Positions 1-64,000 of a stretch of 64,000 nucleotides of DNA are shown here, piece after piece. Under the pieces are notes generated by a model. The model was not told the origin of the DNA and made no database searches. It saw nothing but the letters and a program-made list of their open reading frames with translations. The translations under genes and the position numbers were made by a program. This stretch comes from Candidatus Anderseniibacteriota bacterium. GTDB lineage: Bacteria > Patescibacteriota > Andersenbacteria > UBA10190. The stretch is taken from the NCBI GenBank assembly GCA_016197005.1, contig JACPWO010000001.1, positions 87,266-151,265 on the forward strand. The letters are read 5' to 3'. Positions within the stretch are counted from its first letter, which is position 1. Each line of letters opens with the position of its first letter.

Positions 1-3
1 ACT

Positions 4-1107
4 TTGGCAGTATGGAGTGCCGTTTCAGCCCTTCGAGCTGATTCCTATATCCTGGGAATGCTGCGCCTACGAGACATTGGTCTGTACATGATGCTGTACT
101 TTGCCGTCCTGTACCTACCTAAACACACAAGTGAGGCCATGAGACGTCGTCTTCTCTGGTTTACGATTGGTGTGGTAATAACGTTGGGGCTAGCCGCCTG
201 GCAGTGGTTCTTTTCGGTGGATAGCGCGGTACTACGGTTTGACCCAGTTCGAGAGATTTGGATTCCCCGTATTTCCAGTATTTTGGCCCATCCCAGTATT
301 TACGGGGAATACCTTATTGCTGCATTCACGTTGTTTGTTTCAATTGTGGTGTATGGGCAGAGAAATAAGCAATGGTGGTTTATCCTCCTGACAGTTCTTA
401 CGCTGCCAGCTATATTCCTGACATATTCACGCGCCGTGTGGATTGGCACCGCCGCAGCAGTTGCTGCCATGGCCTTTGTGTACATGCTTCGGATTTTTCG
501 TGGTCGTCTGGTAAATACCGTCAACAAAGTAAATACGAGACGAAAATCACTGATGATTATCGTGAGTGTGATTGTATGTATCGCTGTCGGTACTCTTCTC
601 CTTCGTTTTACACCAGCGGGTGGCCTCGTCAGATCTATTTTTGATCCAACATATCAGAGTAACGAAGAGCGTGTGGAGTTTTTCGTTCGCCTTATTGCTC
701 CACTTTCAAATACAGAAGCCGTGGTTGGTAGGGGACTTGGTGATGTAATCGCTCAGAATTTTCGAGAGGTTGATCTTGAAGCCTATGATATTGCTGCGGG
801 AGCGTCCCGAGCAGTACAGCTCACGAAAAATACAACTCTAGTAGATAACCAATACCTCAAAACATTTATTGAGATGGGAGTTGTAGGAATTGTGCTTTAC
901 TTGTGGTTGTACTGGCGTGTTGCGGTAACCGCTATTCAATCGGTAAAATCTAGTTCGGATTCTCTGTTAGGCGTTGTGGGGTTATGGGCGGTTGGATTTG
1001 TCGCGGCCTTTGCTATCCAAGCTCTCTTTATAGATATCTGGGATATATTTCCGACGAACGCGTTATTTTGGATCAACGCCGCTTTATTGACTTCTACGAA
1101 AAAATAG
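4..1107 (+). CDS. O-antigen ligase/polymerase-like polytopic membrane protein (5' end truncated by window edge)
   Basis: Long ORF running from the window edge. Multiple hydrophobic helices with a large loop, architecture typical of the WaaL/O-antigen polymerase family. Followed by an RBS-like GGAGAG and the next ORF. Confidence 0.45.
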   Translation: MAVWSAVSALRADSYILGMLRLRDIGLYMMLYFAVLYLPKHTSEAMRRRLLWFTIGVVITLGLAAWQWFFSVDSAVLRFDPVREIWIPRISSILAHPSIYGEYLIAAFTLFVSIVVYGQRNKQWWFILLTVLTLPAIFLTYSRAVWIGTAAAVAAMAFVYMLRIFRGRLVNTVNKVNTRRKSLMIIVSVIVCIAVGTLLLRFTPAGGLVRSIFDPTYQSNEERVEFFVRLIAPLSNTEAVVGRGLGDVIAQNFREVDLEAYDIAAGASRAVQLTKNTTLVDNQYLKTFIEMGVVGIVLYLWLYWRVAVTAIQSVKSSSDSLLGVVGLWAVGFVAAFAIQALFIDIWDIFPTNALFWINAALLTSTKK

Positions 1108-1134
1108 TACAAATTATTTCTGGTTGGTAATTCC

Positions 1135-1527
1135 GTGGACTCGAAAGGAGAGCACATGTTTTGCAACAGCACGTTTCAACTGATCACGGCTTCTGTTCTA
1201 CCACACAAAAAGAGGCAAGTCTGGGTATCTCGCTTACCTGCTCCACAGGCCATTCGCTTTGGGGATCATGCATTTTTGTATCTATCGGACAGACAAGAAA
1301 TTCAGTTTTCGTGGGAAAATCCCAGTCAATACGTACCGGTAGGAAGGTTTCAAGAAGTAATCTTTGCTCGGCCTCTGGAATACCCTGAGGTACTTTATGT
1401 AGAAGGATACTATCCCGCCGACTTTCTCATTACTCCTACCGGAACGACTCGCGGAGGGTGGGAAGATCTGATTGAGGCTGCTGTGACATCCATAGACAGA
1501 TGGGCTCTGGCCTCGGAAAGCAACTAG
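1135..1527 (+). CDS. hypothetical protein (130 aa)
   Basis: ORF preceded by AAAGGAGAG six nt upstream of the ATG and followed by an intrinsic terminator. No recognisable motifs. Confidence 0.35.
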   Translation: MDSKGEHMFCNSTFQLITASVLPHKKRQVWVSRLPAPQAIRFGDHAFLYLSDRQEIQFSWENPSQYVPVGRFQEVIFARPLEYPEVLYVEGYYPADFLITPTGTTRGGWEDLIEAAVTSIDRWALASESN

Positions 1528-1540
1528 CAAGATCATTGCG

Positions 1541-1569
1541 AGCGAGAGTTTTTTCTCTCGCTTTTTTAT
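1541..1569 (+). terminator. rho-independent terminator
   Basis: AGCGAGAG-TTTTTT-CTCTCGCT hairpin followed by TTTTTAT. Lies between convergent genes. Confidence 0.55.
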
Positions 1570-1581
1570 ATCGTATACATC

Positions 1582-2604
1582 TTAGAAACCTCGCCTTTTC
1601 TTCCGCCACATATCAATAAGCCACATTTTCCAATATCCAAATGATAACGGCAGATCCTGAGCATGCAGATAATCAATCGCGTAACCGCCAAACCCTTTTT
1701 TGAATGTTGTTATGCCAGCAAAAGGATGATTCGGTTCATTATCCGGGGCTATACCCCAGAAGTTGTATTGCGTAGCACCTCGTCTTTCTGCTTCCTTAAT
1801 TGTTTCCCATTGTAATAGTTGGGCGGCAGGAATTGATGTTGAGAGTTTAAGAGAAGCTCCGTGGTAATAGAAAACAGTATCGCCGAAGTGCATAAGCATC
1901 GCCCCGGCTACATCTTTTCCGTCATGTGAAGCTATTACAAAAAACATGTTATTCTCTTTGGAAAATTCTTCTGCCTGCGTCTGCAAAAAGCTGCGAGAAA
2001 AAGGAACAAAACCATGTCGATCTTTAGTTGTCTCGTAAAGCGGCCAAAACCGATCAAGCCCAGTTTGTATGTCAGTCACAATTTCTACCTGCACATTGGC
2101 CTGCTGTGCTTTTTTAATAGCGTGACGAGTAGTCTTACGCATGCCGGCTAAAATTTCCTCCTCACTTTTATAAATACTAAGCACCCATGTAAGTTCAGCA
2201 TGAATGTGTAAAGGCGCTGGACGAAAACCAGCCTCACTAAAAACAGCAACCGACTCAGGAGAAGTTTCAGTCAAAGGTGCTATTCGGAGAGCAGCTACCT
2301 GTTCTTTCGTTGCGTTTTCTTTAGCGTAGGCAACTAACTCAGCGACAGCTGTCTTTAATGGTAAGGGCGACTGAATGATTGGTCCGTGAGGAATAAGAAA
2401 GAATTTTCCGCGGCGAGCATTCACGGTGATAACGAGCGCAACGCCCTGCAGCTGTTGCCCTTCGTAAAAACCAAGGTAGCGGATGTTTTCACCCGTACGC
2501 TTCTGTACTTGGCCCCATTGCCATGATTGCAAAAACGTATTCGGCTTCACCTCACCCAAAAATCTGTCCCACTGCTCTTTATCTGTTATTTCAAGAATTT
2601 GCAT
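1582..2604 (-). CDS. FemAB-family peptidyltransferase (peptidoglycan interpeptide bridge formation)
   Basis: N-terminal SWQWGQ and the GKFFLIPHGP region are typical of FemABX/MurM aminoacyl-tRNA-dependent transferases. Confidence 0.7.
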   Translation of the reverse strand: MQILEITDKEQWDRFLGEVKPNTFLQSWQWGQVQKRTGENIRYLGFYEGQQLQGVALVITVNARRGKFFLIPHGPIIQSPLPLKTAVAELVAYAKENATKEQVAALRIAPLTETSPESVAVFSEAGFRPAPLHIHAELTWVLSIYKSEEEILAGMRKTTRHAIKKAQQANVQVEIVTDIQTGLDRFWPLYETTKDRHGFVPFSRSFLQTQAEEFSKENNMFFVIASHDGKDVAGAMLMHFGDTVFYYHGASLKLSTSIPAAQLLQWETIKEAERRGATQYNFWGIAPDNEPNHPFAGITTFKKGFGGYAIDYLHAQDLPLSFGYWKMWLIDMWRKKRRGF

Positions 2605-3835
2605 AAGTTTTCATAAAAGTAATCACTGTTTCCACCTGAGCATCATTCATCCGAGGGTAGGTGGGGAGATTAATAACATGAACAGCGGCTTCTTCCGCAA
2701 CCAGGCAGCTACCGGTTATGTACCTAAAATCCGAGAGATTTGAACTACCAGGCATAAGTGCACCGTCATACCAATCGCCGAGCAGTATTCCCTGTTGTTG
2801 TGCTTTCTTCAAAAATCCTTTTTTATCTGACACACGCACCGGTAGACGGAGCCAGGCTGGCTCGCTGAGGGAAGCGATCTGAGGAAGATCAAAAGAAGAT
2901 AGTGTCCCCAGGGCATTCATATATCGCCGGGCAATATCTCGGCGACGAGCTAAGGCGTAAGAAAACTTTTTGAGTTGGACATGAGCCAGAAAGGCGAGAG
3001 CAGGAGCATATACCCAATCAATATGACTGGGTTTTCCACCCGTTTTTTCTGGGGTCTCATATGCTCGGCTGAGCAATCCTACCTTTTGAGCCAACACAAG
3101 AATGGCCTTACCAATACCGATCGTGTAGAGAGGAAGAATTAACGAAAACAAAATAGGGTGAAGTAATTGTTGGGCAACCCACTTCGGCGATGGGTTTGTT
3201 CGCACAGCTTGTAATGCTTTTAGTTTTGTAAAAAGCTGATCGTTATTTGTTGCAATAGCACCGCCAAAGACAGAAGAAATCATTTTATCTCGCCCAAAGC
3301 TCATAAAAGAGATATCACCGAATGTGCCGACTGGTTGACCATTATGAAGTGCCCCAAGAGATACGGCGCAATCTTCGATGACTAGTATATTTTTTTCCTT
3401 TCCCAGCCTAACTATTTCTTCTATCGGCCCCGGAATACCGAACGTGTGTTGAATAATAATTGCTCTGGTGCGAGGAGTTATCCGGCTCCGTATATTTTCT
3501 ACTGAGAGGTTATATGTGCGAGCGTCAATGTCGACATATATCGGCGTGGCACCTGCCCACATAATACTTTCAGGAACAGCGATACAGGTAAATGCTTGTA
3601 GAATAACTTCATCCCCGGCACCAATATTGGCCGCGAACAGTATGTCCGCTAGCGCCTGACGGCCAGAGGAGGCAAGAAGAACCCGTCTACCCGCTAAGAT
3701 TTGAGAAACTTGGCGACGCACTTGTTCGAGAATTTCTTTATTTTCTCGCACCGATGACATCAGCAGAGCCCTTAGGGCAGCCCGAACATCTTCGGAGGTG
3801 GTATTAGGCGAGAGCGAGATTGCAATTGGCTTCAT
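2591..3835 (-). CDS. DegT/DnrJ/EryC1/StrS-family PLP-dependent sugar aminotransferase
   Basis: Fold-type I aminotransferase core with the conserved Lys context (SFMSFGRDKMIS) and glycine-rich PLP pocket. Its 14-nt overlap with the downstream FemAB gene suggests an operon. Confidence 0.75.
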   Translation of the reverse strand: MKPIAISLSPNTTSEDVRAALRALLMSSVRENKEILEQVRRQVSQILAGRRVLLASSGRQALADILFAANIGAGDEVILQAFTCIAVPESIMWAGATPIYVDIDARTYNLSVENIRSRITPRTRAIIIQHTFGIPGPIEEIVRLGKEKNILVIEDCAVSLGALHNGQPVGTFGDISFMSFGRDKMISSVFGGAIATNNDQLFTKLKALQAVRTNPSPKWVAQQLLHPILFSLILPLYTIGIGKAILVLAQKVGLLSRAYETPEKTGGKPSHIDWVYAPALAFLAHVQLKKFSYALARRRDIARRYMNALGTLSSFDLPQIASLSEPAWLRLPVRVSDKKGFLKKAQQQGILLGDWYDGALMPGSSNLSDFRYITGSCLVAEEAAVHVINLPTYPRMNDAQVETVITFMKTYANS

Positions 3836-3845
3836 GCACTAGACC

Positions 3846-5435
3846 CTAGCGGATGAGCGCATTTCGTACAACTTCAGGGACACGACCTTCAAAGAGGGTA
3901 ACAGTGCCTGATCCCACGCTTGCCGTAACAGTAGTGGTAAGTTCTTCGGATCGCGTAAACCAAAGCGCATTCTTTTGCTTTTTCCCCATTCCTTGACGAA
4001 TGTCGTGCTCATGCGCTTTCCCAAAAATTAAGACAGACGCACCACTGGCCGCTAGTGCTTGGCCCAGTCGCCGGTGTACACCTTTTCCTTCACGACCCAA
4101 TTCAATGATTGGTACAAACACGATGCGTTTATCTTCGGCATCAAATGCTTTCAGCTGCTCTAGCGCATTTAAAGCTGCCGCTTCGCCACCCGAATAACTG
4201 TCATCAATGACGACGGAACCACGAAGACCAGGCACAATGTGCATAGTTCGCGAAAGAGGCTTAAGACGACGCAGTGCAGCAAAAATATTTTTCGCTGGCA
4301 CATTGAGTGCACTCGCTGTGGCCGCTGCTGCTAAGGCACTATTCAATGCTGCCCGACCGGCTAGCGGGAGTGTGATTCGCTGCTGATTCTCACCAATATG
4401 CAGGAGAGCAGAAATCGATTGGGGAGAAAGAGAAATATCCTCAGCATATACATCGGCTCGGGTTTTCATTGAATACGCAACGACGGGAACTTTAGCCGTT
4501 TTGCTTCGCGTACGAATACGCTCATCATCCTTATTTACAACCGCCACGCCTTCAGATGGTAAGCCCTTTATTAACTCCCATTTGGCGGCCGCCAGGGCAG
4601 CAGTTGATCCAAAAAGTGCCGCGTGTTGATTAGAAATTGCGGTAACAACTCCAATACGGGGACGAGTAAGTTGAACAAGCGCAGCAATTTCTCCACGACG
4701 GTACGCAGCCATCTCGGCAATGTAAATTTCTGGTTCTTTCCGCAACTGTTCAATCATATCTTGGGCAACGGCGAACTCACTATTACGATGAGCACGGGTG
4801 GCCCGCACATTCAGCCCAGCTTGCTTGAGGATCTGGTACAAAAATTCTTTTGTAGAAGTTTTGCCAAAACTACCAGTAATACCAACCACTTTCATTTGTT
4901 GACGACTATCTCTCAATCGTGAAGCTTCTGCGATAATAGAACGTTTGCGAATACCGGCGACAGCATTGGCAAAAAGAACACATACGGCTGCAGCGGCAGG
5001 TAAAAAGAAGAGGAGGGTAGACAGCTGCAGGGCCGGATACAGTGGACTTCGCACTACCATCAGTAAAAGACCAATGACGACAGCGGCCAGAAGAAGTAAT
5101 AGAATTCCTGCTTTCGGAGTAATGTGGGGGCGGTAAATACCCGTGACCATCGCTTCGTACGCATATTTTAAAGCAAGCAGTATCAAGGCGGCGAAACCAA
5201 AATAATCTGGTAGCTCTGTAAAACCAGAAATGTACGTTACCCAACCAGCAAAAACACCAGCGGCGAATAATAAGAAAAAAATATCTTGCGTGGGACTGCC
5301 TTCAGGACTGGTTAGATAGGAACGCATTCGATCCCAGCGATATTCTTTTCGCTGCCAAAGGTAAGTTTGACGTAAAATAGAAAGCGTAGCGAGTATGCTG
5401 GCCAGAAGGGAACTTACCAGATAGGGTATCGGCAT
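3846..5435 (-). CDS. MurF-like Mur ligase with an N-terminal ~170-aa 4-helix membrane domain replacing the canonical N-domain
   Basis: Central and C-terminal domains align block by block with MurF: GITGSFGKTSTKE, AEMAAYRRGEIA, TRPRIGVVTAISNQHAALFGS, VVNKDD, LPLAGRAALNSALAAA, DDSYSGG. The first ~170 residues are hydrophobic helices. Confidence 0.7.
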   Translation of the reverse strand: MPIPYLVSSLLASILATLSILRQTYLWQRKEYRWDRMRSYLTSPEGSPTQDIFFLLFAAGVFAGWVTYISGFTELPDYFGFAALILLALKYAYEAMVTGIYRPHITPKAGILLLLLAAVVIGLLLMVVRSPLYPALQLSTLLFFLPAAAAVCVLFANAVAGIRKRSIIAEASRLRDSRQQMKVVGITGSFGKTSTKEFLYQILKQAGLNVRATRAHRNSEFAVAQDMIEQLRKEPEIYIAEMAAYRRGEIAALVQLTRPRIGVVTAISNQHAALFGSTAALAAAKWELIKGLPSEGVAVVNKDDERIRTRSKTAKVPVVAYSMKTRADVYAEDISLSPQSISALLHIGENQQRITLPLAGRAALNSALAAAATASALNVPAKNIFAALRRLKPLSRTMHIVPGLRGSVVIDDSYSGGEAAALNALEQLKAFDAEDKRIVFVPIIELGREGKGVHRRLGQALAASGASVLIFGKAHEHDIRQGMGKKQKNALWFTRSEELTTTVTASVGSGTVTLFEGRVPEVVRNALIR

Positions 5436-5485
5436 ACCATCTATAATAAAGGAACTGGTAAGGACTAACTAGTAATACAGCACCT

Positions 5486-6448
5486 ATGAATCTAACGATA
5501 CAAATTGTCGGTTGGAATAGTGAAGGTAGTCTCAAGCGCTTACTGCCATTACTTCAAAAGCTGGACGCTGCTATTCCTGTTCGATATATCGATAACGCTT
5601 CAAGCGACGATTCTGTTGCCGTCGTAAAACAATTTCTGCCGCGGGCGGACATTATTACCGTTTCTGAAAACACTGGCTTTTGTAGCGGACATAATATTGG
5701 ATTTGCGGCTTGTGATACTGAATTCGTTCTTGTCCTTAATCCTGACGTTGAAATTGTTTGGGAACAAGTTCAAAAACTACTGCCATTGTTTCAAGACAAA
5801 ACAATTGCAGCCGTGCAAGGAAAACTTATGCGGAATGCCGTCGGCATTCTTGATTCCACCGGCGTTGTTCAAACAATTACACTTAATGGAAAAGAGCGTG
5901 GGGCAGGAGAAAAAGATACCGGACAGTATAACCAGCCAGCTCATGTGGCTGCCACTACTGGAGCATGCAGTATCTATCGCACCTCGGCTCTTCGTCGCGT
6001 AGCGCACGGCACCTATACGACCGCGGGACACTCTGCCTTAGAGGTGTTTGATAAAGATTTCTTTGCTTATAAGGAAGATGTGGACTTGGGTTGGCGTCTT
6101 AGAAATGCCGGGTTCACTAATCAGTATCTGCCGGTACGAGTAGGTACCCATCCTCGAGCCATGCGAACTATTGGTAGAGCAGGTTGGGGAATTATTCCTT
6201 CGCACATAGTAGACCGCCTACGAAACGTGACGACTCGTTGGTCCCTACGCAATTACGTCTGGATGATTGTAAAGAATGCTTCGGCGAAAAAAATATTTCT
6301 TCATGAAATTTTTATTGATGCACGACTTGGAGTATTCATTCTTCTCTCTCTTGTATACTGGCCCCTCTTATCGGTTTGGCTTGACATTTTCCAGAAATTA
6401 CCTCTAATGATGGAGAAACGCTATGAAGCTCGCCATTATCACCGTTAA
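5486..6448 (+). CDS. glycosyltransferase family 2
   Basis: GT-A N-terminal pattern (IVGWNSEGSLKRLLPLL, DNASSDDS, DxD-like LNPD). Confidence 0.65.
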   Translation: MNLTIQIVGWNSEGSLKRLLPLLQKLDAAIPVRYIDNASSDDSVAVVKQFLPRADIITVSENTGFCSGHNIGFAACDTEFVLVLNPDVEIVWEQVQKLLPLFQDKTIAAVQGKLMRNAVGILDSTGVVQTITLNGKERGAGEKDTGQYNQPAHVAATTGACSIYRTSALRRVAHGTYTTAGHSALEVFDKDFFAYKEDVDLGWRLRNAGFTNQYLPVRVGTHPRAMRTIGRAGWGIIPSHIVDRLRNVTTRWSLRNYVWMIVKNASAKKIFLHEIFIDARLGVFILLSLVYWPLLSVWLDIFQKLPLMMEKRYEARHYHR

Positions 6449-7262
6449 TTATAAGTCGCGGATTCTAACCGCTTCTCTTATTGAATCTCTTCTGCGCGCA
6501 AATCTTCCCAAGCAGGTAGAGATTATTGTCGTAGATAACAACTCTCAAGATAACAGCGTAGAACTCCTGCGTTCTGATTTTCCTGAAGTAACTGTTATTG
6601 CTAATGAGGAAAACCTGGGGTTAGCGGGTGGAGTAAATACGGCCATGAAAAGCGTGAAGAGTGACTATTACCTTATTCTCAATCCTGATATGACCGTGGA
6701 GCCCGATGCGGTGACCAAGCTTGTTGCGTTTATGGACAGGAATGAAACGGTTGGCATGGCCGGTGGAAAGCTTCTGTCACCGGGCGGCGAACTTCAAGCT
6801 TCTTGCTTCCGTTTTTATACACCCATGATTATCGTGTATCGCCGTACGTGGCTAGGAAAAACAAAGCGAGGACAAAAAGCACTTAGTGAATTTCTGATGG
6901 AAGACTTCGATCACGCCTCCGCCGTCGATGTCGATTGGCTCATGGGTGCCTGCCTTATTGTTCGAGGGAAAGCCATCACCCAAGTAGGCGGTATGGATGA
7001 ACGGTATTTCATGTATTTTGAAGACGTAGATTGGGGACGACGAATGTGGGAAGCTGGCTGGCGCGTGTCGTATGTACCGGACGCACGTTTTTCTCATTTC
7101 CATCAGCGCAGCAGCGAGCAAGGAATTTTAAGCTACTTCACTAACCGACCGACCCGCGAACATATCAAGTCCGCCTTAAAGTATTTCTGGAAATACCAGG
7201 GAAAGCGTTACAATGGCACACATGGCACAGCATCTGCCGACAATAAAACTGGATCAGTTTGA
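6423..7262 (+). CDS. glycosyltransferase family 2
   Basis: AIITVNYKS, VVDNNSQDNS and DPD/ED motifs typical of GT2. Overlaps the previous GT2, consistent with an operon. Confidence 0.7.
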   Translation: MKLAIITVNYKSRILTASLIESLLRANLPKQVEIIVVDNNSQDNSVELLRSDFPEVTVIANEENLGLAGGVNTAMKSVKSDYYLILNPDMTVEPDAVTKLVAFMDRNETVGMAGGKLLSPGGELQASCFRFYTPMIIVYRRTWLGKTKRGQKALSEFLMEDFDHASAVDVDWLMGACLIVRGKAITQVGGMDERYFMYFEDVDWGRRMWEAGWRVSYVPDARFSHFHQRSSEQGILSYFTNRPTREHIKSALKYFWKYQGKRYNGTHGTASADNKTGSV

Positions 7263-7932
7263 GGGTCCGTTTGATCTCTTACTTGAACTGGCGCGAAAGC
7301 GACAGGTCAATTTATCTGAGATTTCACTCCGCACTATTACGGACGACTTTTTATCCTATATTTCCGCTCACACAATTCCGGCTCTTATCCAGGGAGACTT
7401 TCTGGTCGTTGCCGCTACCCTGGCGTTGCTGAAAATTCGTAGCCTTCTACCAAATCTAACTCCAGAAGAGGAGGAGGAAATTTCTTCGTTAACTGATCGT
7501 GTTCGCGCCTACCAACTGTATCGGCAACAAGCAGAGAATTTCCAAAAACAGTGGGGGGAATTGCGACTACTTTCAGGAAGATTTTGGTCAGAAGAAAAAC
7601 CGGTCATACCAACAAAACCACTATCTTTTCCTACTGTTACGAGCAGCGATTTACAACATATATTTGCGTCGATTGTTCAGAAACTACCAAAAGCTCCCCA
7701 TCCTCGCGCCCATTTGGTACAGCGGGGTCGTTCCTTAATTGATTGGTTGCAGCTCTTGGAAACACGGCTCTCTAAAGTTCGCACCATCCTATTTCAAAAG
7801 ACACTCAAAGGTTCTTCCCCTCAGGACACGGCAATATCGTTTTTGGCAGTCCTAGAGCTAGCACGAAAACAAACCGTAGTTATTGAACAAACCACTCCGT
7901 TTTCAGAAATTACTATTGCTCGCCAGGTATGA
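7213..7932 (+). CDS. scpA: segregation and condensation protein A
   Basis: FEGPFDLLLELARKRQVNLSEISL N-terminal signature of ScpA. Followed by scpB with an ATGA overlap. Confidence 0.75.
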   Translation: MAHMAQHLPTIKLDQFEGPFDLLLELARKRQVNLSEISLRTITDDFLSYISAHTIPALIQGDFLVVAATLALLKIRSLLPNLTPEEEEEISSLTDRVRAYQLYRQQAENFQKQWGELRLLSGRFWSEEKPVIPTKPLSFPTVTSSDLQHIFASIVQKLPKAPHPRAHLVQRGRSLIDWLQLLETRLSKVRTILFQKTLKGSSPQDTAISFLAVLELARKQTVVIEQTTPFSEITIARQV

Positions 7933-8462
7933 CCTCGCATACTCAGCACATACAGGCGCTCTTGTTTACCGCTGGTGAGGCGGTAAGTAAGGAGGAGCTA
8001 TGTCAGCTAAGTAAAGTAACTGAAGAAGAGTTGGCAGGCGCTATCCATGAAATGTCGGAGGCTCTCCGTGGCACTGGGCTCGCAATCATAGAAACGGCTA
8101 CTCATGTTGAGCTCGTAACCAGTCCGGCCGTAGCCGAATTCTTAGCAAAGTTTCAGCGGGAGGAATCAACCGAACTTTCTCGGGCAGCCTCGGAAACACT
8201 AGCCATCATTGCGTACCGCGGGCCTATTTCTCGTTACGACGTCGATATGCTTCGCGGGGTAGATAGCCGGGGTATGATTCGCCAGCTATTACAGCGAGGA
8301 ATTGTGCAGCGATTGCAACGCTCTGGTCGCACACCACTGTATGACATCACGGAAGAGTTTCTAAAACATATGGGAATCACCAATCGCACTGCTCTACCAC
8401 AGTTTGAAGACTTAAAAGAAGCAGACGGAGTAAATCGATTGCTCCAAAAGAGTTCTACGTAA
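7929..8462 (+). CDS. scpB: segregation and condensation protein B
   Basis: ScpB-like winged-helix tandem (IQALLFTAGEAVSKEEL, AYRGPISRYDVDMLRG). Confidence 0.75.
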   Translation: MTSHTQHIQALLFTAGEAVSKEELCQLSKVTEEELAGAIHEMSEALRGTGLAIIETATHVELVTSPAVAEFLAKFQREESTELSRAASETLAIIAYRGPISRYDVDMLRGVDSRGMIRQLLQRGIVQRLQRSGRTPLYDITEEFLKHMGITNRTALPQFEDLKEADGVNRLLQKSST

Positions 8463-8467
8463 CTTCT

Positions 8468-9364
8468 ATGACACTTACAAGTACACTAGTAGCCGCTACC
8501 TTTTGCGCTCTCCTGCAACAACCACTGACCGAGTGTGTTGTCAGTAACAACACACCGGCAGCGGTCGCCGGTATTCAAACAATTACTACTCCTCAGCACA
8601 CGGGGGAAGCAGTTGATGTGGTATTAACCGCTCAGGCCGCCATTGTTTGGGACGTTGCCACCGGCACAATTTTATATGAAAAGAATGCAGATAGTCAGCG
8701 CCCAGTTGCTTCCTTAAGTAAGTTGGTGAGTGCGTTGACCATTCGATCGCTGATGGCGCCAGCAACAATTGTGGAAATTTCGCCAGCCGTTCGATCAGCC
8801 CAATTATCTGGAGCAAACATTAAGTTACCTATCGGTCAGCACGCCACCGTTCAAGAACTGCTGGAGGCGGGCATGATTGCATCTGCTAACGACGCGATGG
8901 TAGCGCTGGCCGAAGCAAGCAGTGGGAGCGAACAGGAGTTTGTAACATATGCAAATGCTCACGCCGCGGAATTGGGTCTTAGCCATACTCAACTTGCCAA
9001 CGCGACTGGTCTGGAGGGTGGCACTCAATACTCAACGGCACGAGACATAATGCAGGCGATGAAGCGAGTATATAGTGACTCACTATTGCGATCGTTTATG
9101 GATCAGAAAAGCGGGGTGCTGGTAACGGAAGAAGGTGCTCGCCGGGCATACGAAACAACCAATGACCTTATTGGCACTTATATGCCCATTTTGGCCGGGA
9201 AGACCGGCTACACGTTGGAGGCTGGGGAAAACCTAACTATTATTACTCGAGATAGCGCTGGTCACACGATTGGAGCAGTGGTTCTCGGCTCAGATCAGCG
9301 CTTTCAGGATATGAAAGTACTAGTCGAGTGGGTGTGGCGGAACTATACTTGGCATACGCTGTGA
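8468..9364 (+). CDS. D-alanyl-D-alanine carboxypeptidase (peptidase S11, PBP5/6-like)
   Basis: Signal peptide followed by SxxK (ASLSKL), SxN (SAND) and KTG (KTGYT) motifs in the correct order. Confidence 0.75.
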   Translation: MTLTSTLVAATFCALLQQPLTECVVSNNTPAAVAGIQTITTPQHTGEAVDVVLTAQAAIVWDVATGTILYEKNADSQRPVASLSKLVSALTIRSLMAPATIVEISPAVRSAQLSGANIKLPIGQHATVQELLEAGMIASANDAMVALAEASSGSEQEFVTYANAHAAELGLSHTQLANATGLEGGTQYSTARDIMQAMKRVYSDSLLRSFMDQKSGVLVTEEGARRAYETTNDLIGTYMPILAGKTGYTLEAGENLTIITRDSAGHTIGAVVLGSDQRFQDMKVLVEWVWRNYTWHTL

Positions 9365-10434
9365 CATTTGGATTTTTCGAAAACCCAGAACAAATAATAA
9401 GCGTGGCACGGGTGCTCGGCACCGGGGCTATTAACTTTTTGGCGGCATTTGCCCTCATGCCCCTCGTGATAAAGCTACTTAACTCCTGGCGGTTCGCAAA
9501 AAACATTCGTAATGATGGCTTGACTCCAATTTACTCAAGTCTCCACTTAAAAAAGGCCGGCACACCGGTTGGGGGTGGTATCCTGGTCTGGGGAACCGTG
9601 GTGATACTGGCAATTCTATTTTGGATTCCAGCAGTTCTCTATCCTTCCAATCCTACGCTGACGTTGAATTTTCTAACTCGTCCCCAAACCCTACTCCCAA
9701 TAGGTGCACTGCTGGCCGCAGCATTAGTAGGTTTGGCCGACGACTATTTTAATGTTCGTGGCTACGGCCCGAAAGGTGGCGGACTACGTATGTGGCACCG
9801 CATTATTTTATATACCGTAGTAGCTGGTTTTGGTGCCTGGTGGTTTTTCTACAAACTTGAATGGAGCTTAATTCATGTCCCGGGAGTTGGAGACTTTGAA
9901 ATTGGCTGGTGGTATATCCCGCTATTCATTTTTGTTATTGTCTCAACTGCTTTTTCGGTGAATGAAGCAGACGGGCTGGATGGTCTAGCTGGTGGTATTC
10001 TCTTATTTTGCTACGGGGCATTTGCTGCGTATGCCTTCCATATTGGCAGGGTGGAGCTGGCAATGTTCTGTGCGGCCATTGTTGGATCGCTTTTAGCATT
10101 CTTATGGTTCAACGTCTATCCGGCTAAGTTTTTTATGGGAGATACGGGGGCGATGAGCCTTGGGACAACCCTGGGAGTTATGGCCATGCTTACGAATACC
10201 GCCTTAGTGTTACCAATTATTGCGTTTCCCTTAGTAGTTGAATCCTTATCCGTCATTATTCAACTTCTCTCCAAGAGGTTCTTAGGCAGAAAAATATTTC
10301 GCTCGACACCCCTTCATCATCATTTTGAGGCATTAGGTTGGCCAGAGACTCAAGTAACAATGCGATTCTGGATTGTGGCAGCAGTTTCGGCCGGACTTGG
10401 GCTAGTAATTGCTCTTCTTGGTAAAGGGGCATGA
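9361..10434 (+). CDS. mraY: phospho-N-acetylmuramoyl-pentapeptide transferase MraY
   Basis: NEADGLDGLAGG and the DD(Y)xN motifs. Proposed GTG start overlaps the dacA-like stop (GTGA). The start is uncertain, since the track ORF begins at 9328. Confidence 0.8.
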   Translation: MTFGFFENPEQIISVARVLGTGAINFLAAFALMPLVIKLLNSWRFAKNIRNDGLTPIYSSLHLKKAGTPVGGGILVWGTVVILAILFWIPAVLYPSNPTLTLNFLTRPQTLLPIGALLAAALVGLADDYFNVRGYGPKGGGLRMWHRIILYTVVAGFGAWWFFYKLEWSLIHVPGVGDFEIGWWYIPLFIFVIVSTAFSVNEADGLDGLAGGILLFCYGAFAAYAFHIGRVELAMFCAAIVGSLLAFLWFNVYPAKFFMGDTGAMSLGTTLGVMAMLTNTALVLPIIAFPLVVESLSVIIQLLSKRFLGRKIFRSTPLHHHFEALGWPETQVTMRFWIVAAVSAGLGLVIALLGKGA

Positions 10435-11798
10435 CAAATTCTCTTAAAAATAAGCGCGTGACCGTGATGGGTCTCGGCCTTCATGGCGGAGCGTTGGGAA
10501 CTATTTCATGGCTGGTGAAGCAAGGAGCAAAAGTGACCGTGACGGATATGAAAAGTGAAGAACAACTTGCCTCATCGCTAAAACAACTTGGAAAACTTAA
10601 GAATATAAATTTTGTTTTAGGTCAGCACCGCACCGAGAATTTCACCAATACGGATTTAGTTATTCGCAATCCTGCGGTACCAAAAAATTCTCCCCACCTG
10701 CAAGCTGCTCGGAAAGCTGGCGTGGCAATCGAAATGGATAGCAGTTTATTTTTCTTATATTCACCAACGACAGATATTATTGGTGTTACTGGTTCCAAAG
10801 GTAAAACTACTGCTTCGCATGCCATCGCTCATATATTAGGAGCAACAAGGGTGGGGACGGATGGTGTATCTCCGCTCGGTGAGGTAGCAAAACTAAAGGA
10901 AAACTCAACGGTGGTATTCGAACTTTCTAGCTGGCGCCTGGAAGCACTTACGTCGCACAAGATAAGTCCGCCAGTAGCGGTGGTGACATCAATATATCGT
11001 GAACATTTAAATACGTATACGGATTTACCAGAGTACATTGCGGCCAAAAAGGGAATTATTCGTTACCAGAAAGCGGAGGATACCGCCATCCTTAACTATG
11101 ATGATGCAGAACTGCGAACATGGGAGTCAGAAGTACAAGGAACATTGTATTGGTTTTCCCTCAAGGAATTGCCGTCAGGAAAAGAGGGGATCTACCGGCA
11201 AGATGGACAAGCAGTTGTGCGGATAAAAGATAAAGAAATTTCTATTCCCTTACATACGCTCGCACTGCAGGCTGATCACGAGCAACGGAATGTTTTGCCA
11301 GCTATTTTAATTGCGTGCCAGCGAGGAGTAAGTTCAGAAAAAATTACGGCAGCCCTTACTAGCCTTCCACGACTTTCTCATCGCCTGGAAATAATTCGAG
11401 AACTTAACGGTGTTACCTATATCAATGACTCGGCTTCAACCATGCCTGATGCAACCATTGCGGCTCTCCAGAGTCTTGCCGGAAAATCACTCGTCCTCAT
11501 TCTCGGTGGTAGTGACAAGAAACTGGAATTCAAAGAATTAGGAACAGCGGTGGATGCAGCCGATGTTCGCGCTATTGTTTGGTTGCCTGGCTCCGCAACT
11601 GCTCGTATGAAAAGTGAGACACAAAAGGAAGTACCACAAACTGGAGCTGAAACTATGACTGAGGCGGTTACACAAGCAGCGACAATAGCACAAAGCGGTG
11701 ACACCGTTCTTTTGTCTCCGGGTGCAACAAGCTTTGGCCTCTTTAAGCACGAATTTGATCGCGGCGATCAATTTCGGCAAACCGTTAGCACTCTCTAA
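10431..11798 (+). CDS. murD: UDP-N-acetylmuramoylalanine--D-glutamate ligase MurD
   Basis: MurD N-terminal Rossmann (VMGLGLHGG) and Mur ligase P-loop GVTGSKGKTT. ATGA overlap with mraY. Confidence 0.85.
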   Translation: MTNSLKNKRVTVMGLGLHGGALGTISWLVKQGAKVTVTDMKSEEQLASSLKQLGKLKNINFVLGQHRTENFTNTDLVIRNPAVPKNSPHLQAARKAGVAIEMDSSLFFLYSPTTDIIGVTGSKGKTTASHAIAHILGATRVGTDGVSPLGEVAKLKENSTVVFELSSWRLEALTSHKISPPVAVVTSIYREHLNTYTDLPEYIAAKKGIIRYQKAEDTAILNYDDAELRTWESEVQGTLYWFSLKELPSGKEGIYRQDGQAVVRIKDKEISIPLHTLALQADHEQRNVLPAILIACQRGVSSEKITAALTSLPRLSHRLEIIRELNGVTYINDSASTMPDATIAALQSLAGKSLVLILGGSDKKLEFKELGTAVDAADVRAIVWLPGSATARMKSETQKEVPQTGAETMTEAVTQAATIAQSGDTVLLSPGATSFGLFKHEFDRGDQFRQTVSTL

Positions 11799-11842
11799 CG
11801 GAGTTGGCGGAAAGATGAGGCCAATACGGTATACTGCGTAGC

Positions 11843-12949
11843 ATGTCCAGAACGCCAGATCTTATCCTTCTTTTTAGTATTTTAGGTCTCACCATTTTTG
11901 GCATGGTGATGGTGGGAAGTGCGTCGACCGTTCAGGCCGAGCAACTAACTGGGGACCCGTTCTTTTTCTTAAAACATCAGCTTCTGTACGGTGGAACCGT
12001 TGGCTTCGCTCTCTTTGTAACGGCCTTCATTGTGCCATATCGTTTCTGGCAAAAGTTGGCGCTGCCAGCCTTAGTCGGTGCTCTCATCTTACTTGCTCTG
12101 GTGTTTATTCCTGGACTTCAAGTGGAGTCCGGCGGCGCAGCGCGTTGGATTGGATTTGGTCCGGTCACTATCCAACCGAGCGAAATAGCGAAATTGGCTT
12201 TTATTTTATACTTAGCAGCTCTGCTTGAGCGAAAAGGGGAAGATATACGGGATTTTAGAAAAAGCGTGATGCCGTTTCTCATGATCACGGCTGCTATTTC
12301 TTTTTTGATTATTCTGCAACCAGATATAGGAACTTTGTTTGCTATTACTGCCATCGCGGCGGCTATGGTATTCGCAGCTGGGTTTCGCCTACGCCATCTT
12401 GCCCTCATTGGTGGTCTGGGGGTAGCAGCTTTTGCATTACTCGTAAGCACCGCAAGTTACCGTTTATCTCGTATCTTCGTCTATTTGCATCCTGAGCTTG
12501 ATCCACAGGGTATTGGCTACCAAATTAATCAAGCTCTCTTGGCAGTAGGTAGTGGTGGAGTATTCGGACTTGGATTTGGACGCAGCCGCCAAAAATATTT
12601 ATTTCTACCGGAACCGGCTAGCGATAGTATTTTTGCAGTCGCAGCAGAAGAGCTGGGATTGGTTCGGACAATTGGCATTCTCATTGTTTTTGCAGTGATT
12701 GGTATTCGTGGCTATCGTATCGCCGCCTTAGCTCCAGATATGTTTGGTCGTCTCTTAGCGGTCGGAATTACCTCATGGATTGTGATGCAAGCATTTGTAA
12801 ACATAGGAGCAATTCTGGCGATTATTCCACTTACTGGTATTCCACTGCCGTTTATTAGTTACGGCGGATCCGCTCTCGCAACACTATTATTTGCATCGGG
12901 CATTCTTCTTAATATCTCAAAACACACCCAACCGCTCACGAGTCGATAG
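11843..12949 (+). CDS. ftsW: SEDS-family peptidoglycan glycosyltransferase FtsW
   Basis: 10-TM FtsW/RodA family. Its position between murD and murG in the dcw cluster points to FtsW. Confidence 0.8.
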   Translation: MSRTPDLILLFSILGLTIFGMVMVGSASTVQAEQLTGDPFFFLKHQLLYGGTVGFALFVTAFIVPYRFWQKLALPALVGALILLALVFIPGLQVESGGAARWIGFGPVTIQPSEIAKLAFILYLAALLERKGEDIRDFRKSVMPFLMITAAISFLIILQPDIGTLFAITAIAAAMVFAAGFRLRHLALIGGLGVAAFALLVSTASYRLSRIFVYLHPELDPQGIGYQINQALLAVGSGGVFGLGFGRSRQKYLFLPEPASDSIFAVAAEELGLVRTIGILIVFAVIGIRGYRIAALAPDMFGRLLAVGITSWIVMQAFVNIGAILAIIPLTGIPLPFISYGGSALATLLFASGILLNISKHTQPLTSR

Positions 12950-12995
12950 GATCTTAATAGTTACAAGTGCCCCGTTACTGGGTACTATATAGCTC

Positions 12996-14174
12996 ATGCG
13001 AATTGTACTCACAGGTGGTGGTACCGGCGGTCATATTATTCCCTTCGAACCGATAGTCGAAGCTCTGCGTACGCAATTTATGGAGCGAGGCAAGTCTCTG
13101 CCCAAGTGGCTTGACCCAGAGACATTGGAGCTTGTCTTCGTTGGGGTCGTTACGCCTGAAGTCTCCGATCTTTTCTCTCGTTACTCCGTCCCAGTACGAA
13201 ATGTTCCGTCAGGGAAACTACGCCGGTACGCTTCTGGTCAGAATATTATTGATATTCTTTTTCGCGTACCGATCGGCATTCTGCGCGCCCTCATTGTCAT
13301 ATGGCAACTCATGCCGGATGTCATCATTAGTAAGGGCGGATACGGTAGCTTGCCAATAGTACTCGCAGCGATGGTCTACCGCATTCCTGTACTTGTGCAC
13401 GAATCTGATGTCGTACCGGGAGCGGCAAATTCATTATTGTTTCGTTTTGCCGCTGCAATAACAGTTGGATATGCACATACTCTTCAATCAATGAGCCGGT
13501 GGGTGAAGAAAAGTTACCTAACCGGTACTCCTGCTCGCAGCCAGCTCCGTAATCTTTCGGCAACCGATGGCAAACGAGCCTTTGGTATTCCCGAAAATGA
13601 ATTTGTTTTATTGGTATTCGGTGGCAGCCAGGGCGCGCAACAATTAAATGAAGCCTTACTAAAAATTCTTCCTCGTCTCATCCCAGACGTCGCCATCATT
13701 CACGTTACTGGGGAAGAACACTTTAACTCCGTTTCAACTGTTGCCAAAGAAATACTTGGACATAGCCCTCGCCAAGATCTTTATCAGGTTCATGGATATC
13801 TTAAGAACAACATGCTGTTGGCCCTGGCCGCTGCTGATGCCATCGTTAGTCGCGCGGGAGCTACTACTCTCAGTGAATTAGCTGCTGCTCGAAAGCCAGC
13901 CCTGCTGATTCCGCTAGCTAACGCCGCGCAAGATCACCAACGTAAGAACGCCCAACTGTTTGAGGCCGCTGGCGCGGCATTAGTACTTGATCCAACGAAC
14001 ATGGGCATGAACTTGTTTGAGCAAAATATTCGTCGCCTTATTTCTCACGACCAACTACGACAAACCCTCATTAAAAACTTAGCTCAACTTGACGCACCCG
14101 AGGCAGCCCGTAAGATTGCCGGGATGGCATTTAACTTAGCGCAGGGACTGCGACCAAGCGCCGGAAAAAAGTGA
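12996..14174 (+). CDS. murG: undecaprenyldiphospho-muramoylpentapeptide beta-N-acetylglucosaminyltransferase MurG
   Basis: N-terminal GGGTGGHIIP signature, GT28 family. dcw synteny. Confidence 0.85.
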   Translation: MRIVLTGGGTGGHIIPFEPIVEALRTQFMERGKSLPKWLDPETLELVFVGVVTPEVSDLFSRYSVPVRNVPSGKLRRYASGQNIIDILFRVPIGILRALIVIWQLMPDVIISKGGYGSLPIVLAAMVYRIPVLVHESDVVPGAANSLLFRFAAAITVGYAHTLQSMSRWVKKSYLTGTPARSQLRNLSATDGKRAFGIPENEFVLLVFGGSQGAQQLNEALLKILPRLIPDVAIIHVTGEEHFNSVSTVAKEILGHSPRQDLYQVHGYLKNNMLLALAAADAIVSRAGATTLSELAAARKPALLIPLANAAQDHQRKNAQLFEAAGAALVLDPTNMGMNLFEQNIRRLISHDQLRQTLIKNLAQLDAPEAARKIAGMAFNLAQGLRPSAGKK

Positions 14175-15454
14175 ATCTCGCAAGTTCCAAGGTAGTATTT
14201 CTGCACGGCATTGCTGGTACTGGCATGCGCGGGTTGGCGTGGCTGTTATCCGAAAGTGAGAAAGAAATTCGCGGGACAGACGCAACTCCTTCTGCCCTTA
14301 CTGATGTGCCTATAGAATTTACTGTGACGACTGAAGACAAAGCTCCGTCTCTTCTTCTCGGAGTAGATGTATATATTTATTCTGATGCTGTTCTTCCAAC
14401 TCATCCCTTGCGCCAGCTGGCTGAGAAACAAGGAATTTTGTCGTTGTCGTACCAAAAAGCGTTAGGTGAACTGACGAGCGCCTACCGACTTATTGCGGTC
14501 ACCGGCACACACGGTAAATCTTCTACGACGGCATTTTTAGCACATATCTTGCGTGTCACCGGACATGATCCATCCGCTTTGGTCGGAGCGGGTATACCGG
14601 CTTGGCCAGGGAAGCACGCCCTCAGTGGAACGAGTGATGTATTTGTTGCCGAGGCTGATGAATACCGGAATCACTTTCACGAACTTACTCCGGCAGCAGC
14701 TATTATTACCGCTATTGAGTATGATCATCCGGACTTTTTTACGTCAGAAGAAGATATGTGGAAGTCGTACCAGACCTTTATTAACCTTTTGCCGTCAGAT
14801 GGGTTTCTTATTATTCCCAGCACTCTTCGCCGTCTGCCCCTGAGCTGGCCGGACATTACATTAGAAGTAGAAATAGATCACGATTTACCGGATGCACCCA
14901 TTCCCGGAAAACACATGCAGGCTAACGCTAAACTTGCTATATCTGCAGCGAAACAGTTGGGAGTAGATGAAAGACAATCGCAGGCGGCTCTCAAAACATT
15001 CACCGGCCTTAGCCGTCGCTTTGAAACAGTAGGCAAACTTGGTGACATGACCGTCATTTCAGACTACGGCCATCACCCTACAGAAATTGCAGCTACACTC
15101 ACCGCTGTTCGGGAAAGGTTCCCCGACAAAAAGGTGGTTGCTGTTTTTGAAGCTCATATGGCCGAGCGGATGCAAGCCTTTAACCATGAATTTGCGAAAG
15201 CACTCAGCATCGCTGATGCCGTCATTATCTACCCACCCTATTTACCCGCTGGACGAGAAGGAAGCGCCGCCAATGTACTCCGTGATCAACTCGTCGAGGC
15301 AATACAACAACACAAAACCCCAGTAACAGTGCTGCACCATGCAAAAGAATTGTTTAGTGCTTTAGACCGCTATAAAGACACATACGATATTGCGATCGCT
15401 TGCACGGCCGGGCGTCTCGATGCTGACCTAAGGACAGTTGTTTTGCCCCGCTAA
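14171..15454 (+). CDS. murC: UDP-N-acetylmuramate--L-alanine ligase MurC
   Basis: Mur ligase P-loop AVTGTHGKSSTTA and MurC N-domain GIAGTGM. ATGA overlap with murG. Confidence 0.85.
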   Translation: MNLASSKVVFLHGIAGTGMRGLAWLLSESEKEIRGTDATPSALTDVPIEFTVTTEDKAPSLLLGVDVYIYSDAVLPTHPLRQLAEKQGILSLSYQKALGELTSAYRLIAVTGTHGKSSTTAFLAHILRVTGHDPSALVGAGIPAWPGKHALSGTSDVFVAEADEYRNHFHELTPAAAIITAIEYDHPDFFTSEEDMWKSYQTFINLLPSDGFLIIPSTLRRLPLSWPDITLEVEIDHDLPDAPIPGKHMQANAKLAISAAKQLGVDERQSQAALKTFTGLSRRFETVGKLGDMTVISDYGHHPTEIAATLTAVRERFPDKKVVAVFEAHMAERMQAFNHEFAKALSIADAVIIYPPYLPAGREGSAANVLRDQLVEAIQQHKTPVTVLHHAKELFSALDRYKDTYDIAIACTAGRLDADLRTVVLPR

Positions 15455-15557
15455 TTCCGCCAAAACAATCTGACAAGCACGGGCTGGACATTTTTTATGA
15501 TCCAGCGTATATTCGGCTGTTCGCCTTGACCCTTCTGGTTGCTCAGGGTAAACAAAA

Positions 15558-15586
15558 TTGACAATCTTTTACATATGTGCTACTAA
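15558..15586 (+). promoter_or_regulatory. candidate sigma70-type promoter (TTGACA-17-TACTAA)
   Basis: TTGACA at 15558-15563, a 17-nt spacer, then TACTAA at 15581-15586, upstream of the ATG at 15594. The ORF-track TTG start is the -35 hexamer itself. Confidence 0.35.
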
Positions 15587-15593
15587 AGAGTTT

Positions 15594-16637
15594 ATGAATC
15601 AAGTGACCTCCGTAAAACCTAATCTTCTAGAAATCCGTCGTACGATGCTGGAAGTGCTCGATACCCGTTCTAAGGACGTTATTACGCGTCGTTTTGGCTT
15701 GAAAAATGAGCAGAAAGAAACGCTCGAAAAAATTGGTAAAGAATACGGCATTACTCGAGAGCGTGTTCGTCAAATTGAAGCCAATGCCAAGAAGACTTTG
15801 GCTGGCCTCGAAAATACTTGGAAACCAGCGTACGAATCTCTTCTTGAAATCTTCCGACAATACGGCGGAGTAATGGCTGAGGAACATATTATCAAGGCCG
15901 TACAGACTCGTCTTGATGAAAATATTTCTGGCAATACGATCGTATTTTTCCTGGTTCTCTTACCTGGATTTATTGAAGCAGCTCCAAGTAAAGTATTTGG
16001 TCCACATTGGCGCCATGAGTCTGCGCTCCATCCTCACATCGAAGCAGCAGTACTTGAGGCTTCCACTATTCTCAAAAAGAAAGGTCATCCAATTCCTGGT
16101 AGTGAGCTTCTGTCTGAAATTCGCTCGTCTCTTAATCTTTCTGCACAAGAACTCTCTGACGATGCTGCTCAAGCTGCACTGACTGCTAGCATCAGCATTC
16201 GACCAACTGTCTTTGGACAATGGGGCTTAAGCACCTGGGCTGAAACAAATCCTCGTGGTGTAGCTGACAAGGCTTACACCGTACTGCGTCGTAACAGCAA
16301 ACCATCCCATTTTCGCGATATTACCAAGCTTATTAACGAAGCTCGTTTTGATCAGAAAACAGCTAACGCTCAAACTGTGCATAATGAACTCATTAAAGAT
16401 GGTCGCTTTGTTTTAGTCGGACGCGGCCTCTACGGCCTTAAAGAATGGGGATATATGAGTGGTACAGTCGCTGACGTACTTGAAGCAATCCTCAAAAAGA
16501 CGAGCCAACCCCTGACAAGTGATGAACTGGTAAACAAAGTTCTAGAACAGCGCATTGTCAAAAAGAACACAATTCTCTTAAGTCTCCAAAACGGGAAACG
16601 ATTCCAAAAAACACCAAGCGGATACACGCTTGCGTAA
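15594..16637 (+). CDS. DNA-binding protein with sigma-70 region-4-like HTH plus two HARE-HTH-like repeats
   Basis: N-terminal RRFGLKNEQKETLEKIGKEYGITRERVRQIEANAKKTL resembles sigma region 4. The two repeats ending in GQWGLSTW and GLYGLKEWGY resemble the HARE-HTH fold of the RNA polymerase delta subunit. Confidence 0.5.
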   Translation: MNQVTSVKPNLLEIRRTMLEVLDTRSKDVITRRFGLKNEQKETLEKIGKEYGITRERVRQIEANAKKTLAGLENTWKPAYESLLEIFRQYGGVMAEEHIIKAVQTRLDENISGNTIVFFLVLLPGFIEAAPSKVFGPHWRHESALHPHIEAAVLEASTILKKKGHPIPGSELLSEIRSSLNLSAQELSDDAAQAALTASISIRPTVFGQWGLSTWAETNPRGVADKAYTVLRRNSKPSHFRDITKLINEARFDQKTANAQTVHNELIKDGRFVLVGRGLYGLKEWGYMSGTVADVLEAILKKTSQPLTSDELVNKVLEQRIVKKNTILLSLQNGKRFQKTPSGYTLA

Positions 16638-16657
16638 GACTGAGATACAATACAACT

Positions 16658-17968
16658 ATGGTGCAAGCACTCGCCCCCTTACAAGCGGGGCAAGCGTCAT
16701 TAAGCTTCGTATCCTTTTTTGAAACATTTGGTCCAGCGTTTTTAGCACTGGGCTGGTTTATAGTGCTCTGGATGCTCATGTGGCTGGCTTGGAATGTATA
16801 TTTACTCCTGCGGCGTATTGATTATTCCAGTGCTATTCAGTGGACGTTCTTGGAAGTAAAGATTCCACCAGATAGCGAAGAGACACCAAAATCGATGGAG
16901 CTGTTTTTTGAGATCATAGCTGGTATGCACAAAACGCCAGATAAAACAGAACTTTATTTTGACGGAATGATGGAGCCCTGGATTTCCTGTGAGATTCAGT
17001 GCACGCAAGGGAAGGTACGTTATTTCTTAGTCATTCAGACACCGTACCGACAATTCATTGAAGGAGTACTCTATGGTCAATTTCCACGAGCGGAGATAAC
17101 TGAGGCGGAAGATTATACGCTGAAATATAATTGGAAAGAAATTCGCAAAAAATTTGATTTGTTTGGCACTGAGGTAGTGATGACCGGTGAAGAGTTTTAT
17201 CCCATTCGCACCTATCTAGAATACGAAACGAAATTAGCAGAGGAAGATAAATACATCGATCCACACCAAGGTATTGTGGAAACGTTTACCGCGATAAACC
17301 CTGGAGAAGAATTTTGGTTGCAGATTATTGTCCGTCCAATTGATGCCGGCACGATTAAAAAATGGGCAGAAAAAGGACAACATGAGATTGCCCTTATTTC
17401 CGGACAAGCTAAGAAGGAAGGTCCAGGAATACTGGCAAGTTTAGGCGACTTTTTTGTAAGCTTGCCGGGTGCCCTTATCAGTGCATTTATGACTGGACCA
17501 ACTGAAGCGAGCAGCAAAGATGAATACCAGCTACGTTTCTTTAACCCGACTGATGAAGCGAAAATGAAGGGTATTCTGCAAAAAGTCTCCAAAGCTGGAT
17601 TTAAGACGAAGATACGAGTGCTTCATATTGCTCCGGCTGGGCAACTCCAGAAGCCAAACATTGGTCGCGCCTTTGGTGCATTTAAGCAATTTAACACCTT
17701 CCATTTGAACAGTTTGAAGCCAGACTCAGCTACTAAATCTAACGGCCCCAACTACATCGCCCGTGATAGTCGCCGTGCGCTCCGGGAACGAAAAATCTTC
17801 TTGCAGTATCAGTGGCGCGAGATATGGTATGGCGATGGCAAAATGTTTAATGCGGAGGAACTGGCTACGCTGTATCATTTCCCATCAAAGTACGTGAAAA
17901 CTCCTGGCCTTGCTCGATCTAAATCTGGCCTCCAAGCGCCGCCTGATAATTTACCGTTGGCCGGCTAA
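16658..17968 (+). CDS. hypothetical membrane-anchored protein (N-terminal TM hairpin, large soluble domain)
   Basis: Hydrophobic segment FLALGWFIVLWMLMWLAWNVYLLL followed by ~380 soluble residues. Only a 6-nt gap to the downstream ATPase gene. Confidence 0.4.
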   Translation: MVQALAPLQAGQASLSFVSFFETFGPAFLALGWFIVLWMLMWLAWNVYLLLRRIDYSSAIQWTFLEVKIPPDSEETPKSMELFFEIIAGMHKTPDKTELYFDGMMEPWISCEIQCTQGKVRYFLVIQTPYRQFIEGVLYGQFPRAEITEAEDYTLKYNWKEIRKKFDLFGTEVVMTGEEFYPIRTYLEYETKLAEEDKYIDPHQGIVETFTAINPGEEFWLQIIVRPIDAGTIKKWAEKGQHEIALISGQAKKEGPGILASLGDFFVSLPGALISAFMTGPTEASSKDEYQLRFFNPTDEAKMKGILQKVSKAGFKTKIRVLHIAPAGQLQKPNIGRAFGAFKQFNTFHLNSLKPDSATKSNGPNYIARDSRRALRERKIFLQYQWREIWYGDGKMFNAEELATLYHFPSKYVKTPGLARSKSGLQAPPDNLPLAG

Positions 17969-17974
17969 TATTCT

Positions 17975-19720
17975 ATGGAAAAGATTACTGTTGTTGGACA
18001 AACAAATTTCCGCGGACAGCACCGTCCGTTCGGTATCTATGAGGACGATCGTCGTCGACACTTATATATCATCGGAAAAACTGGTGTCGGCAAAACTACG
18101 CTTATTGAAAACATGATTTTGCAGGACGTAGCGAACGGCAAAGGCGTTGCCCTCGTTGACCCACACGGAGACGTGGCTGAGCGTGTCCTTGAATCCATTC
18201 CACCAGAGCGCATCAATGACGTTATTTACTTTGATCCCGCTGACGTTGAACATCCCATTGCTTTTAACGTTCTGGAAGCAGTTGACCCACAGTACAAATA
18301 CCTAATCGCGTCAGGGCTCGTCAGCTCGCTTAAGAAAATATGGGCAGATTCATGGGGACCTCGGCTAGAGTACATTCTGCGTAATACAATTTTGGCACTC
18401 CTTGATTATCCTGGCAGCACGATGCTCGGGATCATGCGCCTGCTTGCGGATAAAGAGTACCGCAAGAAAGTAGTCGAGAAGATTCAGGATCCGGTAGTAA
18501 AGTCTTTTTGGATTAATGAGTTTGCCAATTACAACGAACGGTTCCGCTCTGAAGCTATTTCCCCAATTCAGAACAAGGTTGGACAGTTCTTGTCATCAGC
18601 CATCATTCGTAATATTGTGGCCCAGCCTAAAAGCACAATTGATATGAATGCGGTTATGAATGAAGGCAAGATTTTACTCATGAACGTTTCAAAAGGACGC
18701 ATCGGCGAGGATAACTCAGCTCTCCTAGGGGCTATGCTTATTACCAAGCTCCAACTAGCCGCCATGGACCGCGCTAAGATGCCAGAAGAAGAGCGTCGGG
18801 ATTTTTACCTCTACGTCGATGAGTTTCAAAACTTTGCAACTGAATCGTTTGCTACCATTTTGTCTGAAGCTCGTAAGTATCGCCTCAATCTCATCATTGC
18901 CCATCAGTACATTACACAGATGGAGGAAGAAGTGCGCGACGCCGTCTTCGGAAACGTCGGCACCCTTATCTGTTTCCGGATTGGTGCGTTTGACGCTGAG
19001 TTTCTGGAAGCGGAATTTGCTCCCGAATTTACTCCGGCCGATCTCGTAAACCTGGATAAATATAATGCGTACATAAAACTCATGATTAACGGCGTGACCA
19101 GCCCACCTTTTTCGATGCAAACAATTCCGCCTTCCAGTGAAACGTTTAACAGTCGTGAGAAGGTTATTAAAGTATCTCGAGAACGATATACCAACCCGCG
19201 TTCAGTGGTCGAGGAAAAAATTGCTCGCTGGAGTGGCCTAGCCTTCGAGGAAGAAGGGAAAGCGGCAGGACGAGACACGTACGAACGCCCACGCGAACAA
19301 CAGCGTCGCCGGCAAGAGCCACCAAGACAGGTACAAGTTAATGAAGCAAAGCTTGAAGACATTGTTATAAAGCCAAAAGAAGAAATTACTGACTTAGCAG
19401 CGCTCCTGCGTGGACCCCAAAACGAATCTCGTCCGCAGAACCCGCAGGGTGGGGAGAGAAAAAAGAGGCAAACCAAGTCGTATCCAGCCGTTTGTTCTGA
19501 CTGTAAAAAGAATACCGATGTACCTTTTAAACCAGATCCTGAGAAACCAGTATATTGCAAAGAATGTTTTGAGAAACGGAAAGCAGCGGGCACTCTTCCC
19601 CGCAAAGAAGAGAAAAAACCAGAGAATGTGCGTCAGAGTACACTCCAAAAACCTATTTCTCCTCCATCTCGCCCAGCGAGCGCCTTTACCGGACCCCCGC
19701 CACCCCCGCTGCCACAATAG
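17975..19720 (+). CDS. type IV coupling protein-like (TraD/TraG/VirD4-family, AAA-like) ATPase with C-terminal zinc ribbon
   Basis: Walker A IIGKTGVGKTT followed by the VALVDPHGD block, typical of the TrwB/TraG AAA-like domain. Walker B-like FYLYVDEFQNF. C-terminal CSDC-x17-CKEC and a Pro-rich tail. Confidence 0.6.
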   Translation: MEKITVVGQTNFRGQHRPFGIYEDDRRRHLYIIGKTGVGKTTLIENMILQDVANGKGVALVDPHGDVAERVLESIPPERINDVIYFDPADVEHPIAFNVLEAVDPQYKYLIASGLVSSLKKIWADSWGPRLEYILRNTILALLDYPGSTMLGIMRLLADKEYRKKVVEKIQDPVVKSFWINEFANYNERFRSEAISPIQNKVGQFLSSAIIRNIVAQPKSTIDMNAVMNEGKILLMNVSKGRIGEDNSALLGAMLITKLQLAAMDRAKMPEEERRDFYLYVDEFQNFATESFATILSEARKYRLNLIIAHQYITQMEEEVRDAVFGNVGTLICFRIGAFDAEFLEAEFAPEFTPADLVNLDKYNAYIKLMINGVTSPPFSMQTIPPSSETFNSREKVIKVSRERYTNPRSVVEEKIARWSGLAFEEEGKAAGRDTYERPREQQRRRQEPPRQVQVNEAKLEDIVIKPKEEITDLAALLRGPQNESRPQNPQGGERKKRQTKSYPAVCSDCKKNTDVPFKPDPEKPVYCKECFEKRKAAGTLPRKEEKKPENVRQSTLQKPISPPSRPASAFTGPPPPPLPQ

Positions 19721-19751
19721 GATTGTGGTATACTATTTTTGAAATTCCTTC

Positions 19752-20441
19752 ATGCGTTACGATATTACAGAAACGCGGCGTGTGCCGCTGGATCAACCTT
19801 TCGATTTTGAGGAAGACGCTAATTGGCGTGTCTTCCGGATCATGGCGGAATTTGTTGATGGCTTCGAGTTTCTCTATCCACTTCGTCGGGAAGTAACATT
19901 TTTTGGTTCGGCTCGTTTTCCTGAACATCACAAGTGGTATAAAGAAGCGCGTATTCTCGGCCGCATGCTCGCTGAGCACGGCTTCACCGTTATTACTGGT
20001 GGAGGCCCAGGGATTATGGAGGCAGGTAATAGGGGAGCGTATGAAGGTGGAGGACATTCCATTGGACTAGATATTGAATTACCCAATGAACAGCGTCGGA
20101 ATGCGTACGTAAAAAAAGGTATTGGCTTCCACTATTTTTTTATTCGCAAAGTAATGTTATCCGCGTCTGCTCAAGTGTATGTGTTTTTCCCCGGTGGATA
20201 CGGAACACTTGATGAGTTTTTTGAAATGATTACGCTCATTCAAACTAAAAAGATGGAGCCAGTACCAGTGGTGTGTGTTGGTAAAGAATACTGGGGTAAA
20301 TTAGATGCCTGGGTAAAAGAAGATTTAGTAGAAGCGTACGAGACGATTAATCCGGAGGATGTTTCACTGTATAAAATTGTGGATACGGCTGAGGAAGCCT
20401 TCGCGATTATTAAAGACTCCAAGGAACGAAAATACTTCTAA
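19752..20441 (+). CDS. LOG-family (TIGR00730) nucleotide 5'-monophosphate nucleosidase
   Basis: TFFGSARF...ITGGGPGIMEAGNRGA and the PGGYGTLDE motifs of the LOG/YgdH family. Confidence 0.8.
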   Translation: MRYDITETRRVPLDQPFDFEEDANWRVFRIMAEFVDGFEFLYPLRREVTFFGSARFPEHHKWYKEARILGRMLAEHGFTVITGGGPGIMEAGNRGAYEGGGHSIGLDIELPNEQRRNAYVKKGIGFHYFFIRKVMLSASAQVYVFFPGGYGTLDEFFEMITLIQTKKMEPVPVVCVGKEYWGKLDAWVKEDLVEAYETINPEDVSLYKIVDTAEEAFAIIKDSKERKYF

Positions 20442-20668
20442 CAAAAGAAAAACCGCACTTGGGAATGCGGTTGAAATAGATACGCCGAGGAGAGAGGGGG
20501 TCCTATCAGGAGCGTCCAAAGCGGTCTGATGCCTTCGTGCACCCAGGCAATAAAACTTTTTCGCCCAGAGTCGATAAGCAAGCGATATTGGTCCCAGTTA
20601 CCGTCAGATAGATTGATTGAATCAATTCCACTTGTTCCAACCTCCTGAGTAATAAGTAGCGCTTTCAT
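20438..20668 (-). CDS. small hypothetical protein (76 aa from MKALL...)
   Basis: ATG preceded by AAGGGAG six nt upstream. Its last codons run into a minus-strand terminator hairpin. No homology recognised. Confidence 0.3.
   Translation of the reverse strand: MKALLITQEVGTSGIDSINLSDGNWDQYRLLIDSGRKSFIAWVHEGIRPLWTLLIGPPLSSAYLFQPHSQVRFFFC
20441..20472 (-). terminator. rho-independent terminator (minus strand)
   Basis: AACCGCA-cttgggaa-TGCGGTT hairpin followed on the minus strand by TTTTCTTTTGTT. Confidence 0.45.
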
Positions 20669-20730
20669 GTTCACTCCCTTTATCAATGTGCATTGAATTC
20701 TGCCCAGCGCTATAGTACGAAAGAAGCACT

Positions 20731-22515
20731 ATGAACGCAAAACATATTACAAGCAACGAACTGCGCGAGTTGTATCAGAAGTTTTTTGAATCAAAGGGGC
20801 ATACGCGGATTCCCTCAGCCCCCCTCGTACCAGAAAATGATCCGTCAGTTTTGTTTACAACCGCCGGCATGCATCCACTCGTTCCCTATCTCAAAGGACA
20901 ACCGCATCCGGCCGGGAAACGCCTCACGGATGTTCAAAAATGCCTGAGAACGACGGATATAGAAGAGGTGGGAGATACTACTCATGCCACTGTCTTTGAG
21001 ATGTTGGGTAACTGGTCACTAGGTGATTATTTTAAGAAAGATGCTATTACTTGGAGTTATGAATTTTTAACTGGGAAGGAATGGCTTGGACTGGATGTGA
21101 AACGGCTGGCTGTGAGCGTATTTGCCGGTGATGATGATTCACCACGCGATGAAGAATCTGCTTCAGTTTGGAAATCGCTTGGCATTTCCGAAGATCGAAT
21201 TGCGTATTTAGGGAAAGAAGATAATTGGTGGCCAGCTGGTGGTAAGCAACCTGGGCCCCAAGGGCCAGATACCGAAATGTTTTACTGGGTCGGGGAGGAC
21301 GAAGCGCCACAAGTCTTTGAGCCGAGTAATAAGAAGTGGGTGGAAATTTGGAATGACGTCTTCATGCAGTTTGACCGCAAGGCGGACGGCTCATATGAAG
21401 AACTCCCGCAACAAAACGTAGATACTGGTATGGGACTTGAGCGTACAGTAATGGTCTTGAATGGTTTGACCTCTATATACGATATCGACAGCTTTACACT
21501 TCTTATGAAGCATGTAGACGCATACACAAAGACCTCGAATGAACGGGCTCGTCGGATGCTGGCCGATCATATTAAAGCCGCCACTTTTGTATTGGGAGAT
21601 AATCAACCCGTTGTACCCGACACAAAAGATCAAGGGTATGTTCTGCGTCGCCTAATTCGTCGTGCCGTCCTAGCTCTTCGTGAACTGGGAGTAACTGAAA
21701 ATGCGAGCGAAGTGTTATCTGCTGGCGCTGCGATTATAATTAGCGAGTACGGTGCGGCTTATCCATCGCTTCAGCAACACGCCACTCATATTTCTGAGCA
21801 ACTAAAGAAGGAAATAGACAAGTTTGATACTGCACTCGATCGCGCCCTTCGTGAATTTGATAGAATTGCCCGCAGTAAATCCTCTGGTAATACTATTGCC
21901 AGTGTTGATGTATTTCGTCTGTACGAGGCCTACGGCCTGCCAGTAGAAATCACCCAGGAACTGGCACAAAAGGCTGGGCTGACACTTGATCTTACCGGAT
22001 TTAAAGAGGCGTTATCTGCTCACCAAGCAAAATCTCGCACGGCGGCCGCTGGGAAATTTAAAGGAGGTCTTGCTGATCATTCTGAAAAGTCGGTTCACTA
22101 CCATACCGCCACTCACTTACTTCATCAGGCTCTGCGCACCGTGTTGGGTGATCACGTATTACAACGTGGCAGCAATATTACACCTGAACGTCTCCGTTTT
22201 GATTTTTCACATCCCAACAAAATGACTCCTGATCAGATTAAAGCCGTTGAAGATTTGGTGAATCAGAAAATTCAAGAAAAGATGTTAGTAACACGCGAAG
22301 AAATGACGGTGGAGGAAGCAAAGAAACGAGGGGCACTTGGTCTGTTTGAGCACAAGTACGGCGATAAAGTGAGTGTATATACAATGGGAGATTTTTCCTG
22401 TGAGATTTGTGGTGGGCCGCACGTAGCTAATACTGGAGAGTTGGGAATGTTTAGGATAAAAAAAGAAGAGTCTGCCAGTGCAGGAATTAGACGTATTAAG
22501 GCTATCCTCGGGTAA
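20731..22515 (+). CDS. alaS: alanine--tRNA ligase (short form lacking the C-terminal C-Ala/DHHA1 domain)
   Basis: Class II AlaRS catalytic N-terminus (LFTTAGMHPL, FEMLGNWS) and editing-domain HxxxH...CGG motifs (HTATHLLHQAL, CGGPHV). The ORF ends right after the editing domain at 594 aa. Confidence 0.85.
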   Translation: MNAKHITSNELRELYQKFFESKGHTRIPSAPLVPENDPSVLFTTAGMHPLVPYLKGQPHPAGKRLTDVQKCLRTTDIEEVGDTTHATVFEMLGNWSLGDYFKKDAITWSYEFLTGKEWLGLDVKRLAVSVFAGDDDSPRDEESASVWKSLGISEDRIAYLGKEDNWWPAGGKQPGPQGPDTEMFYWVGEDEAPQVFEPSNKKWVEIWNDVFMQFDRKADGSYEELPQQNVDTGMGLERTVMVLNGLTSIYDIDSFTLLMKHVDAYTKTSNERARRMLADHIKAATFVLGDNQPVVPDTKDQGYVLRRLIRRAVLALRELGVTENASEVLSAGAAIIISEYGAAYPSLQQHATHISEQLKKEIDKFDTALDRALREFDRIARSKSSGNTIASVDVFRLYEAYGLPVEITQELAQKAGLTLDLTGFKEALSAHQAKSRTAAAGKFKGGLADHSEKSVHYHTATHLLHQALRTVLGDHVLQRGSNITPERLRFDFSHPNKMTPDQIKAVEDLVNQKIQEKMLVTREEMTVEEAKKRGALGLFEHKYGDKVSVYTMGDFSCEICGGPHVANTGELGMFRIKKEESASAGIRRIKAILG

Positions 22516-22521
22516 CTGTCC

Positions 22522-22551
22522 TTGACAAATTCGTAATATTAGGTATATAAT
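22522..22551 (+). promoter_or_regulatory. near-consensus sigma70 promoter
   Basis: TTGACA at 22522-22527, a 16-18 nt spacer, then TATATAAT at 22544-22551. Followed by AGGAGA and the ATG at 22601. Confidence 0.5.
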
Positions 22552-22600
22552 AACAGGGTTTCAGTTGCTCTATACAATCAATAACCTATAGGAGAAACCC

Positions 22601-22792
22601 ATGAGAATGCTACGGGCGTGGTGGGAGCTGGCGGGATGCTTCGGCATTGTGGTGGGGTATGGACTTAGGGACGCTATTCAGGGTAAGTGGACGGTGGCCT
22701 CTGCTACCGTTGCCACTGGGCTCGTCCTTAGTGGCGTAATAGTCGGCATTATCCTACTTACCTCTATTCAGATCCTTGGTCTGAAGATCTGA
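22601..22792 (+). CDS. small hydrophobic two-helix membrane peptide (63 aa)
   Basis: Strong promoter plus AGGAGA RBS, two predicted TM helices, and its own downstream terminator. Confidence 0.45.
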   Translation: MRMLRAWWELAGCFGIVVGYGLRDAIQGKWTVASATVATGLVLSGVIVGIILLTSIQILGLKI

Positions 22793-22818
22793 ATAGAGTT
22801 GAAGCAAACGCTTCCGTA

Positions 22819-22862
22819 AGAACCCCTTCCCAGCGTGGGATGCGTTAAGGGTTCTTTTTCTT
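22819..22862 (+). terminator. rho-independent terminator
   Basis: AGAACCC...GGGTTCT stem with an inner CCCA/TGGG hairpin, followed by TTTTTCTT. Confidence 0.6.
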
Positions 22863-22907
22863 ACCTAATTTCATCGGGTTGGCTCAGCTTCTCATTGTGC
22901 TACACTA

Positions 22908-24353
22908 GTGCTAATGCAAGATATTAGGCCAAATAAACCGAAGGATTCAAAAGAGCCATTTACTCCACCGGAGAGTCTTCCTAGTCCAAAGCAGTTGTAC
23001 ACAAAACCACCGAAAAAATTACCTGGTGCGAAAGTTCCTGTTGCTGCATTAAATGTTCCCAAACTTGTACCGAAAAAAACGAGTAGCCCTAAGTTACTAA
23101 CTGGGGCTGTTGAAAAATTAAAAGCTGCTTCCATTTCTCGACCTACTTCAAAACCAGTTACTTCTTCTGCTAATCAATTCAAAAATGTAACTCCCGTTGT
23201 TCGCACGAAATCCAAAACAACCTCTATGCGTTTAGGTGGTAGAGAGCGAAAGCTTATTGCTGTTATCAGCGGCCTTATAATTGTTGTCTTGGGTCTGGCT
23301 GTTTATTTATTCTTACCCAAAGCGACCATTACTTTAGCGCTCAAAACTGCCCCACTTCTGCTCGACGAAACCTTAACGCTGCAGCAAACAGATAATCCGC
23401 AGACAGGTGTTATTCCCGCAACCGTATTTTCTCGAGAAGTTCATGTTGAAGGAGCCGCACCGGTAACCAGCACCGAAACGGTTGGCGCTAAAGCTACTGG
23501 TGTTGCTCGGATTGTGAACGGAACTATTGATGAACAGAAAATTAAAGAACGTAGTCGCCTTGTAACTGAGGATGGCACACTTTTTTACATGCAGACTCAT
23601 GCCATTATTCCTCCACAAGGAGCAGTTACCGTAGCAATTGAAGCAGACTTAGCAGGCGAAGGGGGAAATATTGAGCCGCAGCGACTAAATTTCGCTGCGC
23701 TCGATACGGCTTCTCAGTCTCTTGTATATGCTATGGTCGACACGAAGCTTACAGGTGGAAGTGGAGAGCAAGTATTAGTTGTGCGAGAAGCTGATCTCAC
23801 CGCTGCTCGCGAAAGTGCCGGAGCTACAGCTAAAACACAGATTGAGCAAGAAATTCGAGCACAATTAACAGATGAGTTCACCATTTTGGAGGAAAGCTGG
23901 ACTGGTGAAATTAAGGCATTTGAAACAGACGCGAAGGAAGGAACACAGCAAGAGGCAATTCCATATAAAGCTGATGTAGCAGTGCGTGTATTTGCCTATA
24001 AAGAAACTGCTCTAGAAGAATCCCTCCGCGGTGCCCTCGAAGCTCGACTAGACGACGAATACATGCTGTTCCCAGAGCCTATCTCCTACACAAAGTCCGT
24101 GGGTAACGTAGACTGGGAAAAGGGAGAGGCTGACCTCAACGTTCGGGTGACGCACACCACTATCCCAACCTTTTCGATCGATACACTCCAAGAAAAACTG
24201 GCTGGACGAAGTGAAGAAGAGGCTCGCAGTTACCTTGAAAGTCTGCCGGGAGTAGAAGGAGTAGAAGTTAAACTTTCTCCTTTCTGGGCCCTCGGAATTC
24301 CTCGCATTGAAAAGCGAATTGAGGTAAATCTGGTATCCGACCGCCAACCGTAA
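22908..24353 (+). CDS. hypothetical membrane protein with Lys/Pro-rich disordered N-terminus, one TM helix and a large extracytoplasmic domain
   Basis: Compositionally biased N-terminus, a TM segment (LIAVISGLIIVVLGLAVYLFL), then ~340 aa of mixed domain. No motifs recognised. Confidence 0.45.
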   Translation: MLMQDIRPNKPKDSKEPFTPPESLPSPKQLYTKPPKKLPGAKVPVAALNVPKLVPKKTSSPKLLTGAVEKLKAASISRPTSKPVTSSANQFKNVTPVVRTKSKTTSMRLGGRERKLIAVISGLIIVVLGLAVYLFLPKATITLALKTAPLLLDETLTLQQTDNPQTGVIPATVFSREVHVEGAAPVTSTETVGAKATGVARIVNGTIDEQKIKERSRLVTEDGTLFYMQTHAIIPPQGAVTVAIEADLAGEGGNIEPQRLNFAALDTASQSLVYAMVDTKLTGGSGEQVLVVREADLTAARESAGATAKTQIEQEIRAQLTDEFTILEESWTGEIKAFETDAKEGTQQEAIPYKADVAVRVFAYKETALEESLRGALEARLDDEYMLFPEPISYTKSVGNVDWEKGEADLNVRVTHTTIPTFSIDTLQEKLAGRSEEEARSYLESLPGVEGVEVKLSPFWALGIPRIEKRIEVNLVSDRQP

Positions 24354-24363
24354 GAAGGCCTGT

Positions 24364-24392
24364 TTGACAAGTAAACGGGGGCTTGGTAAGGT
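24364..24392 (+). promoter_or_regulatory. candidate promoter of the infA-rpmJ-rpsM-rpsK-rpsD-rpoA-rplQ operon
   Basis: TTGACA at 24364-24369, a 17-nt spacer, then TAAGGT. Sits just after the upstream gene's stop. Confidence 0.35.
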
Positions 24393-24438
24393 ACTTTTAC
24401 TGCACCGCAAGACCTTGGAATGAGCAGCTTTTAATGGT

Positions 24439-24705
24439 TTGCTTATAGGCTCTGCGTGGTGCGGAGCATTTATTTTTAAGGCACATTTTCTGTCAAAACA
24501 GGACACAGTCGAAGTTGAGGGCGAAGTAACGGAGACTCTTCCAAACACGCAATTTCGTATAACGCTAGATAGTGGTCATGAAATTATCGGCCATCTTTCC
24601 GGAAGAATGCGAATGCATCGAATTCGGGTTATGCCCGGCGATCGTGTAAAGGTTGCAATGTCACCCTATGATCTCTCTAAAGGCAGAATAACAGTGCGAA
24701 TGTAA
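24439..24705 (+). CDS. infA: translation initiation factor IF-1
   Basis: Aligns with IF-1 over [61 protein letters not shown]. The TTG start is uncertain and the true start may be about 50 nt downstream. Confidence 0.75.
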
Positions 24706-24714
24706 TATTGAGGT

Positions 24715-24828
24715 ATGAAAGTACGCGCATCCGCCAAGAAAATATGTGCTAAGTGCAAGATCGTCCGTCGTAAAGGACGCGTGCATGTTATTTGCGAAAA
24801 CCCGAAACATAAGCAACGACAAGGATAA
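24715..24828 (+). CDS. rpmJ: 50S ribosomal protein L36
   Basis: 37-aa [40 protein letters not shown], a near-identical pattern to bacterial L36. Below the 60-aa cutoff of the ORF track. Confidence 0.8.
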
Positions 24829-24830
24829 TT

Positions 24831-25220
24831 ATGATTCGTATTGCCGGCATTAATATTCCAGATAACAAACGAGCAGTGATTGGTCTCACCGCTGTGTATG
24901 GTATTGGCAAGAGTTTAAGTGCTCGTATTCTGCGCGAACTTAGTATTTCCGAAAATGTAAAAGTTAAAGATCTTACTAGCGCAGAAGAGCAGAAGATTCG
25001 CGAATATATTGAGTCCAAGATCAAAGTAGAAGGAGAACTTCGTCGCGAAGTTACTATGAATATTAAGCACCACAAAGATATCGGTAGCTGGCGGGGACAA
25101 AGACACAGTAAGCATTTACCAGTTCGTGGTCAGCGCACCAAGACAAATTCTCGTACCGTTCGTGGAAATACTCGTAAAACAGCTGGCAGCGGACGTCGTC
25201 CATCAGCTGAGAAAACGTAA
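24831..25220 (+). CDS. rpsM: 30S ribosomal protein S13
   Basis: MIRIAGINIPDNKRAVIGLTAVYGIG and the C-terminal basic tail. Confidence 0.9.
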   Translation: MIRIAGINIPDNKRAVIGLTAVYGIGKSLSARILRELSISENVKVKDLTSAEEQKIREYIESKIKVEGELRREVTMNIKHHKDIGSWRGQRHSKHLPVRGQRTKTNSRTVRGNTRKTAGSGRRPSAEKT

Positions 25221-25228
25221 TCCTCTTT

Positions 25229-25627
25229 ATGGCTACTACACCGGCAACAAATCCGAAGAAAAAGAAAACACGTTCTCGCAAAGTACCGCAGGGAGTGGTC
25301 TTCATTCAATCTACCTACAACAATACTATTGTTTCAGTCACTGACCTTACGGGTAACGTATTGGTTCAAAGCAGCGCTGGTCGAGCCGGATTTGCCGGTG
25401 CTCGCAAAGGCACTCCTTTTGCCGCCCAACAGGCAGTGGGCGAAGCCTTGGAGCGCTTAAAGCCATATGGCCTAACCGAGGCACATATTCGCGTAAAAGG
25501 AATTGGAAGTGCTCGTGATTCTGCTATTCGCTCGCTTGGTGCCGCTGGTATTACCATTTTATCTATTCGTGATTTAACTCCTATCCCACACAACGGCGTT
25601 CGTCCGCGTAAACGTCGTCGTGTCTAA
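25229..25627 (+). CDS. rpsK: 30S ribosomal protein S11
   Basis: S11 signature (GVVFIQSTYNNTIVSVTDLTGN ... ITILSIRDLTPIPHNG). Confidence 0.9.
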   Translation: MATTPATNPKKKKTRSRKVPQGVVFIQSTYNNTIVSVTDLTGNVLVQSSAGRAGFAGARKGTPFAAQQAVGEALERLKPYGLTEAHIRVKGIGSARDSAIRSLGAAGITILSIRDLTPIPHNGVRPRKRRRV

Positions 25628-25635
25628 TTTTTCTT

Positions 25636-26160
25636 ATGCCTTTTAACCCCCAGCAATCTCAGCAAAAGCGTCGTCGACCACGAAGTCGATATGGGACTCA
25701 GCTGCAAGAAAAACAGCAACTGAAAGAGATTTTTGGTATTCGCGAAGGACAACTCAAGCGATACTTCTTTTCTGCTCGTCGTGCTCGTGGAGAGACTGGT
25801 CCTCGTATGATCAGCATGCTGGAAAGTCGCCTCGATAACGCTATTTTCCGCGCTGGTTTTGCGCAGACTCGTGCTCAAGCTCGGCAGATGGCTTCACACC
25901 GTTTCTTTTCAGTGAACGGACATGCTGTAAATATTCCATCGTACCAACTGAAAAAAGGTGATGTGGTACAGGTTCGCGAAACTAAGAAAAGTGCTTCCTA
26001 CTTTAGTAACTTTGATAAACGTATGCAGAATGTTCGTCCACCGTCTTGGATTTCACTTAATCCAGCGGAGTTTGGTTTTACGATTACCGGCGTCCCCACT
26101 CATGAGGAGGCTAATTTAGGGGTCGATATCCGGGCAATCGTCGAGTTCTTTGCTCGTTAA
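25636..26160 (+). CDS. rpsD: 30S ribosomal protein S4 (short form lacking the N-terminal zinc-finger region)
   Basis: S4 domain LESRLDNAIFRAGFAQTRAQARQMASHRFFSVNG. Confidence 0.85.
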   Translation: MPFNPQQSQQKRRRPRSRYGTQLQEKQQLKEIFGIREGQLKRYFFSARRARGETGPRMISMLESRLDNAIFRAGFAQTRAQARQMASHRFFSVNGHAVNIPSYQLKKGDVVQVRETKKSASYFSNFDKRMQNVRPPSWISLNPAEFGFTITGVPTHEEANLGVDIRAIVEFFAR

Positions 26161-26187
26161 GCATTATCTCTTAAGCGCTATTTATCT

Positions 26188-27165
26188 ATGTTAGAGCCAA
26201 TTTACTTACCAGATTCGGTTACGGCTGAGGAAGAGGGTAAAAATACCGCCCGCTTCACCATCCAACCATATTATCCGGGCTACGGCCCAACTGTCGGCAA
26301 TGCCTTACGGCGTGTGCTGCTTTCTTCATTGCCAGGTGCTGCTGTTACGCAAATGCGTATTGCTGGAGCTGACCATGAATTCTCAACGATCGAAGGCGTA
26401 AAGGAAGATTTATTGAATATTATGCTCAATATTAAAGGCATACGCGTATCCAGCGAAGTTGATGAGCCGGTAGAAATTCGCCTCACTGTGAGCGGTGAAA
26501 AGAAAGCCAAAGCAGGAGATTTTAAAACTCCTCCGAAAGTTACAATTTCAAATGTTAACCACCACATCGCTACCCTGACCGATAAAAAGGCAAGCCTCGA
26601 TATTATCTGCACCGTGGAGCGTGGTCGTGGCTATGTTCCATCAGAAGCGCAAGCTTCTAAAGAACGTCCGATTGGCACAATTGCCTTAGATGCCGCCTTC
26701 ACTCCAGTTGAGCGCGTCAGTTACACGCTTGAGAACGTTCGTGTTGGACAGGAGACAGATTATCATGCTTTGAAAATGATTATTACGACTGACGGCACTA
26801 TCACTCCAGAACAAGCATTACGACAAGCCGCTTCTATTCTAAAAGATCACTTTGCGGAACTTACGGGTGACTTCGCAACTAAACTAACAGCGGAACGTGT
26901 AGCCGAAGTTCCGGTTGAAGAAACTCCAGAGGAGACTCCTATTCCTAAGAACACTTTGAATCTGTTGCAGCTACCTTCTCGCGTTCACAATGCACTCGAG
27001 CGAGTTGGCATTACGACAGTGGAACAAGTTCTCGACCTGACGGATGAACAGATCCGCGACATTCCTGGCCTTGGCGTAAAAGCAGTCGAGGATTTAACTG
27101 GTGCTCGCGAGGATTATATCAAGCGTCAAAATAAGACTACTGAAGAAACAAGCAATGAAGCATAG
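26188..27165 (+). CDS. rpoA: DNA-directed RNA polymerase alpha subunit
   Basis: Alpha N-terminal domain (GYGPTVGNALRRVLLSSLPGAAVT) plus C-terminal helix-hairpin-helix CTD. Confidence 0.9.
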   Translation: MLEPIYLPDSVTAEEEGKNTARFTIQPYYPGYGPTVGNALRRVLLSSLPGAAVTQMRIAGADHEFSTIEGVKEDLLNIMLNIKGIRVSSEVDEPVEIRLTVSGEKKAKAGDFKTPPKVTISNVNHHIATLTDKKASLDIICTVERGRGYVPSEAQASKERPIGTIALDAAFTPVERVSYTLENVRVGQETDYHALKMIITTDGTITPEQALRQAASILKDHFAELTGDFATKLTAERVAEVPVEETPEETPIPKNTLNLLQLPSRVHNALERVGITTVEQVLDLTDEQIRDIPGLGVKAVEDLTGAREDYIKRQNKTTEETSNEA

Positions 27166-27508
27166 ACATGGAAATCGAATATTAAGTCGTACCGCCGCTG
27201 ATCGTGGTCAGCTTTTGCGAACCCTCAGTAAGTCACTGCTAACTCACCACAGTATCGTCACGACTGAAGCAAAAGGAAAAGAACTCAAGAAGTTCTTTGA
27301 GCCGCTTATGACGACCGCGAAAGAAGAGCTTACCTTAGCACGACGCCGCAAACTTTTAGCTATTCTCCAGGGACGGGATCACGTTGAACAGTTAGTGAAG
27401 GTAGCAAAGGACGCTAAGAGTCGCCCCGGAGGATACCTCCGACTAACCAAGCTACCTCGTACTCGTAAAGACAACGCCCAAGAGGTACGGGTTGACTTTG
27501 TCGACTAA
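27155..27508 (+). CDS. rplQ: 50S ribosomal protein L17
   Basis: MKHRHGNRILSRTAADRGQLLRTL... L17 signature. ATG at 27155 chosen over the track's upstream start, giving an 11-nt overlap with rpoA. Confidence 0.8.
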   Translation: MKHRHGNRILSRTAADRGQLLRTLSKSLLTHHSIVTTEAKGKELKKFFEPLMTTAKEELTLARRRKLLAILQGRDHVEQLVKVAKDAKSRPGGYLRLTKLPRTRKDNAQEVRVDFVD

Positions 27509-27530
27509 ATCGCTCACACATAATCTACGT

Positions 27531-27965
27531 ATGGCTAAGAAACCAGAAAAAATATATATCAATCCCAACGCCGAATGGCATCAAATGGATGCTAGTTCTA
27601 AGGTTTTGGGTCGTCTCGCCACTGATGTTGCTGGTTTACTTTTGGGTAAGCACCGCACTGACTACGCCGCTAACTTGGTTTCACCAGTATATGTAATAGT
27701 AACTAACGCAGAAAATCTGAAGGTAACGGGAGCTAAAATGGAGGATAAAAAATACTACCGCTACAGTGGATATCCCGGTGGTATTCGATCCCGGTCACTG
27801 AGAGAACAAATGGAGCGTGACCCATGTAAGGTTATTGAGGATGCTGTTATGGGTATGCTACCTAAAAATTCATTGCGCCCACGACGCTTGCAACACCTCA
27901 AGATTTACACTGGCATGGAGCATCCACACGAAGCTCAGATTAAAGCTGTAATAAAGAAAGACTAG
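27531..27965 (+). CDS. rplM: 50S ribosomal protein L13
   Basis: KPEKIYINPNAEWHQMDASSKVLGRLAT aligns with the L13 N-terminus. ATG at 27531 preferred over the TTG at 27492. Confidence 0.85.
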   Translation: MAKKPEKIYINPNAEWHQMDASSKVLGRLATDVAGLLLGKHRTDYAANLVSPVYVIVTNAENLKVTGAKMEDKKYYRYSGYPGGIRSRSLREQMERDPCKVIEDAVMGMLPKNSLRPRRLQHLKIYTGMEHPHEAQIKAVIKKD

Positions 27966-27967
27966 CT

Positions 27968-28369
27968 ATGACTGATGCAAAGAAAGATCGTCCATATGGT
28001 TTAGGTCGTCGCAAAGAAGCGGTGGCTCAGGTGCAACTTTCAACTACACCAAAAGAACGTACGGTAAACGGAATTGCTTTTACAACATATTTTCCAACCG
28101 AGGCGATGCAGAATGCTGTCATTCGTCCTCTTAAGACTACTTCTCAAGATGATGTGTTCGGTTTTGGACTTCGTATATATGGCGGGGGAAAGAATAGCCA
28201 GGCAGATGCTGCATCACTTGCAATTGCTCGCGCTATCCTGACTTCAGACGAGGGTTATCGGAAGGCGCTACGAGCGGCTGGATTGCTTACCCGCGATCCA
28301 CGAGCGAAAGAGCGTAAAAAGCCAGGTCTTAAACGTGCCCGTCGCGCTCCTCAGTTCAGCAAGCGGTAA
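27968..28369 (+). CDS. rpsI: 30S ribosomal protein S9
   Basis: S9 C-terminal block GGGKNSQADAASLAIARA...KRARRAPQFSKR. Confidence 0.9.
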   Translation: MTDAKKDRPYGLGRRKEAVAQVQLSTTPKERTVNGIAFTTYFPTEAMQNAVIRPLKTTSQDDVFGFGLRIYGGGKNSQADAASLAIARAILTSDEGYRKALRAAGLLTRDPRAKERKKPGLKRARRAPQFSKR

Positions 28370-28385
28370 CCTATTTTAAGAAGTC

Positions 28386-28410
28386 CACTCCCCGGGGTGG
28401 ATTTCTTCGA
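28386..28410 (+). terminator. candidate terminator after rpsI
   Basis: TCCACTCCCCGGGGTGGA hairpin followed by TTTCTTCG. The T-tract is weak. Confidence 0.35.
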
Positions 28411-28415
28411 TACCC

Positions 28416-28443
28416 TTGACACAAGATATATTTGTGATAATTT
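28416..28443 (+). promoter_or_regulatory. candidate sigma70 promoter with extended -10 (TTGACA ... TGTGATAAT)
   Basis: TTGACA at 28416-28421 and TGTGATAAT/TAATTT at 28433-28443. The track's TTG start is the -35 hexamer. Confidence 0.45.
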
Positions 28444-28523
28444 GTGGGGTAGGCGAACTTCGATTGTCGGAGTTCTTATGTTCTCTGTCGCCCGGGGCGA
28501 CGATTTTCTGTGAAAGGATTCCA

Positions 28524-28853
28524 ATGCTTGTAATCAAGCGGAACGAAGGTGAACGGTTTTTCATGGATGATCAGATCTTTGTACAGCTTCTCAGGGCCAG
28601 TGAGGCGAGGGTTAAGATTCTGGTCAATGCTCCAAATCTTCGTGTTGTGCGCGGGGAAATACTTGCTGACGAATCCTCGACCACTCCCGTGAAGAAGTCG
28701 GGGAACCTCGTCCTTACGCGAAAACCAGGACAAGTCTTTTGGATCCTCCCTTCGATTCGCATCATGGTAACTGCAGCCAGTGGTGGCTCAGCCAAGTTTG
28801 GCATTGAGGCTCCAAAGGAAATTATGATCTTGCGGGAAGAACTTATGGCTTAG
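28524..28853 (+). CDS. csrA: tandem-fused double CsrA (two carbon-storage-regulator domains in one 109-aa polypeptide)
   Basis: Residues 1-50 (MLVIKRNEGERFFMDDQIFVQLL...VKILVNAPNLRVVRGEIL) and 61-109 (LVLTRKPGQVFWILPSIRIMV...FGIEAPKEIMILREEL) each match the CsrA consensus MLxLxR..GE..IGD.I.V.V....G..V+IGI.APK...+.REEI. ATG at 28524 is preceded by AAAGGA. Confidence 0.6.
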   Translation: MLVIKRNEGERFFMDDQIFVQLLRASEARVKILVNAPNLRVVRGEILADESSTTPVKKSGNLVLTRKPGQVFWILPSIRIMVTAASGGSAKFGIEAPKEIMILREELMA

Positions 28854-28888
28854 ACTTAGCCATATTTCTCACTTCCCAAGAAACGTAT

Positions 28889-28928
28889 GCCGCCGAAAGC
28901 TTTCGAGCTTCCCGCGGCTTTTTTATTT
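28889..28928 (+). terminator. rho-independent terminator
   Basis: GCCGC...GCGGC stem enclosing the palindrome CGAAAGCTTTCG, then TTTTTTATTTG. Confidence 0.55.
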
Positions 28929-30266
28929 GTCTTCTTCGAGTAATAAGTCTTTTAAGTACAGGGCCGTATTATCTCCAGTTCGTTTCAGATAAAACATTTC
29001 ACGTCCAGCTTCACCGACAGATGCTCGCGCGTCGCCAGTATTAGTACTGTCGAGAGAATACTGGCGCGGTGCATCTCGCGTATCTATTTCCGAAATAATA
29101 ATCTCGTCATCCGCCTGAAATACAATGTGCATACTACCCGCAAACCATTGCGGGTCACGAATGGGACGGGACAGATGCAAGATCGTATGTAGACTGCGAT
29201 AAGGAAGATACGTCGCTCGCTCATCGGCAGCATTAAACACGGCTAGTTCACTTGGCCCTTTTCGTACGAGTAATACCTGTCCGCTGGGAGAAAATCCAAC
29301 GATCTCACCACTATCGGCTACGGGCAGTACTTCCTGTTGAACAAGAACGAATAAATTACCGTTCGTATTTTGCACCGCCACCAGTCCCGTCGGCGCAGCT
29401 ACTATTCGAGTTATTTCACCGAGCTCTGGAAATGCCTGCTCATGCTGTAGGTCTCCAGTTAATGAATACCACTGCAAGGCGCCATTCTCATTCGATACCA
29501 CAATCTGTCGTCTCGTTAAGGCAAAGAGATTCACTCCTTCTGCAATGTTGGTAAACGCCTTGGTAGCGGTGCTATAGGAACGCAGGCTGCCATTCGTAGT
29601 GAGTGCAAGTAGCCTCCCTGGCAACCTCGGATCCCATACAAAAGAACCAGCGGTTGCTAAGGATGGCAGCGCTTCCCGAGTCAGTCCCAGATCAGCAACA
29701 TGTACGAGTTCGCGATTACCAGTGGTGTATTCAACGATGAGAGCAGTGCTATCTGAAGACCATAATAAATGCTGGGACGTACCTTGAAGCGTCAGTGGAT
29801 CAGCTACACTTTCGCCAGTCTGATCTAAAATATGTAGTCGCTGCTGGCTGTCTGTCGCTGCAATCAGTCGACGACTTGGGGACAAAGAAAAAGCAGTTAT
29901 GTCAGCAGCGATGGAGCGTGCTAACGTATTTTCTGGGAAGAGACGAACTGTTCTTAATTCGACAGCACGAGCTGGCTCAATAGGAATATGTTTTTCCCAC
30001 GGAACATATCCGTCTTTCACTATCCGAACAGCCGTCGTTCCTTCGGGTAAATTAGATACAGCCTCGGGGGATGTGCCAACTTGAGTGCCGTCAATTTCAA
30101 TGACTGCATCTTGTGGAATTGTTTCAATAAGAAGAACACCAACTTGCCGTGGTTGACTTTGTAGCTGGAAACGATAGCCAATAGCGTAAAGAATTATCGC
30201 TGGAGCAGCGAGGGCAAAAAATACGCAAGCGCCAATTAAAAGCAGTCTTCGGATAACCCGATTCAT
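28923..30266 (-). CDS. secreted/membrane-anchored protein with PEGA-like domain and beta-propeller-like repeats
   Basis: N-terminal TM/signal segment, a PEGA-like block (IETIPQDAVIEIDGTQVGTSPEAVSNLPEGTTAVRIVKDGYVPW), then repetitive beta-rich sequence. Confidence 0.45.
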   Translation of the reverse strand: MNRVIRRLLLIGACVFFALAAPAIILYAIGYRFQLQSQPRQVGVLLIETIPQDAVIEIDGTQVGTSPEAVSNLPEGTTAVRIVKDGYVPWEKHIPIEPARAVELRTVRLFPENTLARSIAADITAFSLSPSRRLIAATDSQQRLHILDQTGESVADPLTLQGTSQHLLWSSDSTALIVEYTTGNRELVHVADLGLTREALPSLATAGSFVWDPRLPGRLLALTTNGSLRSYSTATKAFTNIAEGVNLFALTRRQIVVSNENGALQWYSLTGDLQHEQAFPELGEITRIVAAPTGLVAVQNTNGNLFVLVQQEVLPVADSGEIVGFSPSGQVLLVRKGPSELAVFNAADERATYLPYRSLHTILHLSRPIRDPQWFAGSMHIVFQADDEIIISEIDTRDAPRQYSLDSTNTGDARASVGEAGREMFYLKRTGDNTALYLKDLLLEEDK

Positions 30267-30317
30267 ATCCTTATCATAAGCGTGGAACTTGTATCTTGCA
30301 TCTAGTATCTTTAATCC

Positions 30318-31589
30318 ATGTCATCATTTAGTTTAAACGGCCCCGCCAAGCTGTCTGGACAGATACCAGTCCTTGGCTCAAAAAATGCTGCCCTTCCCTT
30401 ACTTGCGGCTACCCTCTTAACGGGGGAGGAGGTTACTTTACATAATATTCCTCCCATTCGCGACACCACTGCCATGCAGGAGATTTTAACGCGCATGGGT
30501 GCTTTAATTTCTACTCCTTCTGAAGACACTCTTACAGTAAAGGCCTCTACTATTTCTGCTGATAACTTACCCGAGGAAACAGTTCGAGCACTGCGTGGAT
30601 CTATATTATTACTAGGTGCACTCCTGGGTCGAACTGGTCGCGCTGCCTTACCTCTGCCCGGCGGCGACATTATTGGTGCACGACCTATTGATGTTCATCT
30701 GGACGCCTTCGAGCAACTTGGGGCAGTAGTAACTCTGAGAGAAGGACTCGTTGAAATTGATGGAGAAAATATGAAGGCCGGGCGAGTGGTACTGGGAGAA
30801 TTATCTGTCACTGCTACAGAAAACACACTGCTGGCAGCCGCTACATTGCCAGGCACAACCACTATTGAGATGGCTGCTGCTGAGCCGCACGTTGCTGCAC
30901 TTGCTCATTTATTGTCAGCGATGGGGGCAACGGTAGAAGGAGCGGGAACGCACCGCATTACAATAACGGGATCTAAAAAATTGTCGGGAGCGGAGTTTTC
31001 TAATATTCCTGACATGCTTGAAGCTGGATTTTTTATACTTTTGGCAGCCGCTTTGGGCAGCGAGCTTACTGTTACTAGTGTTCCAGTAAATGACTTGCTG
31101 TCATTCTTTAAAAAGATTGACTACATTGGCGTGAAATACGAGATGGAGATGCGAGATGATGGTTACGCCGACGTCACAGTTAGTCCTTCGAGTCTCCGTA
31201 GCTTTTCTATCAAAACCTTGCCACATCCAGGCCTGGCCACTGATTTGCAAGCGCCTTTTGGTCTTTTGGCAACGCAAGTTGAAGGTAATAGCCTCATTCA
31301 TGACCCAATGTACGAGGCACGATTTAGATATATCCATGAATTACAAAAGATGGGAGCAAAGGCAGTCATTTGTGACCCTCACCGTGTTATTATTACCGGC
31401 CCCAGCAAATTATCTGGTAAACGTATCCCCAGTTTAGACATTCGGGCAGGAGCCACACTTATGATGGCGGGCCTCTTAGCGACAGGAAATACCATTATTG
31501 AAGAAGCTGAAATTATTGAACGAGGATACGCTCGTCTCCCAGAACGTTTGCGAGCAATTGGAGCAGACATTAACGTCATTGCAAGTTAA
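30318..31589 (+). CDS. murA: UDP-N-acetylglucosamine 1-carboxyvinyltransferase MurA (Asp at the catalytic Cys position)
   Basis: EPT fold with MurA motifs. The active-site loop reads LPGGDIIGARPIDVH, with Asp117 encoded by GAC at 30666-30668. Confidence 0.85.
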   Translation: MSSFSLNGPAKLSGQIPVLGSKNAALPLLAATLLTGEEVTLHNIPPIRDTTAMQEILTRMGALISTPSEDTLTVKASTISADNLPEETVRALRGSILLLGALLGRTGRAALPLPGGDIIGARPIDVHLDAFEQLGAVVTLREGLVEIDGENMKAGRVVLGELSVTATENTLLAAATLPGTTTIEMAAAEPHVAALAHLLSAMGATVEGAGTHRITITGSKKLSGAEFSNIPDMLEAGFFILLAAALGSELTVTSVPVNDLLSFFKKIDYIGVKYEMEMRDDGYADVTVSPSSLRSFSIKTLPHPGLATDLQAPFGLLATQVEGNSLIHDPMYEARFRYIHELQKMGAKAVICDPHRVIITGPSKLSGKRIPSLDIRAGATLMMAGLLATGNTIIEEAEIIERGYARLPERLRAIGADINVIAS

Positions 31590-31613
31590 AAGGTAAACAG
31601 AACACTTACGGAT

Positions 31614-32624
31614 ATGGCACTTACACGAAAAATTGCGATTGATCTTGGTACAACAAACACCCTTATGTACGTCCCGAAAAAAGGGATCGTACTCAATGAG
31701 CCATCAGTAGTTGCTATTTCTTCTGATAATAACGCTGTGCTGGCTATTGGCAGACAGGCACAACAAATGATCGGACGCACTCCAGAAACAATTACCGCTC
31801 ATCGACCACTCAAGGATGGCGTTATTGCTGACTTCCGTATTGCTGAAGCTATGCTTCGCTATCTCATTAAACAAACAGGGGCTTCAGTAAAATTCTTTCG
31901 CCCCGAGGTACTTGTATCTGTACCGGCCAATATTACTAGTACGGAGCGCCGCGCGGTCGTAGACGCAACTCTGTCGGCTGGTGCGAAATCTGTCTATCTC
32001 ATTAAAGAGCCAGTTGCCGCTGCTATTGGTGCCAATATTCCCATTGGTGAAAGTTCAGGCCACATGATCGTAGATATTGGTGGTGGCACAACTGAAGCTG
32101 CGGTTATTTCTTTAGGGGGTGTGGTTTCAGCTCACTCTTCACGTGTAGGCGGAAATGTATTTGATGCCGCTATTATTGAACATATTCGGAAACGATATGG
32201 CCTGGTTATTGGTGAGCCAACCGCTGAGTTTATTAAAAAGGAAATTGGTTCCGCTATCCCTGAGGAAGAGCCAGAAAGTTTAAGTGTTCGCGGACGTGAT
32301 GTCGCAACTGGCCTACCAAAAGAAACTGTTATTTCCTCTCATGAAGTTACTGAAGCGCTACGTGAACCGCTCTCAGAGGTTATGTTAACGATAAAACACG
32401 TCTTACAGGATACACCGCCAGAACTTTCGGCTGATATTATAGACAAAGGTATTGTGTTGACCGGTGGCGGAGCCGCTCTAAAAAATATTGATCAACTCAT
32501 ATCTCACGGTACGGCGGTGCCGGTATATATTGCCGATGACCCACTAGTATGTGTTGTAAAGGGTGCCGGGGCGGCACTGGATAACTTAGAGACATATAAG
32601 CGCAGCATCTTGCTCACAAAGTAA
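31614..32624 (+). CDS. MreB/Mbl-family actin-like protein (paralog 1)
   Basis: IAIDLGTTNT phosphate-1 motif, DIGGGTT, and the overall MreB length. Confidence 0.8.
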   Translation: MALTRKIAIDLGTTNTLMYVPKKGIVLNEPSVVAISSDNNAVLAIGRQAQQMIGRTPETITAHRPLKDGVIADFRIAEAMLRYLIKQTGASVKFFRPEVLVSVPANITSTERRAVVDATLSAGAKSVYLIKEPVAAAIGANIPIGESSGHMIVDIGGGTTEAAVISLGGVVSAHSSRVGGNVFDAAIIEHIRKRYGLVIGEPTAEFIKKEIGSAIPEEEPESLSVRGRDVATGLPKETVISSHEVTEALREPLSEVMLTIKHVLQDTPPELSADIIDKGIVLTGGGAALKNIDQLISHGTAVPVYIADDPLVCVVKGAGAALDNLETYKRSILLTK

Positions 32625-32641
32625 GGCACGGGTATTGTGAA

Positions 32642-33754
32642 TTGATGTCTTTGGGGGATCTAAAGGTTGCCTTAGTGCACGATGAGCTGGTCCGGCGGGG
32701 GGGAGCGGAGCGAGTTCTCGAGGAACTTATACGAGTATTTCCACGTGCTCATATATATGCCTTATATGCCAGTAATACTCCCTTTATTACCGTCGATGGA
32801 AAAAGATATCGTATCCGTACAACGTTTTTACAAAAGTTTCCTGTATGGTTTCGTCAGCACCCACGTCGACTCGCACTCCTTCTTCTGCATGCTGCCGAGC
32901 GACTTGATCTGTCTAAATACGATTTAGTAATTAGCTCATCAAGTGCCTTTGCCAAAGGTATTGTTACCCGTTCGTACGTCCCACACATTTCGTACTGTCA
33001 CACACCCACGAGATACATATGGGAGCGGCACAGCGGTGGCATATTTGAAAAAGTAGCTCAACATTTTCTAAAAATGGCTGACTTCGCGGCTGGCCAGCGA
33101 CCAGATATTTTTGTGGCAAATTCTAAATACACGCAAGCACGACTCCGCAAATATTACCGACGAGAAAGTACCGTTATATATCCGCCGGTAGCAACGGACT
33201 TTTATTCACCCGCGTATACCTCACAAAAGAAAGAGTATTTCCTGTGCGTAGGACGACTTACTCCTGCCAAACAATTTGACCAAGCAATCGCCATATGTGA
33301 AAAACTTCGGTTGCCGCTGCATATTGCCGGTGTCGGACAAGACTATGCTCGTCTCAAAAACTTAGCTGGTCCAGCTACAACTTTTCTCGGGAAAATTTCT
33401 GATGAGGAACTGCGGCTGCAATACCGAGGGGCGTGGGCACTCTTGCAACCAGGGATTGAGGACTTCGGTATGGCAACCGTAGAATCTTTAGCCTGTGGAA
33501 CGCCGGTTATTACTCCAGCCGCAGGTGGTGCACCGGAGATCATCGAAGACGGCAAACACGGTATTCTGTACCGGGAACCCGTTATGGAGTTGCTGGCAGA
33601 AGCAATTAATAAGTTTCTGCAAAAAAGAGAGTCGTTTAACCCCAGTGTATTGCAAGAGCAGGCGCTCAAGTTTTCCCGCTCATACTTTCGAAGCAGTCTA
33701 CGGAATGTGGTTGAAGAAGTACTACGCAAACAACATACTGGAAGTACACTTTAG
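32642..33754 (+). CDS. glycosyltransferase family 4 (GT-B, group 1)
   Basis: C-terminal EDFGMATVESLACGTPVI motif (the E-x7-E region) typical of GT4. Confidence 0.7.
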   Translation: MMSLGDLKVALVHDELVRRGGAERVLEELIRVFPRAHIYALYASNTPFITVDGKRYRIRTTFLQKFPVWFRQHPRRLALLLLHAAERLDLSKYDLVISSSSAFAKGIVTRSYVPHISYCHTPTRYIWERHSGGIFEKVAQHFLKMADFAAGQRPDIFVANSKYTQARLRKYYRRESTVIYPPVATDFYSPAYTSQKKEYFLCVGRLTPAKQFDQAIAICEKLRLPLHIAGVGQDYARLKNLAGPATTFLGKISDEELRLQYRGAWALLQPGIEDFGMATVESLACGTPVITPAAGGAPEIIEDGKHGILYREPVMELLAEAINKFLQKRESFNPSVLQEQALKFSRSYFRSSLRNVVEEVLRKQHTGSTL

Positions 33755-33772
33755 TTCTTAAAATACATTCTT

Positions 33773-34093
33773 ATGAAATACTCACTACGAACGCATAATC
33801 TCGAAGTAAGTGACCTGGATCGGCAGCAGATGGATGAAAAGTTAGATCGCCTAGAGAAGCATATCCAAATACCGTTTGTAGCCGACGTCTCACTTGAACG
33901 GCACACTCTTCGCAGCGCAGGAGAAACCGTTACTTGTATTATTCGAGTAGAGCAAGGAAAACAACTCTTTCGATCGGAACGCAGCGATTCTTCCCTTCAA
34001 ACTGCTCTTGATGAGGCAATTGATGCTATACAGAAAGAACTGAAGAAAGCACACGACAAAAATAAACGGCACGGCGGGGGAGTGCAGCGATAA
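33773..34093 (+). CDS. hpf: ribosome hibernation-promoting factor (short HPF/RaiA)
   Basis: Short HPF with N-terminal MKYSLRTHNLEVSDLDRQQMDEKLDRLEKH. Confidence 0.75.
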   Translation: MKYSLRTHNLEVSDLDRQQMDEKLDRLEKHIQIPFVADVSLERHTLRSAGETVTCIIRVEQGKQLFRSERSDSSLQTALDEAIDAIQKELKKAHDKNKRHGGGVQR

Positions 34094-34190
34094 AGGAGGG
34101 ATACATCCTAAGATTCGGTTTAACAACCTGAAAAAGGCTTTTTGCATATATACTTGCCCGTACCAGCCTAATCCCTGATACTTCCGACAT

Positions 34191-36827
34191 ATGTCATTTC
34201 TGAGTAAATTAGGTTTTTCTGGCACATCTCGCCATGAAAAGCAAGCGGAGAAATATCGGCCCCGGGTAGCAGAAATTACGGCTCTCGACACCAAAATGGC
34301 TGAGTTGTCCGACGATGCCTTAAAGCAGGTAGTAATGCAGCATAAAGGCAAAAACCGTGAGGAATTAGATATCGTTGTACCGGAAATCTTTGCCGCTGTT
34401 CGTGAGGCATCCAAGCGCACGATCAAAATGCGTCACTTTGATGTGCAGCTCTTAGGCGGCTTAGCTCTCCTCAATAACACCATCTCTGAAATGAAGACAG
34501 GTGAAGGTAAGACGTTAGTTGCTACCCTTCCTATTATTGTGAACGCTCTTACTGGAAAGGGTGCGCATTTAGTTACGGTTAACGACTACCTAGCTCAGCG
34601 CGATGCCGACTGGATGCGACCGGTATATGAATTCTTTGGTTTAACGGTTGGCACGATTCGGGCTGGGCAGTCTTCGGACGAAAAGCGAGCAGCCTACGCC
34701 GCCGACATAACGTATGGCACCAACAATGAATTTGGGTTTGATTACCTCCGTGACAATATGGCCCAGAGCATGGAACAGCTAGTACAACGTGGTCTTCATT
34801 TTGCCCTAGTTGATGAAGTCGACAGCATTTTAATTGATGAAGCGAGAACTCCGCTTATTATTTCCGCTCCCGACACTGAATCTACTGATCTCTACCAACA
34901 ATTTTCCAAGCTCGTGCCGCGTCTCATTGAGAACACGCATTACAATATTGATGAAAAACGACGAGCGGCCACATTAACTGACGAAGGTATTTCTAAAGTA
35001 GAAGAGCTCCTCAGTATCGATAACATCTACGCCGATAAAGGTGTTCGCTTCGTTCATCATTTAGAGCAAGCCCTCCGAGCCCATACGCTATATCACCGAG
35101 ATAAAGATTATGTCGTTCAGGAAGGACAAGTTATTATCGTAGATGAATTCACCGGTCGCCTGATGCCGGGACGACGTTATTCCGAAGGATTGCATCAGGC
35201 GCTAGAAGCGAAAGAAGGAGTCAAAGTACAACAAGAAAGCCGCACCCTTGCCTCTATTACCTTTCAGAACTATTTTCGTCTGTATAAGCACCTAGCTGGA
35301 ATGACTGGAACGGCGGAAACGTCGGCGGAAGAATTTGAGAAGGTATATAACCTTGATGTTGCCATCATCCCGACTAATCAGAACATGGTACGTCAGGATA
35401 AAGCAGATAAGATTTTCATAAGCGAATCAGCGAAATATAAGGCTGTTGTTAAAGAGATAAAAGAGCGCCACCAGAAGCGTCAACCCGTACTGGTCGGTAC
35501 AATCGCCATTGAAAAATCTGAATATCTCTCCGCTCTGCTTCAGAAAGAAGGAGTAAAGCACGAAGTACTCAACGCCAAACAACACGCGCGGGAAGCTGAG
35601 ATTGTGGCCCAAGCTGGTCAGGCTGGTGCCGTCACTATTTCTACTAATATGGCTGGCCGTGGTACTGACATTAAATTGGGTAAGGAAGTTCCTGCTCTAG
35701 GCGGTTTACTTGTACTAGGAACAGAGCGACATGAAGCTCGTCGTATCGATAACCAGCTCCGTGGACGTAGTGGTCGTCAGGGTGACCCAGGGGAATCTCA
35801 ATTTTATGTCAGTATGGATGACGATGTTATGCGTATTTTCGGCGGTCAGCGTATTAAGTCCTTAATGGGTCGCCTGAAAGTACCGGAAGATGAACCAATC
35901 GAAAACAAAATGGTAAGTCGAGCTATTGAAAGTGCCCAGGAGCGGGTAGAAGGACACTACTTTGATATGCGTAAGCAGGTCTTGTCATACGACGACGTAA
36001 TGAACCGACAACGTAATGCCATCTATACTCTTCGTCGTGGTCTCTTAGAACACGGAACGTGGCGAGAACCAACCATAGAAGAAATGTCGACCCATGACCG
36101 TCTCGAGAGTCTACTGACCGAACAAGCAGAGCAACTCGTTACTACCCATACCAGTGAAGGAACACCGGAGGAATGGAATATAAAGGAAATCGCTGAAGTA
36201 GTACAAAGCCTGGTTGGAAAATCTGGAGCAGATATTAAGCAGAAGCTCGAAACAACGCGAACTGCCGGACAGGAGCAAAGTGTCGAGGAAATTCAAGAGT
36301 CGCTTAAGAAAGTAGCCATAGATGAGCTCAAAGAGCGGCTACAGCAAAAACAGACTGAGATGGGTGAAGAAACAATGAAAAAATTGGAGGTAGCCGCGGC
36401 GCTTCGCTCGATTGATACGCTGTGGATGGAACACATCGATACCATGGATTATCTGCGCACCGGTATTGGACTACGTGGGTACGGTCAACGTGACCCTCTA
36501 GTCGAATACCAAAAAGAAGGTCACCGCTTATTTAAACAGTTACTCGATACGATTAAGAGTTCGTTTGTAGAAACCGTCTTTCACGCTGAATTTATCCGTC
36601 AAAGTGCTATTCCTAAAGGACAGGCTATTCATGCATCGACTTCAATGGAAGACGCTTCTCCCACTGATAGTGCAGCTAGCCCACAACGACCAGCCACCGC
36701 TGCTCCGGGCAGTAATACCCTTACCAACCCCAACAAAAACGTTGGAAGAAATGATCCGTGTCCTTGCGGCTCTGGCAAGAAATATAAAAAGTGTGGGCTT
36801 ATAAACGCCCCTGAACATCGGGCTTAA
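34191..36827 (+). CDS. secA: preprotein translocase ATPase SecA
   Basis: DEAD-like motor motifs ([25 protein letters not shown]), the SecA wing/scaffold, and the C-terminal zinc-binding [12 protein letters not shown]. Confidence 0.9.
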
Positions 36828-36831
36828 TCCT

Positions 36832-37755
36832 GTGGTTCTCGGATTTAAAACCGGCCCGAAAAATTTCGCCGAGGGACAACAGGCTATCACTAAACATGGT
36901 GCGAAGATGTGTGAGATTTGGTTCAATGTTACGGAGCAGAAACCATACAACGAGATATTTACCTGGCTGCAAGATCGAGACGTCCGTATTGGATTACATC
37001 ATTGGGGATTAGTAGAAGGTCGCTACAAAACGAATCTAATGACAGCTGATGAGGCTATTCGGACAGAAACTATCCGGCAGATAAAGCAAACGATTGATAT
37101 TGCCGCAGATATTCAAGCGGTATACGTAAACATTCACCCGGGAGCTCAGGCAATAGAACGGCTTAATTTCGAAGCAAACACCCAAGGACCGGAAAATAAA
37201 GCGTCTACCTCAGCTGAACTAGCAGAAACGTTACTTCTGGAGGGTGCGCGTGAGCTACAGTTCTACGCAAAAGAAAAATCTATCCTTCTCACCATTGAAA
37301 CTCTCCCCGGAAAAGAAAATACCGAATACATGGCCGGGCGAAGCCGGATATATGACCCAGGAAATGCGTCCCTACCGATGATGGAAAAACTAACCGTTCA
37401 AGGAAATTTCATCGCAAATGACCTGACACATACCACCGGGCAAATTTCGAAAGAGACTGACAACACGCAAGAGATATGGAAGCGGTTATTCTCATTTACC
37501 CAGAAGATTGCACCAGCCACTCGTCTTATTCACATCAATACAGTAGAGCCACCATATAACGGAACTGACTCACATGGCGGTATTACTGACAATGATTTTA
37601 CGACCGAGCGATTTCCCAGTAAAGAACAGCTACAACAAATCCTCAGCCTTTTCTCACATCGAGATGATGTGTACATTGTTCCGGAACCACGTGAAAATAC
37701 CCAAGACAACTTTTTAGCTCTAAAGGTGCTAGCCAGCGAGGATAACCCAGAGTAG
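36832..37755 (+). CDS. xylose-isomerase-like TIM-barrel protein (sugar phosphate isomerase/epimerase or AP-endonuclease-2 superfamily)
   Basis: Pattern of spaced H/E/D residues (IGLHHWG, VNIHPG, TIETLPG) typical of this superfamily. Weak assignment. Confidence 0.4.
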   Translation: MVLGFKTGPKNFAEGQQAITKHGAKMCEIWFNVTEQKPYNEIFTWLQDRDVRIGLHHWGLVEGRYKTNLMTADEAIRTETIRQIKQTIDIAADIQAVYVNIHPGAQAIERLNFEANTQGPENKASTSAELAETLLLEGARELQFYAKEKSILLTIETLPGKENTEYMAGRSRIYDPGNASLPMMEKLTVQGNFIANDLTHTTGQISKETDNTQEIWKRLFSFTQKIAPATRLIHINTVEPPYNGTDSHGGITDNDFTTERFPSKEQLQQILSLFSHRDDVYIVPEPRENTQDNFLALKVLASEDNPE

Positions 37756-37766
37756 AATTTTTGTAG

Positions 37767-39107
37767 ATGAAATTCAGCAATCGAAAACAGACAATAAGTA
37801 CTGTATTACTCGTGCTGGCGGTGGGCCTATCGGCGTGGGTGGCTAGTCCATGGCATCCGTCCATTTCTTTAGGCGCATTTCAGCGAGATTTAAACTTAAA
37901 ACTAGGACTTGATCTCCAAGGGGGATCCCATTTGGTATACCGAGCTACTATAGATGAAGAGCAGATTGAAAACCCCGATGAAGCTTTAGGTGGTGTTCGT
38001 GACGTCATTGAACGTCGCGTTAATGTTTTTGGTGTCTCGGAGCCAGTTATTCAAACGAATAAGGTGGGAAATGAATACCGGGTAATTGTGGAGCTGGCTG
38101 GCGTATTTGACGTCGAAGAATCCATTCGTCTTATTGGCGAGACTCCACAATTGGATTTCCGTCGAGAAGTAGAAAGTGAAGGAGAAGTACCAATCAATAC
38201 AGATGCAGCTGATCCTGCAATCTTAGGACCCTTATTTGAACGGACTGAGCTTTCCGGTCGTCACCTAAGCCGAGCGACGGTAGATTTTGATCAACTCTCT
38301 GGACAGCCCCAGGTAAACTTGGAATTTGATGGTGAAGGCGCTGACCTGTTTGCTCAGTTAACTCGAGAAAGTATTGGAAAAAGAATTGCGATCTACTTAG
38401 ATGATGTTCCCATTAGCGCTCCGGTTGTTAATTCGGAGATAACCGCTGGTCGCGCAGTTATTACGGGCGGTTTTACACTCCCAGAAGCACGTCAACTCGC
38501 TCAGCGTCTCAACGCCGGTGCCCTGCCCGTACCCATTGAACTCATCGGTCAACAAACCGTGGGACCTTCTTTGGGGAAACTATCACTCCAACAAAGCTTG
38601 CTAGCCGGTGTTATTGGACTTACCGCTGTCGTCATTTGGATGACATTGTACTATCGCTTACCAGGTCTGATTGCATCACTTTCTCTAATTATGTACACCG
38701 TTTTGTTTTTAGCAATTATTAAACTCTTTCCCGTCACCCTGACGCTCGCTGGCATTGCTGGTCTCATTATGTCGATTGGTATGGCGCTTGATGCTAACGT
38801 CCTCATTTTTGAGCGCTTTCGAGAAAATCTTCGAGCCGGTCGATCAATTGCGTATTCCCTAAATGAAGGATTTAAAGAGGCGTGGAGTTCAATTTGGGCT
38901 TCCAATATTTCAAGTCTTATTTCTGCGTTTGTCCTATATGGATTTGGTACCTCCATCGTCCGCGGGTTTGCTCTTACCTTTGCCATCGGTATTATATTGT
39001 CGATGTTTACCGCTATTGTTGTCACTCGTGGAATTCTGACTACTGTTCTTACTTGGCAATTCACGCATCGGTCATGGCTCCTTGGTGCTAAAGCAAAAAC
39101 AGTATGA
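37767..39107 (+). CDS. secD: protein-export membrane protein SecD
   Basis: LGLDLQGGSHLVY motif, a periplasmic P1 domain, and a C-terminal 6-TM bundle. Confidence 0.85.
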   Translation: MKFSNRKQTISTVLLVLAVGLSAWVASPWHPSISLGAFQRDLNLKLGLDLQGGSHLVYRATIDEEQIENPDEALGGVRDVIERRVNVFGVSEPVIQTNKVGNEYRVIVELAGVFDVEESIRLIGETPQLDFRREVESEGEVPINTDAADPAILGPLFERTELSGRHLSRATVDFDQLSGQPQVNLEFDGEGADLFAQLTRESIGKRIAIYLDDVPISAPVVNSEITAGRAVITGGFTLPEARQLAQRLNAGALPVPIELIGQQTVGPSLGKLSLQQSLLAGVIGLTAVVIWMTLYYRLPGLIASLSLIMYTVLFLAIIKLFPVTLTLAGIAGLIMSIGMALDANVLIFERFRENLRAGRSIAYSLNEGFKEAWSSIWASNISSLISAFVLYGFGTSIVRGFALTFAIGIILSMFTAIVVTRGILTTVLTWQFTHRSWLLGAKAKTV

Positions 39108-39997
39108 ACAAATATAACCTTATTGCCGCACCAAAAATCTGGCTCATTGTTCCAACCATAACAATCGTGGTGAGTCTTATTATTATCGCGGTCCTACGGC
39201 CCGTGTGGGGAATAGACTTTGTTGGCGGATCACTTATCGAAATAGAAGCACCAACAGAAAAGGCGATAGAAGCGCAAGCTGTTTTAGAACAAGAATTTGG
39301 ACTACCTGCGACTTCACAGCCAACCCAAGACGGAACCATTATTCTTCGTACTAATACGATTGATAACGAAAAGAAGAATGCAATTGTTGAACGCCTAAAG
39401 GAGGTTGGCATCATGACGGGAGAAGAGCGCCGCTATGAGACAATTGGTCCAACCATTGGACAAGAACTGCGACGAAAGACAGCGGTGGCGGTAGGCGTAG
39501 TTGTGGTTGCCATGATCGCATATTTGGCATATGAGTTTCGCCGCACCAAAGGACTCATTACTCCCTGGCAATTCGGCGTAGCTGCCACCTGGGCGCTTAT
39601 CCACGACTTAGTACTGATCACAGCGTTATTCGTCATATTCGGACATCTTTGGGGAGCACCGATTGATACCCTCTTCGTTACTGCCCAGCTGGCTATTATG
39701 GGGTACTCGGTAAACGACACAATCGTGGTATTTGAACGCTTGTCGCGCGAACGCACCCTTAACAAAAAAGACTCTCTTCTTTCCATTATTAATAGATCTA
39801 TTGGTCTTACGCTGACTCGTTCACTTAACACTGGCTTTACAGCTGTCTTAACTCTCGTCGCTCTCCTGATTTTCGGCGGATCAACTATTCGTTGGTTTGT
39901 CGTCGCTCTGCTGGCAGGAATCCTTACTGGAACATACTCTTCTATTTTTGTAGCCGCTCCAGCATTGTTATGGCTCACAAAGAAACGATCGAAGTAA
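39104..39997 (+). CDS. secF: protein-export membrane protein SecF
   Basis: SecF-family membrane protein in the canonical position after secD, with an ATGA overlap. Confidence 0.85.
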   Translation: MNKYNLIAAPKIWLIVPTITIVVSLIIIAVLRPVWGIDFVGGSLIEIEAPTEKAIEAQAVLEQEFGLPATSQPTQDGTIILRTNTIDNEKKNAIVERLKEVGIMTGEERRYETIGPTIGQELRRKTAVAVGVVVVAMIAYLAYEFRRTKGLITPWQFGVAATWALIHDLVLITALFVIFGHLWGAPIDTLFVTAQLAIMGYSVNDTIVVFERLSRERTLNKKDSLLSIINRSIGLTLTRSLNTGFTAVLTLVALLIFGGSTIRWFVVALLAGILTGTYSSIFVAAPALLWLTKKRSK

Positions 39998-40629
39998 GGC
40001 TAGCAGCGTGGGTAGAAGAAGAACAAGCTCAACCACTGCTTTTAACGGGAGCAGGAGCTAACGTAGTGGCTACTTCTTTTACAAAAAAGCTTGATGGTAA
40101 AACAACGGAAATACTGGAGCTTTCTAGTGACAGTTCCTCTCTTAAGGTAAAAGAAGTACGTGAGTTGCTGCTGCGTCTTCATCACACCGCCCTCACCAAA
40201 CGACGGATAATTATAATCCCTGGAGCTGAACGACTCCTGCCCGCATCCGCGAATGCCCTCTTAAAAGAACTCGAGGAAACAGGAAAACAAAATCGATTCC
40301 TTTTAGTAACGGCTTATCCTGGAAGACTGCTCGCAACTATTCGTTCCCGGTGCCAAACCGTGCGGGTAGCTGCAGAGAAAGAAGTAGCAATAGGTATAGG
40401 ACAGCTGCCATCCTTCGACCCGAAACGGAAAATCCCTCTTACAACTGAGGAGATATCGGCGATAGCCGGTGCACTGCAGCAAAAATTAGCAAAACAAGGC
40501 CCAACACCAGAGCTGCGCCGGAGTTTCTTGCGCTTACGAGACTATTACAAAATCCAAGCCCTTCGCGGGAACACTCGTCTGGCGGCTGACGTTTTACTTG
40601 CATCCCTGCCCAACCTTCAGGATACTTAG
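39970..40629 (+). CDS. holB: DNA polymerase III delta-prime subunit-like (AAA+ clamp-loader subunit)
   Basis: ANALLKELEE and TIRSRCQ clamp-loader signatures. ATG at 39970 preferred. The P-loop is degenerate, as is typical for delta-prime. Confidence 0.65.
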   Translation: MAHKETIEVRLAAWVEEEQAQPLLLTGAGANVVATSFTKKLDGKTTEILELSSDSSSLKVKEVRELLLRLHHTALTKRRIIIIPGAERLLPASANALLKELEETGKQNRFLLVTAYPGRLLATIRSRCQTVRVAAEKEVAIGIGQLPSFDPKRKIPLTTEEISAIAGALQQKLAKQGPTPELRRSFLRLRDYYKIQALRGNTRLAADVLLASLPNLQDT

Positions 40630-40639
40630 AGTATTACTT

Positions 40640-41200
40640 ATGCCATTATCTCAAGCTCAAGATGTATTTAATAAAGAGAAGGAGGAGGCCATCGAGTGGC
40701 TTCACAACGAAATTGGTTCACTGCGCTCCAACCGTGTAAAGCCAGATATTATTCTCAACCTTCAGGTGGAGGCCTATGGGACGCGGAATCAGATGCAAAG
40801 TATTGCGTCAGTAACGAGTAGTGATGCCCGAACACTTGTTATTTCTCCGTATGATAAAGGCACTATGCAGGCGATTGAAAAAGCAGTTACTGAAGCAAAT
40901 TTAGGAGTGCAGCCTATTGTCGAGGGTATGATCATTCGGTTAGTGTTTCCTTCATTAACTGATGAAGTCCGTAAACAAACACTGAAGCTTTTGCATAATA
41001 AAGTCGAAGAAGCTCGGGTCCGTATGCGACAAGGAAGAGATGAGGCTTTACGGCTCTTAAAACAGGAGCGAGAAAAGGGCGATTTGCCTGAAGATGATTT
41101 TTATAACGGCAAAGAAGAATTGGATAAAATGATTGGTGACGCCGGCAAAGAAGTTGACGCAATTGTCCAGAAAAAAGAGACCGATATAGCTGCAATTTAG
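40640..41200 (+). CDS. frr: ribosome recycling factor
   Basis: RRF family (RSNRVKPDIILNLQVEAYG, ISPYD). ATG at 40640 preferred over the extended track ORF. Confidence 0.85.
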   Translation: MPLSQAQDVFNKEKEEAIEWLHNEIGSLRSNRVKPDIILNLQVEAYGTRNQMQSIASVTSSDARTLVISPYDKGTMQAIEKAVTEANLGVQPIVEGMIIRLVFPSLTDEVRKQTLKLLHNKVEEARVRMRQGRDEALRLLKQEREKGDLPEDDFYNGKEELDKMIGDAGKEVDAIVQKKETDIAAI

Positions 41201-41249
41201 CGAGAGGATACACTGGCGTCTGCGCTGTATTCGCGATACGCTGAAAGGC

Positions 41250-42323
41250 ATGCTTTTGGCTATTGTCGTATTTGTAGTCATGCTCCTTGTCCTCGTGCTC
41301 GTGCATGAGCTGGGGCATCTTTTAGCTGCAAAATGGGCTGGCTGCAAAGTAGAAGAATTTGGATTTGGTTTTCCGCCCAAACTTTTTTCTAGAATTTGGC
41401 GCGGAACCCGTTACTCATTTAACCTCTTACCACTCGGCGGATTCGTAAAAATTGAAGGAGAGAACATGGATGACCCGAATCCTTCTCCTACAAGTTTCGC
41501 ATCTAAGTCTGCCAGCCGGCGTGTATTTATCTTAGCCGCTGGTGTTCTTATGAATATTTTACTGGCGTATGTACTTCTGTCGTGGCAAGCCGCTATTGGC
41601 GCACCGACAGTCGTAACGGATGAAAATACTGCACAGCTCGTTGATCAGAAATCCTACATCCTAGATGTCGTACCTGGCTCTCCGGCCGAAGAAGCCGGCA
41701 TCAAGGCATTTGATCGGATTATTTCTATTGCGGGCATTCAAAATCCTTCCATCGAAGATATTAGTGCCAGTGTCGATGCTCGCTTAGGACGAGAAGTATC
41801 GCTCGAACTTAATCGCGAAGGAAAAAATATTGAGGTGTCAGTTGCCGCTCGAGAAAATCCACCCGAAGGAGAGGGAGCAATGGGCGTGAGTCTAGCTGCC
41901 ACCGGACTTATACAAGTACCATGGTGGCAGGCACCTGTTGCTGGCTTGGTCAGGACTGGGCAAATGTTTGCTGCGATTGTGAGTCAATTTGCTATCCTTG
42001 TGCAGCGTATTTTTAGCGAAGGCGTATTTGATGAGACACTTACTGGCCCGATTGGTATTGCCATTTATACTAACGAAGCTACTCATTTAGGCTTATCGTA
42101 TCTCCTTGAATTTACTGCCTTAATTAGTATTAACTTGGCCATTATTAATATTCTGCCCATTCCCGCTCTTGATGGTGGCCGTATTTTGTTCGTCGCGTTT
42201 GAGAAAGTATTGGGGCGCAAGCGAATCAACAAAGTGGAATACTATGCCCATACCGCCGGGTTTGTCCTATTAATTGCACTGATGGTACTCATTACTTTCA
42301 AAGACATTAAGAAATACTTCTGA
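41250..42323 (+). CDS. rseP: RIP site-2 metalloprotease RseP
   Basis: HELGH zinc motif in TM1, an internal PDZ domain, and the C-terminal LDGG motif. Confidence 0.8.
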   Translation: MLLAIVVFVVMLLVLVLVHELGHLLAAKWAGCKVEEFGFGFPPKLFSRIWRGTRYSFNLLPLGGFVKIEGENMDDPNPSPTSFASKSASRRVFILAAGVLMNILLAYVLLSWQAAIGAPTVVTDENTAQLVDQKSYILDVVPGSPAEEAGIKAFDRIISIAGIQNPSIEDISASVDARLGREVSLELNREGKNIEVSVAARENPPEGEGAMGVSLAATGLIQVPWWQAPVAGLVRTGQMFAAIVSQFAILVQRIFSEGVFDETLTGPIGIAIYTNEATHLGLSYLLEFTALISINLAIINILPIPALDGGRILFVAFEKVLGRKRINKVEYYAHTAGFVLLIALMVLITFKDIKKYF

Positions 42324-42324
42324 C

Positions 42325-43566
42325 ATGCGCTACCAAGAAGCATTCATTAAAACAAGCAAGGGCGGAAAAGAATTCGACTCTGTAAACGCGACCCTCTTGC
42401 AAAAGGGGAGTTTTATTCATCAAACGATGGCGGGAGTATATACCTTTTTGCCATTAGGCTGGCGCGTTCTCACGAAAATTGAAAATATTGTACGTGAAGA
42501 AATGAACGCTATTGGTTCCGAACTTCTCATGCCGACGCTTTCACCGCGGAAATTATGGGAAACTACTAACCGTACTGGCATTGATGTTTTGCTGCAGGCA
42601 GTCGGTGCTAACGATGCCTCGCTGAAGAAGAATCCGGGTGGGTATATCGTGAACCCAACACACGAAGAGGTTATTACGCCAATTGCCCGACAAACGAAAC
42701 CGTCATATCGTGATTTGCCATTTGCGGTTTACCAAATTCAAACAAAATTCCGCAACGAAGAGCGACCAAAGTCGGGGCTCCTTCGGGGACGAGAGTTTCG
42801 GATGAAAGATTTATATAGTTTTCACGCGAGTAAAGAAGATTTGGACTCGTACTACGAGAAATCTAAGAGTGTCTACCAAGCAATATTTGAACACATTGGC
42901 TTAGGAAACGATACTGTTATCGCTCTGGCTTCAGGCGGAGACTTTACGAAAGATTTTTCTCACGAGTTTCAAACAAAGTGCGAAGCCGGTGAAGACCTCA
43001 TTTACCATGATGAAGCCCAAGGTGTGTATTACAACAAAGAAGTAGCTCCAGCTGAACTACAAAAGAAGATTGAGCCATTTGCTGCCTGTGAAGTCGGTAA
43101 TATTTTTCCACTCGGTACAAAATTCACCGAAGCGTTTGACTATACCTATACTGACGAAAGTGGCCAGAAACAACCGGTCTTTATGGCATGCTACGGCATT
43201 GGTACAAGCCGCGTGATGGGAGTCATTGTCGAAAAATTCCACGATGATCGCGGTATTACCTGGCCGGATGCAGTTGCTCCTTTTACGGTTCACCTTGTTT
43301 CTTTACCAAAAGGCAATCCCGCAATCAGCAAACAGGCTGAAGAAATATATCAGGCACTTATGGGTGCCGGAATCGACGTGCTCTTTGATGACCGTCCCGA
43401 TGCTGCTCCTGGTGAGAAATTTGCTGATGCGGACCTCCTTGGTTGCCCGTGGCGAGTGGTCGTTTCTGAAAAAACAGGTGAGAATATTGAGCTCAAACGC
43501 CGATCGGAAAAAGAATTTGAAATTATTACGCTTGATAAAGCCGTAAATCGTATTCATGGAGCATGA
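42325..43566 (+). CDS. proS: proline--tRNA ligase (compact form without insertion/editing domain)
   Basis: Class II motif-2 FRNEERPKSGLLRGREFRMKDLYSF matches the ProRS type. A C-terminal anticodon-binding domain is present. Confidence 0.7.
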   Translation: MRYQEAFIKTSKGGKEFDSVNATLLQKGSFIHQTMAGVYTFLPLGWRVLTKIENIVREEMNAIGSELLMPTLSPRKLWETTNRTGIDVLLQAVGANDASLKKNPGGYIVNPTHEEVITPIARQTKPSYRDLPFAVYQIQTKFRNEERPKSGLLRGREFRMKDLYSFHASKEDLDSYYEKSKSVYQAIFEHIGLGNDTVIALASGGDFTKDFSHEFQTKCEAGEDLIYHDEAQGVYYNKEVAPAELQKKIEPFAACEVGNIFPLGTKFTEAFDYTYTDESGQKQPVFMACYGIGTSRVMGVIVEKFHDDRGITWPDAVAPFTVHLVSLPKGNPAISKQAEEIYQALMGAGIDVLFDDRPDAAPGEKFADADLLGCPWRVVVSEKTGENIELKRRSEKEFEIITLDKAVNRIHGA

Positions 43567-44621
43567 GAGTTTTTAACAATTTCTTAGGCCGATTTTCTCA
43601 GGATATCGGCATCGACTTGGGAACGGCGAATACTCTCGTCTACGTCCGTGGCCAGGGCATCGTTATTAACGAACCGTCAGTAGTGGCCCTTAATCTTAAG
43701 ACGAAGCAAGTCCTCGCCATTGGAAAAGAAGCACAACGGATGGTCGGAAAAACACCGTCTCATATTGTTGCTGTGCGGCCACTTAAAGACGGCGTTATTT
43801 CCGACTTCGAAGTAACTGAGCAGATGCTGAGTTACTTTATCCAAAAAGTACACGAAGATAACTTTCGCTTTTGGCCACGGCCGCGCATCGTTATTGGTAT
43901 TCCTTCATCGGTTACTGAGGTAGAGCGGCGCGCAGTTGAAGAAGCAAGTCTTCGCGCTGGTGCACGATCAGTATTTCTCATTGAGGAATCCATGGCGGCA
44001 GCAATTGGTGCACGGATGCCAATTCATGACGCCCGTGGCAACATTATTGTCGACATTGGCGGTGGAACAACTGATATTTCCGTTATTTCCTTGGGTGGCA
44101 TTGTTATTAACAAAACACTGCGCGTCGCTGGCGACGAGATGAACGAGAACATTGTTCAGTATGTTCGCGACCACTTTAACATGTTGGTGGGTGAACGAAC
44201 GGCCGAAGAAATAAAGATTCGGATTGGCTCAGCCGCTGAAATGCCGGAAGGATTAGAGACCCCGCTGCGCGGGCGGGACTTAGTTACTGGATTACCCAAA
44301 GAAATCATTATTAATTCAGCCCAAATTCGTGAAGCCATTCGTCGTTCCGTTACTATTATTACTGACGCTATAAAGGCAGCAGTTGAGGTAACACCCCCAG
44401 AATTGTTATCTGATATTATTGAGCATGGTATTCATTTGGCCGGTGGAGGCGCACTGCTCCGCGGTCTTGATCAAGTAATCCAACAAGCAACCCAAATTCG
44501 CACGGTTACAGTCGATGATCCGCTGACGGCGGTAGTACGAGGGACAGGTATTGTCTTGGAAGACCTTGAGGCTCTACAAGAAGTTCTCCTGCCTAGTGTT
44601 CACAATCAGCGCCTAAAGTAA
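43563..44621 (+). CDS. mreB: rod shape-determining protein MreB
   Basis: IGIDLGTANT, DIGGGTTD. Followed by mreC, mreD and mrdA. Confidence 0.9.
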   Translation: MRVFNNFLGRFSQDIGIDLGTANTLVYVRGQGIVINEPSVVALNLKTKQVLAIGKEAQRMVGKTPSHIVAVRPLKDGVISDFEVTEQMLSYFIQKVHEDNFRFWPRPRIVIGIPSSVTEVERRAVEEASLRAGARSVFLIEESMAAAIGARMPIHDARGNIIVDIGGGTTDISVISLGGIVINKTLRVAGDEMNENIVQYVRDHFNMLVGERTAEEIKIRIGSAAEMPEGLETPLRGRDLVTGLPKEIIINSAQIREAIRRSVTIITDAIKAAVEVTPPELLSDIIEHGIHLAGGGALLRGLDQVIQQATQIRTVTVDDPLTAVVRGTGIVLEDLEALQEVLLPSVHNQRLK

Positions 44622-44622
44622 T

Positions 44623-45387
44623 ATGGAGCGGCGTAACAGTTTTGCCATTGGAATCTTGGCACTGCTTGCCGGCATTCTACTGTTTTTCCAGACACCAATC
44701 ATGGAGACCGCTCGCTTCAAAGCCTGGGATCTTCTCACTTCAGCTTCCGCGTTCGTTTTCAGCATTGAAGACGCTCAGCAAGAAGAATCACTACCCGAGG
44801 AGCTCAGTCGCCTACAAGCAGAAAACACGCGTCTGAAGGCCGAGGGAGCCGATTACCGACGCCTCCGTCGCCAGCTTGGCACTCCGGAAATAGCTGATGT
44901 TCGTCTCCTGGCGGCCGCGGTAGTAGGACGACCAATTGAGACCTATCAATCGATTATTATTATTTCCCGCGGTACCGCCGATGGTATTTCTATTGGAGAT
45001 CCCGCTGTTGTGTTTGGAAATGTACTCGTCGGCTTCATTTCTGCCACTCATGAGCACAGTGCTGAACTAACGAGTTTGTATCATCCAAGCGTTTCTGTTC
45101 CCGCCGAAGCGGTGAATAATGATGAGGAAGCCCCCGCCGCTCGTGGTCTGCTCACCAGTTCTTTTTATTCCGCTCTTCGCCTTACCACCGTACCGAAAGA
45201 TACTACGCTTTCCGTGGATCAGAGTGTTGTTACCACCGCTGATGGTAGTAAAGTTCCGTATGGCTTACTAGTAGGTCAAATAGAATCAGTAAAAAATGAG
45301 GAGTTTGATCCCTATCAAGAAGCTCGTATTAAAGTTCCGTATGACCTGGACACTATTGATGTTGTAACCATCTTAACTCAACCATGA
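44623..45387 (+). CDS. mreC: rod shape-determining protein MreC
   Basis: N-terminal TM segment, a coiled coil (LQAENTRLKAE), and a beta-rich C-domain in the canonical position. Confidence 0.75.
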   Translation: MERRNSFAIGILALLAGILLFFQTPIMETARFKAWDLLTSASAFVFSIEDAQQEESLPEELSRLQAENTRLKAEGADYRRLRRQLGTPEIADVRLLAAAVVGRPIETYQSIIIISRGTADGISIGDPAVVFGNVLVGFISATHEHSAELTSLYHPSVSVPAEAVNNDEEAPAARGLLTSSFYSALRLTTVPKDTTLSVDQSVVTTADGSKVPYGLLVGQIESVKNEEFDPYQEARIKVPYDLDTIDVVTILTQP

Positions 45388-45815
45388 GGCCAGTTATTGT
45401 CTTCGGAGGATTGGCTCTTTTGCATACCCTGGTGCAAACAAGCCTCCTTTCGCCGTTTTTATTTCCCCTGTCAGCGGCATTTGTTATGAGTACGATCGAG
45501 CCACGGATTCTCTTACTTCTCATATCCGGCACCATACTTGAGTTTTTTTCTTCGTTGCCGCCGGGTTTACTTCTTATAAGTATGTTAACTCCACTCGCCG
45601 CCCAACTTGTATTTGGGAAAATGACACCACAATTTTCTTGGCGTTTTCTCTTGGTAGCAGTAGCAGTTACCCTGCTGCAAGTGATTGTTATAGTGAGTGT
45701 ACCCGTGATTACCTATAGCAGCAGTACTCTTGCGCTGCCAAGTATCCTTTGGCTTGCTGGGGGTACTGCTCTGACATCATTTTTAGGAGCAGCTTTTTGG
45801 CATGAATATGAATAA
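45384..45815 (+). CDS. mreD: rod shape-determining protein MreD-like small polytopic membrane protein
   Basis: 143-aa hydrophobic protein between mreC and mrdA with overlapping start and stop codons. Confidence 0.5.
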   Translation: MRPVIVFGGLALLHTLVQTSLLSPFLFPLSAAFVMSTIEPRILLLLISGTILEFFSSLPPGLLLISMLTPLAAQLVFGKMTPQFSWRFLLVAVAVTLLQVIVIVSVPVITYSSSTLALPSILWLAGGTALTSFLGAAFWHEYE

Positions 45816-47622
45816 ATATCATACTTCTTCGACAGATTTCCTCATTGAAGGGACGCGGGCACTGCCGGCGAGGACTCATCTTCGTTATGGCGTGCCAGCG
45901 GTGGCTATGGCGTTGGTCGTAGTACTGCTAGCTGGGCGGAGTTTTTATTTACAAGTTGTACAGGGAGCGTCTTTTCGAGACCGGGCCGAGAATAACCGCA
46001 TTCATGAAATAAGTATTGAAGCTCCTCGCGGAATTATTTATGACCGGACAGGAAAACAGCTCGTCAGTAATATTCCAGCAACCGACTTAGTTCTCGACCC
46101 CATATTATTGCCCCCACAAGAAGAAGAAACGGCTCTCATTGAAAATTTACTGCAGCTTATACCTGAGCTTTCGCCAGAACAGGTAAAAAATGCACTGCAG
46201 GACTGTCGAACGAGGGGGCGAGAGATTATAATTGCAAAGGCGCTATCACACGATAAAGTCTTACAGCTTCAGGAATCTGAAGCCACTATCCGCGGCACTC
46301 GGCTGGCATCATCACTGGTAAGGGATTATTCACCGGCTCATGCTATGGCTCACGTCCTAGGATATACCAGCCTCGTATCCGACGAGGATCTCACTAAAAA
46401 TCCAGATCTCCTGCTGCGTGATCAAATCGGCAAAAGTGGAATTGAAAAACAATATGACAAGGTCCTCCGCGGACAGCCAGGGGTATCGTACCGGGAAGTG
46501 AATGCGAGTGGACGTCCACAAACTGACCTTGGCGTGACAAATCCTGTGGCCGGACAAGATATTTCGCTAACGCTCGATTCTGAATTACAAGAGTTCATCT
46601 TTGGACTCTTTTCGGAACGAGACGGTAAGCGTAAAGAGGGAGATGCTGTTGTTAAAGGTGCAGCCGTAGTAGTCGATCCGCGCAATGGCGAGGTACTCGC
46701 AGCGGTTAGTTATCCTTCTTTTGATCCCAATGCATTTTCCCAAGGCGGTAATAAAGGAGCAGCTGCCATTATGGATGCAAACCAACCATTGTTTAATCGA
46801 TTTTCTGATGGTACCTACGCGTCTGGATCAATCATTAAGCCGTACCTCGCGGCGGCGGCTCTTGAAGAAAATTTAATTACACCGCAGACCACCTTAGTAT
46901 CTACTGGTGGCATAAGAATCGGCCCCTGGTTCTTTCCTGATTGGAAAGCTGGCGGGCACGGCGTCACGAATGTTACGAAAGCACTGGCTGAATCGGTAAA
47001 TACATTTTTCTATGCTATTACTGGCGGCTGGGAAGGACAGAGTGGCTTAGGGGTAGAGCGAGCAAAAAGTTATATGGAAAAATTCGGTTGGGGTACCCCG
47101 ACCGGCGTAGATTTACCTTCTGAAGCAAGCGGCTTTCTGCCGAGCCCCGACTGGAAGGAAGAAGTAAAGGGGGAGTCGTGGTACGTCGGAGATACCTATC
47201 ATTTTGGAATTGGGCAGGGAGATATATTGGTAACGCCCCTACAAGTTGCTGCCTCAACTGCCGCGATCGCCGATGGAAAATACTTGCGCCGTCCGCACTT
47301 TGTTGCTGGAGAAGATAACCGCAAACAACTTCCTATTTCTGCTACCAACATGCAAGTAGTTAGAGCCGGTATGCGACAAACGGTAACTGAGGGATCGGGG
47401 CGAGCGCTGGAGAGTCTGCCGCTGCCAATTGCTGGTAAGACAGGAACAGCTCAGGTTGGAGGCGTGGAAGATACCCACGCGTGGTTTACAAGCTTTGCGC
47501 CCTACGATAACCCACAGTTTGTCGTGACTGTTCTACTAGAGCGAGGAGGAGCAGGAGACGTTGATGCCGTGCCGGTGGCCAAAGAAATTTGGCAGTGGCT
47601 TATCGAAAATAGGCAGCCATAA
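45802..47622 (+). CDS. mrdA: penicillin-binding protein 2 (peptidoglycan D,D-transpeptidase MrdA)
   Basis: N-terminal TM segment, the PBP dimerisation domain, and SxxK (SGSIIKP), SxN and KTG (KTGTAQ) motifs. Confidence 0.85.
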   Translation: MNMNKYHTSSTDFLIEGTRALPARTHLRYGVPAVAMALVVVLLAGRSFYLQVVQGASFRDRAENNRIHEISIEAPRGIIYDRTGKQLVSNIPATDLVLDPILLPPQEEETALIENLLQLIPELSPEQVKNALQDCRTRGREIIIAKALSHDKVLQLQESEATIRGTRLASSLVRDYSPAHAMAHVLGYTSLVSDEDLTKNPDLLLRDQIGKSGIEKQYDKVLRGQPGVSYREVNASGRPQTDLGVTNPVAGQDISLTLDSELQEFIFGLFSERDGKRKEGDAVVKGAAVVVDPRNGEVLAAVSYPSFDPNAFSQGGNKGAAAIMDANQPLFNRFSDGTYASGSIIKPYLAAAALEENLITPQTTLVSTGGIRIGPWFFPDWKAGGHGVTNVTKALAESVNTFFYAITGGWEGQSGLGVERAKSYMEKFGWGTPTGVDLPSEASGFLPSPDWKEEVKGESWYVGDTYHFGIGQGDILVTPLQVAASTAAIADGKYLRRPHFVAGEDNRKQLPISATNMQVVRAGMRQTVTEGSGRALESLPLPIAGKTGTAQVGGVEDTHAWFTSFAPYDNPQFVVTVLLERGGAGDVDAVPVAKEIWQWLIENRQP

Positions 47623-47663
47623 CCCTTTGTCAACAGGTTTTGGCAGTTTGTGTAAAAACCTTC

Positions 47664-47691
47664 TTGACCTTGCCACCCAATTGGCTAAACT
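47664..47691 (+). promoter_or_regulatory. candidate promoter upstream of greA (TTGACC-16-TAAACT)
   Basis: Hexamers at 47664-47669 and 47686-47691. A small GCAC/GTGC hairpin with TTTTATTT follows in the leader. Confidence 0.3.
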
Positions 47692-47739
47692 ACTTTTCAC
47701 TGCACGGATGTAGTGCGGTTTTATTTACGAATATTACCT

Positions 47740-48195
47740 ATGAAAGAGCAGTATCTTACAAAAGAAGGATTGACTGAAATTAGAGACCGGCTTCATACCT
47801 TAAAAACGGTACGACGTCGCGAAATTGCCGATGCCATTCACACTGCTAAAGAACAGGGAGATCTGTCCGAAAACGCTGAATATGCCAGCGCCAAGGAAGA
47901 ACAAACAAAACTCGAGCAGGAAATTGCTGCCATTGAAGACACCTTGAAACATGCACAGGTTATTGCTAAAGGAACGGATGGCGAAGTTGGTATTGGTAAT
48001 ACCGTAACGCTTAAATGGGGTCGTGCCGAAAAAGTCTTTCGCATTGTTGGTTCGAACGAGGCTAACCCACTTGAAGGAAAGATCAGTAACGAATCTCCAA
48101 TCGGTCAGGCACTCATTGGCCGTAAAAAGGGTGAGGCAGTTAGCATTCCAACACCAAGCGGCGAAAAAGAATGCATCGTTAAAGCCATCGCCTAA
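47740..48195 (+). CDS. greA: transcription elongation factor GreA
   Basis: Coiled-coil N-domain (LTKEGLTEIRDRLHTLKTVRRREI...DLSENAEY) and an FKBP-like C-domain. ATG at 47740 preferred. Confidence 0.85.
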   Translation: MKEQYLTKEGLTEIRDRLHTLKTVRRREIADAIHTAKEQGDLSENAEYASAKEEQTKLEQEIAAIEDTLKHAQVIAKGTDGEVGIGNTVTLKWGRAEKVFRIVGSNEANPLEGKISNESPIGQALIGRKKGEAVSIPTPSGEKECIVKAIA

Positions 48196-48222
48196 GCTTG
48201 CTTAATCTACAAAAGGAGTAAC

Positions 48223-48253
48223 GTACCGTCGCAAACGGTACTTTTCTCTTTTT
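48223..48253 (+). terminator. rho-independent terminator
   Basis: Perfect 7-bp stem GTACCGT-cgcaa-ACGGTAC followed by TTTTCTCTTTTT. Confidence 0.65.
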
Positions 48254-48276
48254 GTGTTTCGCTTTACGCTTCCTAC

Positions 48277-49743
48277 ATGGCTTTAGAGCGATTGGAAGAA
48301 ATTCGCGATCTGCGACTTAAAAAACGACAACAGCTTATTGCAGCTGGAAAACCACCATACCCATCAGAGGCCAGACGTACCCACACGGTAGCGGAAGCTC
48401 TGAAAAATTTTAGCAGTCTTTCTACCGACAAACAGGCAATCATGCTGACTGGTCGAGTGATGGCAGTGCGAGCCCATGGCGGCGTGATTTTTATTGATCT
48501 TCATGATCAATCTGGAGCAATACAACTCCAAGCCAACAAGAAGACGCTGGCAGAAGCAGAGTTCTCACAAGTAAAAGCGCTGGATAGCGGTGACTTTGTG
48601 CAAGTGGCCGGCTTCTTAACAAAGACCCAACGCGGAGTTGAAACGGTAGAAATAACGGAAATAACCCTTATTAGCAAAGCGATTCGACCACTGCCAGATA
48701 ATTGGTATGGTTTAAAGGATATTGAAACGCGGTATCGCCAACGAGAAGTAGACTTGCTCATGAACCCCGCCGTTCGTTCAGTGTTTGAAACAAAGGCGAA
48801 AACTATTTCTGCTTTGCGTGCGTATTTAGAAAAAGAAGGATTTACTGAAGTTGAAACTCCAGTACTACAATCAATCGCTGGTGGCGCAGCAGCTAAACCA
48901 TTCACGACTCATCATAATGCCTTGGATATGTCACTGACTCTGCGCATTGCTCCCGAGTTGTATCTAAAACGTCTGCTGGTCGGTGGATTTGAGAAAGTGT
49001 ATGAAATTGGACGTAATTTTCGCAATGAAGGTATTAGTCGACAGCACAATCCTGAATTTACGATGCTTGAATTCTACTGGGCTTATGCCGATTACGAAGA
49101 CTTAATGGATTTTACCGAACACTTGCTACAAACAATTACGAAGGCGATCACGGGCAACATGGAAACGGCCTGGCAGGATACTCAGCTAAATTGGAAATCT
49201 ATTACTCGTCAACGCTACGTTGATATTGTAAGTGACAGGCTAGACCTTAACATTCTGGAAGAGAAAGATCCAAATGCATACCTAGAAATTTTCAAACGAG
49301 AAGGCCTAGAAGCACCAACTGTTCGGACGTATGCAAAAGTGGTTGATGAGCTGTACAAAGCGCTCGTTCGTCCTGGAATTGTCCAGCCAACTATATTATA
49401 TGATTACCCCGTAGAAATGGTCCCCCTGGCAAAAACTTCGCTCGCTGATAGTCGGATAGCAGAAATGTTTCAACTAGTAGTAGCTGGAACCGAACTAGTA
49501 AAAGCTTACAGTGAGCTTAATGATCCTGTCATTCAGCGGGAACGGTTTGAAGAACAGCAAAAGGCACGCGCGGCGGGAGATGAGGAAATGCCACCTATTG
49601 ATGAAAGTTATATTCGCGCCTTGGAATATGGTATGCCGCCAGCTGGTGGATTGGGATTAGGTGTTGATCGACTGATTATGCTACTCACCAACACCTCAAA
49701 CCTGCGCGACACTATTTTATTCCCGCTTCTTAAGAATGAATAG
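48277..49743 (+). CDS. lysS: lysine--tRNA ligase (class II)
   Basis: N-terminal OB anticodon-binding domain and class II motifs (RYRQREVDLLMNP, FRNEGIS, GGLGLGVDRL). Confidence 0.9.
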   Translation: MALERLEEIRDLRLKKRQQLIAAGKPPYPSEARRTHTVAEALKNFSSLSTDKQAIMLTGRVMAVRAHGGVIFIDLHDQSGAIQLQANKKTLAEAEFSQVKALDSGDFVQVAGFLTKTQRGVETVEITEITLISKAIRPLPDNWYGLKDIETRYRQREVDLLMNPAVRSVFETKAKTISALRAYLEKEGFTEVETPVLQSIAGGAAAKPFTTHHNALDMSLTLRIAPELYLKRLLVGGFEKVYEIGRNFRNEGISRQHNPEFTMLEFYWAYADYEDLMDFTEHLLQTITKAITGNMETAWQDTQLNWKSITRQRYVDIVSDRLDLNILEEKDPNAYLEIFKREGLEAPTVRTYAKVVDELYKALVRPGIVQPTILYDYPVEMVPLAKTSLADSRIAEMFQLVVAGTELVKAYSELNDPVIQRERFEEQQKARAAGDEEMPPIDESYIRALEYGMPPAGGLGLGVDRLIMLLTNTSNLRDTILFPLLKNE

Positions 49744-49745
49744 CC

Positions 49746-50999
49746 ATGATTGATATTGAAGCAATTCGATCTACCACTGAGGCGGTTGCAAAAAACTTAG
49801 CTCGACGAGGCGTGCCCAAAGAGCAGGTTGAGGCACTGGCTGCTTTGGATACGAAATGGCGTCGTTTAACCGAATCGACTGATGCGCTGCGTTCCCAGCA
49901 AAACGTTGCTAACAAAGAAATCTCGGCAGCATCTGGTGAGGAGCGACAAAAACTTATCACCACTATGAAAACAGCAGCACAGGAGCTTAAGCAAACTGAG
50001 AATGAACTTCAACAGGTGGCGGCTGACCGCCTATCCGCCTGGCGACAACTACCAAACCTCGTAGCGGATGATGTTCCTGAAGGCGGTGAACAAGATTTTG
50101 CTGTTGTTACAGAAGTTGGGTCACCCGCGCAGGATAAACAACGAAAACATTACTTAGATCTTGTTCCTTCTCTCGTTGACCTTGATCGAGCCGCCAAAGT
50201 CTCTGGCAGTCGATTCGTCTATCTCAAAGGTCAGCTCGCCCGACTGGAGTTTGCCCTTGTTTCATACGCAATGGATGTTCTAAGCGAGAAGGGTTTTACT
50301 CCCGTTGTTCCGCCTGTGCTTCTGAAAGAAGAGGCAATGGCGGGCATGGGATACCTTGATCACGATGGCGATGAAATCTACCGCACTCAAGACGACCTGT
50401 ATTTAGCCGGAACGAGCGAGCAGCCAATTGGTGCCATGCATAGTGATGAAATACTGGACCTTGCGGCGCTACCAGCCCGCTATGTTGGTTTCTCTACGTG
50501 TTTTCGTCGCGAAGCCGGCAGTCACGGCAAAGACGTACGCGGCATGCTACGTGTACATCAGTTTGATAAGGTAGAAATGTTTAGCCTAACGACACCAGAC
50601 AAATCTACTGAGGAACATGAATTTATTCTGGAAATGCAGCGCGCGCTGCTCAATAGCCTGCAATTACCATACCGCGTTATCAACATTGCGACCGGTGACT
50701 TGGGAGCTCCCGCCACGAAGAAATATGATATTGAAACGTGGCTACCCGGAGAAGGAGTCTACCGTGAGACAAATTCAGCGAGTAACACCACTGATTATCA
50801 ATCCCGTCGTTTAAATATTAGGTACCGTACTGGGGAAGGAAAGAAACAATACGTTCATATGTTAAACGGTACTGCGTTTGCAATCGGGCGTATATTGATT
50901 GCACTGACCGAAAACCATCAGCAAGCCGACGGTTCCATTGTTATTCCTGAAGCCCTGCATCCGTATCTGCCGTTTACCTCTATTGCTGCTCCCGAGTAA
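49746..50999 (+). CDS. serS: serine--tRNA ligase
   Basis: N-terminal coiled-coil arm and class II core (FRREAGSHGKDVRGMLRVHQF, TWLPGEGVYRETNSASN). Confidence 0.9.
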   Translation: MIDIEAIRSTTEAVAKNLARRGVPKEQVEALAALDTKWRRLTESTDALRSQQNVANKEISAASGEERQKLITTMKTAAQELKQTENELQQVAADRLSAWRQLPNLVADDVPEGGEQDFAVVTEVGSPAQDKQRKHYLDLVPSLVDLDRAAKVSGSRFVYLKGQLARLEFALVSYAMDVLSEKGFTPVVPPVLLKEEAMAGMGYLDHDGDEIYRTQDDLYLAGTSEQPIGAMHSDEILDLAALPARYVGFSTCFRREAGSHGKDVRGMLRVHQFDKVEMFSLTTPDKSTEEHEFILEMQRALLNSLQLPYRVINIATGDLGAPATKKYDIETWLPGEGVYRETNSASNTTDYQSRRLNIRYRTGEGKKQYVHMLNGTAFAIGRILIALTENHQQADGSIVIPEALHPYLPFTSIAAPE

Positions 51000-51041
51000 A
51001 CTCCTAGTTACGATTTAAGCGTAAGTCGTTACTATACGTAC

Positions 51042-51845
51042 ATGTCCTCTATGCGTGGGCGCCTCCGCCTCTTAAAGCCAAAGATTCTGGAATGGCTATC
51101 CGTTGTGTTACTGGCGGCTCTCATTATTGTGCCACTGTCTATTCTGTCGTGGCTCATATTTTTCACTAATACCTTTATTATCCAAACGGTAACGGTTGTT
51201 GATGCTCGAGATCACACGGCCGAGAAAATTCAGCAGGAGACAAGTTCACTTATCGGAAAAAACATCTTACTCATTCAACCAGAAATAATTGAGCAGTCAC
51301 TGGCTGACTCTATCTTTCAAATTCATAATATTCGGGTTGTACGCAAACTGCCCAGTGCGTTAAAAGTTGTTGTGCAAGAAAAGCAACCGTCTCTTCTTCT
51401 TTTGTCCGGCGGTAAGTACCACTTCATAGATCGACAGGGAATTGCGTACGAGGAAGCTCAACTAGATACGCTGCCAGGTATAGTATTACCAACGATTAAA
51501 AATACCGGTGAACACAGTAACGTCGTTTTAGGAACAGCAGCGGTTAGTGAGCCGTTTGTAACATTTATTTTGGAAGCGCAGAAAAGTTTACCCGGTGCCA
51601 CTAAGGCGCAAATAGCAGAAATTCGCATTCCGTCGCTGTCAGCTCGAGAAGTACATATTCTTCTCGATACCAACTGGCTCATTCGCTTTGATACCAGTCG
51701 GCCACTGGAAAGTCAGCTAAACGTATTACAGCGCTTACTGGAGCACACAATACCAGCAGAAAGTCACAACCAAATTGAATATATTGATTTGCGGATTCCA
51801 AACCGTGTGTACTACAAACTCCGTAACGCTCCCTTAACTCTGTAG
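51042..51845 (+). CDS. ftsQ: cell division protein FtsQ/DivIB-like (POTRA domain)
   Basis: Single N-terminal TM helix followed by a POTRA-like block (IQTVTVVDARDHTAEKI...IHNIRVVRKLPSALKVVVQEKQP). Confidence 0.6.
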   Translation: MSSMRGRLRLLKPKILEWLSVVLLAALIIVPLSILSWLIFFTNTFIIQTVTVVDARDHTAEKIQQETSSLIGKNILLIQPEIIEQSLADSIFQIHNIRVVRKLPSALKVVVQEKQPSLLLLSGGKYHFIDRQGIAYEEAQLDTLPGIVLPTIKNTGEHSNVVLGTAAVSEPFVTFILEAQKSLPGATKAQIAEIRIPSLSAREVHILLDTNWLIRFDTSRPLESQLNVLQRLLEHTIPAESHNQIEYIDLRIPNRVYYKLRNAPLTL

Positions 51846-51850
51846 ATAAG

Positions 51851-51878
51851 TTGACAAGAGACCGATTATGCGTATAAT
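51851..51878 (+). promoter_or_regulatory. consensus sigma70 promoter (TTGACA-16-TATAAT)
   Basis: Perfect hexamers at 51851-51856 and 51873-51878, with TG two nt upstream of the -10. Confidence 0.6.
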
Positions 51879-51884
51879 GTAAGG

Positions 51885-52233
51885 ACAAATTTGTTCTTCT
51901 CATTAGGTGAGGAGAGGATGTTTAGGGCTTCCTAACATCTCTCCCTGGAGGGAAGATGGGCGGCGAGTGGATCCGCTTTAGTAGCCCAGATACTCTTCTC
52001 CTCACCCTTACCTTCATCGACCTGCGTTGTATAATCTGTAAAACTCCCTTCAGGTGTTGCAACGCAAGGGCGACTTCTATACCCGTATGAGTGCGGTCAA
52101 TCCTTTTCATTGGCGGATCATCCAATTCCATTCCCATTAATCCGCCCTACTCATACGGTTCTTCCCTCGCCTCGCTGGCAATCTCACACTAACCCTTCTC
52201 GGAAGTGCGACCAGCGAGGCTCTTTCTTTTTTT
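51885..52233 (+). ncRNA. candidate ~340-nt structured non-coding RNA of unknown class (or a 44-aa Cys-rich peptide)
   Basis: Perfect promoter upstream and a strong terminator downstream, with no plus-strand ORF of 60 aa or more. Several nested stems, for example CCGTATGAGT(52084-52093)/ACTCATACGG(52152-52161) enclosing GGCGGAT/ATCCGCC, and GGTGAGGAGAG.../...CTCTTCTCCTCACC. Confidence 0.4.
52169..52233 (+). terminator. rho-independent terminator
   Basis: GCCTCGCTGG (52169-52178) pairs with CCAGCGAGGC (52211-52220), followed by TCTTTCTTTTTTT. Confidence 0.65.
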
Positions 52234-53740
52234 AACGCTGAATTTTTCTTACAAATACTTCTCCCTGATACGTGAATACTTCGGGAAATGTCTTTTCTTC
52301 AATGACTCTCCAGTTGATAGGAAGTGGCAACTTAGTTCCACCAAAACCCGATGTTTCAACTAATGTCATGTTTTGTATATTTGGCTGATCGAACACACTC
52401 GGTCCAATAATATCTTGATCAGTTAGGATTGGTCCTCCTTCAAAGTGAGCTAACTGACCGGTTTCTGAATACAACTTTGCTTCAGTAGTATTACCGTATT
52501 CTTCTTGAAGATAGTGAATAACGGCAAAATAAATAAAAGGAGAGGTGACAACAACGGGTCCTTCGTCATGTACCTGGAAAGCATACGTTGTAGCGGCATG
52601 CGCTCCTGGTTTGTTTTCTATATCTAGTTCCTGCCAGAATCCCCAATACGTCGTAAGAAGTAAAAGAATAGTTACCGCAGAAGCCCAGGGATACCAGCGA
52701 CGAGGCAGCTGCGCTAGTAACATCGCTAAAGCAATAAAGATAAAGATGTTAGCGAATACGAGGAAGCGATCTTGGTATAAGCTCTGGCCGACAAAGGAAA
52801 TAGCAATAGCCAGTAGAAATGGCACAAACCCCAGAATAACCACAAACCATTTTGCATCTCGCGCGTGCCGACCAGCAAGTACAATTCCCCAGCCTATAAT
52901 TGTGAAGATAATAGGAAGACTCGTCAGAAAAATACCAATGCCTGCATGAGAAGGAATTCCCGAAGTCGGTACGTACATTCGGTAGAAAGTATCCGGAATA
53001 GACCACCCACCAATCGGAGGCACCCAGTAGCTTTGTTGTACTTGAGAATTTTGAGTGATGAATGTCGGTATCCACGGAAGATAGAAACCAATTACCAAGA
53101 TGGCAGCACCCAGGGCGGACCAGAGGAGAGGGGACTGCAGCATTTCACCCACGCGCCAACGTGTTCTCATGATAAGTGCTGCGAGAACAAATAAGCCGTG
53201 AGCAAAGAGCGTAAAAAAAGCAAAGTAATGGGTGTAAGCAAATGCCGCCGCAACTATGCTATATAAGGCCCATAGGTACAGATTCTGCCGACGAACTGCT
53301 TTTAAGAGGAGCCAGGAAGAAATGAGAGCAAGAAAAGTTCCTAAGGTATACATGCGGGCTTCCCAGGCAAACGCAGCTTGCCAGCCAGATGCGGCCAGCA
53401 GGGCGGCTGCGACTACACCAACGGAACGGCGACCAGTAGCGGTCGTTGTAAATAGATAAGCAGCGAGAAGCGTTGCACCAGCCAGCGTGACCGAAAAGGA
53501 GCGCAGCCCCACTAGTGAGGTACCAAATATTTCAGTCCAACCTCGTAGAATCACGTAGTACAGCGGGGGATGAACATCAGTTGCTGCCCGGGCAATCATT
53601 TCCGAAAAGGGAAATTCTACGAGCCGCCAGGAAAATGCTTCATCAAACCACAAACTTCGGGCAGTGAGGTGCCATGAACGCAGCGCCACCCCGCTCGCAA
53701 CAACAAGAATGAGAATCCAAATCGCTGTTTTCCGTTTCAT
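52232..53740 (-). CDS. glycosyltransferase family 39/83 (PMT/ArnT-like polytopic membrane glycosyltransferase)
   Basis: N-terminus LRSWHLTARSLWFDEAFSW with a DE motif in the first loop, and more than ten TM helices. Confidence 0.7.
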   Translation of the reverse strand: MKRKTAIWILILVVASGVALRSWHLTARSLWFDEAFSWRLVEFPFSEMIARAATDVHPPLYYVILRGWTEIFGTSLVGLRSFSVTLAGATLLAAYLFTTTATGRRSVGVVAAALLAASGWQAAFAWEARMYTLGTFLALISSWLLLKAVRRQNLYLWALYSIVAAAFAYTHYFAFFTLFAHGLFVLAALIMRTRWRVGEMLQSPLLWSALGAAILVIGFYLPWIPTFITQNSQVQQSYWVPPIGGWSIPDTFYRMYVPTSGIPSHAGIGIFLTSLPIIFTIIGWGIVLAGRHARDAKWFVVILGFVPFLLAIAISFVGQSLYQDRFLVFANIFIFIALAMLLAQLPRRWYPWASAVTILLLLTTYWGFWQELDIENKPGAHAATTYAFQVHDEGPVVVTSPFIYFAVIHYLQEEYGNTTEAKLYSETGQLAHFEGGPILTDQDIIGPSVFDQPNIQNMTLVETSGFGGTKLPLPINWRVIEEKTFPEVFTYQGEVFVRKIQR

Positions 53741-53814
53741 AGTGAGAGATATTCGAAGTTTGTGCTTTAATTATTGTGTAGTATTCTAAGACCATACCAC
53801 AAACAAACACTCAT

Positions 53815-54345
53815 ATGCCGCTCGATTCGCGTACATTAGCGCTCATAAAACAACGTTTAGACGATGCCGAACGTAACGTTCAGTATGTTCGTCAGGCACT
53901 TGAAGAAATGTTGGGGGAGGGTGGAGAAATAGTATCTATACCTACTGCCACAGCTTCTGAAGCGGCTCCAGTTAGCGAACGAGTAATCGAAGGCGTCTTT
54001 GATGGTCAAAATATGCAAGGTAATGATGGTGAAGAATATCCCGTACCACCGAATTATGCTTCAAAATCTAAGCTCGTCGAAGGAGACGTGCTAAAGCTCA
54101 CGATTGGCACTGATGGCTCTTTCATTTACAAGCAAATTAACCCGGTGGAGCGTAGACGCGTTGTCGGCACACTTGTTGTTGACGAACAAGGAAATTTCGG
54201 AGTACAAGCACCAGATAAAACATACAAGATTCTCCTCGCGAGCATTACCTTTTACCGCGCTAGCGAAGGTGATGAAGTAACGGTGCTGCTCCCGGAACAC
54301 GGAGAAGCAGAATGGGGAGCAGTTGAAAACGTAATTCATAAATAG
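53815..54345 (+). CDS. hypothetical protein (176 aa)
   Basis: ORF divergent from the GT39 gene. No motifs recognised. Confidence 0.4.
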   Translation: MPLDSRTLALIKQRLDDAERNVQYVRQALEEMLGEGGEIVSIPTATASEAAPVSERVIEGVFDGQNMQGNDGEEYPVPPNYASKSKLVEGDVLKLTIGTDGSFIYKQINPVERRRVVGTLVVDEQGNFGVQAPDKTYKILLASITFYRASEGDEVTVLLPEHGEAEWGAVENVIHK

Positions 54346-54350
54346 TTCAT

Positions 54351-54845
54351 ATGCTTTCTTCTTTGGCGTTGCGCTTCGTAGCGCTTTTTCCACCACACCT
54401 TCAAAACACGGCGAAGCAATTTATTAAATTTGGTGTTGTTGGTGTTATTGGTGCAGTAGTAGATTTTGGCAGCTACAACATTATGACGCGAGGACTGGAT
54501 TGGAATTCCATTTTCCTTGTTGCTGGATACGAAATTATTGCCGCTAACTTAGTCAGTGTGTTCCTGGCGATTATGAGTAACTTCGTCCTCAACAAGTACT
54601 GGACATTTGAGGATTCGAAAGGTCCAGTGGTAAAACAGTGGTCTGGATATTTTCTCCTGAATGCCGTCACCTTTGTTCTCAACCAAATTTTGACCTCATT
54701 TTTCACTTTCCGCGTACCCCTCATCGAGGCTTTCTTCGGCAGTCAGAAAGACAATGCTGCCAAAGCGCTGGCGATTGGCTTTATTCTCTTCATTAACTTC
54801 GCCGGTTCGAAATTCTTGATTTTTCGACGGCGTACGTCACGATAA
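54351..54845 (+). CDS. GtrA-family small membrane protein
   Basis: FIKFGVVGVIGAVVDFGSYN N-terminal signature and four TM helices. Commonly partnered with GT2/GT39 enzymes. Confidence 0.65.
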   Translation: MLSSLALRFVALFPPHLQNTAKQFIKFGVVGVIGAVVDFGSYNIMTRGLDWNSIFLVAGYEIIAANLVSVFLAIMSNFVLNKYWTFEDSKGPVVKQWSGYFLLNAVTFVLNQILTSFFTFRVPLIEAFFGSQKDNAAKALAIGFILFINFAGSKFLIFRRRTSR

Positions 54846-54850
54846 ATAGC

Positions 54851-56257
54851 GTGTCGCTCTATCGGACATATCGGCCAAAAACCTTTGGCGAAGTCGTAGG
54901 TCAGCCCCACGTCGTGGGGGCCTTACAGTCGGCTATTTCTTCTAATCGGGTAAGTCACGCCTATCTCTTCCAGGGCCCACGCGGTACGGGAAAAACAACC
55001 GTAGCTCGTCTACTGGCGAAAGCAGTTGGCGCTTCTGGCCTAGATATCACCGAAATAGATGCAGCGAGCAATCGCGGCATTGATGATGTGCGGGCACTAC
55101 GGGAGAGTGTTTTGACCTCTCCGACTGGAGGGAAATACAAAGTATATATTATTGACGAGGTGCACATGCTTACCGGCGAGGCATTCGCCGCGCTTCTTAA
55201 AACCTTAGAGGAGCCCGTCGCTCACGCTATTTTTATTCTCGCCACCACTGAGCTACATAAAGTTCCAGATACAATAAAATCGCGCTGCCAAGTGTTCCGA
55301 TTCCGCCGAGCGTCTGCTGATGAAATGCGCGGACGCCTCTCGCATATTCTCAAAGCAGAAAAACAGAAAGTAGGGGACGATATTCTTTCCTTTATTATTA
55401 GTCGGAGTGACGGCTGTTATCGCGACGCCGAATCTCTGCTCGGACAAATTCTGACGCTTAAAACAGAGACAGATTCATTGGGGGAGATGATGGAACTTCT
55501 TGGTATGCCATCGCCGGAACTTGTTTCCAATTTTCTCTCTACCCTTATTAGCGGAGATGCAGCTGGAGCACTGGAGACAGCTCAAACAGCATACGAACGA
55601 GGATACGATCCAGAGCTTTTCATTGAAGAATCTATTCGCACTGCCCGTGATCGGGCAATTACCGAAACGAAAGCCGGGGGCACCTCAAAAAATCTCCCGC
55701 TCATTATCCGTAACCTCGTTCAAGCCAAACAAGATTTGGCGTATGTGCCCCAGCCCTTGATTGCACTGCAGTTAGCCATCCTTAATTCCGTTCCTATCCG
55801 CGGAAACAATCTGCCTACAGCTCCAGTTGCAACCAGTAAGATGAACACTCCACCGATCAAAACAGCGCCTATTAAGAAAGTAACCCCGGTAAAGGAAAAA
55901 GCAGCTCCTATAGTTTCCACGTCGGTTATTGCACTAGAACAAATTCAATCTGCCTGGCCTTCCGTTATTGAAGCAATGAAACCAAAAAGCCCGGCTGCCT
56001 CAACATTTTTACGAGCAATGGAGGCACAAAGTATTAGTGGCAGCACTCTCGTGATTGCTGCACAGTATGCACTCCACCGTAATTTCTTTGAAAAGCCAGA
56101 TAATAAGCAGTTGCTTACTACGATATTAAGCGATCAACTAAAAGCTGACTTAGAAGTACGAATTGCACTCGAAAGTTCAGGGAAGGCACCGGCTACGAAT
56201 GGACGAGCTCAAGCTGAAGCTCAACTTTTACAGAATGTTCAGGAAATATTTAGATAA
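54851..56257 (+). CDS. dnaX: DNA polymerase III subunit gamma/tau
   Basis: YRPKTFGEVVGQ, P-loop GPRGTGKTT, DEVHML, and the SRC sensor (KSRCQ). Confidence 0.85.
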   Translation: MSLYRTYRPKTFGEVVGQPHVVGALQSAISSNRVSHAYLFQGPRGTGKTTVARLLAKAVGASGLDITEIDAASNRGIDDVRALRESVLTSPTGGKYKVYIIDEVHMLTGEAFAALLKTLEEPVAHAIFILATTELHKVPDTIKSRCQVFRFRRASADEMRGRLSHILKAEKQKVGDDILSFIISRSDGCYRDAESLLGQILTLKTETDSLGEMMELLGMPSPELVSNFLSTLISGDAAGALETAQTAYERGYDPELFIEESIRTARDRAITETKAGGTSKNLPLIIRNLVQAKQDLAYVPQPLIALQLAILNSVPIRGNNLPTAPVATSKMNTPPIKTAPIKKVTPVKEKAAPIVSTSVIALEQIQSAWPSVIEAMKPKSPAASTFLRAMEAQSISGSTLVIAAQYALHRNFFEKPDNKQLLTTILSDQLKADLEVRIALESSGKAPATNGRAQAEAQLLQNVQEIFR

Positions 56258-56460
56258 TACGTTTATCGAAGGAGAAATTACGTAATCCGGAAATTCCTCT
56301 ATAAGTGGCTCTTTCAAAAAATCGTATTTTTTACCAAAAGGCTTAAACTTCATTTTTGTATATATCTTATTAACAGTGTTCGCCACTATGGTCTAGAACC
56401 TTACTTTAGGGTTTTGAGAGGCCTTTGGCAAAGCCTTTGAGGGGTTTTGAGGACGAAATA

Positions 56461-56635
56461 TGTTACAGGATGTTACACCATAAAAGGATGATTTCTGTAA
56501 CATTTACAGAATAAACGGAACAAATGGGACACCTAAAAAAGAGTTGGTCTACTGTTCCGTTTGCTATTTCTAAGCTTTTGTAGCCTAGTAAAATGTTACA
56601 AATGTTACAGATTTTTGAGGTGTTGGACTGTAACA
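56461..56635. repeat. cluster of six TGTTACA/TGTAACA heptamers
   Basis: TGTTACA at 56461, 56471, 56594 and 56603, and TGTAACA at 56496 and 56629. GTTTTGAG direct repeats lie just upstream at 56411-56455. Confidence 0.5.
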
Positions 56636-56643
56636 TTCCGCCC

Positions 56644-56694
56644 AAAATGAGACAGTCTGAGACACTATAAAAAGAGCCGTCTCGTGTCTCATTT
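56644..56694. terminator. bidirectional terminator-like inverted repeat
   Basis: AAAATGAGACA...TGTCTCATTTT perfect 11-nt arms with an inner GAGAC/GTCTC extension. Overlaps the stop of the minus-strand small gene. Confidence 0.5.
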
Positions 56695-57018
56695 TCCTGA
56701 GTTCTGTTGCTGGTATTCCAGAACCTTCTCGGCTGGTGACATTCCGCCTAATAATCTATGTGGAAAGTAGTTCCAGGCATCGTTGATGACTTCTATGATA
56801 TTCTGCAGCTCCACTGCTCCCTGGCCGGTATCAAACATGGCAATAATATCTGTCATAGCGTCCGTACCATCCTCGTTAAAGATGACCTCCTTGATATGAT
56901 CCAGGCTGAAATCACTGCCGGTTTGCTCAAGCATTACAGTTAGCTCCTGCTCAGTTTCAGCTCGCTTATCGGTAATTTGTTGCTGGTTCAAAATTTCCAT
57001 ATCCACATAGTGGCGCAT
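56689..57018 (-). CDS. small acidic protein, paralog A (109 aa), C-terminal W-x3-P-x3-LGG-x-SP motif
   Basis: About 70% identical to the ORF at 61541-61864. Confidence 0.5.
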   Translation of the reverse strand: MRHYVDMEILNQQQITDKRAETEQELTVMLEQTGSDFSLDHIKEVIFNEDGTDAMTDIIAMFDTGQGAVELQNIIEVINDAWNYFPHRLLGGMSPAEKVLEYQQQNSGK

Positions 57019-57055
57019 TTTCTGGAGCCTGAAAAGTTAGTAATCTGAATTTTGA

Positions 57056-57107
57056 GTAAAGAAAAACTCGGAAACTAAGTTTGTCGTAGAGACAATAAGT
57101 TTCCGAG
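57056..57107 (-). terminator. rho-independent terminator downstream of the tRNA pair
   Basis: CTCGGAAACT (57068-57077) pairs with AGTTTCCGAG (57098-57107). On the minus strand the hairpin is followed by TTTTTCTTTAC. Confidence 0.5.
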
Positions 57108-57111
57108 TGAA

Positions 57112-57184
57112 TGGAGGATAGCGGATTCGAACCGCTGACCTTCCGCACGCCAGGCGGACGCTCTCCCAACTGAGCTAATCCCCC
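57112..57184 (-). tRNA. tRNA-Ala (anticodon GGC)
   Basis: Manually folded cloverleaf: acceptor GGGGGAT/ATCCTCC with G3:U70, D-arm GCTC-AGTTGGGA-GAGC, anticodon stem TCCGC/GCGGA with loop CTGGCGT, T-arm AGCGG-TTCGAAT-CCGCT. CCA is not encoded. Confidence 0.85.
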
Positions 57185-57188
57185 GAAG

Positions 57189-57259
57189 TGGACCGCCGGA
57201 GAATTGAACTCCGATCTCCTGATTGCAAGTCAGGTGTCTTCCCATTAGACCAGCAGCCC
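57189..57259 (-). tRNA. tRNA-Ala (anticodon UGC)
   Basis: Acceptor GGGCTGC/GCGGTCC with G3:U70, D-arm GTCT-AATGGGA-AGAC, anticodon stem CCTGA/TCAGG with loop CTTGCAA, T-arm CGGAG-TTCAATT-CTCCG. Lies 4 nt from the first tRNA. Confidence 0.8.
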
Positions 57260-57404
57260 ACTGAAGAACAAAGGCCGATGCCAGGTCGCCAAGGTAGGAA
57301 GCCGTCTCCTTTAGAAGGCCGACGCGACCAGCTCGGACGTTGCCTGACTTTCACGCTCGGCCAACACGCGCCCCGATCAATTCGCGCTCGGGAGCACACG
57401 CTTT

Positions 57405-58100
57405 TCATGGGTGCCAGTTCCAAACGGCTTCCGCGCCGCTCATTTCTGGCAGGTACTTTCCGTCCTTCTTGTCAGGACGGACGTACTTTGCTAGAAATTC
57501 GACTTGGCCTCGCCGCTCACAGCGGTAGACCACACCCTCAATCTCATCGCACGGCCACTTATGCCGGGAATGAATTTCGAGGGCTTTCTCAACACCAATA
57601 GCATCTCCAACGTGGAGAAGACTTGGTGTCGAAAAGTGTCCATCGATGCGCTCGTGAAGCGCATCGTACGAAATTCGCCGGTCTCCGATCATCAGGTCAA
57701 AGACCGCGAACGGCTCACGGCCATTCAGATCGTAGACCGTCCCATGGGCTTGGGCGAGCCATTCGCCGCATAATCGTTCACCATTCTTGAGGATCACCCG
57801 AAAGCGATCTTCATTTTGGCGAACCCACTGAGCGAACAAATGATGTTGCTCATAGGGTGAACTATCTGCGGGCCAGCCAGCGCGGATCAGTGGATGTATT
57901 GCGTCGTCGATTAACGCGACGGCGACGCAGGATCCATCCAGTTTTTCCTGCACGACGATCACGTCATGCGAATCTCGCACCTTCTCGGTGCAGATTCTTT
58001 GCTGGCCTTCGGGGATTGACCAATCCCCCGGACCCATGCGACTGCATGGTAAATGTGGGATCGAGCCGTAGGCCCGACGTCCCAGAGGTTTCTTGGACAT
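57405..58100 (-). CDS. ATP-dependent ligase-family nucleotidyltransferase (RNA-ligase-like minimal NTase, 231 aa)
   Basis: Covalent nucleotidyltransferase motif I EKLDGS, motif III-like FAVFDL, motif IV EGVVYR and motif V LAKYVR in the canonical order. Visibly GC-richer than the flanking DNA. Confidence 0.55.
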   Translation of the reverse strand: MSKKPLGRRAYGSIPHLPCSRMGPGDWSIPEGQQRICTEKVRDSHDVIVVQEKLDGSCVAVALIDDAIHPLIRAGWPADSSPYEQHHLFAQWVRQNEDRFRVILKNGERLCGEWLAQAHGTVYDLNGREPFAVFDLMIGDRRISYDALHERIDGHFSTPSLLHVGDAIGVEKALEIHSRHKWPCDEIEGVVYRCERRGQVEFLAKYVRPDKKDGKYLPEMSGAEAVWNWHP

Positions 58101-58308
58101 TTGGCCTCCGGTTTGTTGGGGTAGGTTGTCAATGAACGCTTATCACCCTAGCATACAACGAGATTAATGTCAATATTGGCTGTTTGGCCTTGTTCAATAA
58201 TAGCTATGTTAAGGTAATAATATTTCATAAGTACGGTGTCTCTAGTGGACTTACCTACAACTTACCAACTAGCATCTTTTTCAACCCAGCGGCACTGTTC
58301 CTGCTACT

Positions 58309-59598
58309 GTGGCTGACATTACCTACTGCCTTTACGCAAGAAAAAGCACGGAAAGTGACGAACTCCAAGCCCTTTCCATTGATTCGCAAATCAAAGAGAT
58401 GTTAGATCAGACAAAGCGAGATGGAATTACTGTCGCGGAAATCAGGCGGGAAAGTCACTCCGCCAAGGAGTCGTTTACCAGACCAGTATTCCGGCAACTT
58501 ATTGAAGATATTCGCAGCTCAAAATTCAGCGGCATTCTAACTTGGGCTCCAGACCGTTTAAGTAGAAACGCCGGTGACCTCGGGGCACTAGTTGACCTCA
58601 TGGATCAAGGCAAGCTAGCGGAAATCAGAACGCATGGGCAGATATTCCGTAACTCACCAAATGAGAAATTTCTACTGATGATTCTGTGTAGCCAAGCCAA
58701 GCTGGAAAATGATAACCGGAGCGTCAATGTGAAGCGTGGTCTTCGAGCCAAGTGTGAGATGGGCTATCGTCCCGGCATGACCCCGCTCGGCTACGTAAAT
58801 CTCAAGTACGAGAAGAAAGGCGACAAGAAGATAGTCCTTGATCCCAAACGGGCGCCCATCATTCGCGAGATGTTCGAGCGGGTAGACGCAGGCGCCAGTG
58901 GCCGAGATGTTCTGCGCTGGATTAACAACGAGGCAGGATTCACTACGCGTACGGGCAAGAAAGTCGTTCTATCGGCGATATACGTCATGCTGCGCAATCC
59001 CTACTACTGCGGGAAGTATGAATTCCCGAAAGGCGGCGGTACTTGGTACAAAGTCGCCCACAAATCTATCGTGCCGGTACGTCTTTGGAAAAATGTGCAA
59101 GAAAAACTCACCGGTGCGCCCAAAGCTAGGCCAGGCAGCAAGACGTTCGACTTTACCGGCATGCTCACGTGCGGAGCCTGCTTGTCGGGAGTAACGGCTG
59201 AAGATCGGTTTAAGGATATTATTGACGGCACCAAAAGACGCTACGTCTACTACCACTGCACCAGAGCTCGTGACCTGGCGTGTCCGGAGCCGTACATTCG
59301 CGAGGAAGCCTTACTCGATCAGCTGCTAGATATCATCGATACGGTGGATTTGAACGTACTGGAAGTGCAGGAAAAACTGGCAGATGACCTAAAACGATAT
59401 CAAAGATTCGCTATGAAGGTACTACAGCGTGAGGATACGCAAATAATGCCGGACTCCGACATCCGCAGCTACGCCAAACACATGCTGTTAGAAGGAAATC
59501 GGGATGAGCGCCGGGAGATCATCGCCAGCATCACAACTAAACTGTATTTACAAAACAAGCGGATCAGTATTAAAACACCGAAAATACTTCACGCCTAG
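58309..59598 (+). CDS. large serine recombinase (resolvase-domain integrase with recombinase domain and zinc ribbon)
   Basis: N-terminal catalytic YARKST(E)SD...SIDSQ serine motif, a recombinase domain, and a Cys cluster CGAC...HCTRARDLAC. Confidence 0.8.
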   Translation: MADITYCLYARKSTESDELQALSIDSQIKEMLDQTKRDGITVAEIRRESHSAKESFTRPVFRQLIEDIRSSKFSGILTWAPDRLSRNAGDLGALVDLMDQGKLAEIRTHGQIFRNSPNEKFLLMILCSQAKLENDNRSVNVKRGLRAKCEMGYRPGMTPLGYVNLKYEKKGDKKIVLDPKRAPIIREMFERVDAGASGRDVLRWINNEAGFTTRTGKKVVLSAIYVMLRNPYYCGKYEFPKGGGTWYKVAHKSIVPVRLWKNVQEKLTGAPKARPGSKTFDFTGMLTCGACLSGVTAEDRFKDIIDGTKRRYVYYHCTRARDLACPEPYIREEALLDQLLDIIDTVDLNVLEVQEKLADDLKRYQRFAMKVLQREDTQIMPDSDIRSYAKHMLLEGNRDERREIIASITTKLYLQNKRISIKTPKILHA

Positions 59599-59882
59599 CC
59601 GGTTCGAATCCTGATACAGGGCTGAATCGGACAACTTATTATCTTTTGACTTTCCGCCAACGTGACGCAGTAACGGACTATGGTCGCATTTAAAACGAGA
59701 AATAAGTGTTCACTTGGCGGGACGCGTTTAGAACCTTTAACTGGTCTAAGGCTATACCTTATCCTGCTGTGGAGCTAGGGCAGATTAGGCACTTGTTAGC
59801 GTTGGTGTAGCCCCTAGCCCCCTTAGCGTTCGTCTAATGCCAAATGAGCGACCCCCCACCCCAAAAAACACCACCCCTAGAA

Positions 59883-59980
59883 GGTGGTCATAGGAAACAA
59901 AAAGAAACTTCCTAATTGGTAGCGCGGACACCCCCTACTCAAAGAATCGGGACTCCTATCAACTTAAGGGGTGGTCATAG
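59883..59980. repeat. direct repeat GGTGGTCATAG x2 plus C-rich tracts in the recombinase-proximal intergenic region
   Basis: GGTGGTCATAG at 59883-59893 and 59970-59980. TAGCCCC mini-repeats and a CCCCCCACCCCAAAAAACACCACCCC tract at 59810-59880. Confidence 0.4.
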
Positions 59981-61519
59981 CCCCGCAATATCTTCTCTGA
60001 TTTTTTTGGGAAAGATAGTTCGATAGTCATCTGGAAATAAGTGAATAGTCTTATTGAGGTCATCTTGAAAGCTGTTTCTAAGGTAAGGATCAAAACACCA
60101 CGAGGATTTTTCTGGATCAAACACCTTACCCTGCATTACAGTCTTGACCCCCCTGCTTTGTATAATCTGTGCGCCGTGCTCAAACTCCTGAACTGACATT
60201 ACGGTAAATGGTTTTTCTGTAAGCCACTCGACAGGTAGCTGTGCAGCCTTCATTTTTTCTTCAACCTTTTTCTGTACTTTGCGGAGAGGATCGCCCATTA
60301 AGAACCAATCCTCCAAGATTACAACAATGGGAAAGATTGCCTTCGAGCCATTATATTTATATTTTGGACTTTTATATTTACCTGCCTGATAATATTGGAT
60401 CGTCTTATATATCTGCAAAGCAGCGTCCGCAATAATATCAAGTTGTTTTTCGAGTTCAGAAGAATCAAATAGCTCGACTTTGGCCGGCATTGTGAGTCGT
60501 TTAGTTTTACACTCAATAAATAATGCCGCATCGTCCTGATCTGCTATCCAATCTATTTTAGGGGCATTGAAGCTTTGAGTTTGCTCCTGTGGGTAAATGA
60601 CGAATTTGTTGTCTTTGTTGGCCTTTTCCAGAACCTCACCAATATAATACTCGAACGATTCTCCAAAAACAGTATCGAATCCGCTTTGACGACAAAGTTC
60701 ATAATATATTCCATTTGTAACGCGCCAAAATAGAAGTGCCGGCATTGGGCAAATTAGACTATCCTGACCACTAATATTAATTCTGATCAAAGGATAGATT
60801 TTGAATGAGTCGTGATAGTAGAAAAATTTCTCATCGATACTTCTTTCTGTGGGCGATTGCAATTTTACTTTAAGGCTTTCGTAGTCTGTAGAAAAAAGTT
60901 TTAGAAATAAATCTAGCTTTGATACATCTAGGTCGTCTTGGCCTAGGTTAATTTCGGGTGGATAAAATAAGGAGAATTTAGTTACATATACGCCTAGAGT
61001 AGCTATGCCCAGCAGATAAATCTCTTGCGTTGTGAGCCCAGTAGTTTCTTTGACGATTTTATCTAGGGCAGGATAACTAAAAATTTTAAAATAACGGGTG
61101 AGATAAATCTTATTGAAACCGTGTATTTGCCAAGGAAACTGACGATGAGCCATCCGATGTATCTCAACCAAAACATTTATCTTGCCGCGATATATCTTCG
61201 TAAGGTCATTTTCAAAATCCTTAACCTTATTGATCGCGTTGGCAAGATGATTCTGTTTTCGTAGATCGTATCTGGCCTGTGTAAATTGAGGGGAGTTGAT
61301 AATAATTTCCCTTGCGAGGGTTTCTAGTTCCCAATTGTTAATTACTCGCGGGCTTTGCCTTAAAGCATCCCAGTGAACATCAACGTCTATTGGGAAAGGC
61401 TTTTGAAGCCAGAGATATTGAGAATATGATCGTATGGTTGCAAGAGCATCGATTAGATTGAGTTGTCTTAAATAGTTTCTAAGCGGTTTATATGCTGCAA
61501 ATATTTCATCATTAGGCAT
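59975..61519 (-). CDS. hypothetical 514-aa protein with C-terminal PD-(D/E)xK-like nuclease motif
   Basis: IDWIADQDDAALFIECKTK (D...ExK) in the C-terminal third. The N-terminal ~300 aa shows no recognisable motifs. Confidence 0.45.
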   Translation of the reverse strand: MPNDEIFAAYKPLRNYLRQLNLIDALATIRSYSQYLWLQKPFPIDVDVHWDALRQSPRVINNWELETLAREIIINSPQFTQARYDLRKQNHLANAINKVKDFENDLTKIYRGKINVLVEIHRMAHRQFPWQIHGFNKIYLTRYFKIFSYPALDKIVKETTGLTTQEIYLLGIATLGVYVTKFSLFYPPEINLGQDDLDVSKLDLFLKLFSTDYESLKVKLQSPTERSIDEKFFYYHDSFKIYPLIRINISGQDSLICPMPALLFWRVTNGIYYELCRQSGFDTVFGESFEYYIGEVLEKANKDNKFVIYPQEQTQSFNAPKIDWIADQDDAALFIECKTKRLTMPAKVELFDSSELEKQLDIIADAALQIYKTIQYYQAGKYKSPKYKYNGSKAIFPIVVILEDWFLMGDPLRKVQKKVEEKMKAAQLPVEWLTEKPFTVMSVQEFEHGAQIIQSRGVKTVMQGKVFDPEKSSWCFDPYLRNSFQDDLNKTIHLFPDDYRTIFPKKIREDIAGL

Positions 61520-61540
61520 AAGACACTCATCACACGGCTA

Positions 61541-61864
61541 TTAAAGGTTCCCCTCTTGCTTTTGCTGGTATTTCAACACTTTTTCCGCCGGAGAGAGGCC
61601 GCCCAAAGTTTTATGCGGAAAGTAATTCCAAGCGTCATTAACAGTTTCGATGATATTTTCCAGCTCGGCTGCCCCTTGGCCTGTATCAAACATAACGATG
61701 ATGTCAGTTAAGTCGTCCGTGCCTTCTTCGTTGTAGATAATTTCTTTTATGTCATCCAAGCCAAAGTCGCTCTTAGTTTCTTTAAGAAAAGCTAGAAGCT
61801 CCTGCTCGATCTCGTTGCGACGATCAATGGCCTGCTGCTGGTTAAGAATCTCCATAGCATTCAT
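61541..61864 (-). CDS. small acidic protein, paralog B (107 aa)
   Basis: About 70% identical to paralog A. Start codon overlaps the stop of the upstream nuclease gene (ATGA). Confidence 0.5.
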   Translation of the reverse strand: MNAMEILNQQQAIDRRNEIEQELLAFLKETKSDFGLDDIKEIIYNEEGTDDLTDIIVMFDTGQGAAELENIIETVNDAWNYFPHKTLGGLSPAEKVLKYQQKQEGNL

Positions 61865-62616
61865 TCGTTATGCCTTCCTATGGCTTCGATATAGCTGCAA
61901 TAGTCGCAGCCAGAATTATTGGATGGGATTGTATTTTGATTCAAACACGCGTGGATTTCTGAAATAGTATCTTCGATCCAAGAGTCATCACCTTTATACG
62001 GGATCAGAGTAATTTCAAATTCAAGCTTACCGTCGAATGCCCTTCGATCAGTCTGGCCATTGCAATAAACAAAGTAGCCGGTATCAGAAACGGTATAGCC
62101 ATTCTGTCGTAGTAACCATTGATACACCTCCATCTGTCGCTTATAGCCATCGTGCCATTCCTTGTTCAGTTCAGTGATCTCCTCGTTTTTAGACGTGGCC
62201 TTATAATCAACAACAATGTATTCGCCTTTGGAGTTCTGCCAAAGGTCATCAATCGCGCCAAAGATTAATAAATTCGTCGCCTTGTGCAGGTGTTGGATAC
62301 CCGTAAAGTTGTGCCGCCACTTGTCTAAATCTTCGTGCGGAACAGGTTGAGCATCGACACCATACTTTTCAATAAGAGGGTGCTTAGTGCCATTGGCTCG
62401 ATGAATATCAAACTCTTGCTTTAGGAGATGATCGACGGCCGAATTTAACGCAAAGGGAAAGCCTGGCGGTCGGCCAACGCCCAGCTTGCGGTCGTGGTAG
62501 AAACAGCGAGGGCAGTCTAAAAATAAATCAATTTTGGAACGGGAAAGCTTAAACGGCTCAATAGCAGCAGGATCATACAAGCCTTTTGTTCGTTGGGAAT
62601 TATAGTATTCAGACAT
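61861..62616 (-). CDS. RecB/Cas4-like PD-(D/E)xK nuclease with four Cys (CxxC...CxxC)
   Basis: Motifs in order: CPRC, GAIDD, IVVDYK, QMEVYQWLL (QxxxY), CDYC. Confidence 0.6.
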   Translation of the reverse strand: MSEYYNSQRTKGLYDPAAIEPFKLSRSKIDLFLDCPRCFYHDRKLGVGRPPGFPFALNSAVDHLLKQEFDIHRANGTKHPLIEKYGVDAQPVPHEDLDKWRHNFTGIQHLHKATNLLIFGAIDDLWQNSKGEYIVVDYKATSKNEEITELNKEWHDGYKRQMEVYQWLLRQNGYTVSDTGYFVYCNGQTDRRAFDGKLEFEITLIPYKGDDSWIEDTISEIHACLNQNTIPSNNSGCDYCSYIEAIGRHNE

Positions 62617-62618
62617 TG

Positions 62619-63554
62619 CTATGAAGGTAAGCTTTTAATGTAGGGTCTTAATGCCTTTTCAAGTCGCACCATTGCATCAATAACCTTAATCTGTGCCTGC
62701 TCCCACGTTGCCTTATCTTTTAATCCATACTCCTTAAACCTAAAGCTAATTCGACAAGCCCTACGATGTTCTAGGCGTTCCCACGTGAGGTTGCCGCCGA
62801 ATGTATTCTCGATTACGTCCTTATGTTTGTACAAGGCATCAAAACGTTCCTTGTTGAGCGTTGGATACTCCTTGCCTCTGTCGAGATACAACTCTGCGCC
62901 GACAAAGCCGGTGGTGATTACATAATTAAAACTTAGACCGCTTTTGCCAGCCCCCGTTCCAATCCAGCTATAAATCGTGGGGGAGGTGTTTGAATGTAAT
63001 TTTGTTCTTTCTTTCGCCTTTTCCAACAACTGCTGCCAGAACTCCTTTCGCAGATGATGACGCTCCGCGTATTCTTTCTTTTCTAAACCGACCTCTTTAG
63101 CAATTTCGGTGGGCTGCACGATCACAGTGAAAAGAGGCGCGGGATCAGAACCGCCTATTTTCACTGCCTCCACTTGCACTAAATAAAATGCAATGTCGGC
63201 TGGTGTATGCTCGTTAAGCCAATGCACGGCTTTCTCGTGCTCTTCTCGTGGGCTACTGGTGATCCATATGGCCGCCTTAGCATCAAGATTGGTCATATAT
63301 GTGAGCACTTTACCTAAGTGGTCGTGGTCAGTTTTTTCCAACTGATTTTCAACAATGGCCAAATGACCGTCGCTATCTTCAAGCATAATGTCTAAGTAAA
63401 AGCTGCCGACTGATTTTTCTTTTTCGACAATTGAAAATGATGTTTCTAACGCCTCATTAAGAGCATCAATATTTTCAGCAAGCCACGACGTAAAATCTTT
63501 GGCTTCATTTTTCCAGATTTCTCGAAGCGGAACTCGTTGTAGCTTTCCAATCAT
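62619..63554 (-). CDS. NucS/DUF91-like PD-(D/E)xK nuclease domain fused to a C-terminal domain of unknown function (DUF4268-like)
   Basis: FYLDIMLEDSDGHLAIVENQLEKTDHDHLGKVLTY matches the D-x(n)-E-x-K/Q core of NucS-type nucleases. Confidence 0.5.
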   Translation of the reverse strand: MIGKLQRVPLREIWKNEAKDFTSWLAENIDALNEALETSFSIVEKEKSVGSFYLDIMLEDSDGHLAIVENQLEKTDHDHLGKVLTYMTNLDAKAAIWITSSPREEHEKAVHWLNEHTPADIAFYLVQVEAVKIGGSDPAPLFTVIVQPTEIAKEVGLEKKEYAERHHLRKEFWQQLLEKAKERTKLHSNTSPTIYSWIGTGAGKSGLSFNYVITTGFVGAELYLDRGKEYPTLNKERFDALYKHKDVIENTFGGNLTWERLEHRRACRISFRFKEYGLKDKATWEQAQIKVIDAMVRLEKALRPYIKSLPS

Positions 63555-64000
63555 ATTGTTGATCCAAAACTACGGATTATTCTTTTTTCTTCATCGCTAA
63601 TTTTATAAAGATTCATAACCAATTCATCAATTTCCTTGTTCAGTTTTTGAATCGTTTGAAGTAGTGTCAACAACTCTTGCTTAGTTGTTGTAAAGAAGTC
63701 CATCAATTCTGATTTTTTCTGGATAGAAACTGATACTTTAATAGTTCTTAAAAAATCTTCGAATTCCTGCTTATAAAAACTTTTGGCCTTTTTGGGGATT
63801 GAGGGCAGCGAGAATTCGTGAGCAAATAACTTCTGTGCCTTTTCAAGCTTTTGGTTAAAATCCCCACTCATCGAAAGCAATTGACGAACTTTTTCTACAA
63901 TCTCACCCTGCGCACCCTCTGATGCTTTATATATAGGGAATTGTGCTAATTCATTGACTTTAAATTGAGGAAAAATCTTTCGCTGAAATTTGTTAAATGT
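63551..64000 (-). CDS. 3' end of a larger gene continuing beyond the window, whose C-terminus resembles type IIG RM / PglX-like N6-adenine methyltransferase tails (partial)
   Basis: The reading frame is open to the window edge with no stop in 40 codons upstream of the track's TTG. The C-terminal EIDELVMNLYKISDEEKRII matches the hydrophobic-LY-x-[LI]-[ST]-x-EE-x-x-I tail of such MTases. Confidence 0.4.
   Translation of the reverse strand, partial: TFNKFQRKIFPQFKVNELAQFPIYKASEGAQGEIVEKVRQLLSMSGDFNQKLEKAQKLFAHEFSLPSIPKKAKSFYKQEFEDFLRTIKVSVSIQKKSELMDFFTTTKQELLTLLQTIQKLNKEIDELVMNLYKISDEEKRIIRSFGSTI

Follow-up and report, generated by a model that had tools for sequence, protein, structure and literature searches.

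Nearly all wall-forming bacteria are taken to share one order of the cytoplasmic steps of peptidoglycan synthesis and the three-domain layout of the ligases MurC to MurF. In ligand complexes of MurE and MurF the substrate pyrophosphate is located at the boundary between the N-terminal and the central domain (PMC6113224). MurT, of the lipid II amidotransferase MurT/GatD, has the Mur ligase fold without the UDP-binding N-domain; its closest structural relatives are the MurF enzymes, and the absence of the N-domain was explained by the fact that its substrate, lipid II, is embedded in the membrane (PMC6113224). Natural chimeras of Mur enzymes have also been described, including MurE-MurF, MurD-FtsW and MraY-MurG, and MurD-FtsW is a precedent for a Mur ligase fused to a membrane protein (PMC10214165).

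The locus described here lies in a window of 64,000 nucleotides (the whole stretch of DNA that was analysed) from an Andersenbacteria genome, and encodes a 529-aa ligase which in our view is probably the MurF of this organism. On sequence and structure-model comparisons, it would represent a form of MurF found throughout the CPR/Patescibacteria that works at the membrane face and in which a polytopic domain replaces the UDP-binding N-domain. We found no description of a membrane-embedded MurF in CPR bacteria in the literature. The survey that reported the Mur chimeras screened only proteins of more than 600 aa, so that the CPR form, with about 530 aa, would be missed (PMC10214165). Moreover each of those chimeras joins two known enzymes in their entirety, whereas the CPR ligase has, in place of one of its own domains, a membrane domain that we found nowhere else.

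Ligase domains and family assignment

The ligase gene (3846-5435, reverse strand) encodes an N-terminal domain with five transmembrane (TM) helices followed by a MurF-type ligase part at residues ~180-529. Pfam and alignments placed the central, ATP-binding domain (Mur_ligase_M, 126.6 bits) at residues 186-374 (4314-4880, reverse strand) and the C-terminal domain (Mur_ligase_C) at residues 398-517 (3885-4244, reverse strand). The top NCBIfam model was murF TIGR01143, with 224.6 bits over profile positions 62-405 of 418, and the murD (93.5 bits) and murE (65.5 bits) models were far behind. This score is below the TIGR01143 cutoff of 288.6, with about 61 N-terminal profile positions unmatched. 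The same model was also the best by a wide margin for distant members of the family, and solved MurF structures ranked first for the 529-aa ligase both by sequence (phmmer) and by fold (Foldseek). AlphaFold2 (AF2) modelled the protein as a single confident chain (pLDDT 96.4, pTM 0.93), in which helix 145-176 leads into strand 182-187 and then the P-loop. The initial annotation, which proposed a MurF-like ligase with a membrane domain in place of the N-domain, is thus borne out by Pfam, TIGR01143, phmmer, Foldseek and AF2.

The central domain contains the P-loop TGSFGKTSTK (187-196), E241, H271 and K285 (in AKWE), and the C-terminal domain contains DDSYSGGE, P442-x-IELG and H454. In an alignment of 120 ligase sequences there was no variation in the P-loop Lys, E241, H271 and K285, and almost none in DDSY, ELG and H454. 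According to the alignments the predicted residues of the ligase chemistry are retained: the GxxGKT/S P-loop, a Glu and a His that bind Mg and, at the position of the carbamyl-lysine, a Lys. The P-loop, the Mg-binding Glu/His and the AKxE lysine, together with the central and C-terminal domains, are shared with the MurF enzymes of E. coli (1GG4), P. aeruginosa (4CVK), A. baumannii (4QF5) and T. maritima (3ZL8).

The MurF-type motifs GNxNNxxGVP, GxHNxxN, DDSYNANP and GDMxELG were also compared with those of solved MurFs. Five members from outside the Andersenbacteria (L006, L007, L034, L038 and L041) keep them or nearly so, with DDSYNANP, xN(I/V)NTEIGVA (canonical GNLNNDIGVP), AKxE and ELG. In the window ligase the corresponding motifs are derived (HRNSEFAVA, GRAALNS, DDSYSGGE and PIIELG). 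In the Andersenbacteria branch DDSYNANP has become DDSYSGGE and GxHNxxN is lost (GRAALNS), and therefore the handling of the substrate or of the nucleotide may have shifted.

The loss of GxHNxxN in this branch could also indicate a catalytically altered protein which no longer performs the MurF reaction and whose membrane domain organises a complex of MurE, MraY, DegT and FemX. The MurE of CPR bacteria also lacks its UDP-binding N-domain and might dock on a partner, and MurE-MurF contacts are documented to run through the N-terminal region of MurF (PMC10214165). Nevertheless the conservation of the catalytic residues across the 120 sequences argues for retained catalysis, and we consider this reading very improbable.

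The N-terminal membrane domain

Hydropathy and the AF2 models define residues 1-176 (4908-5435, reverse strand) as a polytopic membrane domain. Five membrane helices were found, at about residues 3-23, 52-69, 75-97, 107-127 and 134-160, and not four as initially counted; the helices of the domain in full, according to AF2, are 3-29, 34-41, 52-69, 75-97, 107-127, 134-143 and 145-176. The N-terminus is predicted to be outside and the C-terminus inside; loops 22-51 and 98-108 and the part beyond residue 160 are rich in Lys and Arg. Residues 1-168 gave no match in the Pfam, NCBIfam, phmmer or Foldseek comparisons, and no PDB fold matched the membrane domain with E<1. Since residues 1-176 match no Mur N-domain, the UDP-binding N-domain of the three-domain MurF layout is absent, and its place is taken by a membrane domain of three or five helices, which has invariant motifs of its own.

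Two motifs were recognized in the alignments. Motif 1, W27-Q-R-K-E-Y-R-W-D-R36 (5328-5357, reverse strand), lies in the loop that follows TM1 and is predicted to be cytoplasmic; the W, Q, K, E, Y and final R of its consensus WQxKEYRxDR do not vary among CPR phyla. Motif 2, R102-P-H-I-T-P-K108 (5112-5132, reverse strand; consensus RPxxTxK), lies in the loop linking TM3 to TM4, likewise predicted to be cytoplasmic, and its P and T are invariant across CPR phyla. In the 3-TM variants of the ligase motif 1 abuts motif 2 directly. By the positive-inside rule both motifs would face the cytoplasm, beside the helix that continues without a break into the ATP domain, and the presence of invariant motifs suggests that the domain is more than an anchor.

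With a profile built from just the membrane domain, 720 clusters were retrieved, and in an exhaustive search the full-length matches had ~490-600 aa and always carried the domain at the N-terminus. Fusion of the domain to other enzymes was looked for and none was seen, Mur_ligase_M being present in all ten clusters sampled. The membrane domain was found only fused to this MurF-type ligase.

More than 100 homologues of 500-540 aa match 95-100% of the 529-aa query, and thus the fusion is conserved in related genomes. When just the ligase domain was used as query, the 120 best matches were mostly proteins of 500-570 aa, the named sources among them being Gracilibacteria, Pacebacteria, Spechtbacteria, Levybacteria, Daviesbacteria, Nealsonbacteria and Paceibacterota. 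The hydrophobic N-domain was present in all 12 long matches that were fetched; motif 1 was found in 11 of 11 long matches scanned and the pattern of motif 2 in ten of them. Canonical MurF was also sought among the shorter matches, and the five shortest fetched (from long contigs) were 3-TM variants or truncated gene calls. Neither the 120 best ligase-domain matches nor 1.36 Mb of flanking DNA contained a canonical MurF. Many CPR/Patescibacteria phyla apparently have the TM-domain architecture as their standard form of MurF; it is not peculiar to this Andersenbacteria genome, and the automatic annotation as "MurF" conceals it.

A mis-called start or a frameshift hiding a normal N-domain, or an assembly that fused two genes, could in principle produce such a protein. 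However there are only 50 bp between the start codon of the ligase and the divergent glycosyltransferase gene, the same architecture occurs on hundreds of independent contigs, and AF2 gave one confident chain. The gap and the more than 100 full-length homologues exclude a hidden N-domain, and an artefact of any of these kinds is hardly conceivable.

Partner genes and genomic neighbourhood

Downstream of the ligase, on the same strand, is a gene for a 414-aa PLP enzyme of the DegT/DnrJ/EryC1 family (2591-3835), identified by Pfam (PF01041, 199.9 bits against a cutoff of 19.8), NCBIfam and an alignment of orthologues. The PLP lysine K184 and the pyridine-binding D155 are invariant in eight orthologues. 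The protein shares the PLP-binding large domain and the catalytic Lys and Asp with the DegT sugar aminotransferases QdtB, perosamine synthase, ArnB and PglE. It differs from them in a divergent C-terminal part and in a conserved, hydrophobic or amphipathic insertion of ~48 aa within residues ~218-283 (2987-3184, reverse strand), which is absent from solved DegT-family structures. Moreover its gene is tied to those of MurF and FemX and not to sugar dehydratases.

The third gene (1582-2604, reverse strand) encodes a FemAB-family aminoacyl-transferase of 340 aa without the coiled-coil arm, recognized by Pfam (PF02388, 126.7 bits against a gathering score of 24) and NCBIfam. It has the size of FemX, represented by the UDP-MurNAc-pentapeptide:L-Ala transferase of W. 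viridescens and the lipid II:Gly transferase of S. aureus, but only distant similarity to it (E 2.7e-16 to S. aureus FemX, 6SNR). The Weissella FemX acts on the direct product of MurF.

The DegT gene starts 10 nt past the ligase stop and overlaps the FemAB gene by 14 nt. A GC-rich hairpin (1540-1563), 19 nt past the femAB stop and between convergent genes, is by consensus match the probable terminator of a three-gene ligase-DegT-FemAB operon. The ORFs agree with the operon initially annotated and with the pair of GT2 glycosyltransferase genes divergent from it (Pfam; 5486-6448 and 6423-7262, forward strand).

In 122 loci totalling 1.36 Mb the order was almost always ligase, DegT-like PLP enzyme and FemX-like transferase, with starts and stops close or overlapping. 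Under strict criteria DegT adjoins the ligase in 66 of 74 loci, a number that rises to 71 once threshold misses are checked, and FemAB is adjacent in 55 of 64. Outside the Andersenbacteria a gene for an alpha/beta-hydrolase is usually found upstream of the ligase. Unlike MurF elsewhere, the CPR ligase is usually co-transcribed with DegT-like and FemX-like genes, and these two enzymes most likely tailor the same precursor as the ligase. To our knowledge no DegT-family enzyme takes part in the stem-peptide steps of peptidoglycan synthesis. The tight coupling of a transaminase without a known place in the textbook MurF step suggests that the chemistry is not entirely canonical, and an alternative tRNA- or PLP-dependent route to the D-Ala-D-Ala dipeptide, via FemX, DegT and the hydrolase, was considered.

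On the forward strand of the window there is a dcw segment (8468-15454) composed of genes for an S11 DD-carboxypeptidase (8468-9364), mraY (9328-10434), murD (10431-11798), ftsW (11843-12949), murG (12996-14174) and murC (14171-15454). For MraY, MurD and MurC the matches to their models are bona fide or close to the threshold. The ligase gene lies ~3.9 kb from mraY and is read in the other direction. Neither murE nor another murF-like ORF was found among the window ORFs tested, in agreement with the initial annotation; ddl, alr and murI were not seen within the window.

In several lineages the ligase occupies the slot of murF in the dcw cluster, upstream of mraY, a position which it has in common with MurF. 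The order in locus L113 is PBP-murE-murC-murB-murA-[TM-murF]-mraY-ftsW-murG, and L038, L092, L100, L112 and L122 have this same order with the partner genes added. This position and the CPR-wide architecture support, more strongly than before, the membrane-tethered MurF variant offered as the first of two initial options. The second, in which the ligase would serve an aminosugar acceptor outside peptidoglycan synthesis, is unsupported: the GT2/Wzy neighbourhood that suggested such an acceptor is specific to Andersenbacteria. There the ligase has GT2, Wzy_C, GT4 and flippase-GT1 fusion genes as neighbours, the GT2 pair at 5486-7262 being outside the conserved unit. In other lineages the ligase-DegT-FemAB unit recurs beside murA, mraY or PBP2 genes without that neighbourhood, and the GT2/Wzy/flippase cluster was rejected as functional context.

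The same data bear on whether the ligase could be an accessory Mur-type enzyme, with a canonical MurF encoded elsewhere. Such an enzyme might, like MurT, add an amino acid or amide to the free stem-peptide carboxylate of a lipid-linked precursor, or decorate another lipid-linked glycopolymer. It would share with MurT the lack of a UDP-binding domain, and the polysaccharide genes beside the Andersenbacteria copy, the derived C-terminal motif and lost HN motif of that branch, and the coupling to an aminotransferase and a Fem transferase, enzymes of a tailoring type, would all be in keeping with it. However MurT is soluble and has a Cys4 zinc ribbon, a DUF1727 C-terminal domain and the glutaminase GatD as partner, whereas the window ligase has a single Cys, Pfam Mur_ligase_C and DegT and FemAB as neighbours, and scores 24 bits with the MurT model NF052464 against a cutoff of 800. 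In addition, other CPR lineages have the unit between murA and mraY and without the polysaccharide genes around it, and no second murF-like ORF occurred in the 122 loci or among the 120 best ligase-domain matches. We therefore regard an accessory role as unlikely, and a MurF function as the better reading.

Acceptor, reaction order and the CPR MurE

As the organism's MurF, the protein would complete the stem peptide with a terminal dipeptide (D-Ala-D-Ala or an equivalent) in an ATP-dependent reaction through the usual acyl-phosphate. The canonical UDP-binding N-domain of ~60-90 residues would have given way to the polytopic membrane domain (five helices here and three in some relatives), which would put the catalytic domains at the membrane, on its cytoplasmic side. 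The conserved motifs, which are basic and aromatic, may hold the diphosphate end of the MurNAc-tripeptide acceptor, in the role of the N-domain, and the product would be formed right beside MraY. Immediately after this step FemX could attach a branch amino acid delivered by aminoacyl-tRNA, as happens in Weissella.

For the acceptor we lean slightly towards a UDP-linked one with direct hand-off to MraY, and an undecaprenyl-diphosphate-linked one is a serious alternative. A more far-reaching scheme, in which CPR bacteria finish the stem peptide while it is attached to the lipid carrier instead of UDP, is possible but rather doubtful. The membrane motifs of MurF would then bind the undecaprenyl-diphosphate end of MurNAc-tripeptide, a membrane-associated DegT-like enzyme and a FemX-like one would tailor the same lipid intermediate, and MraY would act before MurF and possibly before MurE.

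If the ligase does no more than tie the final soluble step to MraY, this would be a clear natural case of a pathway channelled at the membrane; if the acceptor is a lipid-linked tripeptide, the accepted order of the pathway would change in a whole superphylum. It appears that in a very large radiation of bacteria MurF is integral to the membrane and that both it and MurE lack the UDP-binding domain, and this MurF travels with three conserved partner enzymes from outside the textbook pathway. The two invariant motifs and the four-gene unit are concrete targets, which could help to explain how ultra-small and largely uncultured bacteria build their wall.

A search for the Andersenbacteria murE, seeded with a CPR MurE, gave only closer relatives of the seed and none labelled Andersenbacteria. 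One of the matches was labelled Peregrinibacteria, and the murE-truB-mraY order of the seed was common to the two match contexts that were looked up.

The ligase core and its membrane domain

In several CPR lineages the position of murF is occupied by a protein that combines the catalytic core of a MurF-type ligase with a conserved membrane domain. In the window this ligase (529 aa, 3846-5435, minus strand) is the first of three tightly packed minus-strand genes. It is followed by a DegT-family enzyme of 414 aa (2591-3835, minus strand), whose start lies 10 nt past the ligase stop, and by a FemAB-family protein of 340 aa (1582-2604, minus strand) which overlaps the DegT gene by 14 nt; a GC-rich hairpin is found 19 nt past the femAB stop. 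The ligase is divergent from two GT2 genes and separated from the nearer of them by 50 bp, and the ORF coordinates agree with the gene order and orientation given in the initial annotation. Onward the gene run comprises scpA, scpB, an S11 DD-carboxypeptidase, mraY, murD, ftsW, murG and murC. The window was matched to a MAG of Candidatus Andersenbacteria, GCA_016178385.1.

The central and C-terminal domains had been described as those of a MurF, and this was borne out by Pfam (Mur_ligase_M at 186-374 and Mur_ligase_C at 398-517), by the NCBIfam models and by solved structures. The best NCBIfam model was murF TIGR01143, with 224.6 bits over profile positions 62-405 of 418, followed by murD (93.5 bits), murC (80 bits) and murE (65.5 bits). 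Because the ligase has nothing that corresponds to the first ~61 positions of the profile, its score stays short of the curated cutoff (288.6). Solved MurFs were the best matches in both sequence and fold, for example that of A. baumannii (4QF5, E 3e-26, TM-score 0.72 on the target). The catalytic residues, namely the P-loop lysine K192, E241, H271 and K285 (the last at the carbamyl-lysine position), are invariant among 120 homologues. In the alignment with solved MurFs, members from outside Andersenbacteria retain DDSYNANP and, in large part, GxHNxxN, as well as xN(I/V)NTEIGVA, the canonical MurF form of which is GNLNNDIGVP, while the Andersenbacteria branch, including the window protein, carries the derived forms DDSYSGGE, GRAALNS and HRNSEFAVA.

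The N-terminal domain was expected to be a membrane domain of four hydrophobic helices in place of the substrate-binding domain. Its hydrophobic nature was upheld, but both hydropathy and AlphaFold2 indicate five membrane helices. The model of the whole ligase has a pLDDT of 96.4 and a pTM of 0.93 (pLDDT 92 for the membrane domain alone), and in it the last helix (145-176) leads directly into strand 182-187 and the P-loop. Since lysine and arginine are concentrated in loops 22-51 and 98-108, and also past residue 160, the positive-inside rule predicts an outside N-terminus and cytoplasmic ligase domains. Two invariant motifs, L-W-Q-R-K-E-Y-R-x-D-R (motif 1, 27-36) and R-P-x-x-T-x-K (motif 2, 102-108), are placed in predicted cytoplasmic loops. 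In two homologues of 469 and 483 aa (P0384 and P0430) the TM2-TM3 hairpin is deleted, leaving three helices with motif 1 joined directly to motif 2, which fits both motifs being on the same, cytoplasmic side.

Neither Pfam nor NCBIfam has a family that matches the domain, and Foldseek gave no match among solved structures (best E about 1). When the membrane domain alone was used in an exhaustive profile search, 720 clusters were obtained, 196 of them at E<=1e-10; full-length matches were proteins of about 490-600 aa in which the domain is N-terminal, and Mur_ligase_M lay downstream of it in 10/10 sampled matches. The N-terminus of the ligase is a structured membrane domain and more than an anchor.

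Compared with MurF, the window ligase lacks the N-domain and fails both the architectural definition and the curated score cutoff. The missing N-domain is the sole feature that it has in common with MurT, and the known Mur chimeras differ from it in joining complete enzymes; the survey which catalogued them screened only proteins of >600 aa (PMC10214165). The ligase is a descendant of MurF, predicted to act in a MurF-like way. In the literature searched, neither a membrane-embedded MurF nor the four-gene unit (alpha/beta-hydrolase, ligase, DegT and FemAB) was found to have been described.

Distribution and gene neighbourhood in CPR

The spread of this form was followed with the ligase domain only of a distant member (from locus L006) as query, considering the best 120 hits. 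These were mostly of 500-570 aa, and those with a name came from Gracilibacteria, Pacebacteria, Spechtbacteria, Levybacteria, Daviesbacteria, Nealsonbacteria and Paceibacterota, all labelled MurF by their source. Each of the 12 long hits fetched has a hydrophobic N-domain of ~175-220 aa. The pattern W-Q-x-K-[ED]-Y-[RH]-x-x-R was present in all 11 long hits scanned and P-x-[FLWV]-[TS] in 10 of these; nine of the long hits were aligned with the window protein. Five of the shortest hits were also fetched, and no canonical MurF was among them: two are the three-helix variants and three resemble truncated gene calls starting inside the domain. The fusion is apparently the standard MurF of CPR and not a peculiarity of the Andersenbacteria genome of the window.

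The organism labels of several MAG contigs are unreliable. Many GTDB records with synteny of the Andersenbacteria type (L008, L010-L014 and L017, among others) are titled "uncultured Candidatus Saccharibacteria", and single contigs with a MurF of the CPR type are labelled Woesearchaeota, Limisphaerales or Bathyarchaeia (L033, L034, P0392). All of these are probably CPR contigs that carry a wrong label or were put in a wrong bin.

The genomic context was mapped by phmmer in 122 loci (1.36 Mb). Some were collected from single-homologue look-ups, 34 came from a scan of GTDB, and 80 were retained from a metagenome scan that gave at least 600 matches. DegT directly follows the ligase in 66 of the 74 loci with room for it under strict criteria, and in 71/74 once threshold misses were checked; FemAB comes next in 55/64. 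An alpha/beta-hydrolase gene immediately precedes the ligase in 61/98 loci. None of the 32 Andersenbacteria-type loci has it, the divergent GT2 pair taking its place, and it is also lacking in five others and in the window. In nearly all CPR loci outside Andersenbacteria this hydrolase, which has a weak EstV-lipase-like match, is upstream of and co-directional with the ligase (L006:9235-9999, L007:9263-10000, L038:9194-9910 and most of L045-L124).

In several lineages the unit is found inside the dcw cluster (L038, L092, L100, L112 and L122). The order in L038, from Gottesmanbacteria, is ftsI-murE-pgeF-murC-murB-murA-glmU-glmS-hydrolase-[TM-murF]-degT-femAB-dgkA-mraY-ftsW-murG-ftsQ-ftsA. The ligase stands alone, without partners, in the slot of murF in L113 (PBP-murE-murC-murB-murA-[TM-murF]-mraY-ftsW-murG), and L092, L100, L112 and L122 have a similar arrangement. 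No second murF-like ORF was present in any of the 122 loci. We consider that the ligase is probably the MurF of its lineage.

In L038 the Cu-oxidase_4 (PgeF/YfiH-type) gene at 1743-2402 separates murE from murC, and femAB and mraY are separated by a DAGK_prokar gene (DgkA/undecaprenol-kinase-like) at 13770-14141. Locus L034 encodes a 561-aa ligase (9011-10696) with the canonical NDSYNAN and with no DegT, FemAB or hydrolase adjoining; together with the similar L113 and L078, it indicates that the partner genes are frequent but not obligatory neighbours. A protein of ~337 aa encoded after femAB in several CPR lineages (L006:13860-14873, L072, L081, L089-L091, L105, L118, L121 and L037) has no Pfam or NCBIfam match and could belong to the unit as its fifth member.

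Partner enzymes and the nature of the acceptor

In the DegT protein the PLP lysine K184 (within SFGRDK) and D155 are conserved. Within residues ~218-283 (2987-3184, minus strand) it carries a hydrophobic or amphipathic insertion of ~48 aa, which all eight aligned orthologues share and which solved members of the family, QdtB and perosamine synthase for example, lack. This insertion may serve to bind the membrane or a partner. The FemAB protein is FemX-sized, and among solved structures it is closest to the lipid II:glycine transferase FemX of S. aureus (E 2.7e-16). FemX of Weissella uses UDP-MurNAc-pentapeptide, the direct product of MurF, which makes a murF-femX operon logical.

We suggest that the MurF reaction would be run at the cytoplasmic face of the membrane, where the two invariant motifs could stand in for the UDP-binding domain by gripping the diphosphate end of the acceptor. 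In complexes of MurE and MurF the pyrophosphate sits where the N-domain meets the central domain (PMC6113224), and it is at exactly this boundary that the membrane domain of the window ligase joins. We lean slightly towards a UDP-linked acceptor, with hand-off of the product to the adjacent MraY.

An acceptor linked to undecaprenyl diphosphate is less likely in our judgement, but a serious alternative. The GatD/MurT structure paper argued that with lipid II as substrate a UDP-binding domain would collide with the membrane (PMC6113224). The MurE of the CPR loci also lacks the N-terminal UDP-binding domain, its P-loop being at residues 32-67, as against about 112-168 in MurC and MurD of the same loci, which keep their N-domains. 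The match of this short MurE to TIGR01085 starts at profile position ~71 with a score still above the cutoff, and the form, of 430-450 aa, is widespread (L007:4623-5936, minus strand; L038:505-1746; L092, L100, L113, L122, L042 and L043). Its missing N-domain gives some added weight to a lipid-linked acceptor, but is no proof of it.

Other features of the window

Andersenbacteria carry, on the flanks of the unit, genes for a Wzy_C/O-antigen-ligase-like protein, GT2 and GT4 enzymes and a Polysacc_synt flippase-GT1 fusion of ~880 aa, forming a conserved glycopolymer cluster that adjoins the dcw genes (4-1107, plus strand, in the window; about 14-21.5 kb in L001-L005). All four were rejected as members of the unit, since they are absent around it in other lineages and are thus only neighbours.

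Directly after the dcw genes (16658-19720, plus strand) are encoded a 436-aa protein with no Pfam match, whose counterpart by synteny in L002 is recorded as DUF8128, and, downstream of it, a TraG/VirD4-like coupling ATPase with a C-terminal treble-clef zinc finger. The window also contains a PEGA-domain protein (28923-30266, minus strand), MurA (30318-31589), two MreB paralogues (31614-32624 and 43563-44621, plus strand), mreC (44623-45387) and a PBP2-type transpeptidase (45802-47622). Over the segment 57112-64000 the GC content declines from about 0.47 to 0.40-0.42. Tandem tRNA-Ala genes (GGC, TGC) here precede genes for a large serine recombinase (58309-59598), for a PD-(D/E)XK nuclease and for a DUF4268 protein, and the segment is probably a mobile element integrated at a tRNA locus.

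What the first reader, a model, noticed from the sequence alone, without database searches (positions are those of the whole stretch)
28524..28853. Single-chain tandem CsrA: two carbon-storage-regulator domains fused in one 109-aa protein
Both halves independently match the CsrA consensus: MLVIKRNEGE...ILVNAPNLRVVRGEIL and LVLTRKPGQV...FGIEAPKEIMILREEL. Canonical CsrA is a ~60-75 aa chain that works as a domain-swapped homodimer with two RNA-binding surfaces. A covalent head-to-tail fusion would give a pseudo-dimer in one chain and would allow the two RNA-binding faces to diverge. The gene has its own extended -10 promoter and a leader carrying GGA motifs at the SD (AAAGGAUUCCAAUG), suggesting autoregulation. 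It sits after the ribosomal operon and is not next to a fliW partner.
Basis: partly seen in the sequence, partly recalled or inferred. Interest (0 to 1): 0.7.

Follow-up and report, generated by a model that had tools for sequence, protein, structure and literature searches.

The report
Natural single-chain double CsrA protein
This gene from a tiny-genome (CPR) bacterium really does encode two copies of the RNA-binding regulator CsrA joined in one 109-residue chain. Related genomes carry one gene or two separate genes at the same spot, so it is a caught-in-the-act example of a two-subunit protein becoming a single chain, but it is not a new kind of system.

Summary
Window 28524-28853 (+) is an intact 109-codon ORF. 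Each half alone passes Pfam's CsrA threshold (40.2 and 53.4 bits; cut-off 27).

The source is a Candidatus Andersenbacteria MAG. NCBI annotates only 96 aa from M14, which cuts off strand beta1 of the first half.

AlphaFold2 with 40 tandem homologues gives one compact fold (pLDDT 92, pTM 0.83) with a floppy 12-residue linker. An engineered construct of the same design (Re-CsrA, PDB 5Z38) folds like the native dimer and binds RNA.

The architecture is not unique. At least 76 of the top 150 50%-identity clusters are two-domain CsrAs, and some have four or more domains. I found no paper describing them.

The main new result concerns origin. In the same slot (rpsI-[csrA]-PEGA-murA), four related genomes carry one csrA (two loci) or two separate adjacent csrA genes (two loci, including the closest relative). 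The window gene is therefore most likely an in-situ fusion. Both C-terminal helices are gone, and both halves have diverged sharply (26-43% core identity, against 63-84% for flanking genes). The key RNA-binding residues remain in both halves.

Autoregulation through leader GGA motifs is not supported. No fliW lies in the window.

The parts
28378..28407 (+). Terminator-type hairpin ending the rplM-rpsI ribosomal operon. The rpsI stop codon is at 28367-28369.
   Evidence: RNA fold of 28370-28415 gives a 13-bp stem, -17.5 kcal/mol, z = -2.9.
28416..28443 (+). Promoter-like site. The -35 hexamer TTGACA is at 28416-28421. The -10 is either TG(t)GATAAT at 28433-28441 (spacer 14) or TG(a)TAATTT at 28435-28443 (spacer 16). 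Unverified.
   Evidence: Read directly from the sequence. The sigma-70 consensus scan did not report it. CPR promoters are not characterised.
28455..28502 (+). Leader with two hairpins, at 28455-28475 and 28486-28502. The second is GC-rich and is followed by AUUUUCU, so it resembles a terminator. Function unknown.
   Evidence: Terminator-like scan. RNA fold of 28445-28545: the overall z-score is only -1.45. The region is not conserved in relatives.
28513..28518 (+). Shine-Dalgarno sequence AAAGGA, 5 nt before the ATG at 28524.
   Evidence: It aligns with the Shine-Dalgarno sequence and start codon of four syntenic csrA genes.
28524..28853 (+). Fused tandem csrA ORF: 109 codons plus TAG.
28524..28667 (+). 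CsrA half 1 (residues 1-48), with strands beta1-beta5. This is the diverged half. It keeps L2, I4, R6, R43 (the equivalent of E. coli R44) and E45. It has no C-terminal helix.
   Evidence: Pfam 40.2 bits. Strands at 2-7, 11-14, 18-25, 30-35 and 40-43 in the AlphaFold2 model. 32% identity to the single-domain consensus.
28668..28703 (+). Flexible linker (residues 49-60, ADESSTTPVKKS). It takes the place of the C-terminal helix of half 1.
   Evidence: Mean pLDDT for the 10-residue blocks 41-50 and 51-60 is 82 and 67, with no regular structure after the short turn at 47-49. In 64 tandem clusters the spacer is never shorter than 10 residues and is rich in Gly, Ala and Ser.
28704..28850 (+). CsrA half 2 (residues 61-109). 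This is the canonical-looking half. It keeps L62, L64, R66, K67, R104 (the R44 equivalent) and E106. Only 2 residues follow the core, so it has no C-terminal helix.
   Evidence: Pfam 53.4 bits. It aligns to E. coli and Yersinia CsrA residues 2-47. 66% identity to the single-domain consensus.
28889..28928 (+). Intrinsic-terminator-like hairpin (28889-28918) followed by UUUUUUAUUU. It lies between the csrA stop codon and the end of the convergent PEGA-domain gene (28923-30266, minus strand).
   Evidence: RNA fold of 28854-28935: -15.3 kcal/mol, z = -1.7.

Best explanation
The gene encodes a natural single-chain CsrA. Two CsrA beta-strand cores (residues 1-48 and 61-109) are joined by a flexible linker of about 12 residues.

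**Fold (inferred).** The two cores interleave within one polypeptide to give the same two-sheet sandwich that ordinary CsrA forms as a domain-swapped homodimer.

**Function (inferred).** The protein presents two composite RNA-binding faces:
- beta1 of half 1 with beta4/beta5 of half 2;
- beta1 of half 2 with beta4/beta5 of half 1.

Both faces keep the essential Leu/Ile, Arg6 and Arg44-equivalent residues. It therefore most likely binds GGA-containing sites in mRNA leaders and controls translation, as CsrA does. It does so as an obligate 1:1, asymmetric 'heterodimer' that lacks the C-terminal helices through which partners such as FliW or CesT engage canonical CsrA.

**Origin (shown by comparison, direction inferred).** The gene arose by in-frame fusion of two adjacent csrA paralogues in the slot downstream of rpsI. 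Both helices were then lost and both halves diverged quickly, the first one most.

**Expression.** It appears to be a monocistronic unit with promoter-like site, leader, ORF and terminator.
For: **Two CsrA domains.** Each half is above the Pfam cut-off.

**Key residues.** R6, R43, E45, R66 and R104 are invariant or nearly so in an alignment of 40 tandem proteins. 67 of 75 tandem clusters keep the R44 equivalent in both halves.

**Fold.**
- AlphaFold2 with 40 tandem sequences gives pLDDT 92.3 and pTM 0.83. The model has two sets of beta1-beta5 strands, and the only low-confidence stretch is the linker region (blocks 41-60, mean pLDDT 82 and 67).

**Experimental precedent.** Re-CsrA is CsrA(1-44)-GGGGSGGGGS-CsrA(1-61). 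[quoted passage not shown] In natural tandems the spacer is never under 10 residues.

**Origin.**
- Syntenic loci L062 and L061 hold one csrA. L060 and L059 hold two separate csrA genes.
- L059 is the closest relative: RplM 84%, RpsI 83% and PEGA 63% identical to the window.
- The window halves are only 26-43% identical to those CsrAs. The CsrAs of the relatives are 53-81% identical to each other.

**Transcription unit.**
Against: - No biochemical data exist for this protein or for any natural tandem CsrA.
- AlphaFold2 run on a single chain cannot distinguish intramolecular pairing from pairing between chains. Its alignment consisted only of tandem proteins.
- The linker is not resolved in the Re-CsrA crystal.
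- Half 1 is strongly diverged: 32% identity to the consensus, Asn at position 7, Leu at the usually conserved Gly33. One or both faces may bind weakly or differently.
- The protein misses NCBI's equivalog cut-offs for CsrA (67.5 vs 73 bits; 60.9 vs 70.1).
- Helix loss may reduce RNA affinity, because the helix contributes to ligand binding in canonical CsrA (PMC5864733).
- In-situ fusion is the parsimonious reading but is not proven. The halves are too diverged to assign each to a paralogue type.
Confidence: 0.72

Rival explanations
1. Artefact: two ordinary adjacent csrA genes, as in the closest relatives, have been merged by an assembly or sequencing frameshift.
For: The closest relatives L059 and L060 do have two separate adjacent csrA genes. 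In L059 they overlap by 40 nt in different frames; in L060 the stop and start codons overlap by 1 nt. A single indel could therefore join them.
Against: - The second half has no ATG and no Shine-Dalgarno sequence.
- The first half has lost the helix segment (HRQEVYEAIQRE) that every separate copy keeps.
- Both halves are deeply diverged from the split copies, which one indel cannot produce.
- The identical product is recorded on two large contigs.
- 75 other clusters have the same architecture.
Confidence: 0.03
2. Degenerating or scaffold-only fusion: after the fusion the gene came under relaxed constraint. Half 1 now serves only as a structural partner, or the whole protein has lost RNA regulation.
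For: - Core identity to syntenic CsrAs is only 26-43%, while flanking genes are 63-84% identical.
- Half 1 is 32% identical to the consensus.
- Both C-terminal helices are lost.
- A Neobacillus cucumis tandem protein has a first half that lacks the R44 equivalent. Degenerate first halves therefore do occur.
Against: - An ORF drifting neutrally to about 30% identity would be expected to have acquired stop codons or frameshifts. This one is intact and has a Shine-Dalgarno sequence and a terminator.
- L2, I4, R6, R43 and E45 are all retained in half 1.
- Both halves still pass the Pfam cut-off.
- The AlphaFold2 model is confident.
Confidence: 0.12
3. Inter-chain assembly: half 1 of one chain pairs with half 2 of another, giving swapped dimers or open-ended oligomers rather than a monomeric pseudo-dimer.
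For: CsrA pairing is by strand interleaving, which a tandem chain could satisfy within one chain or between chains. The linker is not visible in the 5Z38 electron density. Proteins with 4 or 6 CsrA domains exist.
Against: - The linker is at least 10 residues in all 64 measured clusters, which is long enough to close the fold within one chain.
- Re-CsrA behaves as a unit of about 12.5 kDa, two of which bind one CesT dimer.
- Domain counts are predominantly even: 76 clusters with two domains, 3 with four, 1 with six and 1 with three. This fits self-contained pairs.
Confidence: 0.1
4. Replacement rather than in-situ fusion: a tandem csrA acquired from elsewhere displaced the resident csrA gene or genes downstream of rpsI.
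For: The window protein is about as similar to distant tandem proteins (P0004, 42% over the full length) as to its syntenic neighbours. Tandem CsrAs also occur in phage-like or mobile contexts.
Against: The insertion point, the flanks and the orientation are exactly those of the resident genes. The closest relative already holds the two-gene precursor state. No mobile-element genes are adjacent.
Confidence: 0.15

Closest known systems
Canonical CsrA/RsmA/RsmE (Pfam PF02599; PDB 1Y00, 2BTI, 1VPZ, 2JPP)
   Same: Both halves share the five-strand core. The residues corresponding to L2, L4, R6, R44 and E46 are conserved. The expected function is binding of GGA-containing RNA and control of translation.
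   Different: - It is one chain with two non-identical cores (28% identical to each other) instead of a homodimer of chains of about 61 aa.
- Both C-terminal helices are missing.
- It falls below NCBIfam's equivalog cut-offs.
- No FliW gene and no Csr/Rsm sRNA family is detectable in the window.
Engineered single-chain Re-CsrA (E. coli CsrA 1-44 + GGGGSGGGGS + CsrA 1-61; PDB 5Z38; PMC5864733)
   Same: The design is the same: a first core without its helix, then a Gly/Ser-type linker of about 10 residues or more, then a second core. The engineered protein folds like the native swapped dimer and binds RNA.
   Different: Re-CsrA is artificial, its two halves are identical in sequence, and the second half keeps its helix. 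The window protein is natural, its halves are strongly diverged, and neither half has a helix.
Other natural tandem CsrA proteins in metagenomes, MAGs and phages (annotated only as 'carbon storage regulator')
   Same: They have two PF02599 domains and lengths of about 100-180 aa. Linkers are rich in Gly, Ala and Ser, and R44 is kept in both halves in 67 of 75 clusters.

Examples:
- Candidatus Harrisonbacteria (P0012)
- Gracilibacteraceae (P0158)
- Neobacillus cucumis (L048)
- an uncultured Caudovirales protein, A0A6J5RUQ1
   Different: The nearest is only 42% identical. Contexts differ: some follow fliW in flagellar clusters, and some sit among phage-like genes. Within-protein identity between halves (median 44%) exceeds identity of the same half across proteins (37-41%), which points to repeated independent duplications. 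This window's halves are among the most diverged from each other (28%; the range is 26-87%).
RsmN/RsmF (PDB 4KJI, 4K59)
   Same: They are members of the CsrA superfamily with an altered architecture that still forms a dimeric beta-sandwich able to bind RNA.
   Different: RsmN and RsmF rearrange the order of secondary-structure elements within a subunit and remain homodimers. Here the strand order is canonical in both halves, and the change is a covalent duplication. The sequence matches only residues 77-108 of the window protein.

Membership tests
CsrA/RsmA family (Pfam PF02599) | Profile match above the curated gathering score | tested here: met
   The whole protein scores 89.3 bits. The halves alone score 40.2 and 53.4 bits against a cut-off of 27.
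CsrA/RsmA family (Pfam PF02599) | Five-strand beta core (beta1-beta5) per subunit | tested here: met
   The AlphaFold2 model has strands at 2-7, 11-14, 18-25, 30-35 and 40-43, and again at 61-66, 71-75, 78-86, 89-95 and 102-104. One half lies 0.8 A from chain 2bti_B over 47 residues. This is a prediction, not an experiment.
CsrA/RsmA family (Pfam PF02599) | RNA-binding residues in beta1 (L2, L4, R6) and beta5 (R44, E46) | tested here: met
   Half 1 has L2, I4, R6, R43 and E45. Half 2 has L62, L64, R66, R104 and E106. Position 7 is Asn in half 1 and Lys in half 2.
CsrA/RsmA family (Pfam PF02599) | Interleaved two-subunit beta-sandwich (domain-swapped dimer) | tested here: inconclusive
   The model is predicted to form the sandwich within one chain (pTM 0.83). 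Whole-model matches to single-domain beta-sandwiches were found. The engineered precedent is 5Z38. I could not inspect model coordinates, and there are no solution data.
CsrA/RsmA family (Pfam PF02599) | C-terminal alpha-helix after beta5 (E45-Y61 in E. coli) | tested here: not met
   Only 3-residue helical turns appear at 47-49 and 105-107. Half 2 ends 2 residues after the core, and half 1 runs straight into the linker. The separate csrA genes in syntenic relatives keep the helix.
CsrA/RsmA family (Pfam PF02599) | Binding of GGA motifs in RNA and translational regulation | not testable with these tools
   This needs EMSA, SELEX or in vivo reporters.
CsrA equivalog (NCBIfam NF002469 / TIGR00202) | Score above the curated equivalog cut-off | tested here: not met
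   67.5 bits against a cut-off of 73, and 60.9 against 70.1. The protein is a CsrA-family member, but it cannot be asserted to be an equivalog of E. coli CsrA.
FliW-CsrA partner-switch module | fliW adjacent to csrA, a flagellar context, and a C-terminal extension that FliW binds | tested here: not met
   A FliW HMM built from 15 csrA-adjacent FliW proteins finds nothing in the 64-kb window (best E = 2). The neighbours are ribosomal, PEGA and murA genes. There is no C-terminal extension. The rest of the genome could not be searched.
Csr/Rsm sRNA-antagonised system | Presence of decoy sRNAs of the CsrB/RsmY/RsmZ type with multiple GGA motifs | tested here: inconclusive
   Rfam at gathering thresholds finds only two tRNAs in the window. 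GGA-dense windows exist but were not examined. Only 64 kb of the genome is available.
Single-chain (tandem) CsrA architecture | Two PF02599 cores in one ORF, joined by a flexible linker of at least 10 residues, with the first core lacking its helix | tested here: met
   The spacer is 15 residues, counted from profile position 47 of half 1 to position 2 of half 2. The family minimum is 10 and the median is 18. 76 two-domain clusters were found.

The most novel reading that the evidence does not exclude
Two adjacent csrA paralogues that already worked as a heterodimer became fused, which fixed their 1:1 stoichiometry. The fusion removed the constraint that each subunit must pair with itself. It also removed the partner-binding helices. 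The two composite RNA-binding faces were then free to evolve different specificities. The result would be a single-chain, asymmetric, bipartite RNA reader in a minimal-genome CPR bacterium that has neither FliW nor known decoy sRNAs. The proteins with 4 and 6 CsrA domains seen elsewhere would be polyvalent versions of the same idea.
Probability: 0.2. Interest if true: 0.7.

Novelty: new variant of a known kind. Interest (0 to 1): 0.5.

Why it matters
CsrA is one of the best-studied bacterial post-transcriptional regulators. All mechanistic work assumes a symmetric homodimer with two identical RNA-binding sites that bridge paired GGA motifs.

A natural single-chain form shows that evolution has repeatedly made the 'linked dimer' that structural biologists built by hand. 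It offers proteins whose two faces can be mutated and studied independently.

The Andersenbacteria series (one gene, two adjacent genes, one fused gene, all in the same slot) is an unusually clean record of how a homodimer becomes a pseudo-dimeric single chain. It also shows what changes afterwards: loss of the helices and accelerated divergence.

There is a practical point too. Public annotation truncates this gene and names all such proteins plain 'carbon storage regulator', so the architecture is invisible in surveys that trim to one Pfam hit per protein.

Tried and rejected
**Searches for close relatives**
- The word-index protein search with the protein found only itself.
- The genome-contig scan with the single protein found no relative.
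- A five-sequence alignment worked, but it returned almost only single-domain CsrAs. The exception was a Neobacillus tandem protein.
- The metagenome-contig scan returned one single-domain CsrA.
- There is therefore no close relative (above 42% identity) with which to test leader conservation or dN/dS.

**Other resources**
- The afdb50 fold library was unavailable.
- tblastn against phage and plasmid records gave only single-domain CsrAs.

**Negative results in the window**
- No second csrA.
- No fliW.
- No Rfam Csr/Rsm sRNA.
- No GGA enrichment in the leader.

**Other rejected leads**
- The intergenic DNA does not align among syntenic relatives, so the promoter and hairpins cannot be validated by comparison.
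- P0030 (1096 aa, '8 stretches') is a false positive made of Ig/PKD repeats.
- There is no sign of a single ancient duplication with orthologous first and second halves. Within-protein identity between halves exceeds identity of the same half across proteins, so multiple origins are more likely.

**Literature**
None turned up a description of natural tandem CsrA.
- The library covers open-access text only.

Full report
**1. What is in the sequence**

Window 28524-28853 (+) is an uninterrupted ORF of 109 codons. Its product is MLVIKRNEGERFFMDDQIFVQLLRASEARVKILVNAPNLRVVRGEILADESSTTPVKKSGNLVLTRKPGQVFWILPSIRIMVTAASGGSAKFGIEAPKEIMILREELMA.

- Pfam's CsrA model (PF02599) scores 89.3 bits with two stretches.
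- Scanned separately, residues 1-59 score 40.2 bits and residues 60-109 score 53.4 bits. The gathering score is 27.
- NCBIfam's CsrA equivalog models hit both halves but stay below their cut-offs (67.5 vs 73; 60.9 vs 70.1).
- PDB sequence matches are all single-domain CsrA, RsmA, RsmE or RsmN chains, and they align to the second half. No solved structure of a natural tandem exists.
- No other CsrA-like ORF lies in the 64-kb window.

**2. Source, annotation and transcription unit**

The identical product is recorded for a Candidatus Andersenbacteria MAG (GCA_016178385.1, contig JACOTL010000006.1), a member of the Candidate Phyla Radiation. It is found on two contigs of 0.2-1 Mb.

NCBI's protein has 96 aa and begins at M14. 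That start removes strand beta1 (MLVIKR) of the first half. The upstream ATG at 28524 is the better start for three reasons:
- It adds 22 bits to the CsrA match of half 1 (43 vs 21 bits).
- AAAGGA lies 5 nt upstream.
- SD + ATG-CTN-GTN aligns with the csrA starts of four syntenic relatives.

The gene order is rpsM-rpsK-rpsD-rpoA-rplQ-rplM-rpsI, then csrA, then a convergent PEGA-domain gene, then murA and mreB.

Features of the transcription unit:
- A strong hairpin (28378-28407) follows rpsI.
- A perfect TTGACA is followed by TGn-GATAAT (spacer 14) or TGn-TAATTT (spacer 16). The consensus scan did not call this site.
- The leader has two hairpins. The second resembles a terminator.
- A hairpin plus a U-run follows the stop codon.

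A separate monocistronic unit is therefore plausible but unproven.

**3. Fold**

AlphaFold2 on the single sequence gave one usable model out of five (pLDDT 72). With an alignment of 40 tandem homologues, all five models agreed:
- The best model has pLDDT 92.3 and pTM 0.83.
- It shows the beta1-beta5 pattern twice.
- Confidence is lowest across the linker region (blocks 41-50 and 51-60, mean pLDDT 82 and 67).
- The only helices are 3-residue turns.

Structure comparisons:
- Foldseek superposes one half on Yersinia CsrA chain 2bti_B at 0.8 A over 47 residues.
- Phage single-chain proteins of 81-114 aa match the whole model at TM 0.6-0.72. One is named 'Carbon storage regulator'.

The halves are therefore predicted to interleave into one globule.

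Caveat: a monomer prediction cannot exclude pairing between chains, and I could not inspect the model coordinates.

**4. Experimental precedent**

Ye et al. 2018 (PMC5864733) built 'Re-CsrA', which is CsrA(1-44)-GGGGSGGGGS-CsrA(1-61). According to the paper:
- It behaves as a unit of about 12.5 kDa.
- It binds RNA.

The same paper restates that the two RNA sites of the dimer are the beta1'/beta4/beta5 patch and its symmetric beta1/beta4'/beta5' patch. Each face is therefore composite.

In the window protein the two faces are:
- L2-V3-I4-K5-R6-N7 with I100...R104-E105-E106-L107;
- L62-V63-L64-T65-R66-K67 with L39...R43-G44-E45-I46.

All positions known to be critical (2, 4, 6, 44) are retained on both faces. 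Divergence of one half alters both faces, in different ways.

**5. How common the architecture is**

An exhaustive HMMER search of 1.84 billion cluster representatives gave 224 hits. Of the best 150:
- 76 have two CsrA domains.
- Three have four domains.
- One protein of 3946 aa has four to six domains.

The nearest tandem protein is only 42% identical.

Named examples and contexts:
- Candidatus Harrisonbacteria, another CPR lineage.
- Gracilibacteraceae, where the gene directly follows fliW in a flagellar cluster.
- Neobacillus cucumis WH12, where the gene lies between rod genes and flagellin and its first half lacks R44.
- Others sit in phage-like or hypothetical-gene contexts.
- Two distant tandem proteins (P0013 and P0040, 37% identical) share the synteny gatCA-yidC-deoC-csrA2x-cysS. 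The architecture therefore persists over deep divergence.

Measurements across tandem clusters:
- Linkers are at least 10 residues (median 18) and rich in Gly, Ala and Ser.
- Identity between the two halves of one protein (median 44%) exceeds identity of the same half across proteins (37-41%). This indicates repeated independent duplications.
- First halves are slightly but significantly more diverged than second halves (45.6% vs 48.9% identity to the consensus, p = 0.002). In the window protein the contrast is extreme (32% vs 66%). The consensus is biased towards sequences resembling the window's second half.

I found no paper describing natural tandem CsrA.

**6. Origin of this gene**

I used the window's RpsI protein to find relatives and read their loci. 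The slot between rpsI and the PEGA and murA genes (a beta-propeller gene in L062) holds:

| Locus | RpsI identity to window | State of the csrA slot |
|---|---|---|
| L062 (Andersenbacteria GCA_040876835.1) | 63% | one csrA, 75 aa |
| L061 | 72% | one csrA |
| L060 | 69-72% | two separate csrA genes (82 and 64 aa); stop and start overlap by 1 nt |
| L059 | 83% (RplM 84%, PEGA 63%) | two separate csrA genes in different frames, overlapping by 40 nt |
| window | - | one fused ORF, 109 aa |

Every separate copy keeps the helix segment HR(Q/E)E(V/I)Y.AI.R, and these copies are 53-81% identical to each other in the core. The window halves are 26-33% (half 1) and 36-43% (half 2) identical to them.

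The most economical reading has three steps:
- tandem gene duplication;
- fusion, for which one indel suffices given the overlapping reading frames;
- loss of both helices and accelerated divergence.

The ORF has stayed intact and kept its key residues, so this divergence looks like altered constraint rather than decay.

Two paralogue types occur, in opposite order in L059 and L060. The slot is therefore dynamic.

**7. Claims not supported**

- Leader GGA motifs: two occur in 76 nt, against about 1.2 expected, and one is the Shine-Dalgarno sequence itself. Relatives have ordinary Shine-Dalgarno sequences, and the intergenic DNA does not align. Autoregulation remains pure conjecture.
- No fliW and no Csr/Rsm sRNA family is found in the window. 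The rest of the genome was not available.

**8. Verdict**

This is a real, correctly spotted two-domain CsrA. It is most likely a monomeric pseudo-dimer that still binds RNA. It was generated by fusion of adjacent paralogues and is now strongly asymmetric.

It belongs to the CsrA family as a structural variant. That variant recurs in metagenomes and phages but appears to be undescribed and is mis-annotated. I score interest as moderate (0.5). It is not a new kind of system, but it offers a clean evolutionary series and a natural tool for separating the two RNA-binding faces of CsrA.

Noticed in passing
window 28524-28562 (NCBI start at 28563): The public annotation (96 aa, starting at M14) truncates the gene and removes strand beta1 of the first CsrA domain. 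The upstream ATG at 28524 is supported by profile score, Shine-Dalgarno sequence and comparative alignment.
   Followed up: yes
L059 1063-1556; L060 3458-3900: The closest Andersenbacteria relatives carry two separate adjacent csrA paralogues with overlapping reading frames (40 nt in L059; 1 nt in L060). The two paralogue types are in opposite order in the two genomes. Overlapping frames suggest translational coupling and possibly heterodimers.
   Followed up: partly
P0003 (303 aa), P0006 (275 aa), P0033 (282 aa), P0075 (3946 aa; CsrA repeats at about 670-1060): Some proteins carry four CsrA domains, and one giant protein carries four to six. Domain counts are mostly even, which fits pairwise assembly.
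   Followed up: partly
L048 4971-5327 (Neobacillus cucumis WH12, CP126111.1): A cultured Bacillota genome has a 118-aa tandem CsrA-like gene between flagellar rod genes and flagellin. Its first half lacks the R44 equivalent.
   Followed up: no
L051 5549-6429 (Gracilibacteraceae MAG): A 142-aa tandem CsrA lies directly downstream of fliW in a flgM-flgN-flgK-flagellin cluster. Some tandem CsrAs therefore sit in the classical FliW context, unlike the window gene.
   Followed up: no
L055/L056 5401-6312: A single-domain csrA (80 aa) lies about 360 nt upstream of a tandem csrA (103 aa) in the same genome. P0040 sits in the same synteny (gatCA-yidC-deoC-csrA2x-cysS-SLH protein) at 37% identity.
   Followed up: partly
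window 28486-28509: A GC-rich hairpin followed by AUUUUCU, resembling a terminator, lies inside the csrA leader just before the Shine-Dalgarno sequence. It could be an attenuator, an RNA-stabilising structure or a chance match.
   Followed up: no
BFVD entries A0A6G5YEX0, A0A6J5RUQ1, A0A6G5YD98 and others: Phage single-chain proteins of 81-114 aa match the whole two-domain model (TM 0.6-0.85) at only 15-24% identity. Most have no name. They may be a phage family of single-chain CsrA-like proteins.
   Followed up: no
L001 1-1158 (about 9 kb upstream of the gene in the source contig): A TraG/TrwB-type coupling-protein-like gene (type IV secretion or DNA transfer) lies upstream of the ribosomal cluster in this CPR genome.
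   Followed up: no
window 57112-57259 (-): Two adjacent tRNA genes are the only Rfam matches in the window.
   Followed up: no
window 36155-36274 (+), 19993-20112 (+): These are the 120-nt windows densest in GGA (9 and 8 motifs, against a mean of 1.9). I did not check whether they are coding or could be CsrA-binding RNAs.
   Followed up: no

Follow-up and report, generated by a model that had tools for sequence, protein, structure and literature searches.

The window (the whole 64,000-nt stretch of DNA that was analysed) is 93% coding and 7% non-coding, and the part of it considered here lies between two convergent genes. On the plus strand is ftsQ (51042-51845, stop codon at 51843-51845), whose homologues assign its product to POTRA_1/FtsQ_DivIB_C; on the minus strand is a gene (52232-53740, stop codon at 52232-52234) for a PMT_2 family protein with the NCBI name ‘glycosyltransferase family 39’, called GT39 below. 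The gap of 386 bp between them is completely taken up by a single unit that runs from a promoter to a terminator. By the homologues of FtsQ and GT39, the window belongs to Candidatus Andersenbacteria (CPR/Patescibacteria), and the GT39 protein is encoded on a 576-kb contig of an NCBI MAG. Over 51800-52260 (461 bases), the window shows 100% identity to a Logan assembly made independently (L059, run SRR12113387), so the element is no assembly artefact, and a repeat search found no second copy of it within the 64 kb. In related loci, the conserved gene order is PBP, GreA, LysRS, SerRS and FtsQ, followed by the convergent GT39, a 176-aa gene, GtrA and DnaX. The features of the unit are as follows:

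51851-51878, plus strand: sigma-70-type promoter (-35 TTGACA at 51851-51856, 16-nt spacer, -10 TATAAT at 51873-51878; 12/12 consensus match)
51885-51905, plus strand: predicted 5' end of the RNA and unpaired U/C-rich leader ACAAAUUUGUUCUUCUCAUUA (MFE structure; start placed about 7 nt past the -10 element)
51906-52006, plus strand: hairpin domain H1 (basal helix GGUGAGGAGAGG.../...CUCUUCUCCUCACC, branched apex)
51956-52090, plus strand: 44-aa ORF (MGGEWIRF...CIIC...CC), judged not to be a gene
52007-52016, plus strand: unpaired linker 1, CUUACCUUCA(UCG) (MFE structure)
52017-52073, plus strand: hairpin domain H2 (TGCGTTG.../...CAACGCA, loop UAAAACUCCCUU)
52074-52082, plus strand: unpaired linker 2, CUUCUAUAC (MFE structure)
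52083-52158, plus strand: hairpin domain H3 (outer stem 52083-52092/52149-52158, inner stem 52112-52118/52140-52146)
52159-52168, plus strand: unpaired linker 3, UUCUUCCCUC (MFE structure)
52169-52233, plus strand: intrinsic terminator (10-bp GC-rich stem, structured 32-nt interior, then UCUUUCUUUUUUU)

The promoter starts 5 nt past the ftsQ stop codon. When the whole window was scanned, we found two sites with a 12/12 match, at 51851 and at 22522, both within the non-coding 7%, where dinucleotide shuffles give a mean of 0.06 such sites per window. The original prediction had named the site at 51851 the best promoter in the window; its perfect match stands, but it ties with the one at 22522 and is not the single best. 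A DNA palindrome (51881-51898) overlaps the leader and the predicted start site, and this, together with a spacer that is conserved in a relative (see below), suggests that the promoter is regulated. The unit is thus predicted to have a promoter of its own, separate from the transcripts of the flanking genes. At the other end, the stem of the terminator, GCCTCGCTGG (52169-52178) with CCAGCGAGGC (52211-52220), is complementary at 10/10 positions, closing a hairpin at 52169-52220 that is followed by the T-tract TCTTTCTTTTTTT (52221-52233), which overlaps the GT39 stop codon. On the minus strand no T-tract comes after the hairpin, so that termination is predicted for the plus direction alone; the hairpin escaped the scan tool, which allows loops of only 3-8 nt. 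The complete stem and the plus-only T-tract agree with the transcript end that had been proposed here, and a directional predicted terminator would give the candidate sRNA gene a defined 3' end.

For the predicted RNA (51885-52233), the minimum free energy is -127.9 kcal/mol as compared with -90.3 (sd 4.6) for shuffled sequences (z = -8.2), and none of the 100 shuffles folded as well. The fold of the minus strand is stable too (z = -6.3), so folding energy alone cannot decide the strand; the T-run follows the hairpin on the plus strand only, and the orientations of promoter and terminator therefore agree. In the MFE and centroid structures alike, an unpaired U/C-rich leader is followed by four hairpin domains linked by pyrimidine-rich linkers, and the 5' and 3' ends of the RNA are unpaired with each other. 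The basal arms of H1 (GGTGAGGAGAG.../...CTCTTCTCCTCACC; 51906-51929/51983-52006) are 24 nt each. The outer stem of H3, CCGTATGAGT (52083-52092) with ACTCATACGG (52149-52158), is complementary at 10/10 positions, while the inner one pairs GGCGGAT (52112-52118) with ATCCGCC (52140-52146) around a 21-nt loop, CAUCCAAUUCCAUUCCCAUUA. Linker 3 can pair without a mismatch with GAGGGAAGA at 51948-51956, which may be a pseudoknot or an anti-SD pairing; by itself, a 9-nt complement is not significant (about 0.2 expected, by our own estimate). Every nested perfect stem quoted in the original prediction, GGCGGAT/ATCCGCC included, is present, and the shuffles bear out its description of the RNA as highly structured. 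The pairing that it likened to a long-range P1 also exists, but it is the basal stem of H1, spanning 101 nt, and does not close the whole RNA.

We searched for known RNA classes in the window and in related loci. Rfam 15 at gathering thresholds identified only two tRNA-Ala genes in the whole window; ARAGORN reported the same number of tRNA-Ala genes and no tmRNA. Permissive scanning of 51700-52400 (701 nt, E <= 10) returned only a chance match to a miRNA model (E = 2.9), and permissive scans of nine related loci gave only chance-level matches. The covariance-model scan that had been suggested as a check thus found no family at gathering or permissive settings, in keeping with the earlier statement that signatures of tmRNA, RNase P, SRP and 6S were missing. 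Taken by class, RNase P RNA (RF00010/RF00011) had no match at E <= 10 and neither a P4/CR-I motif nor a GAGGAAAGUCC-type motif was seen in the sequence; tmRNA (RF00023) was negative with both programs and no tRNA-like end was seen; and bacterial SRP RNA (RF00169/RF01854) had no Rfam match. 6S RNA (RF00013) also had none, and we rejected it on structure as well, because the RNA is predicted to form separate hairpins with unpaired ends. In the literature, no paper was found on structured RNAs of CPR or Andersenbacteria.

The unit shows no conserved protein-coding potential. For the 44-aa ORF, Pfam gave no match and a search of 5.8 billion proteins no homologue; it starts within the H1 apex (a segment that is replaced in L031, the sole sequence relative described below), and its frame is broken there by two 1-nt indels, in agreement with the original view that the unit holds no substantial ORF. 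A three-frame comparison of all the units found at related junctions showed no shared peptide in any frame, and Pfam gave nothing for four small ORFs. A 71-aa ORF on the minus strand was rejected because its matches were all to long proteins and scattered over many short stretches of 27-36% identity, a pattern that we read as low complexity. A likeness between ‘MGGEW’ in the window and ‘MAGKW’ in L032 was also rejected, since positions and frames differ.

Across 72 loci searched with nhmmer, the only alignable relative of the element besides the identical L059 is L031, whose FtsQ is 86% identical (nhmmer E = 3e-4; Smith-Waterman z = 7). The L031 contig ends 155 nt past the ftsQ stop codon, so the comparison stops short of H2, H3 and the terminator. 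From the -35 element through the 5' strand of H1, the two sequences are about 75% identical (our own count on the alignment), whereas the fourfold-degenerate sites of ftsQ are only 36% identical, that is, saturated. The conserved pieces are TTGACA, the spacer GATTnTGCG, TAYAATGTAA, AAUUUGUUCU in the leader and GGUGAGGA; the 3' strand of H1 and linker 1 (CUUAC(C)U.CAUCG) are retained as well, the L031 linker at this position being UUACUACAUCG. The H1 apex has been replaced (101 nt in the window vs 68 nt in L031). Reading the two folds side by side, one G-C pair of H1 is missing from both strands in L031, and two G-U/G-C switches retain pairing. The excess of identity over the saturated sites, together with the broken ORF, argues that purifying selection acts on the 5' module (promoter, leader and first helix) and not on the peptide.

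Parts of the 5' module can also be followed into relatives whose units no longer align. The basal helix of H1, GGYGNGGR/YCCNCRCC, is shared by 4-5 lineages: it is found again as the first hairpin of L031, L073 and L074, and L032 has a bulged form of it. The promoter reads TTGACA-16-TACAAT in L031 and TTGACA-16-TATAAT in L073 (FtsQ 63%), and in the latter TTGACA-16-TATAATGTAA is accompanied by a leader hairpin (ACAA...UUGU) and the first hairpin GGGUGCGGGG/CCCCGCACCC. The corresponding hairpins are GGUGGGGA/UUCCCACC in L074 (FtsQ 61%) and GGCGGGAA/UUC(g)CCGCC in L032 (FtsQ 69%). Hairpins whose 5' strand is of the form GGYGNG and whose 8-bp base is perfect number 28 in 452 kb of related DNA (two strands), or about one per 30-45 kb of strand, yet such a hairpin comes first after the promoter in three independent lineages. 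In an engineered alignment of the eight basal pairs of H1, 40/40 cells pair and 4 pairs are changed on both sides, counts that are partly true by construction, the helices having been chosen as helices; the informative part is the invariant G1, G2, G4 and G6 and the common position. An HMM of promoter and leader built from the window and L031 had as its best match in about 0.5 Mb the syntenic site of L073, at E = 3.5.

To place the unit among its relatives, about 60 related loci were gathered through FtsQ. ftsQ and GT39 overlap or lie <=60 nt apart in 43 of them, so the unit is an insert relative to the common state. We found a non-coding unit with the same layout in 11 loci (about 10 genomes), namely the window and L059, L031, L032, L073, L074, L043, and a group formed by L010, L017, L016 (identical to L044) and L023. 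In this layout, TTGAC(A/T) lies at or overlaps the ftsQ stop codon (TTGATC or CTGATC in the L010 group), followed by a chain of long hairpins and, at the GT39 stop codon, a long terminator hairpin with a T-tract. We considered whether TTGAT/TTGAC might be an IS200/IS605-type target site and rejected this, because element-less loci mostly lack the motif at the ftsQ stop and the end hairpins are dissimilar; its scarcity in those loci indicates that it belongs to the unit as its -35 element. No -10 element was found in the units of the L010 group, which may be transcribed from ftsQ.

Beyond their layout, the unit bodies cannot be aligned between groups: in Smith-Waterman comparisons of all units with shuffles, only the window with L031, and the members of the L010/L017/L016/L023 group with each other, are related. 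L010 and L017 form a separate group at the junction, to which L016 and L023 belong more distantly. When L010 is compared with L017, none of the stem substitutions disrupts its pair (2 double, 2 one-sided and 0 broken among 56 pairs), which points to RNA-level selection on at least that unit, and H1 has been replaced wholesale. We did not accept a 10-mer common to the window and L017 (CTTCTATACC) as a sign of homology (p = 0.025-0.04 before correction for multiple testing). A 10-mer similar to linker 2 occurs in L017 and L016 and is not significant.

Other inserts occur at the same junction. L015 has an IS200-like/RAYT-like Y1 transposase with identical hairpins on both flanks, L004, L052 and L032 have unannotated ORFs, and L024 has a tandem repeat; this variety marks the ftsQ/GT39 junction as a permissive site. 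The FtsQ tree, which was bootstrapped, has a clade (95% support) that mixes lineages that have the unit (window/L031, L073 and L032) with lineages that do not (L057/L033, L060/L061 and L058). This distribution means either an ancestral unit with at least 3 losses or repeated gain, and for this clade we favour the former; we regard L043 and the L010 group as separate or of uncertain position. The sister lineages without the unit indicate that it is dispensable. The comparison with relatives that had been proposed as a test thus came out mixed, though on balance in favour, with the promoter, the leader and the base of the first helix conserved above the neutral level, but with most relatives lacking the unit and the remainder of it turning over.

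Judged by its sequence and that of its relatives, the unit is in all probability a real, selected and lineage-restricted non-coding RNA gene. The explanation that we prefer, with moderate confidence, is a stand-alone gene for a regulatory RNA of about 345 nt that belongs to an undescribed, fast-evolving family of the Andersenbacteria. The predicted transcript would extend from the sigma-70 promoter to its own intrinsic terminator (roughly 51885-52230), and the product would be the RNA itself. The original prediction of an orphan unit rather than a leader agrees with this, given the consensus promoter and intrinsic terminator that the unit has to itself between convergent ftsQ and GT39. Members of the family would combine a conserved 5' module (promoter, U/C-rich leader and GGYGNGGR/YCCNCRCC helix) with a variable body of 2-4 further hairpins and the terminator hairpin. 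The RNA would act through the conserved leader and helix, and possibly through its pyrimidine-rich unpaired linkers and loops, by base pairing with a target RNA or by binding a protein. Owing to its position, it would also halt transcription in the ftsQ direction before GT39. In addition, the GT39 strand lacks an intrinsic terminator at this locus, so that the RNA would be perfectly antisense, over its full length, to any transcript reading through from GT39. As a best guess, it would be a regulatory RNA and at the same time an insulator between ftsQ and GT39.

As for possible targets, anti-SD-like 4-mers in the unpaired regions number 18 vs 11 +/- 3.6 in shuffles (p ~0.065), and pyrimidines are as frequent in these regions as in the unpaired parts of shuffles. 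With RNAduplex, the RNA scored no better than shuffled RNA against 61 translation start regions, and complements of the leader and linkers within the window were at chance level or explained by coding composition. A specific base-pairing mechanism is therefore weakly supported.

Stand-alone regulatory sRNAs with a sigma-70 promoter and an intrinsic terminator of their own include the long, multi-hairpin RNAIII of Staphylococcus aureus. sRNAs of this type share with the window RNA an independent intergenic promoter-to-terminator unit, several hairpins, pyrimidine-rich unpaired linkers or loops (UCCC, CUUCC), a 5' part that is conserved next to a rest that varies, and a short incidental ORF. The window RNA differs in having no sequence or structure homology to described sRNAs (Rfam), and its anti-SD enrichment is marginal. 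In form it comes nearest to RNAIII and other long multi-hairpin riboregulators, and it belongs to no described family. With 6S RNA and actinobacterial Ms1 it has in common a highly structured, fast-evolving, non-coding and probably abundant RNA (abundance being suggested by the consensus promoter). Unlike these, it is predicted to be a chain of four hairpins and not a single rod with a central bubble, and it has no Rfam match and is missing from sister genomes.

The main rival explanation, which we consider rather unlikely, is an insulator or cis-antisense unit, for which transcription and termination between the convergent genes would matter and the sequence of the RNA would not. Polymerase traffic from the promoter would block read-through from GT39 while transcription in the ftsQ direction is ended, and the abundant RNA would in addition anneal to the 3' extension of GT39 and thereby target it for cleavage. 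The abutting or overlapping genes in 43 of the ~60 related loci, which have no terminator between them, are in line with such a role, as are the recurrence of sequence-unrelated units with the same layout at this junction in several lineages, the lack of a terminator on the GT39 strand, and the fast turnover of the bodies while promoter and terminator persist. For insulation, however, a terminator would be enough, with no need of a consensus promoter or of 300 nt of structure; the conservation of the leader and of the H1 base helix suggests a sequence-specific role, and most relatives survive without any spacer.

It is also conceivable, though improbable, that the unit is a relic or passenger of a mobile or otherwise inserted element, that is, neutral or selfish sequence at a convergent junction that offers one of few permissive places in a compact genome. 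The Y1 transposase between identical hairpins in L015, the unannotated ORFs and tandem repeat at the junctions of other loci, and the patchy distribution on the FtsQ tree all fit this idea. Like REP/BIME and IS200/IS605-derived hairpins, the unit is hairpin-rich DNA at convergent gene 3' ends, and L015 has its transposase and flanking hairpins at the very same junction. Unlike them, it is present as a single copy in 64 kb, its hairpins are dissimilar, and it has a consensus promoter and a directional terminator with no transposase nearby. Against a REP, MITE or IS200-derived repeat, every inverted repeat belongs to an internal hairpin and the stems are unrelated, and terminal inverted repeats and a target duplication were not seen. 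Neither the L015 transposase nor the ORFs of L004, L032 and L052 had any counterpart in the window (tblastn). Searches with blastn against phages and plasmids gave no match, and two pattern scans of IMG/VR gave, respectively, zero matches and 11 chance matches without wider similarity. The conservation of the 5' module far above the neutral level also speaks against a passenger.

We likewise give little credence to the idea that the ftsQ/GT39 junction of Andersenbacteria houses a new class of large (150-650 nt), strongly expressed structured RNAs specific to CPR, with a dedicated protein partner or a catalytic or scaffold role and under diversifying selection. Its members would not be ordinary base-pairing sRNAs and would join a conserved 5' module to a hypervariable body. 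If it were true, the replacement of whole hairpins (H1 between L010 and L017, and the H1 apex between the window and L031) would reflect diversifying selection arising, for example, from conflict between host and symbiont or with phages.

It is very unlikely that the transcript is an mRNA for a small protein or for a type I toxin, in this case the 44-aa Cys-rich peptide behind a GGAGGG SD that two complementary pyrimidine tracts would mask. The SD and AUG are present at 51947-51958 with SD-complementary segments upstream (~51936-51946) and downstream (52160-52168), and the other perfect promoter of the window (at 22522) drives a small hydrophobic ORF. Type I toxin mRNAs such as hok and aapA1 of Helicobacter are similar in being structured transcripts of 300-400 nt with a short ORF, the SD of which is able to pair with pyrimidine tracts on either side of it. 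However, the window ORF is unconserved, with no homologue or Pfam match, no clear transmembrane helix, no equivalent in the other units, and a start region and frame that are lost in L031, and its Cys codons coincide with H2 stem sequence (TGCGTTGT/GTTGCAACGCA). A consensus scan of 51851-52233 found no promoter-like site on the minus strand from which an antisense antitoxin could be made, and we rejected a type I toxin-antitoxin pair on both of these grounds.

A highly diverged housekeeping RNA (RNase P RNA, tmRNA, 6S or SRP) missed by covariance models is hardly credible: a size of ~345 nt and a strong promoter would fit RNase P RNA or tmRNA, and CPR bacteria are known for atypical RNAs, but there is no Rfam match at E <= 10 on the 701-nt slice or on six related units, ARAGORN and the search for a P4/CR-I motif, a tRNA-like end or a 6S-like rod were negative, and the unit is missing from sister genomes at this locus.

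If the RNA is only an insulator or a relic, the finding is an ordinary one. As far as we could find, almost nothing has been described of regulatory RNAs in CPR/Patescibacteria. Under the preferred reading, as a stand-alone regulatory RNA gene, the unit is a good candidate to be among the first lineage-specific riboregulators of these bacteria, because a gap of this size is wholly given to a structured RNA in a very compact genome. The junction itself may be regarded as a natural experiment in the birth, divergence and death of an sRNA gene: it is empty in most relatives, occupied by divergent units of the same layout in others, and occupied by a transposase or small ORFs in a few.

The ftsQ/GT39 junction, the convergent gap between the two genes, is a transposon landing site as well, because in one of the related loci collected through FtsQ (L015) it holds a Y1 transposase with an identical hairpin, CAAACCTCGGAGGTTTG, on either side. 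Coordinates with an L number are those of each locus.

L015 4798-5609, minus strand: Y1 transposase, IS200-like/RAYT-like, 217 aa, between ftsQ and GT39 (PF01797, E = 2e-8)

A 36-nt hairpin, GGTGAGGG...CCCTCATC, occurs twice in L011 (2147-2182 and 4845-4880, less than 3 kb apart), with one copy at the ftsQ stop, and is also found in L039; it may be a REP-like repeat.

Three further loci carry unannotated ORFs at the junction.

L004 4842-5387: unannotated ORF, 181 aa
L052 3872-4249: unannotated ORF, 125 aa
L032 2768-3277: unannotated ORF, 169 aa

A Pfam scan of the 181-aa and 169-aa ORFs returned no match, and neither did tblastn of any of the three against the window and the other loci. The 169-aa ORF has its own promoter (GTGACA-17-TATAGT) and an acidic repeat tail. 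Other fillings include ~99 nt of short tandem repeats of GTAACTG/GTAATTA-type units in L024 (4760-4858) and, in L074 (996-1740), a gap of ~700 nt in which no gene is called; with T-runs at ~1460 and ~1660, this gap seems to comprise two hairpin/T-tract units in succession.

When comparing two close relatives from a separate group of hairpin units at the junction, L010 (4786-4950) and L017 (4786-4865), we found that the second hairpin and terminator are nearly identical, with all stem changes pair-preserving, whereas the first hairpin is wholly replaced (~165 versus 79 nt), which looks like cassette-type hypervariability of a single domain.

Within the window, the sole perfect promoter besides that of the structured-RNA unit is TTGACA-18-TATAAT at 22522-22551, which drives the first of two features that follow it.

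22601-22792: predicted stand-alone ORF, 63 aa, hydrophobic
~22820-22866: hairpin and T-tract, 3' of this ORF

Including the AGGAGA ribosome-binding site that precedes the ORF, the signals are very strong, and the stretch 22522-22866 looks like a small membrane-protein gene. An 11/12 promoter, TTGACA-16-TCTAAT (6381-6408), lies immediately 5' of an ORF starting at 6424, whose product, judging by its sequence, we would guess to be a GT2-like glycosyltransferase.
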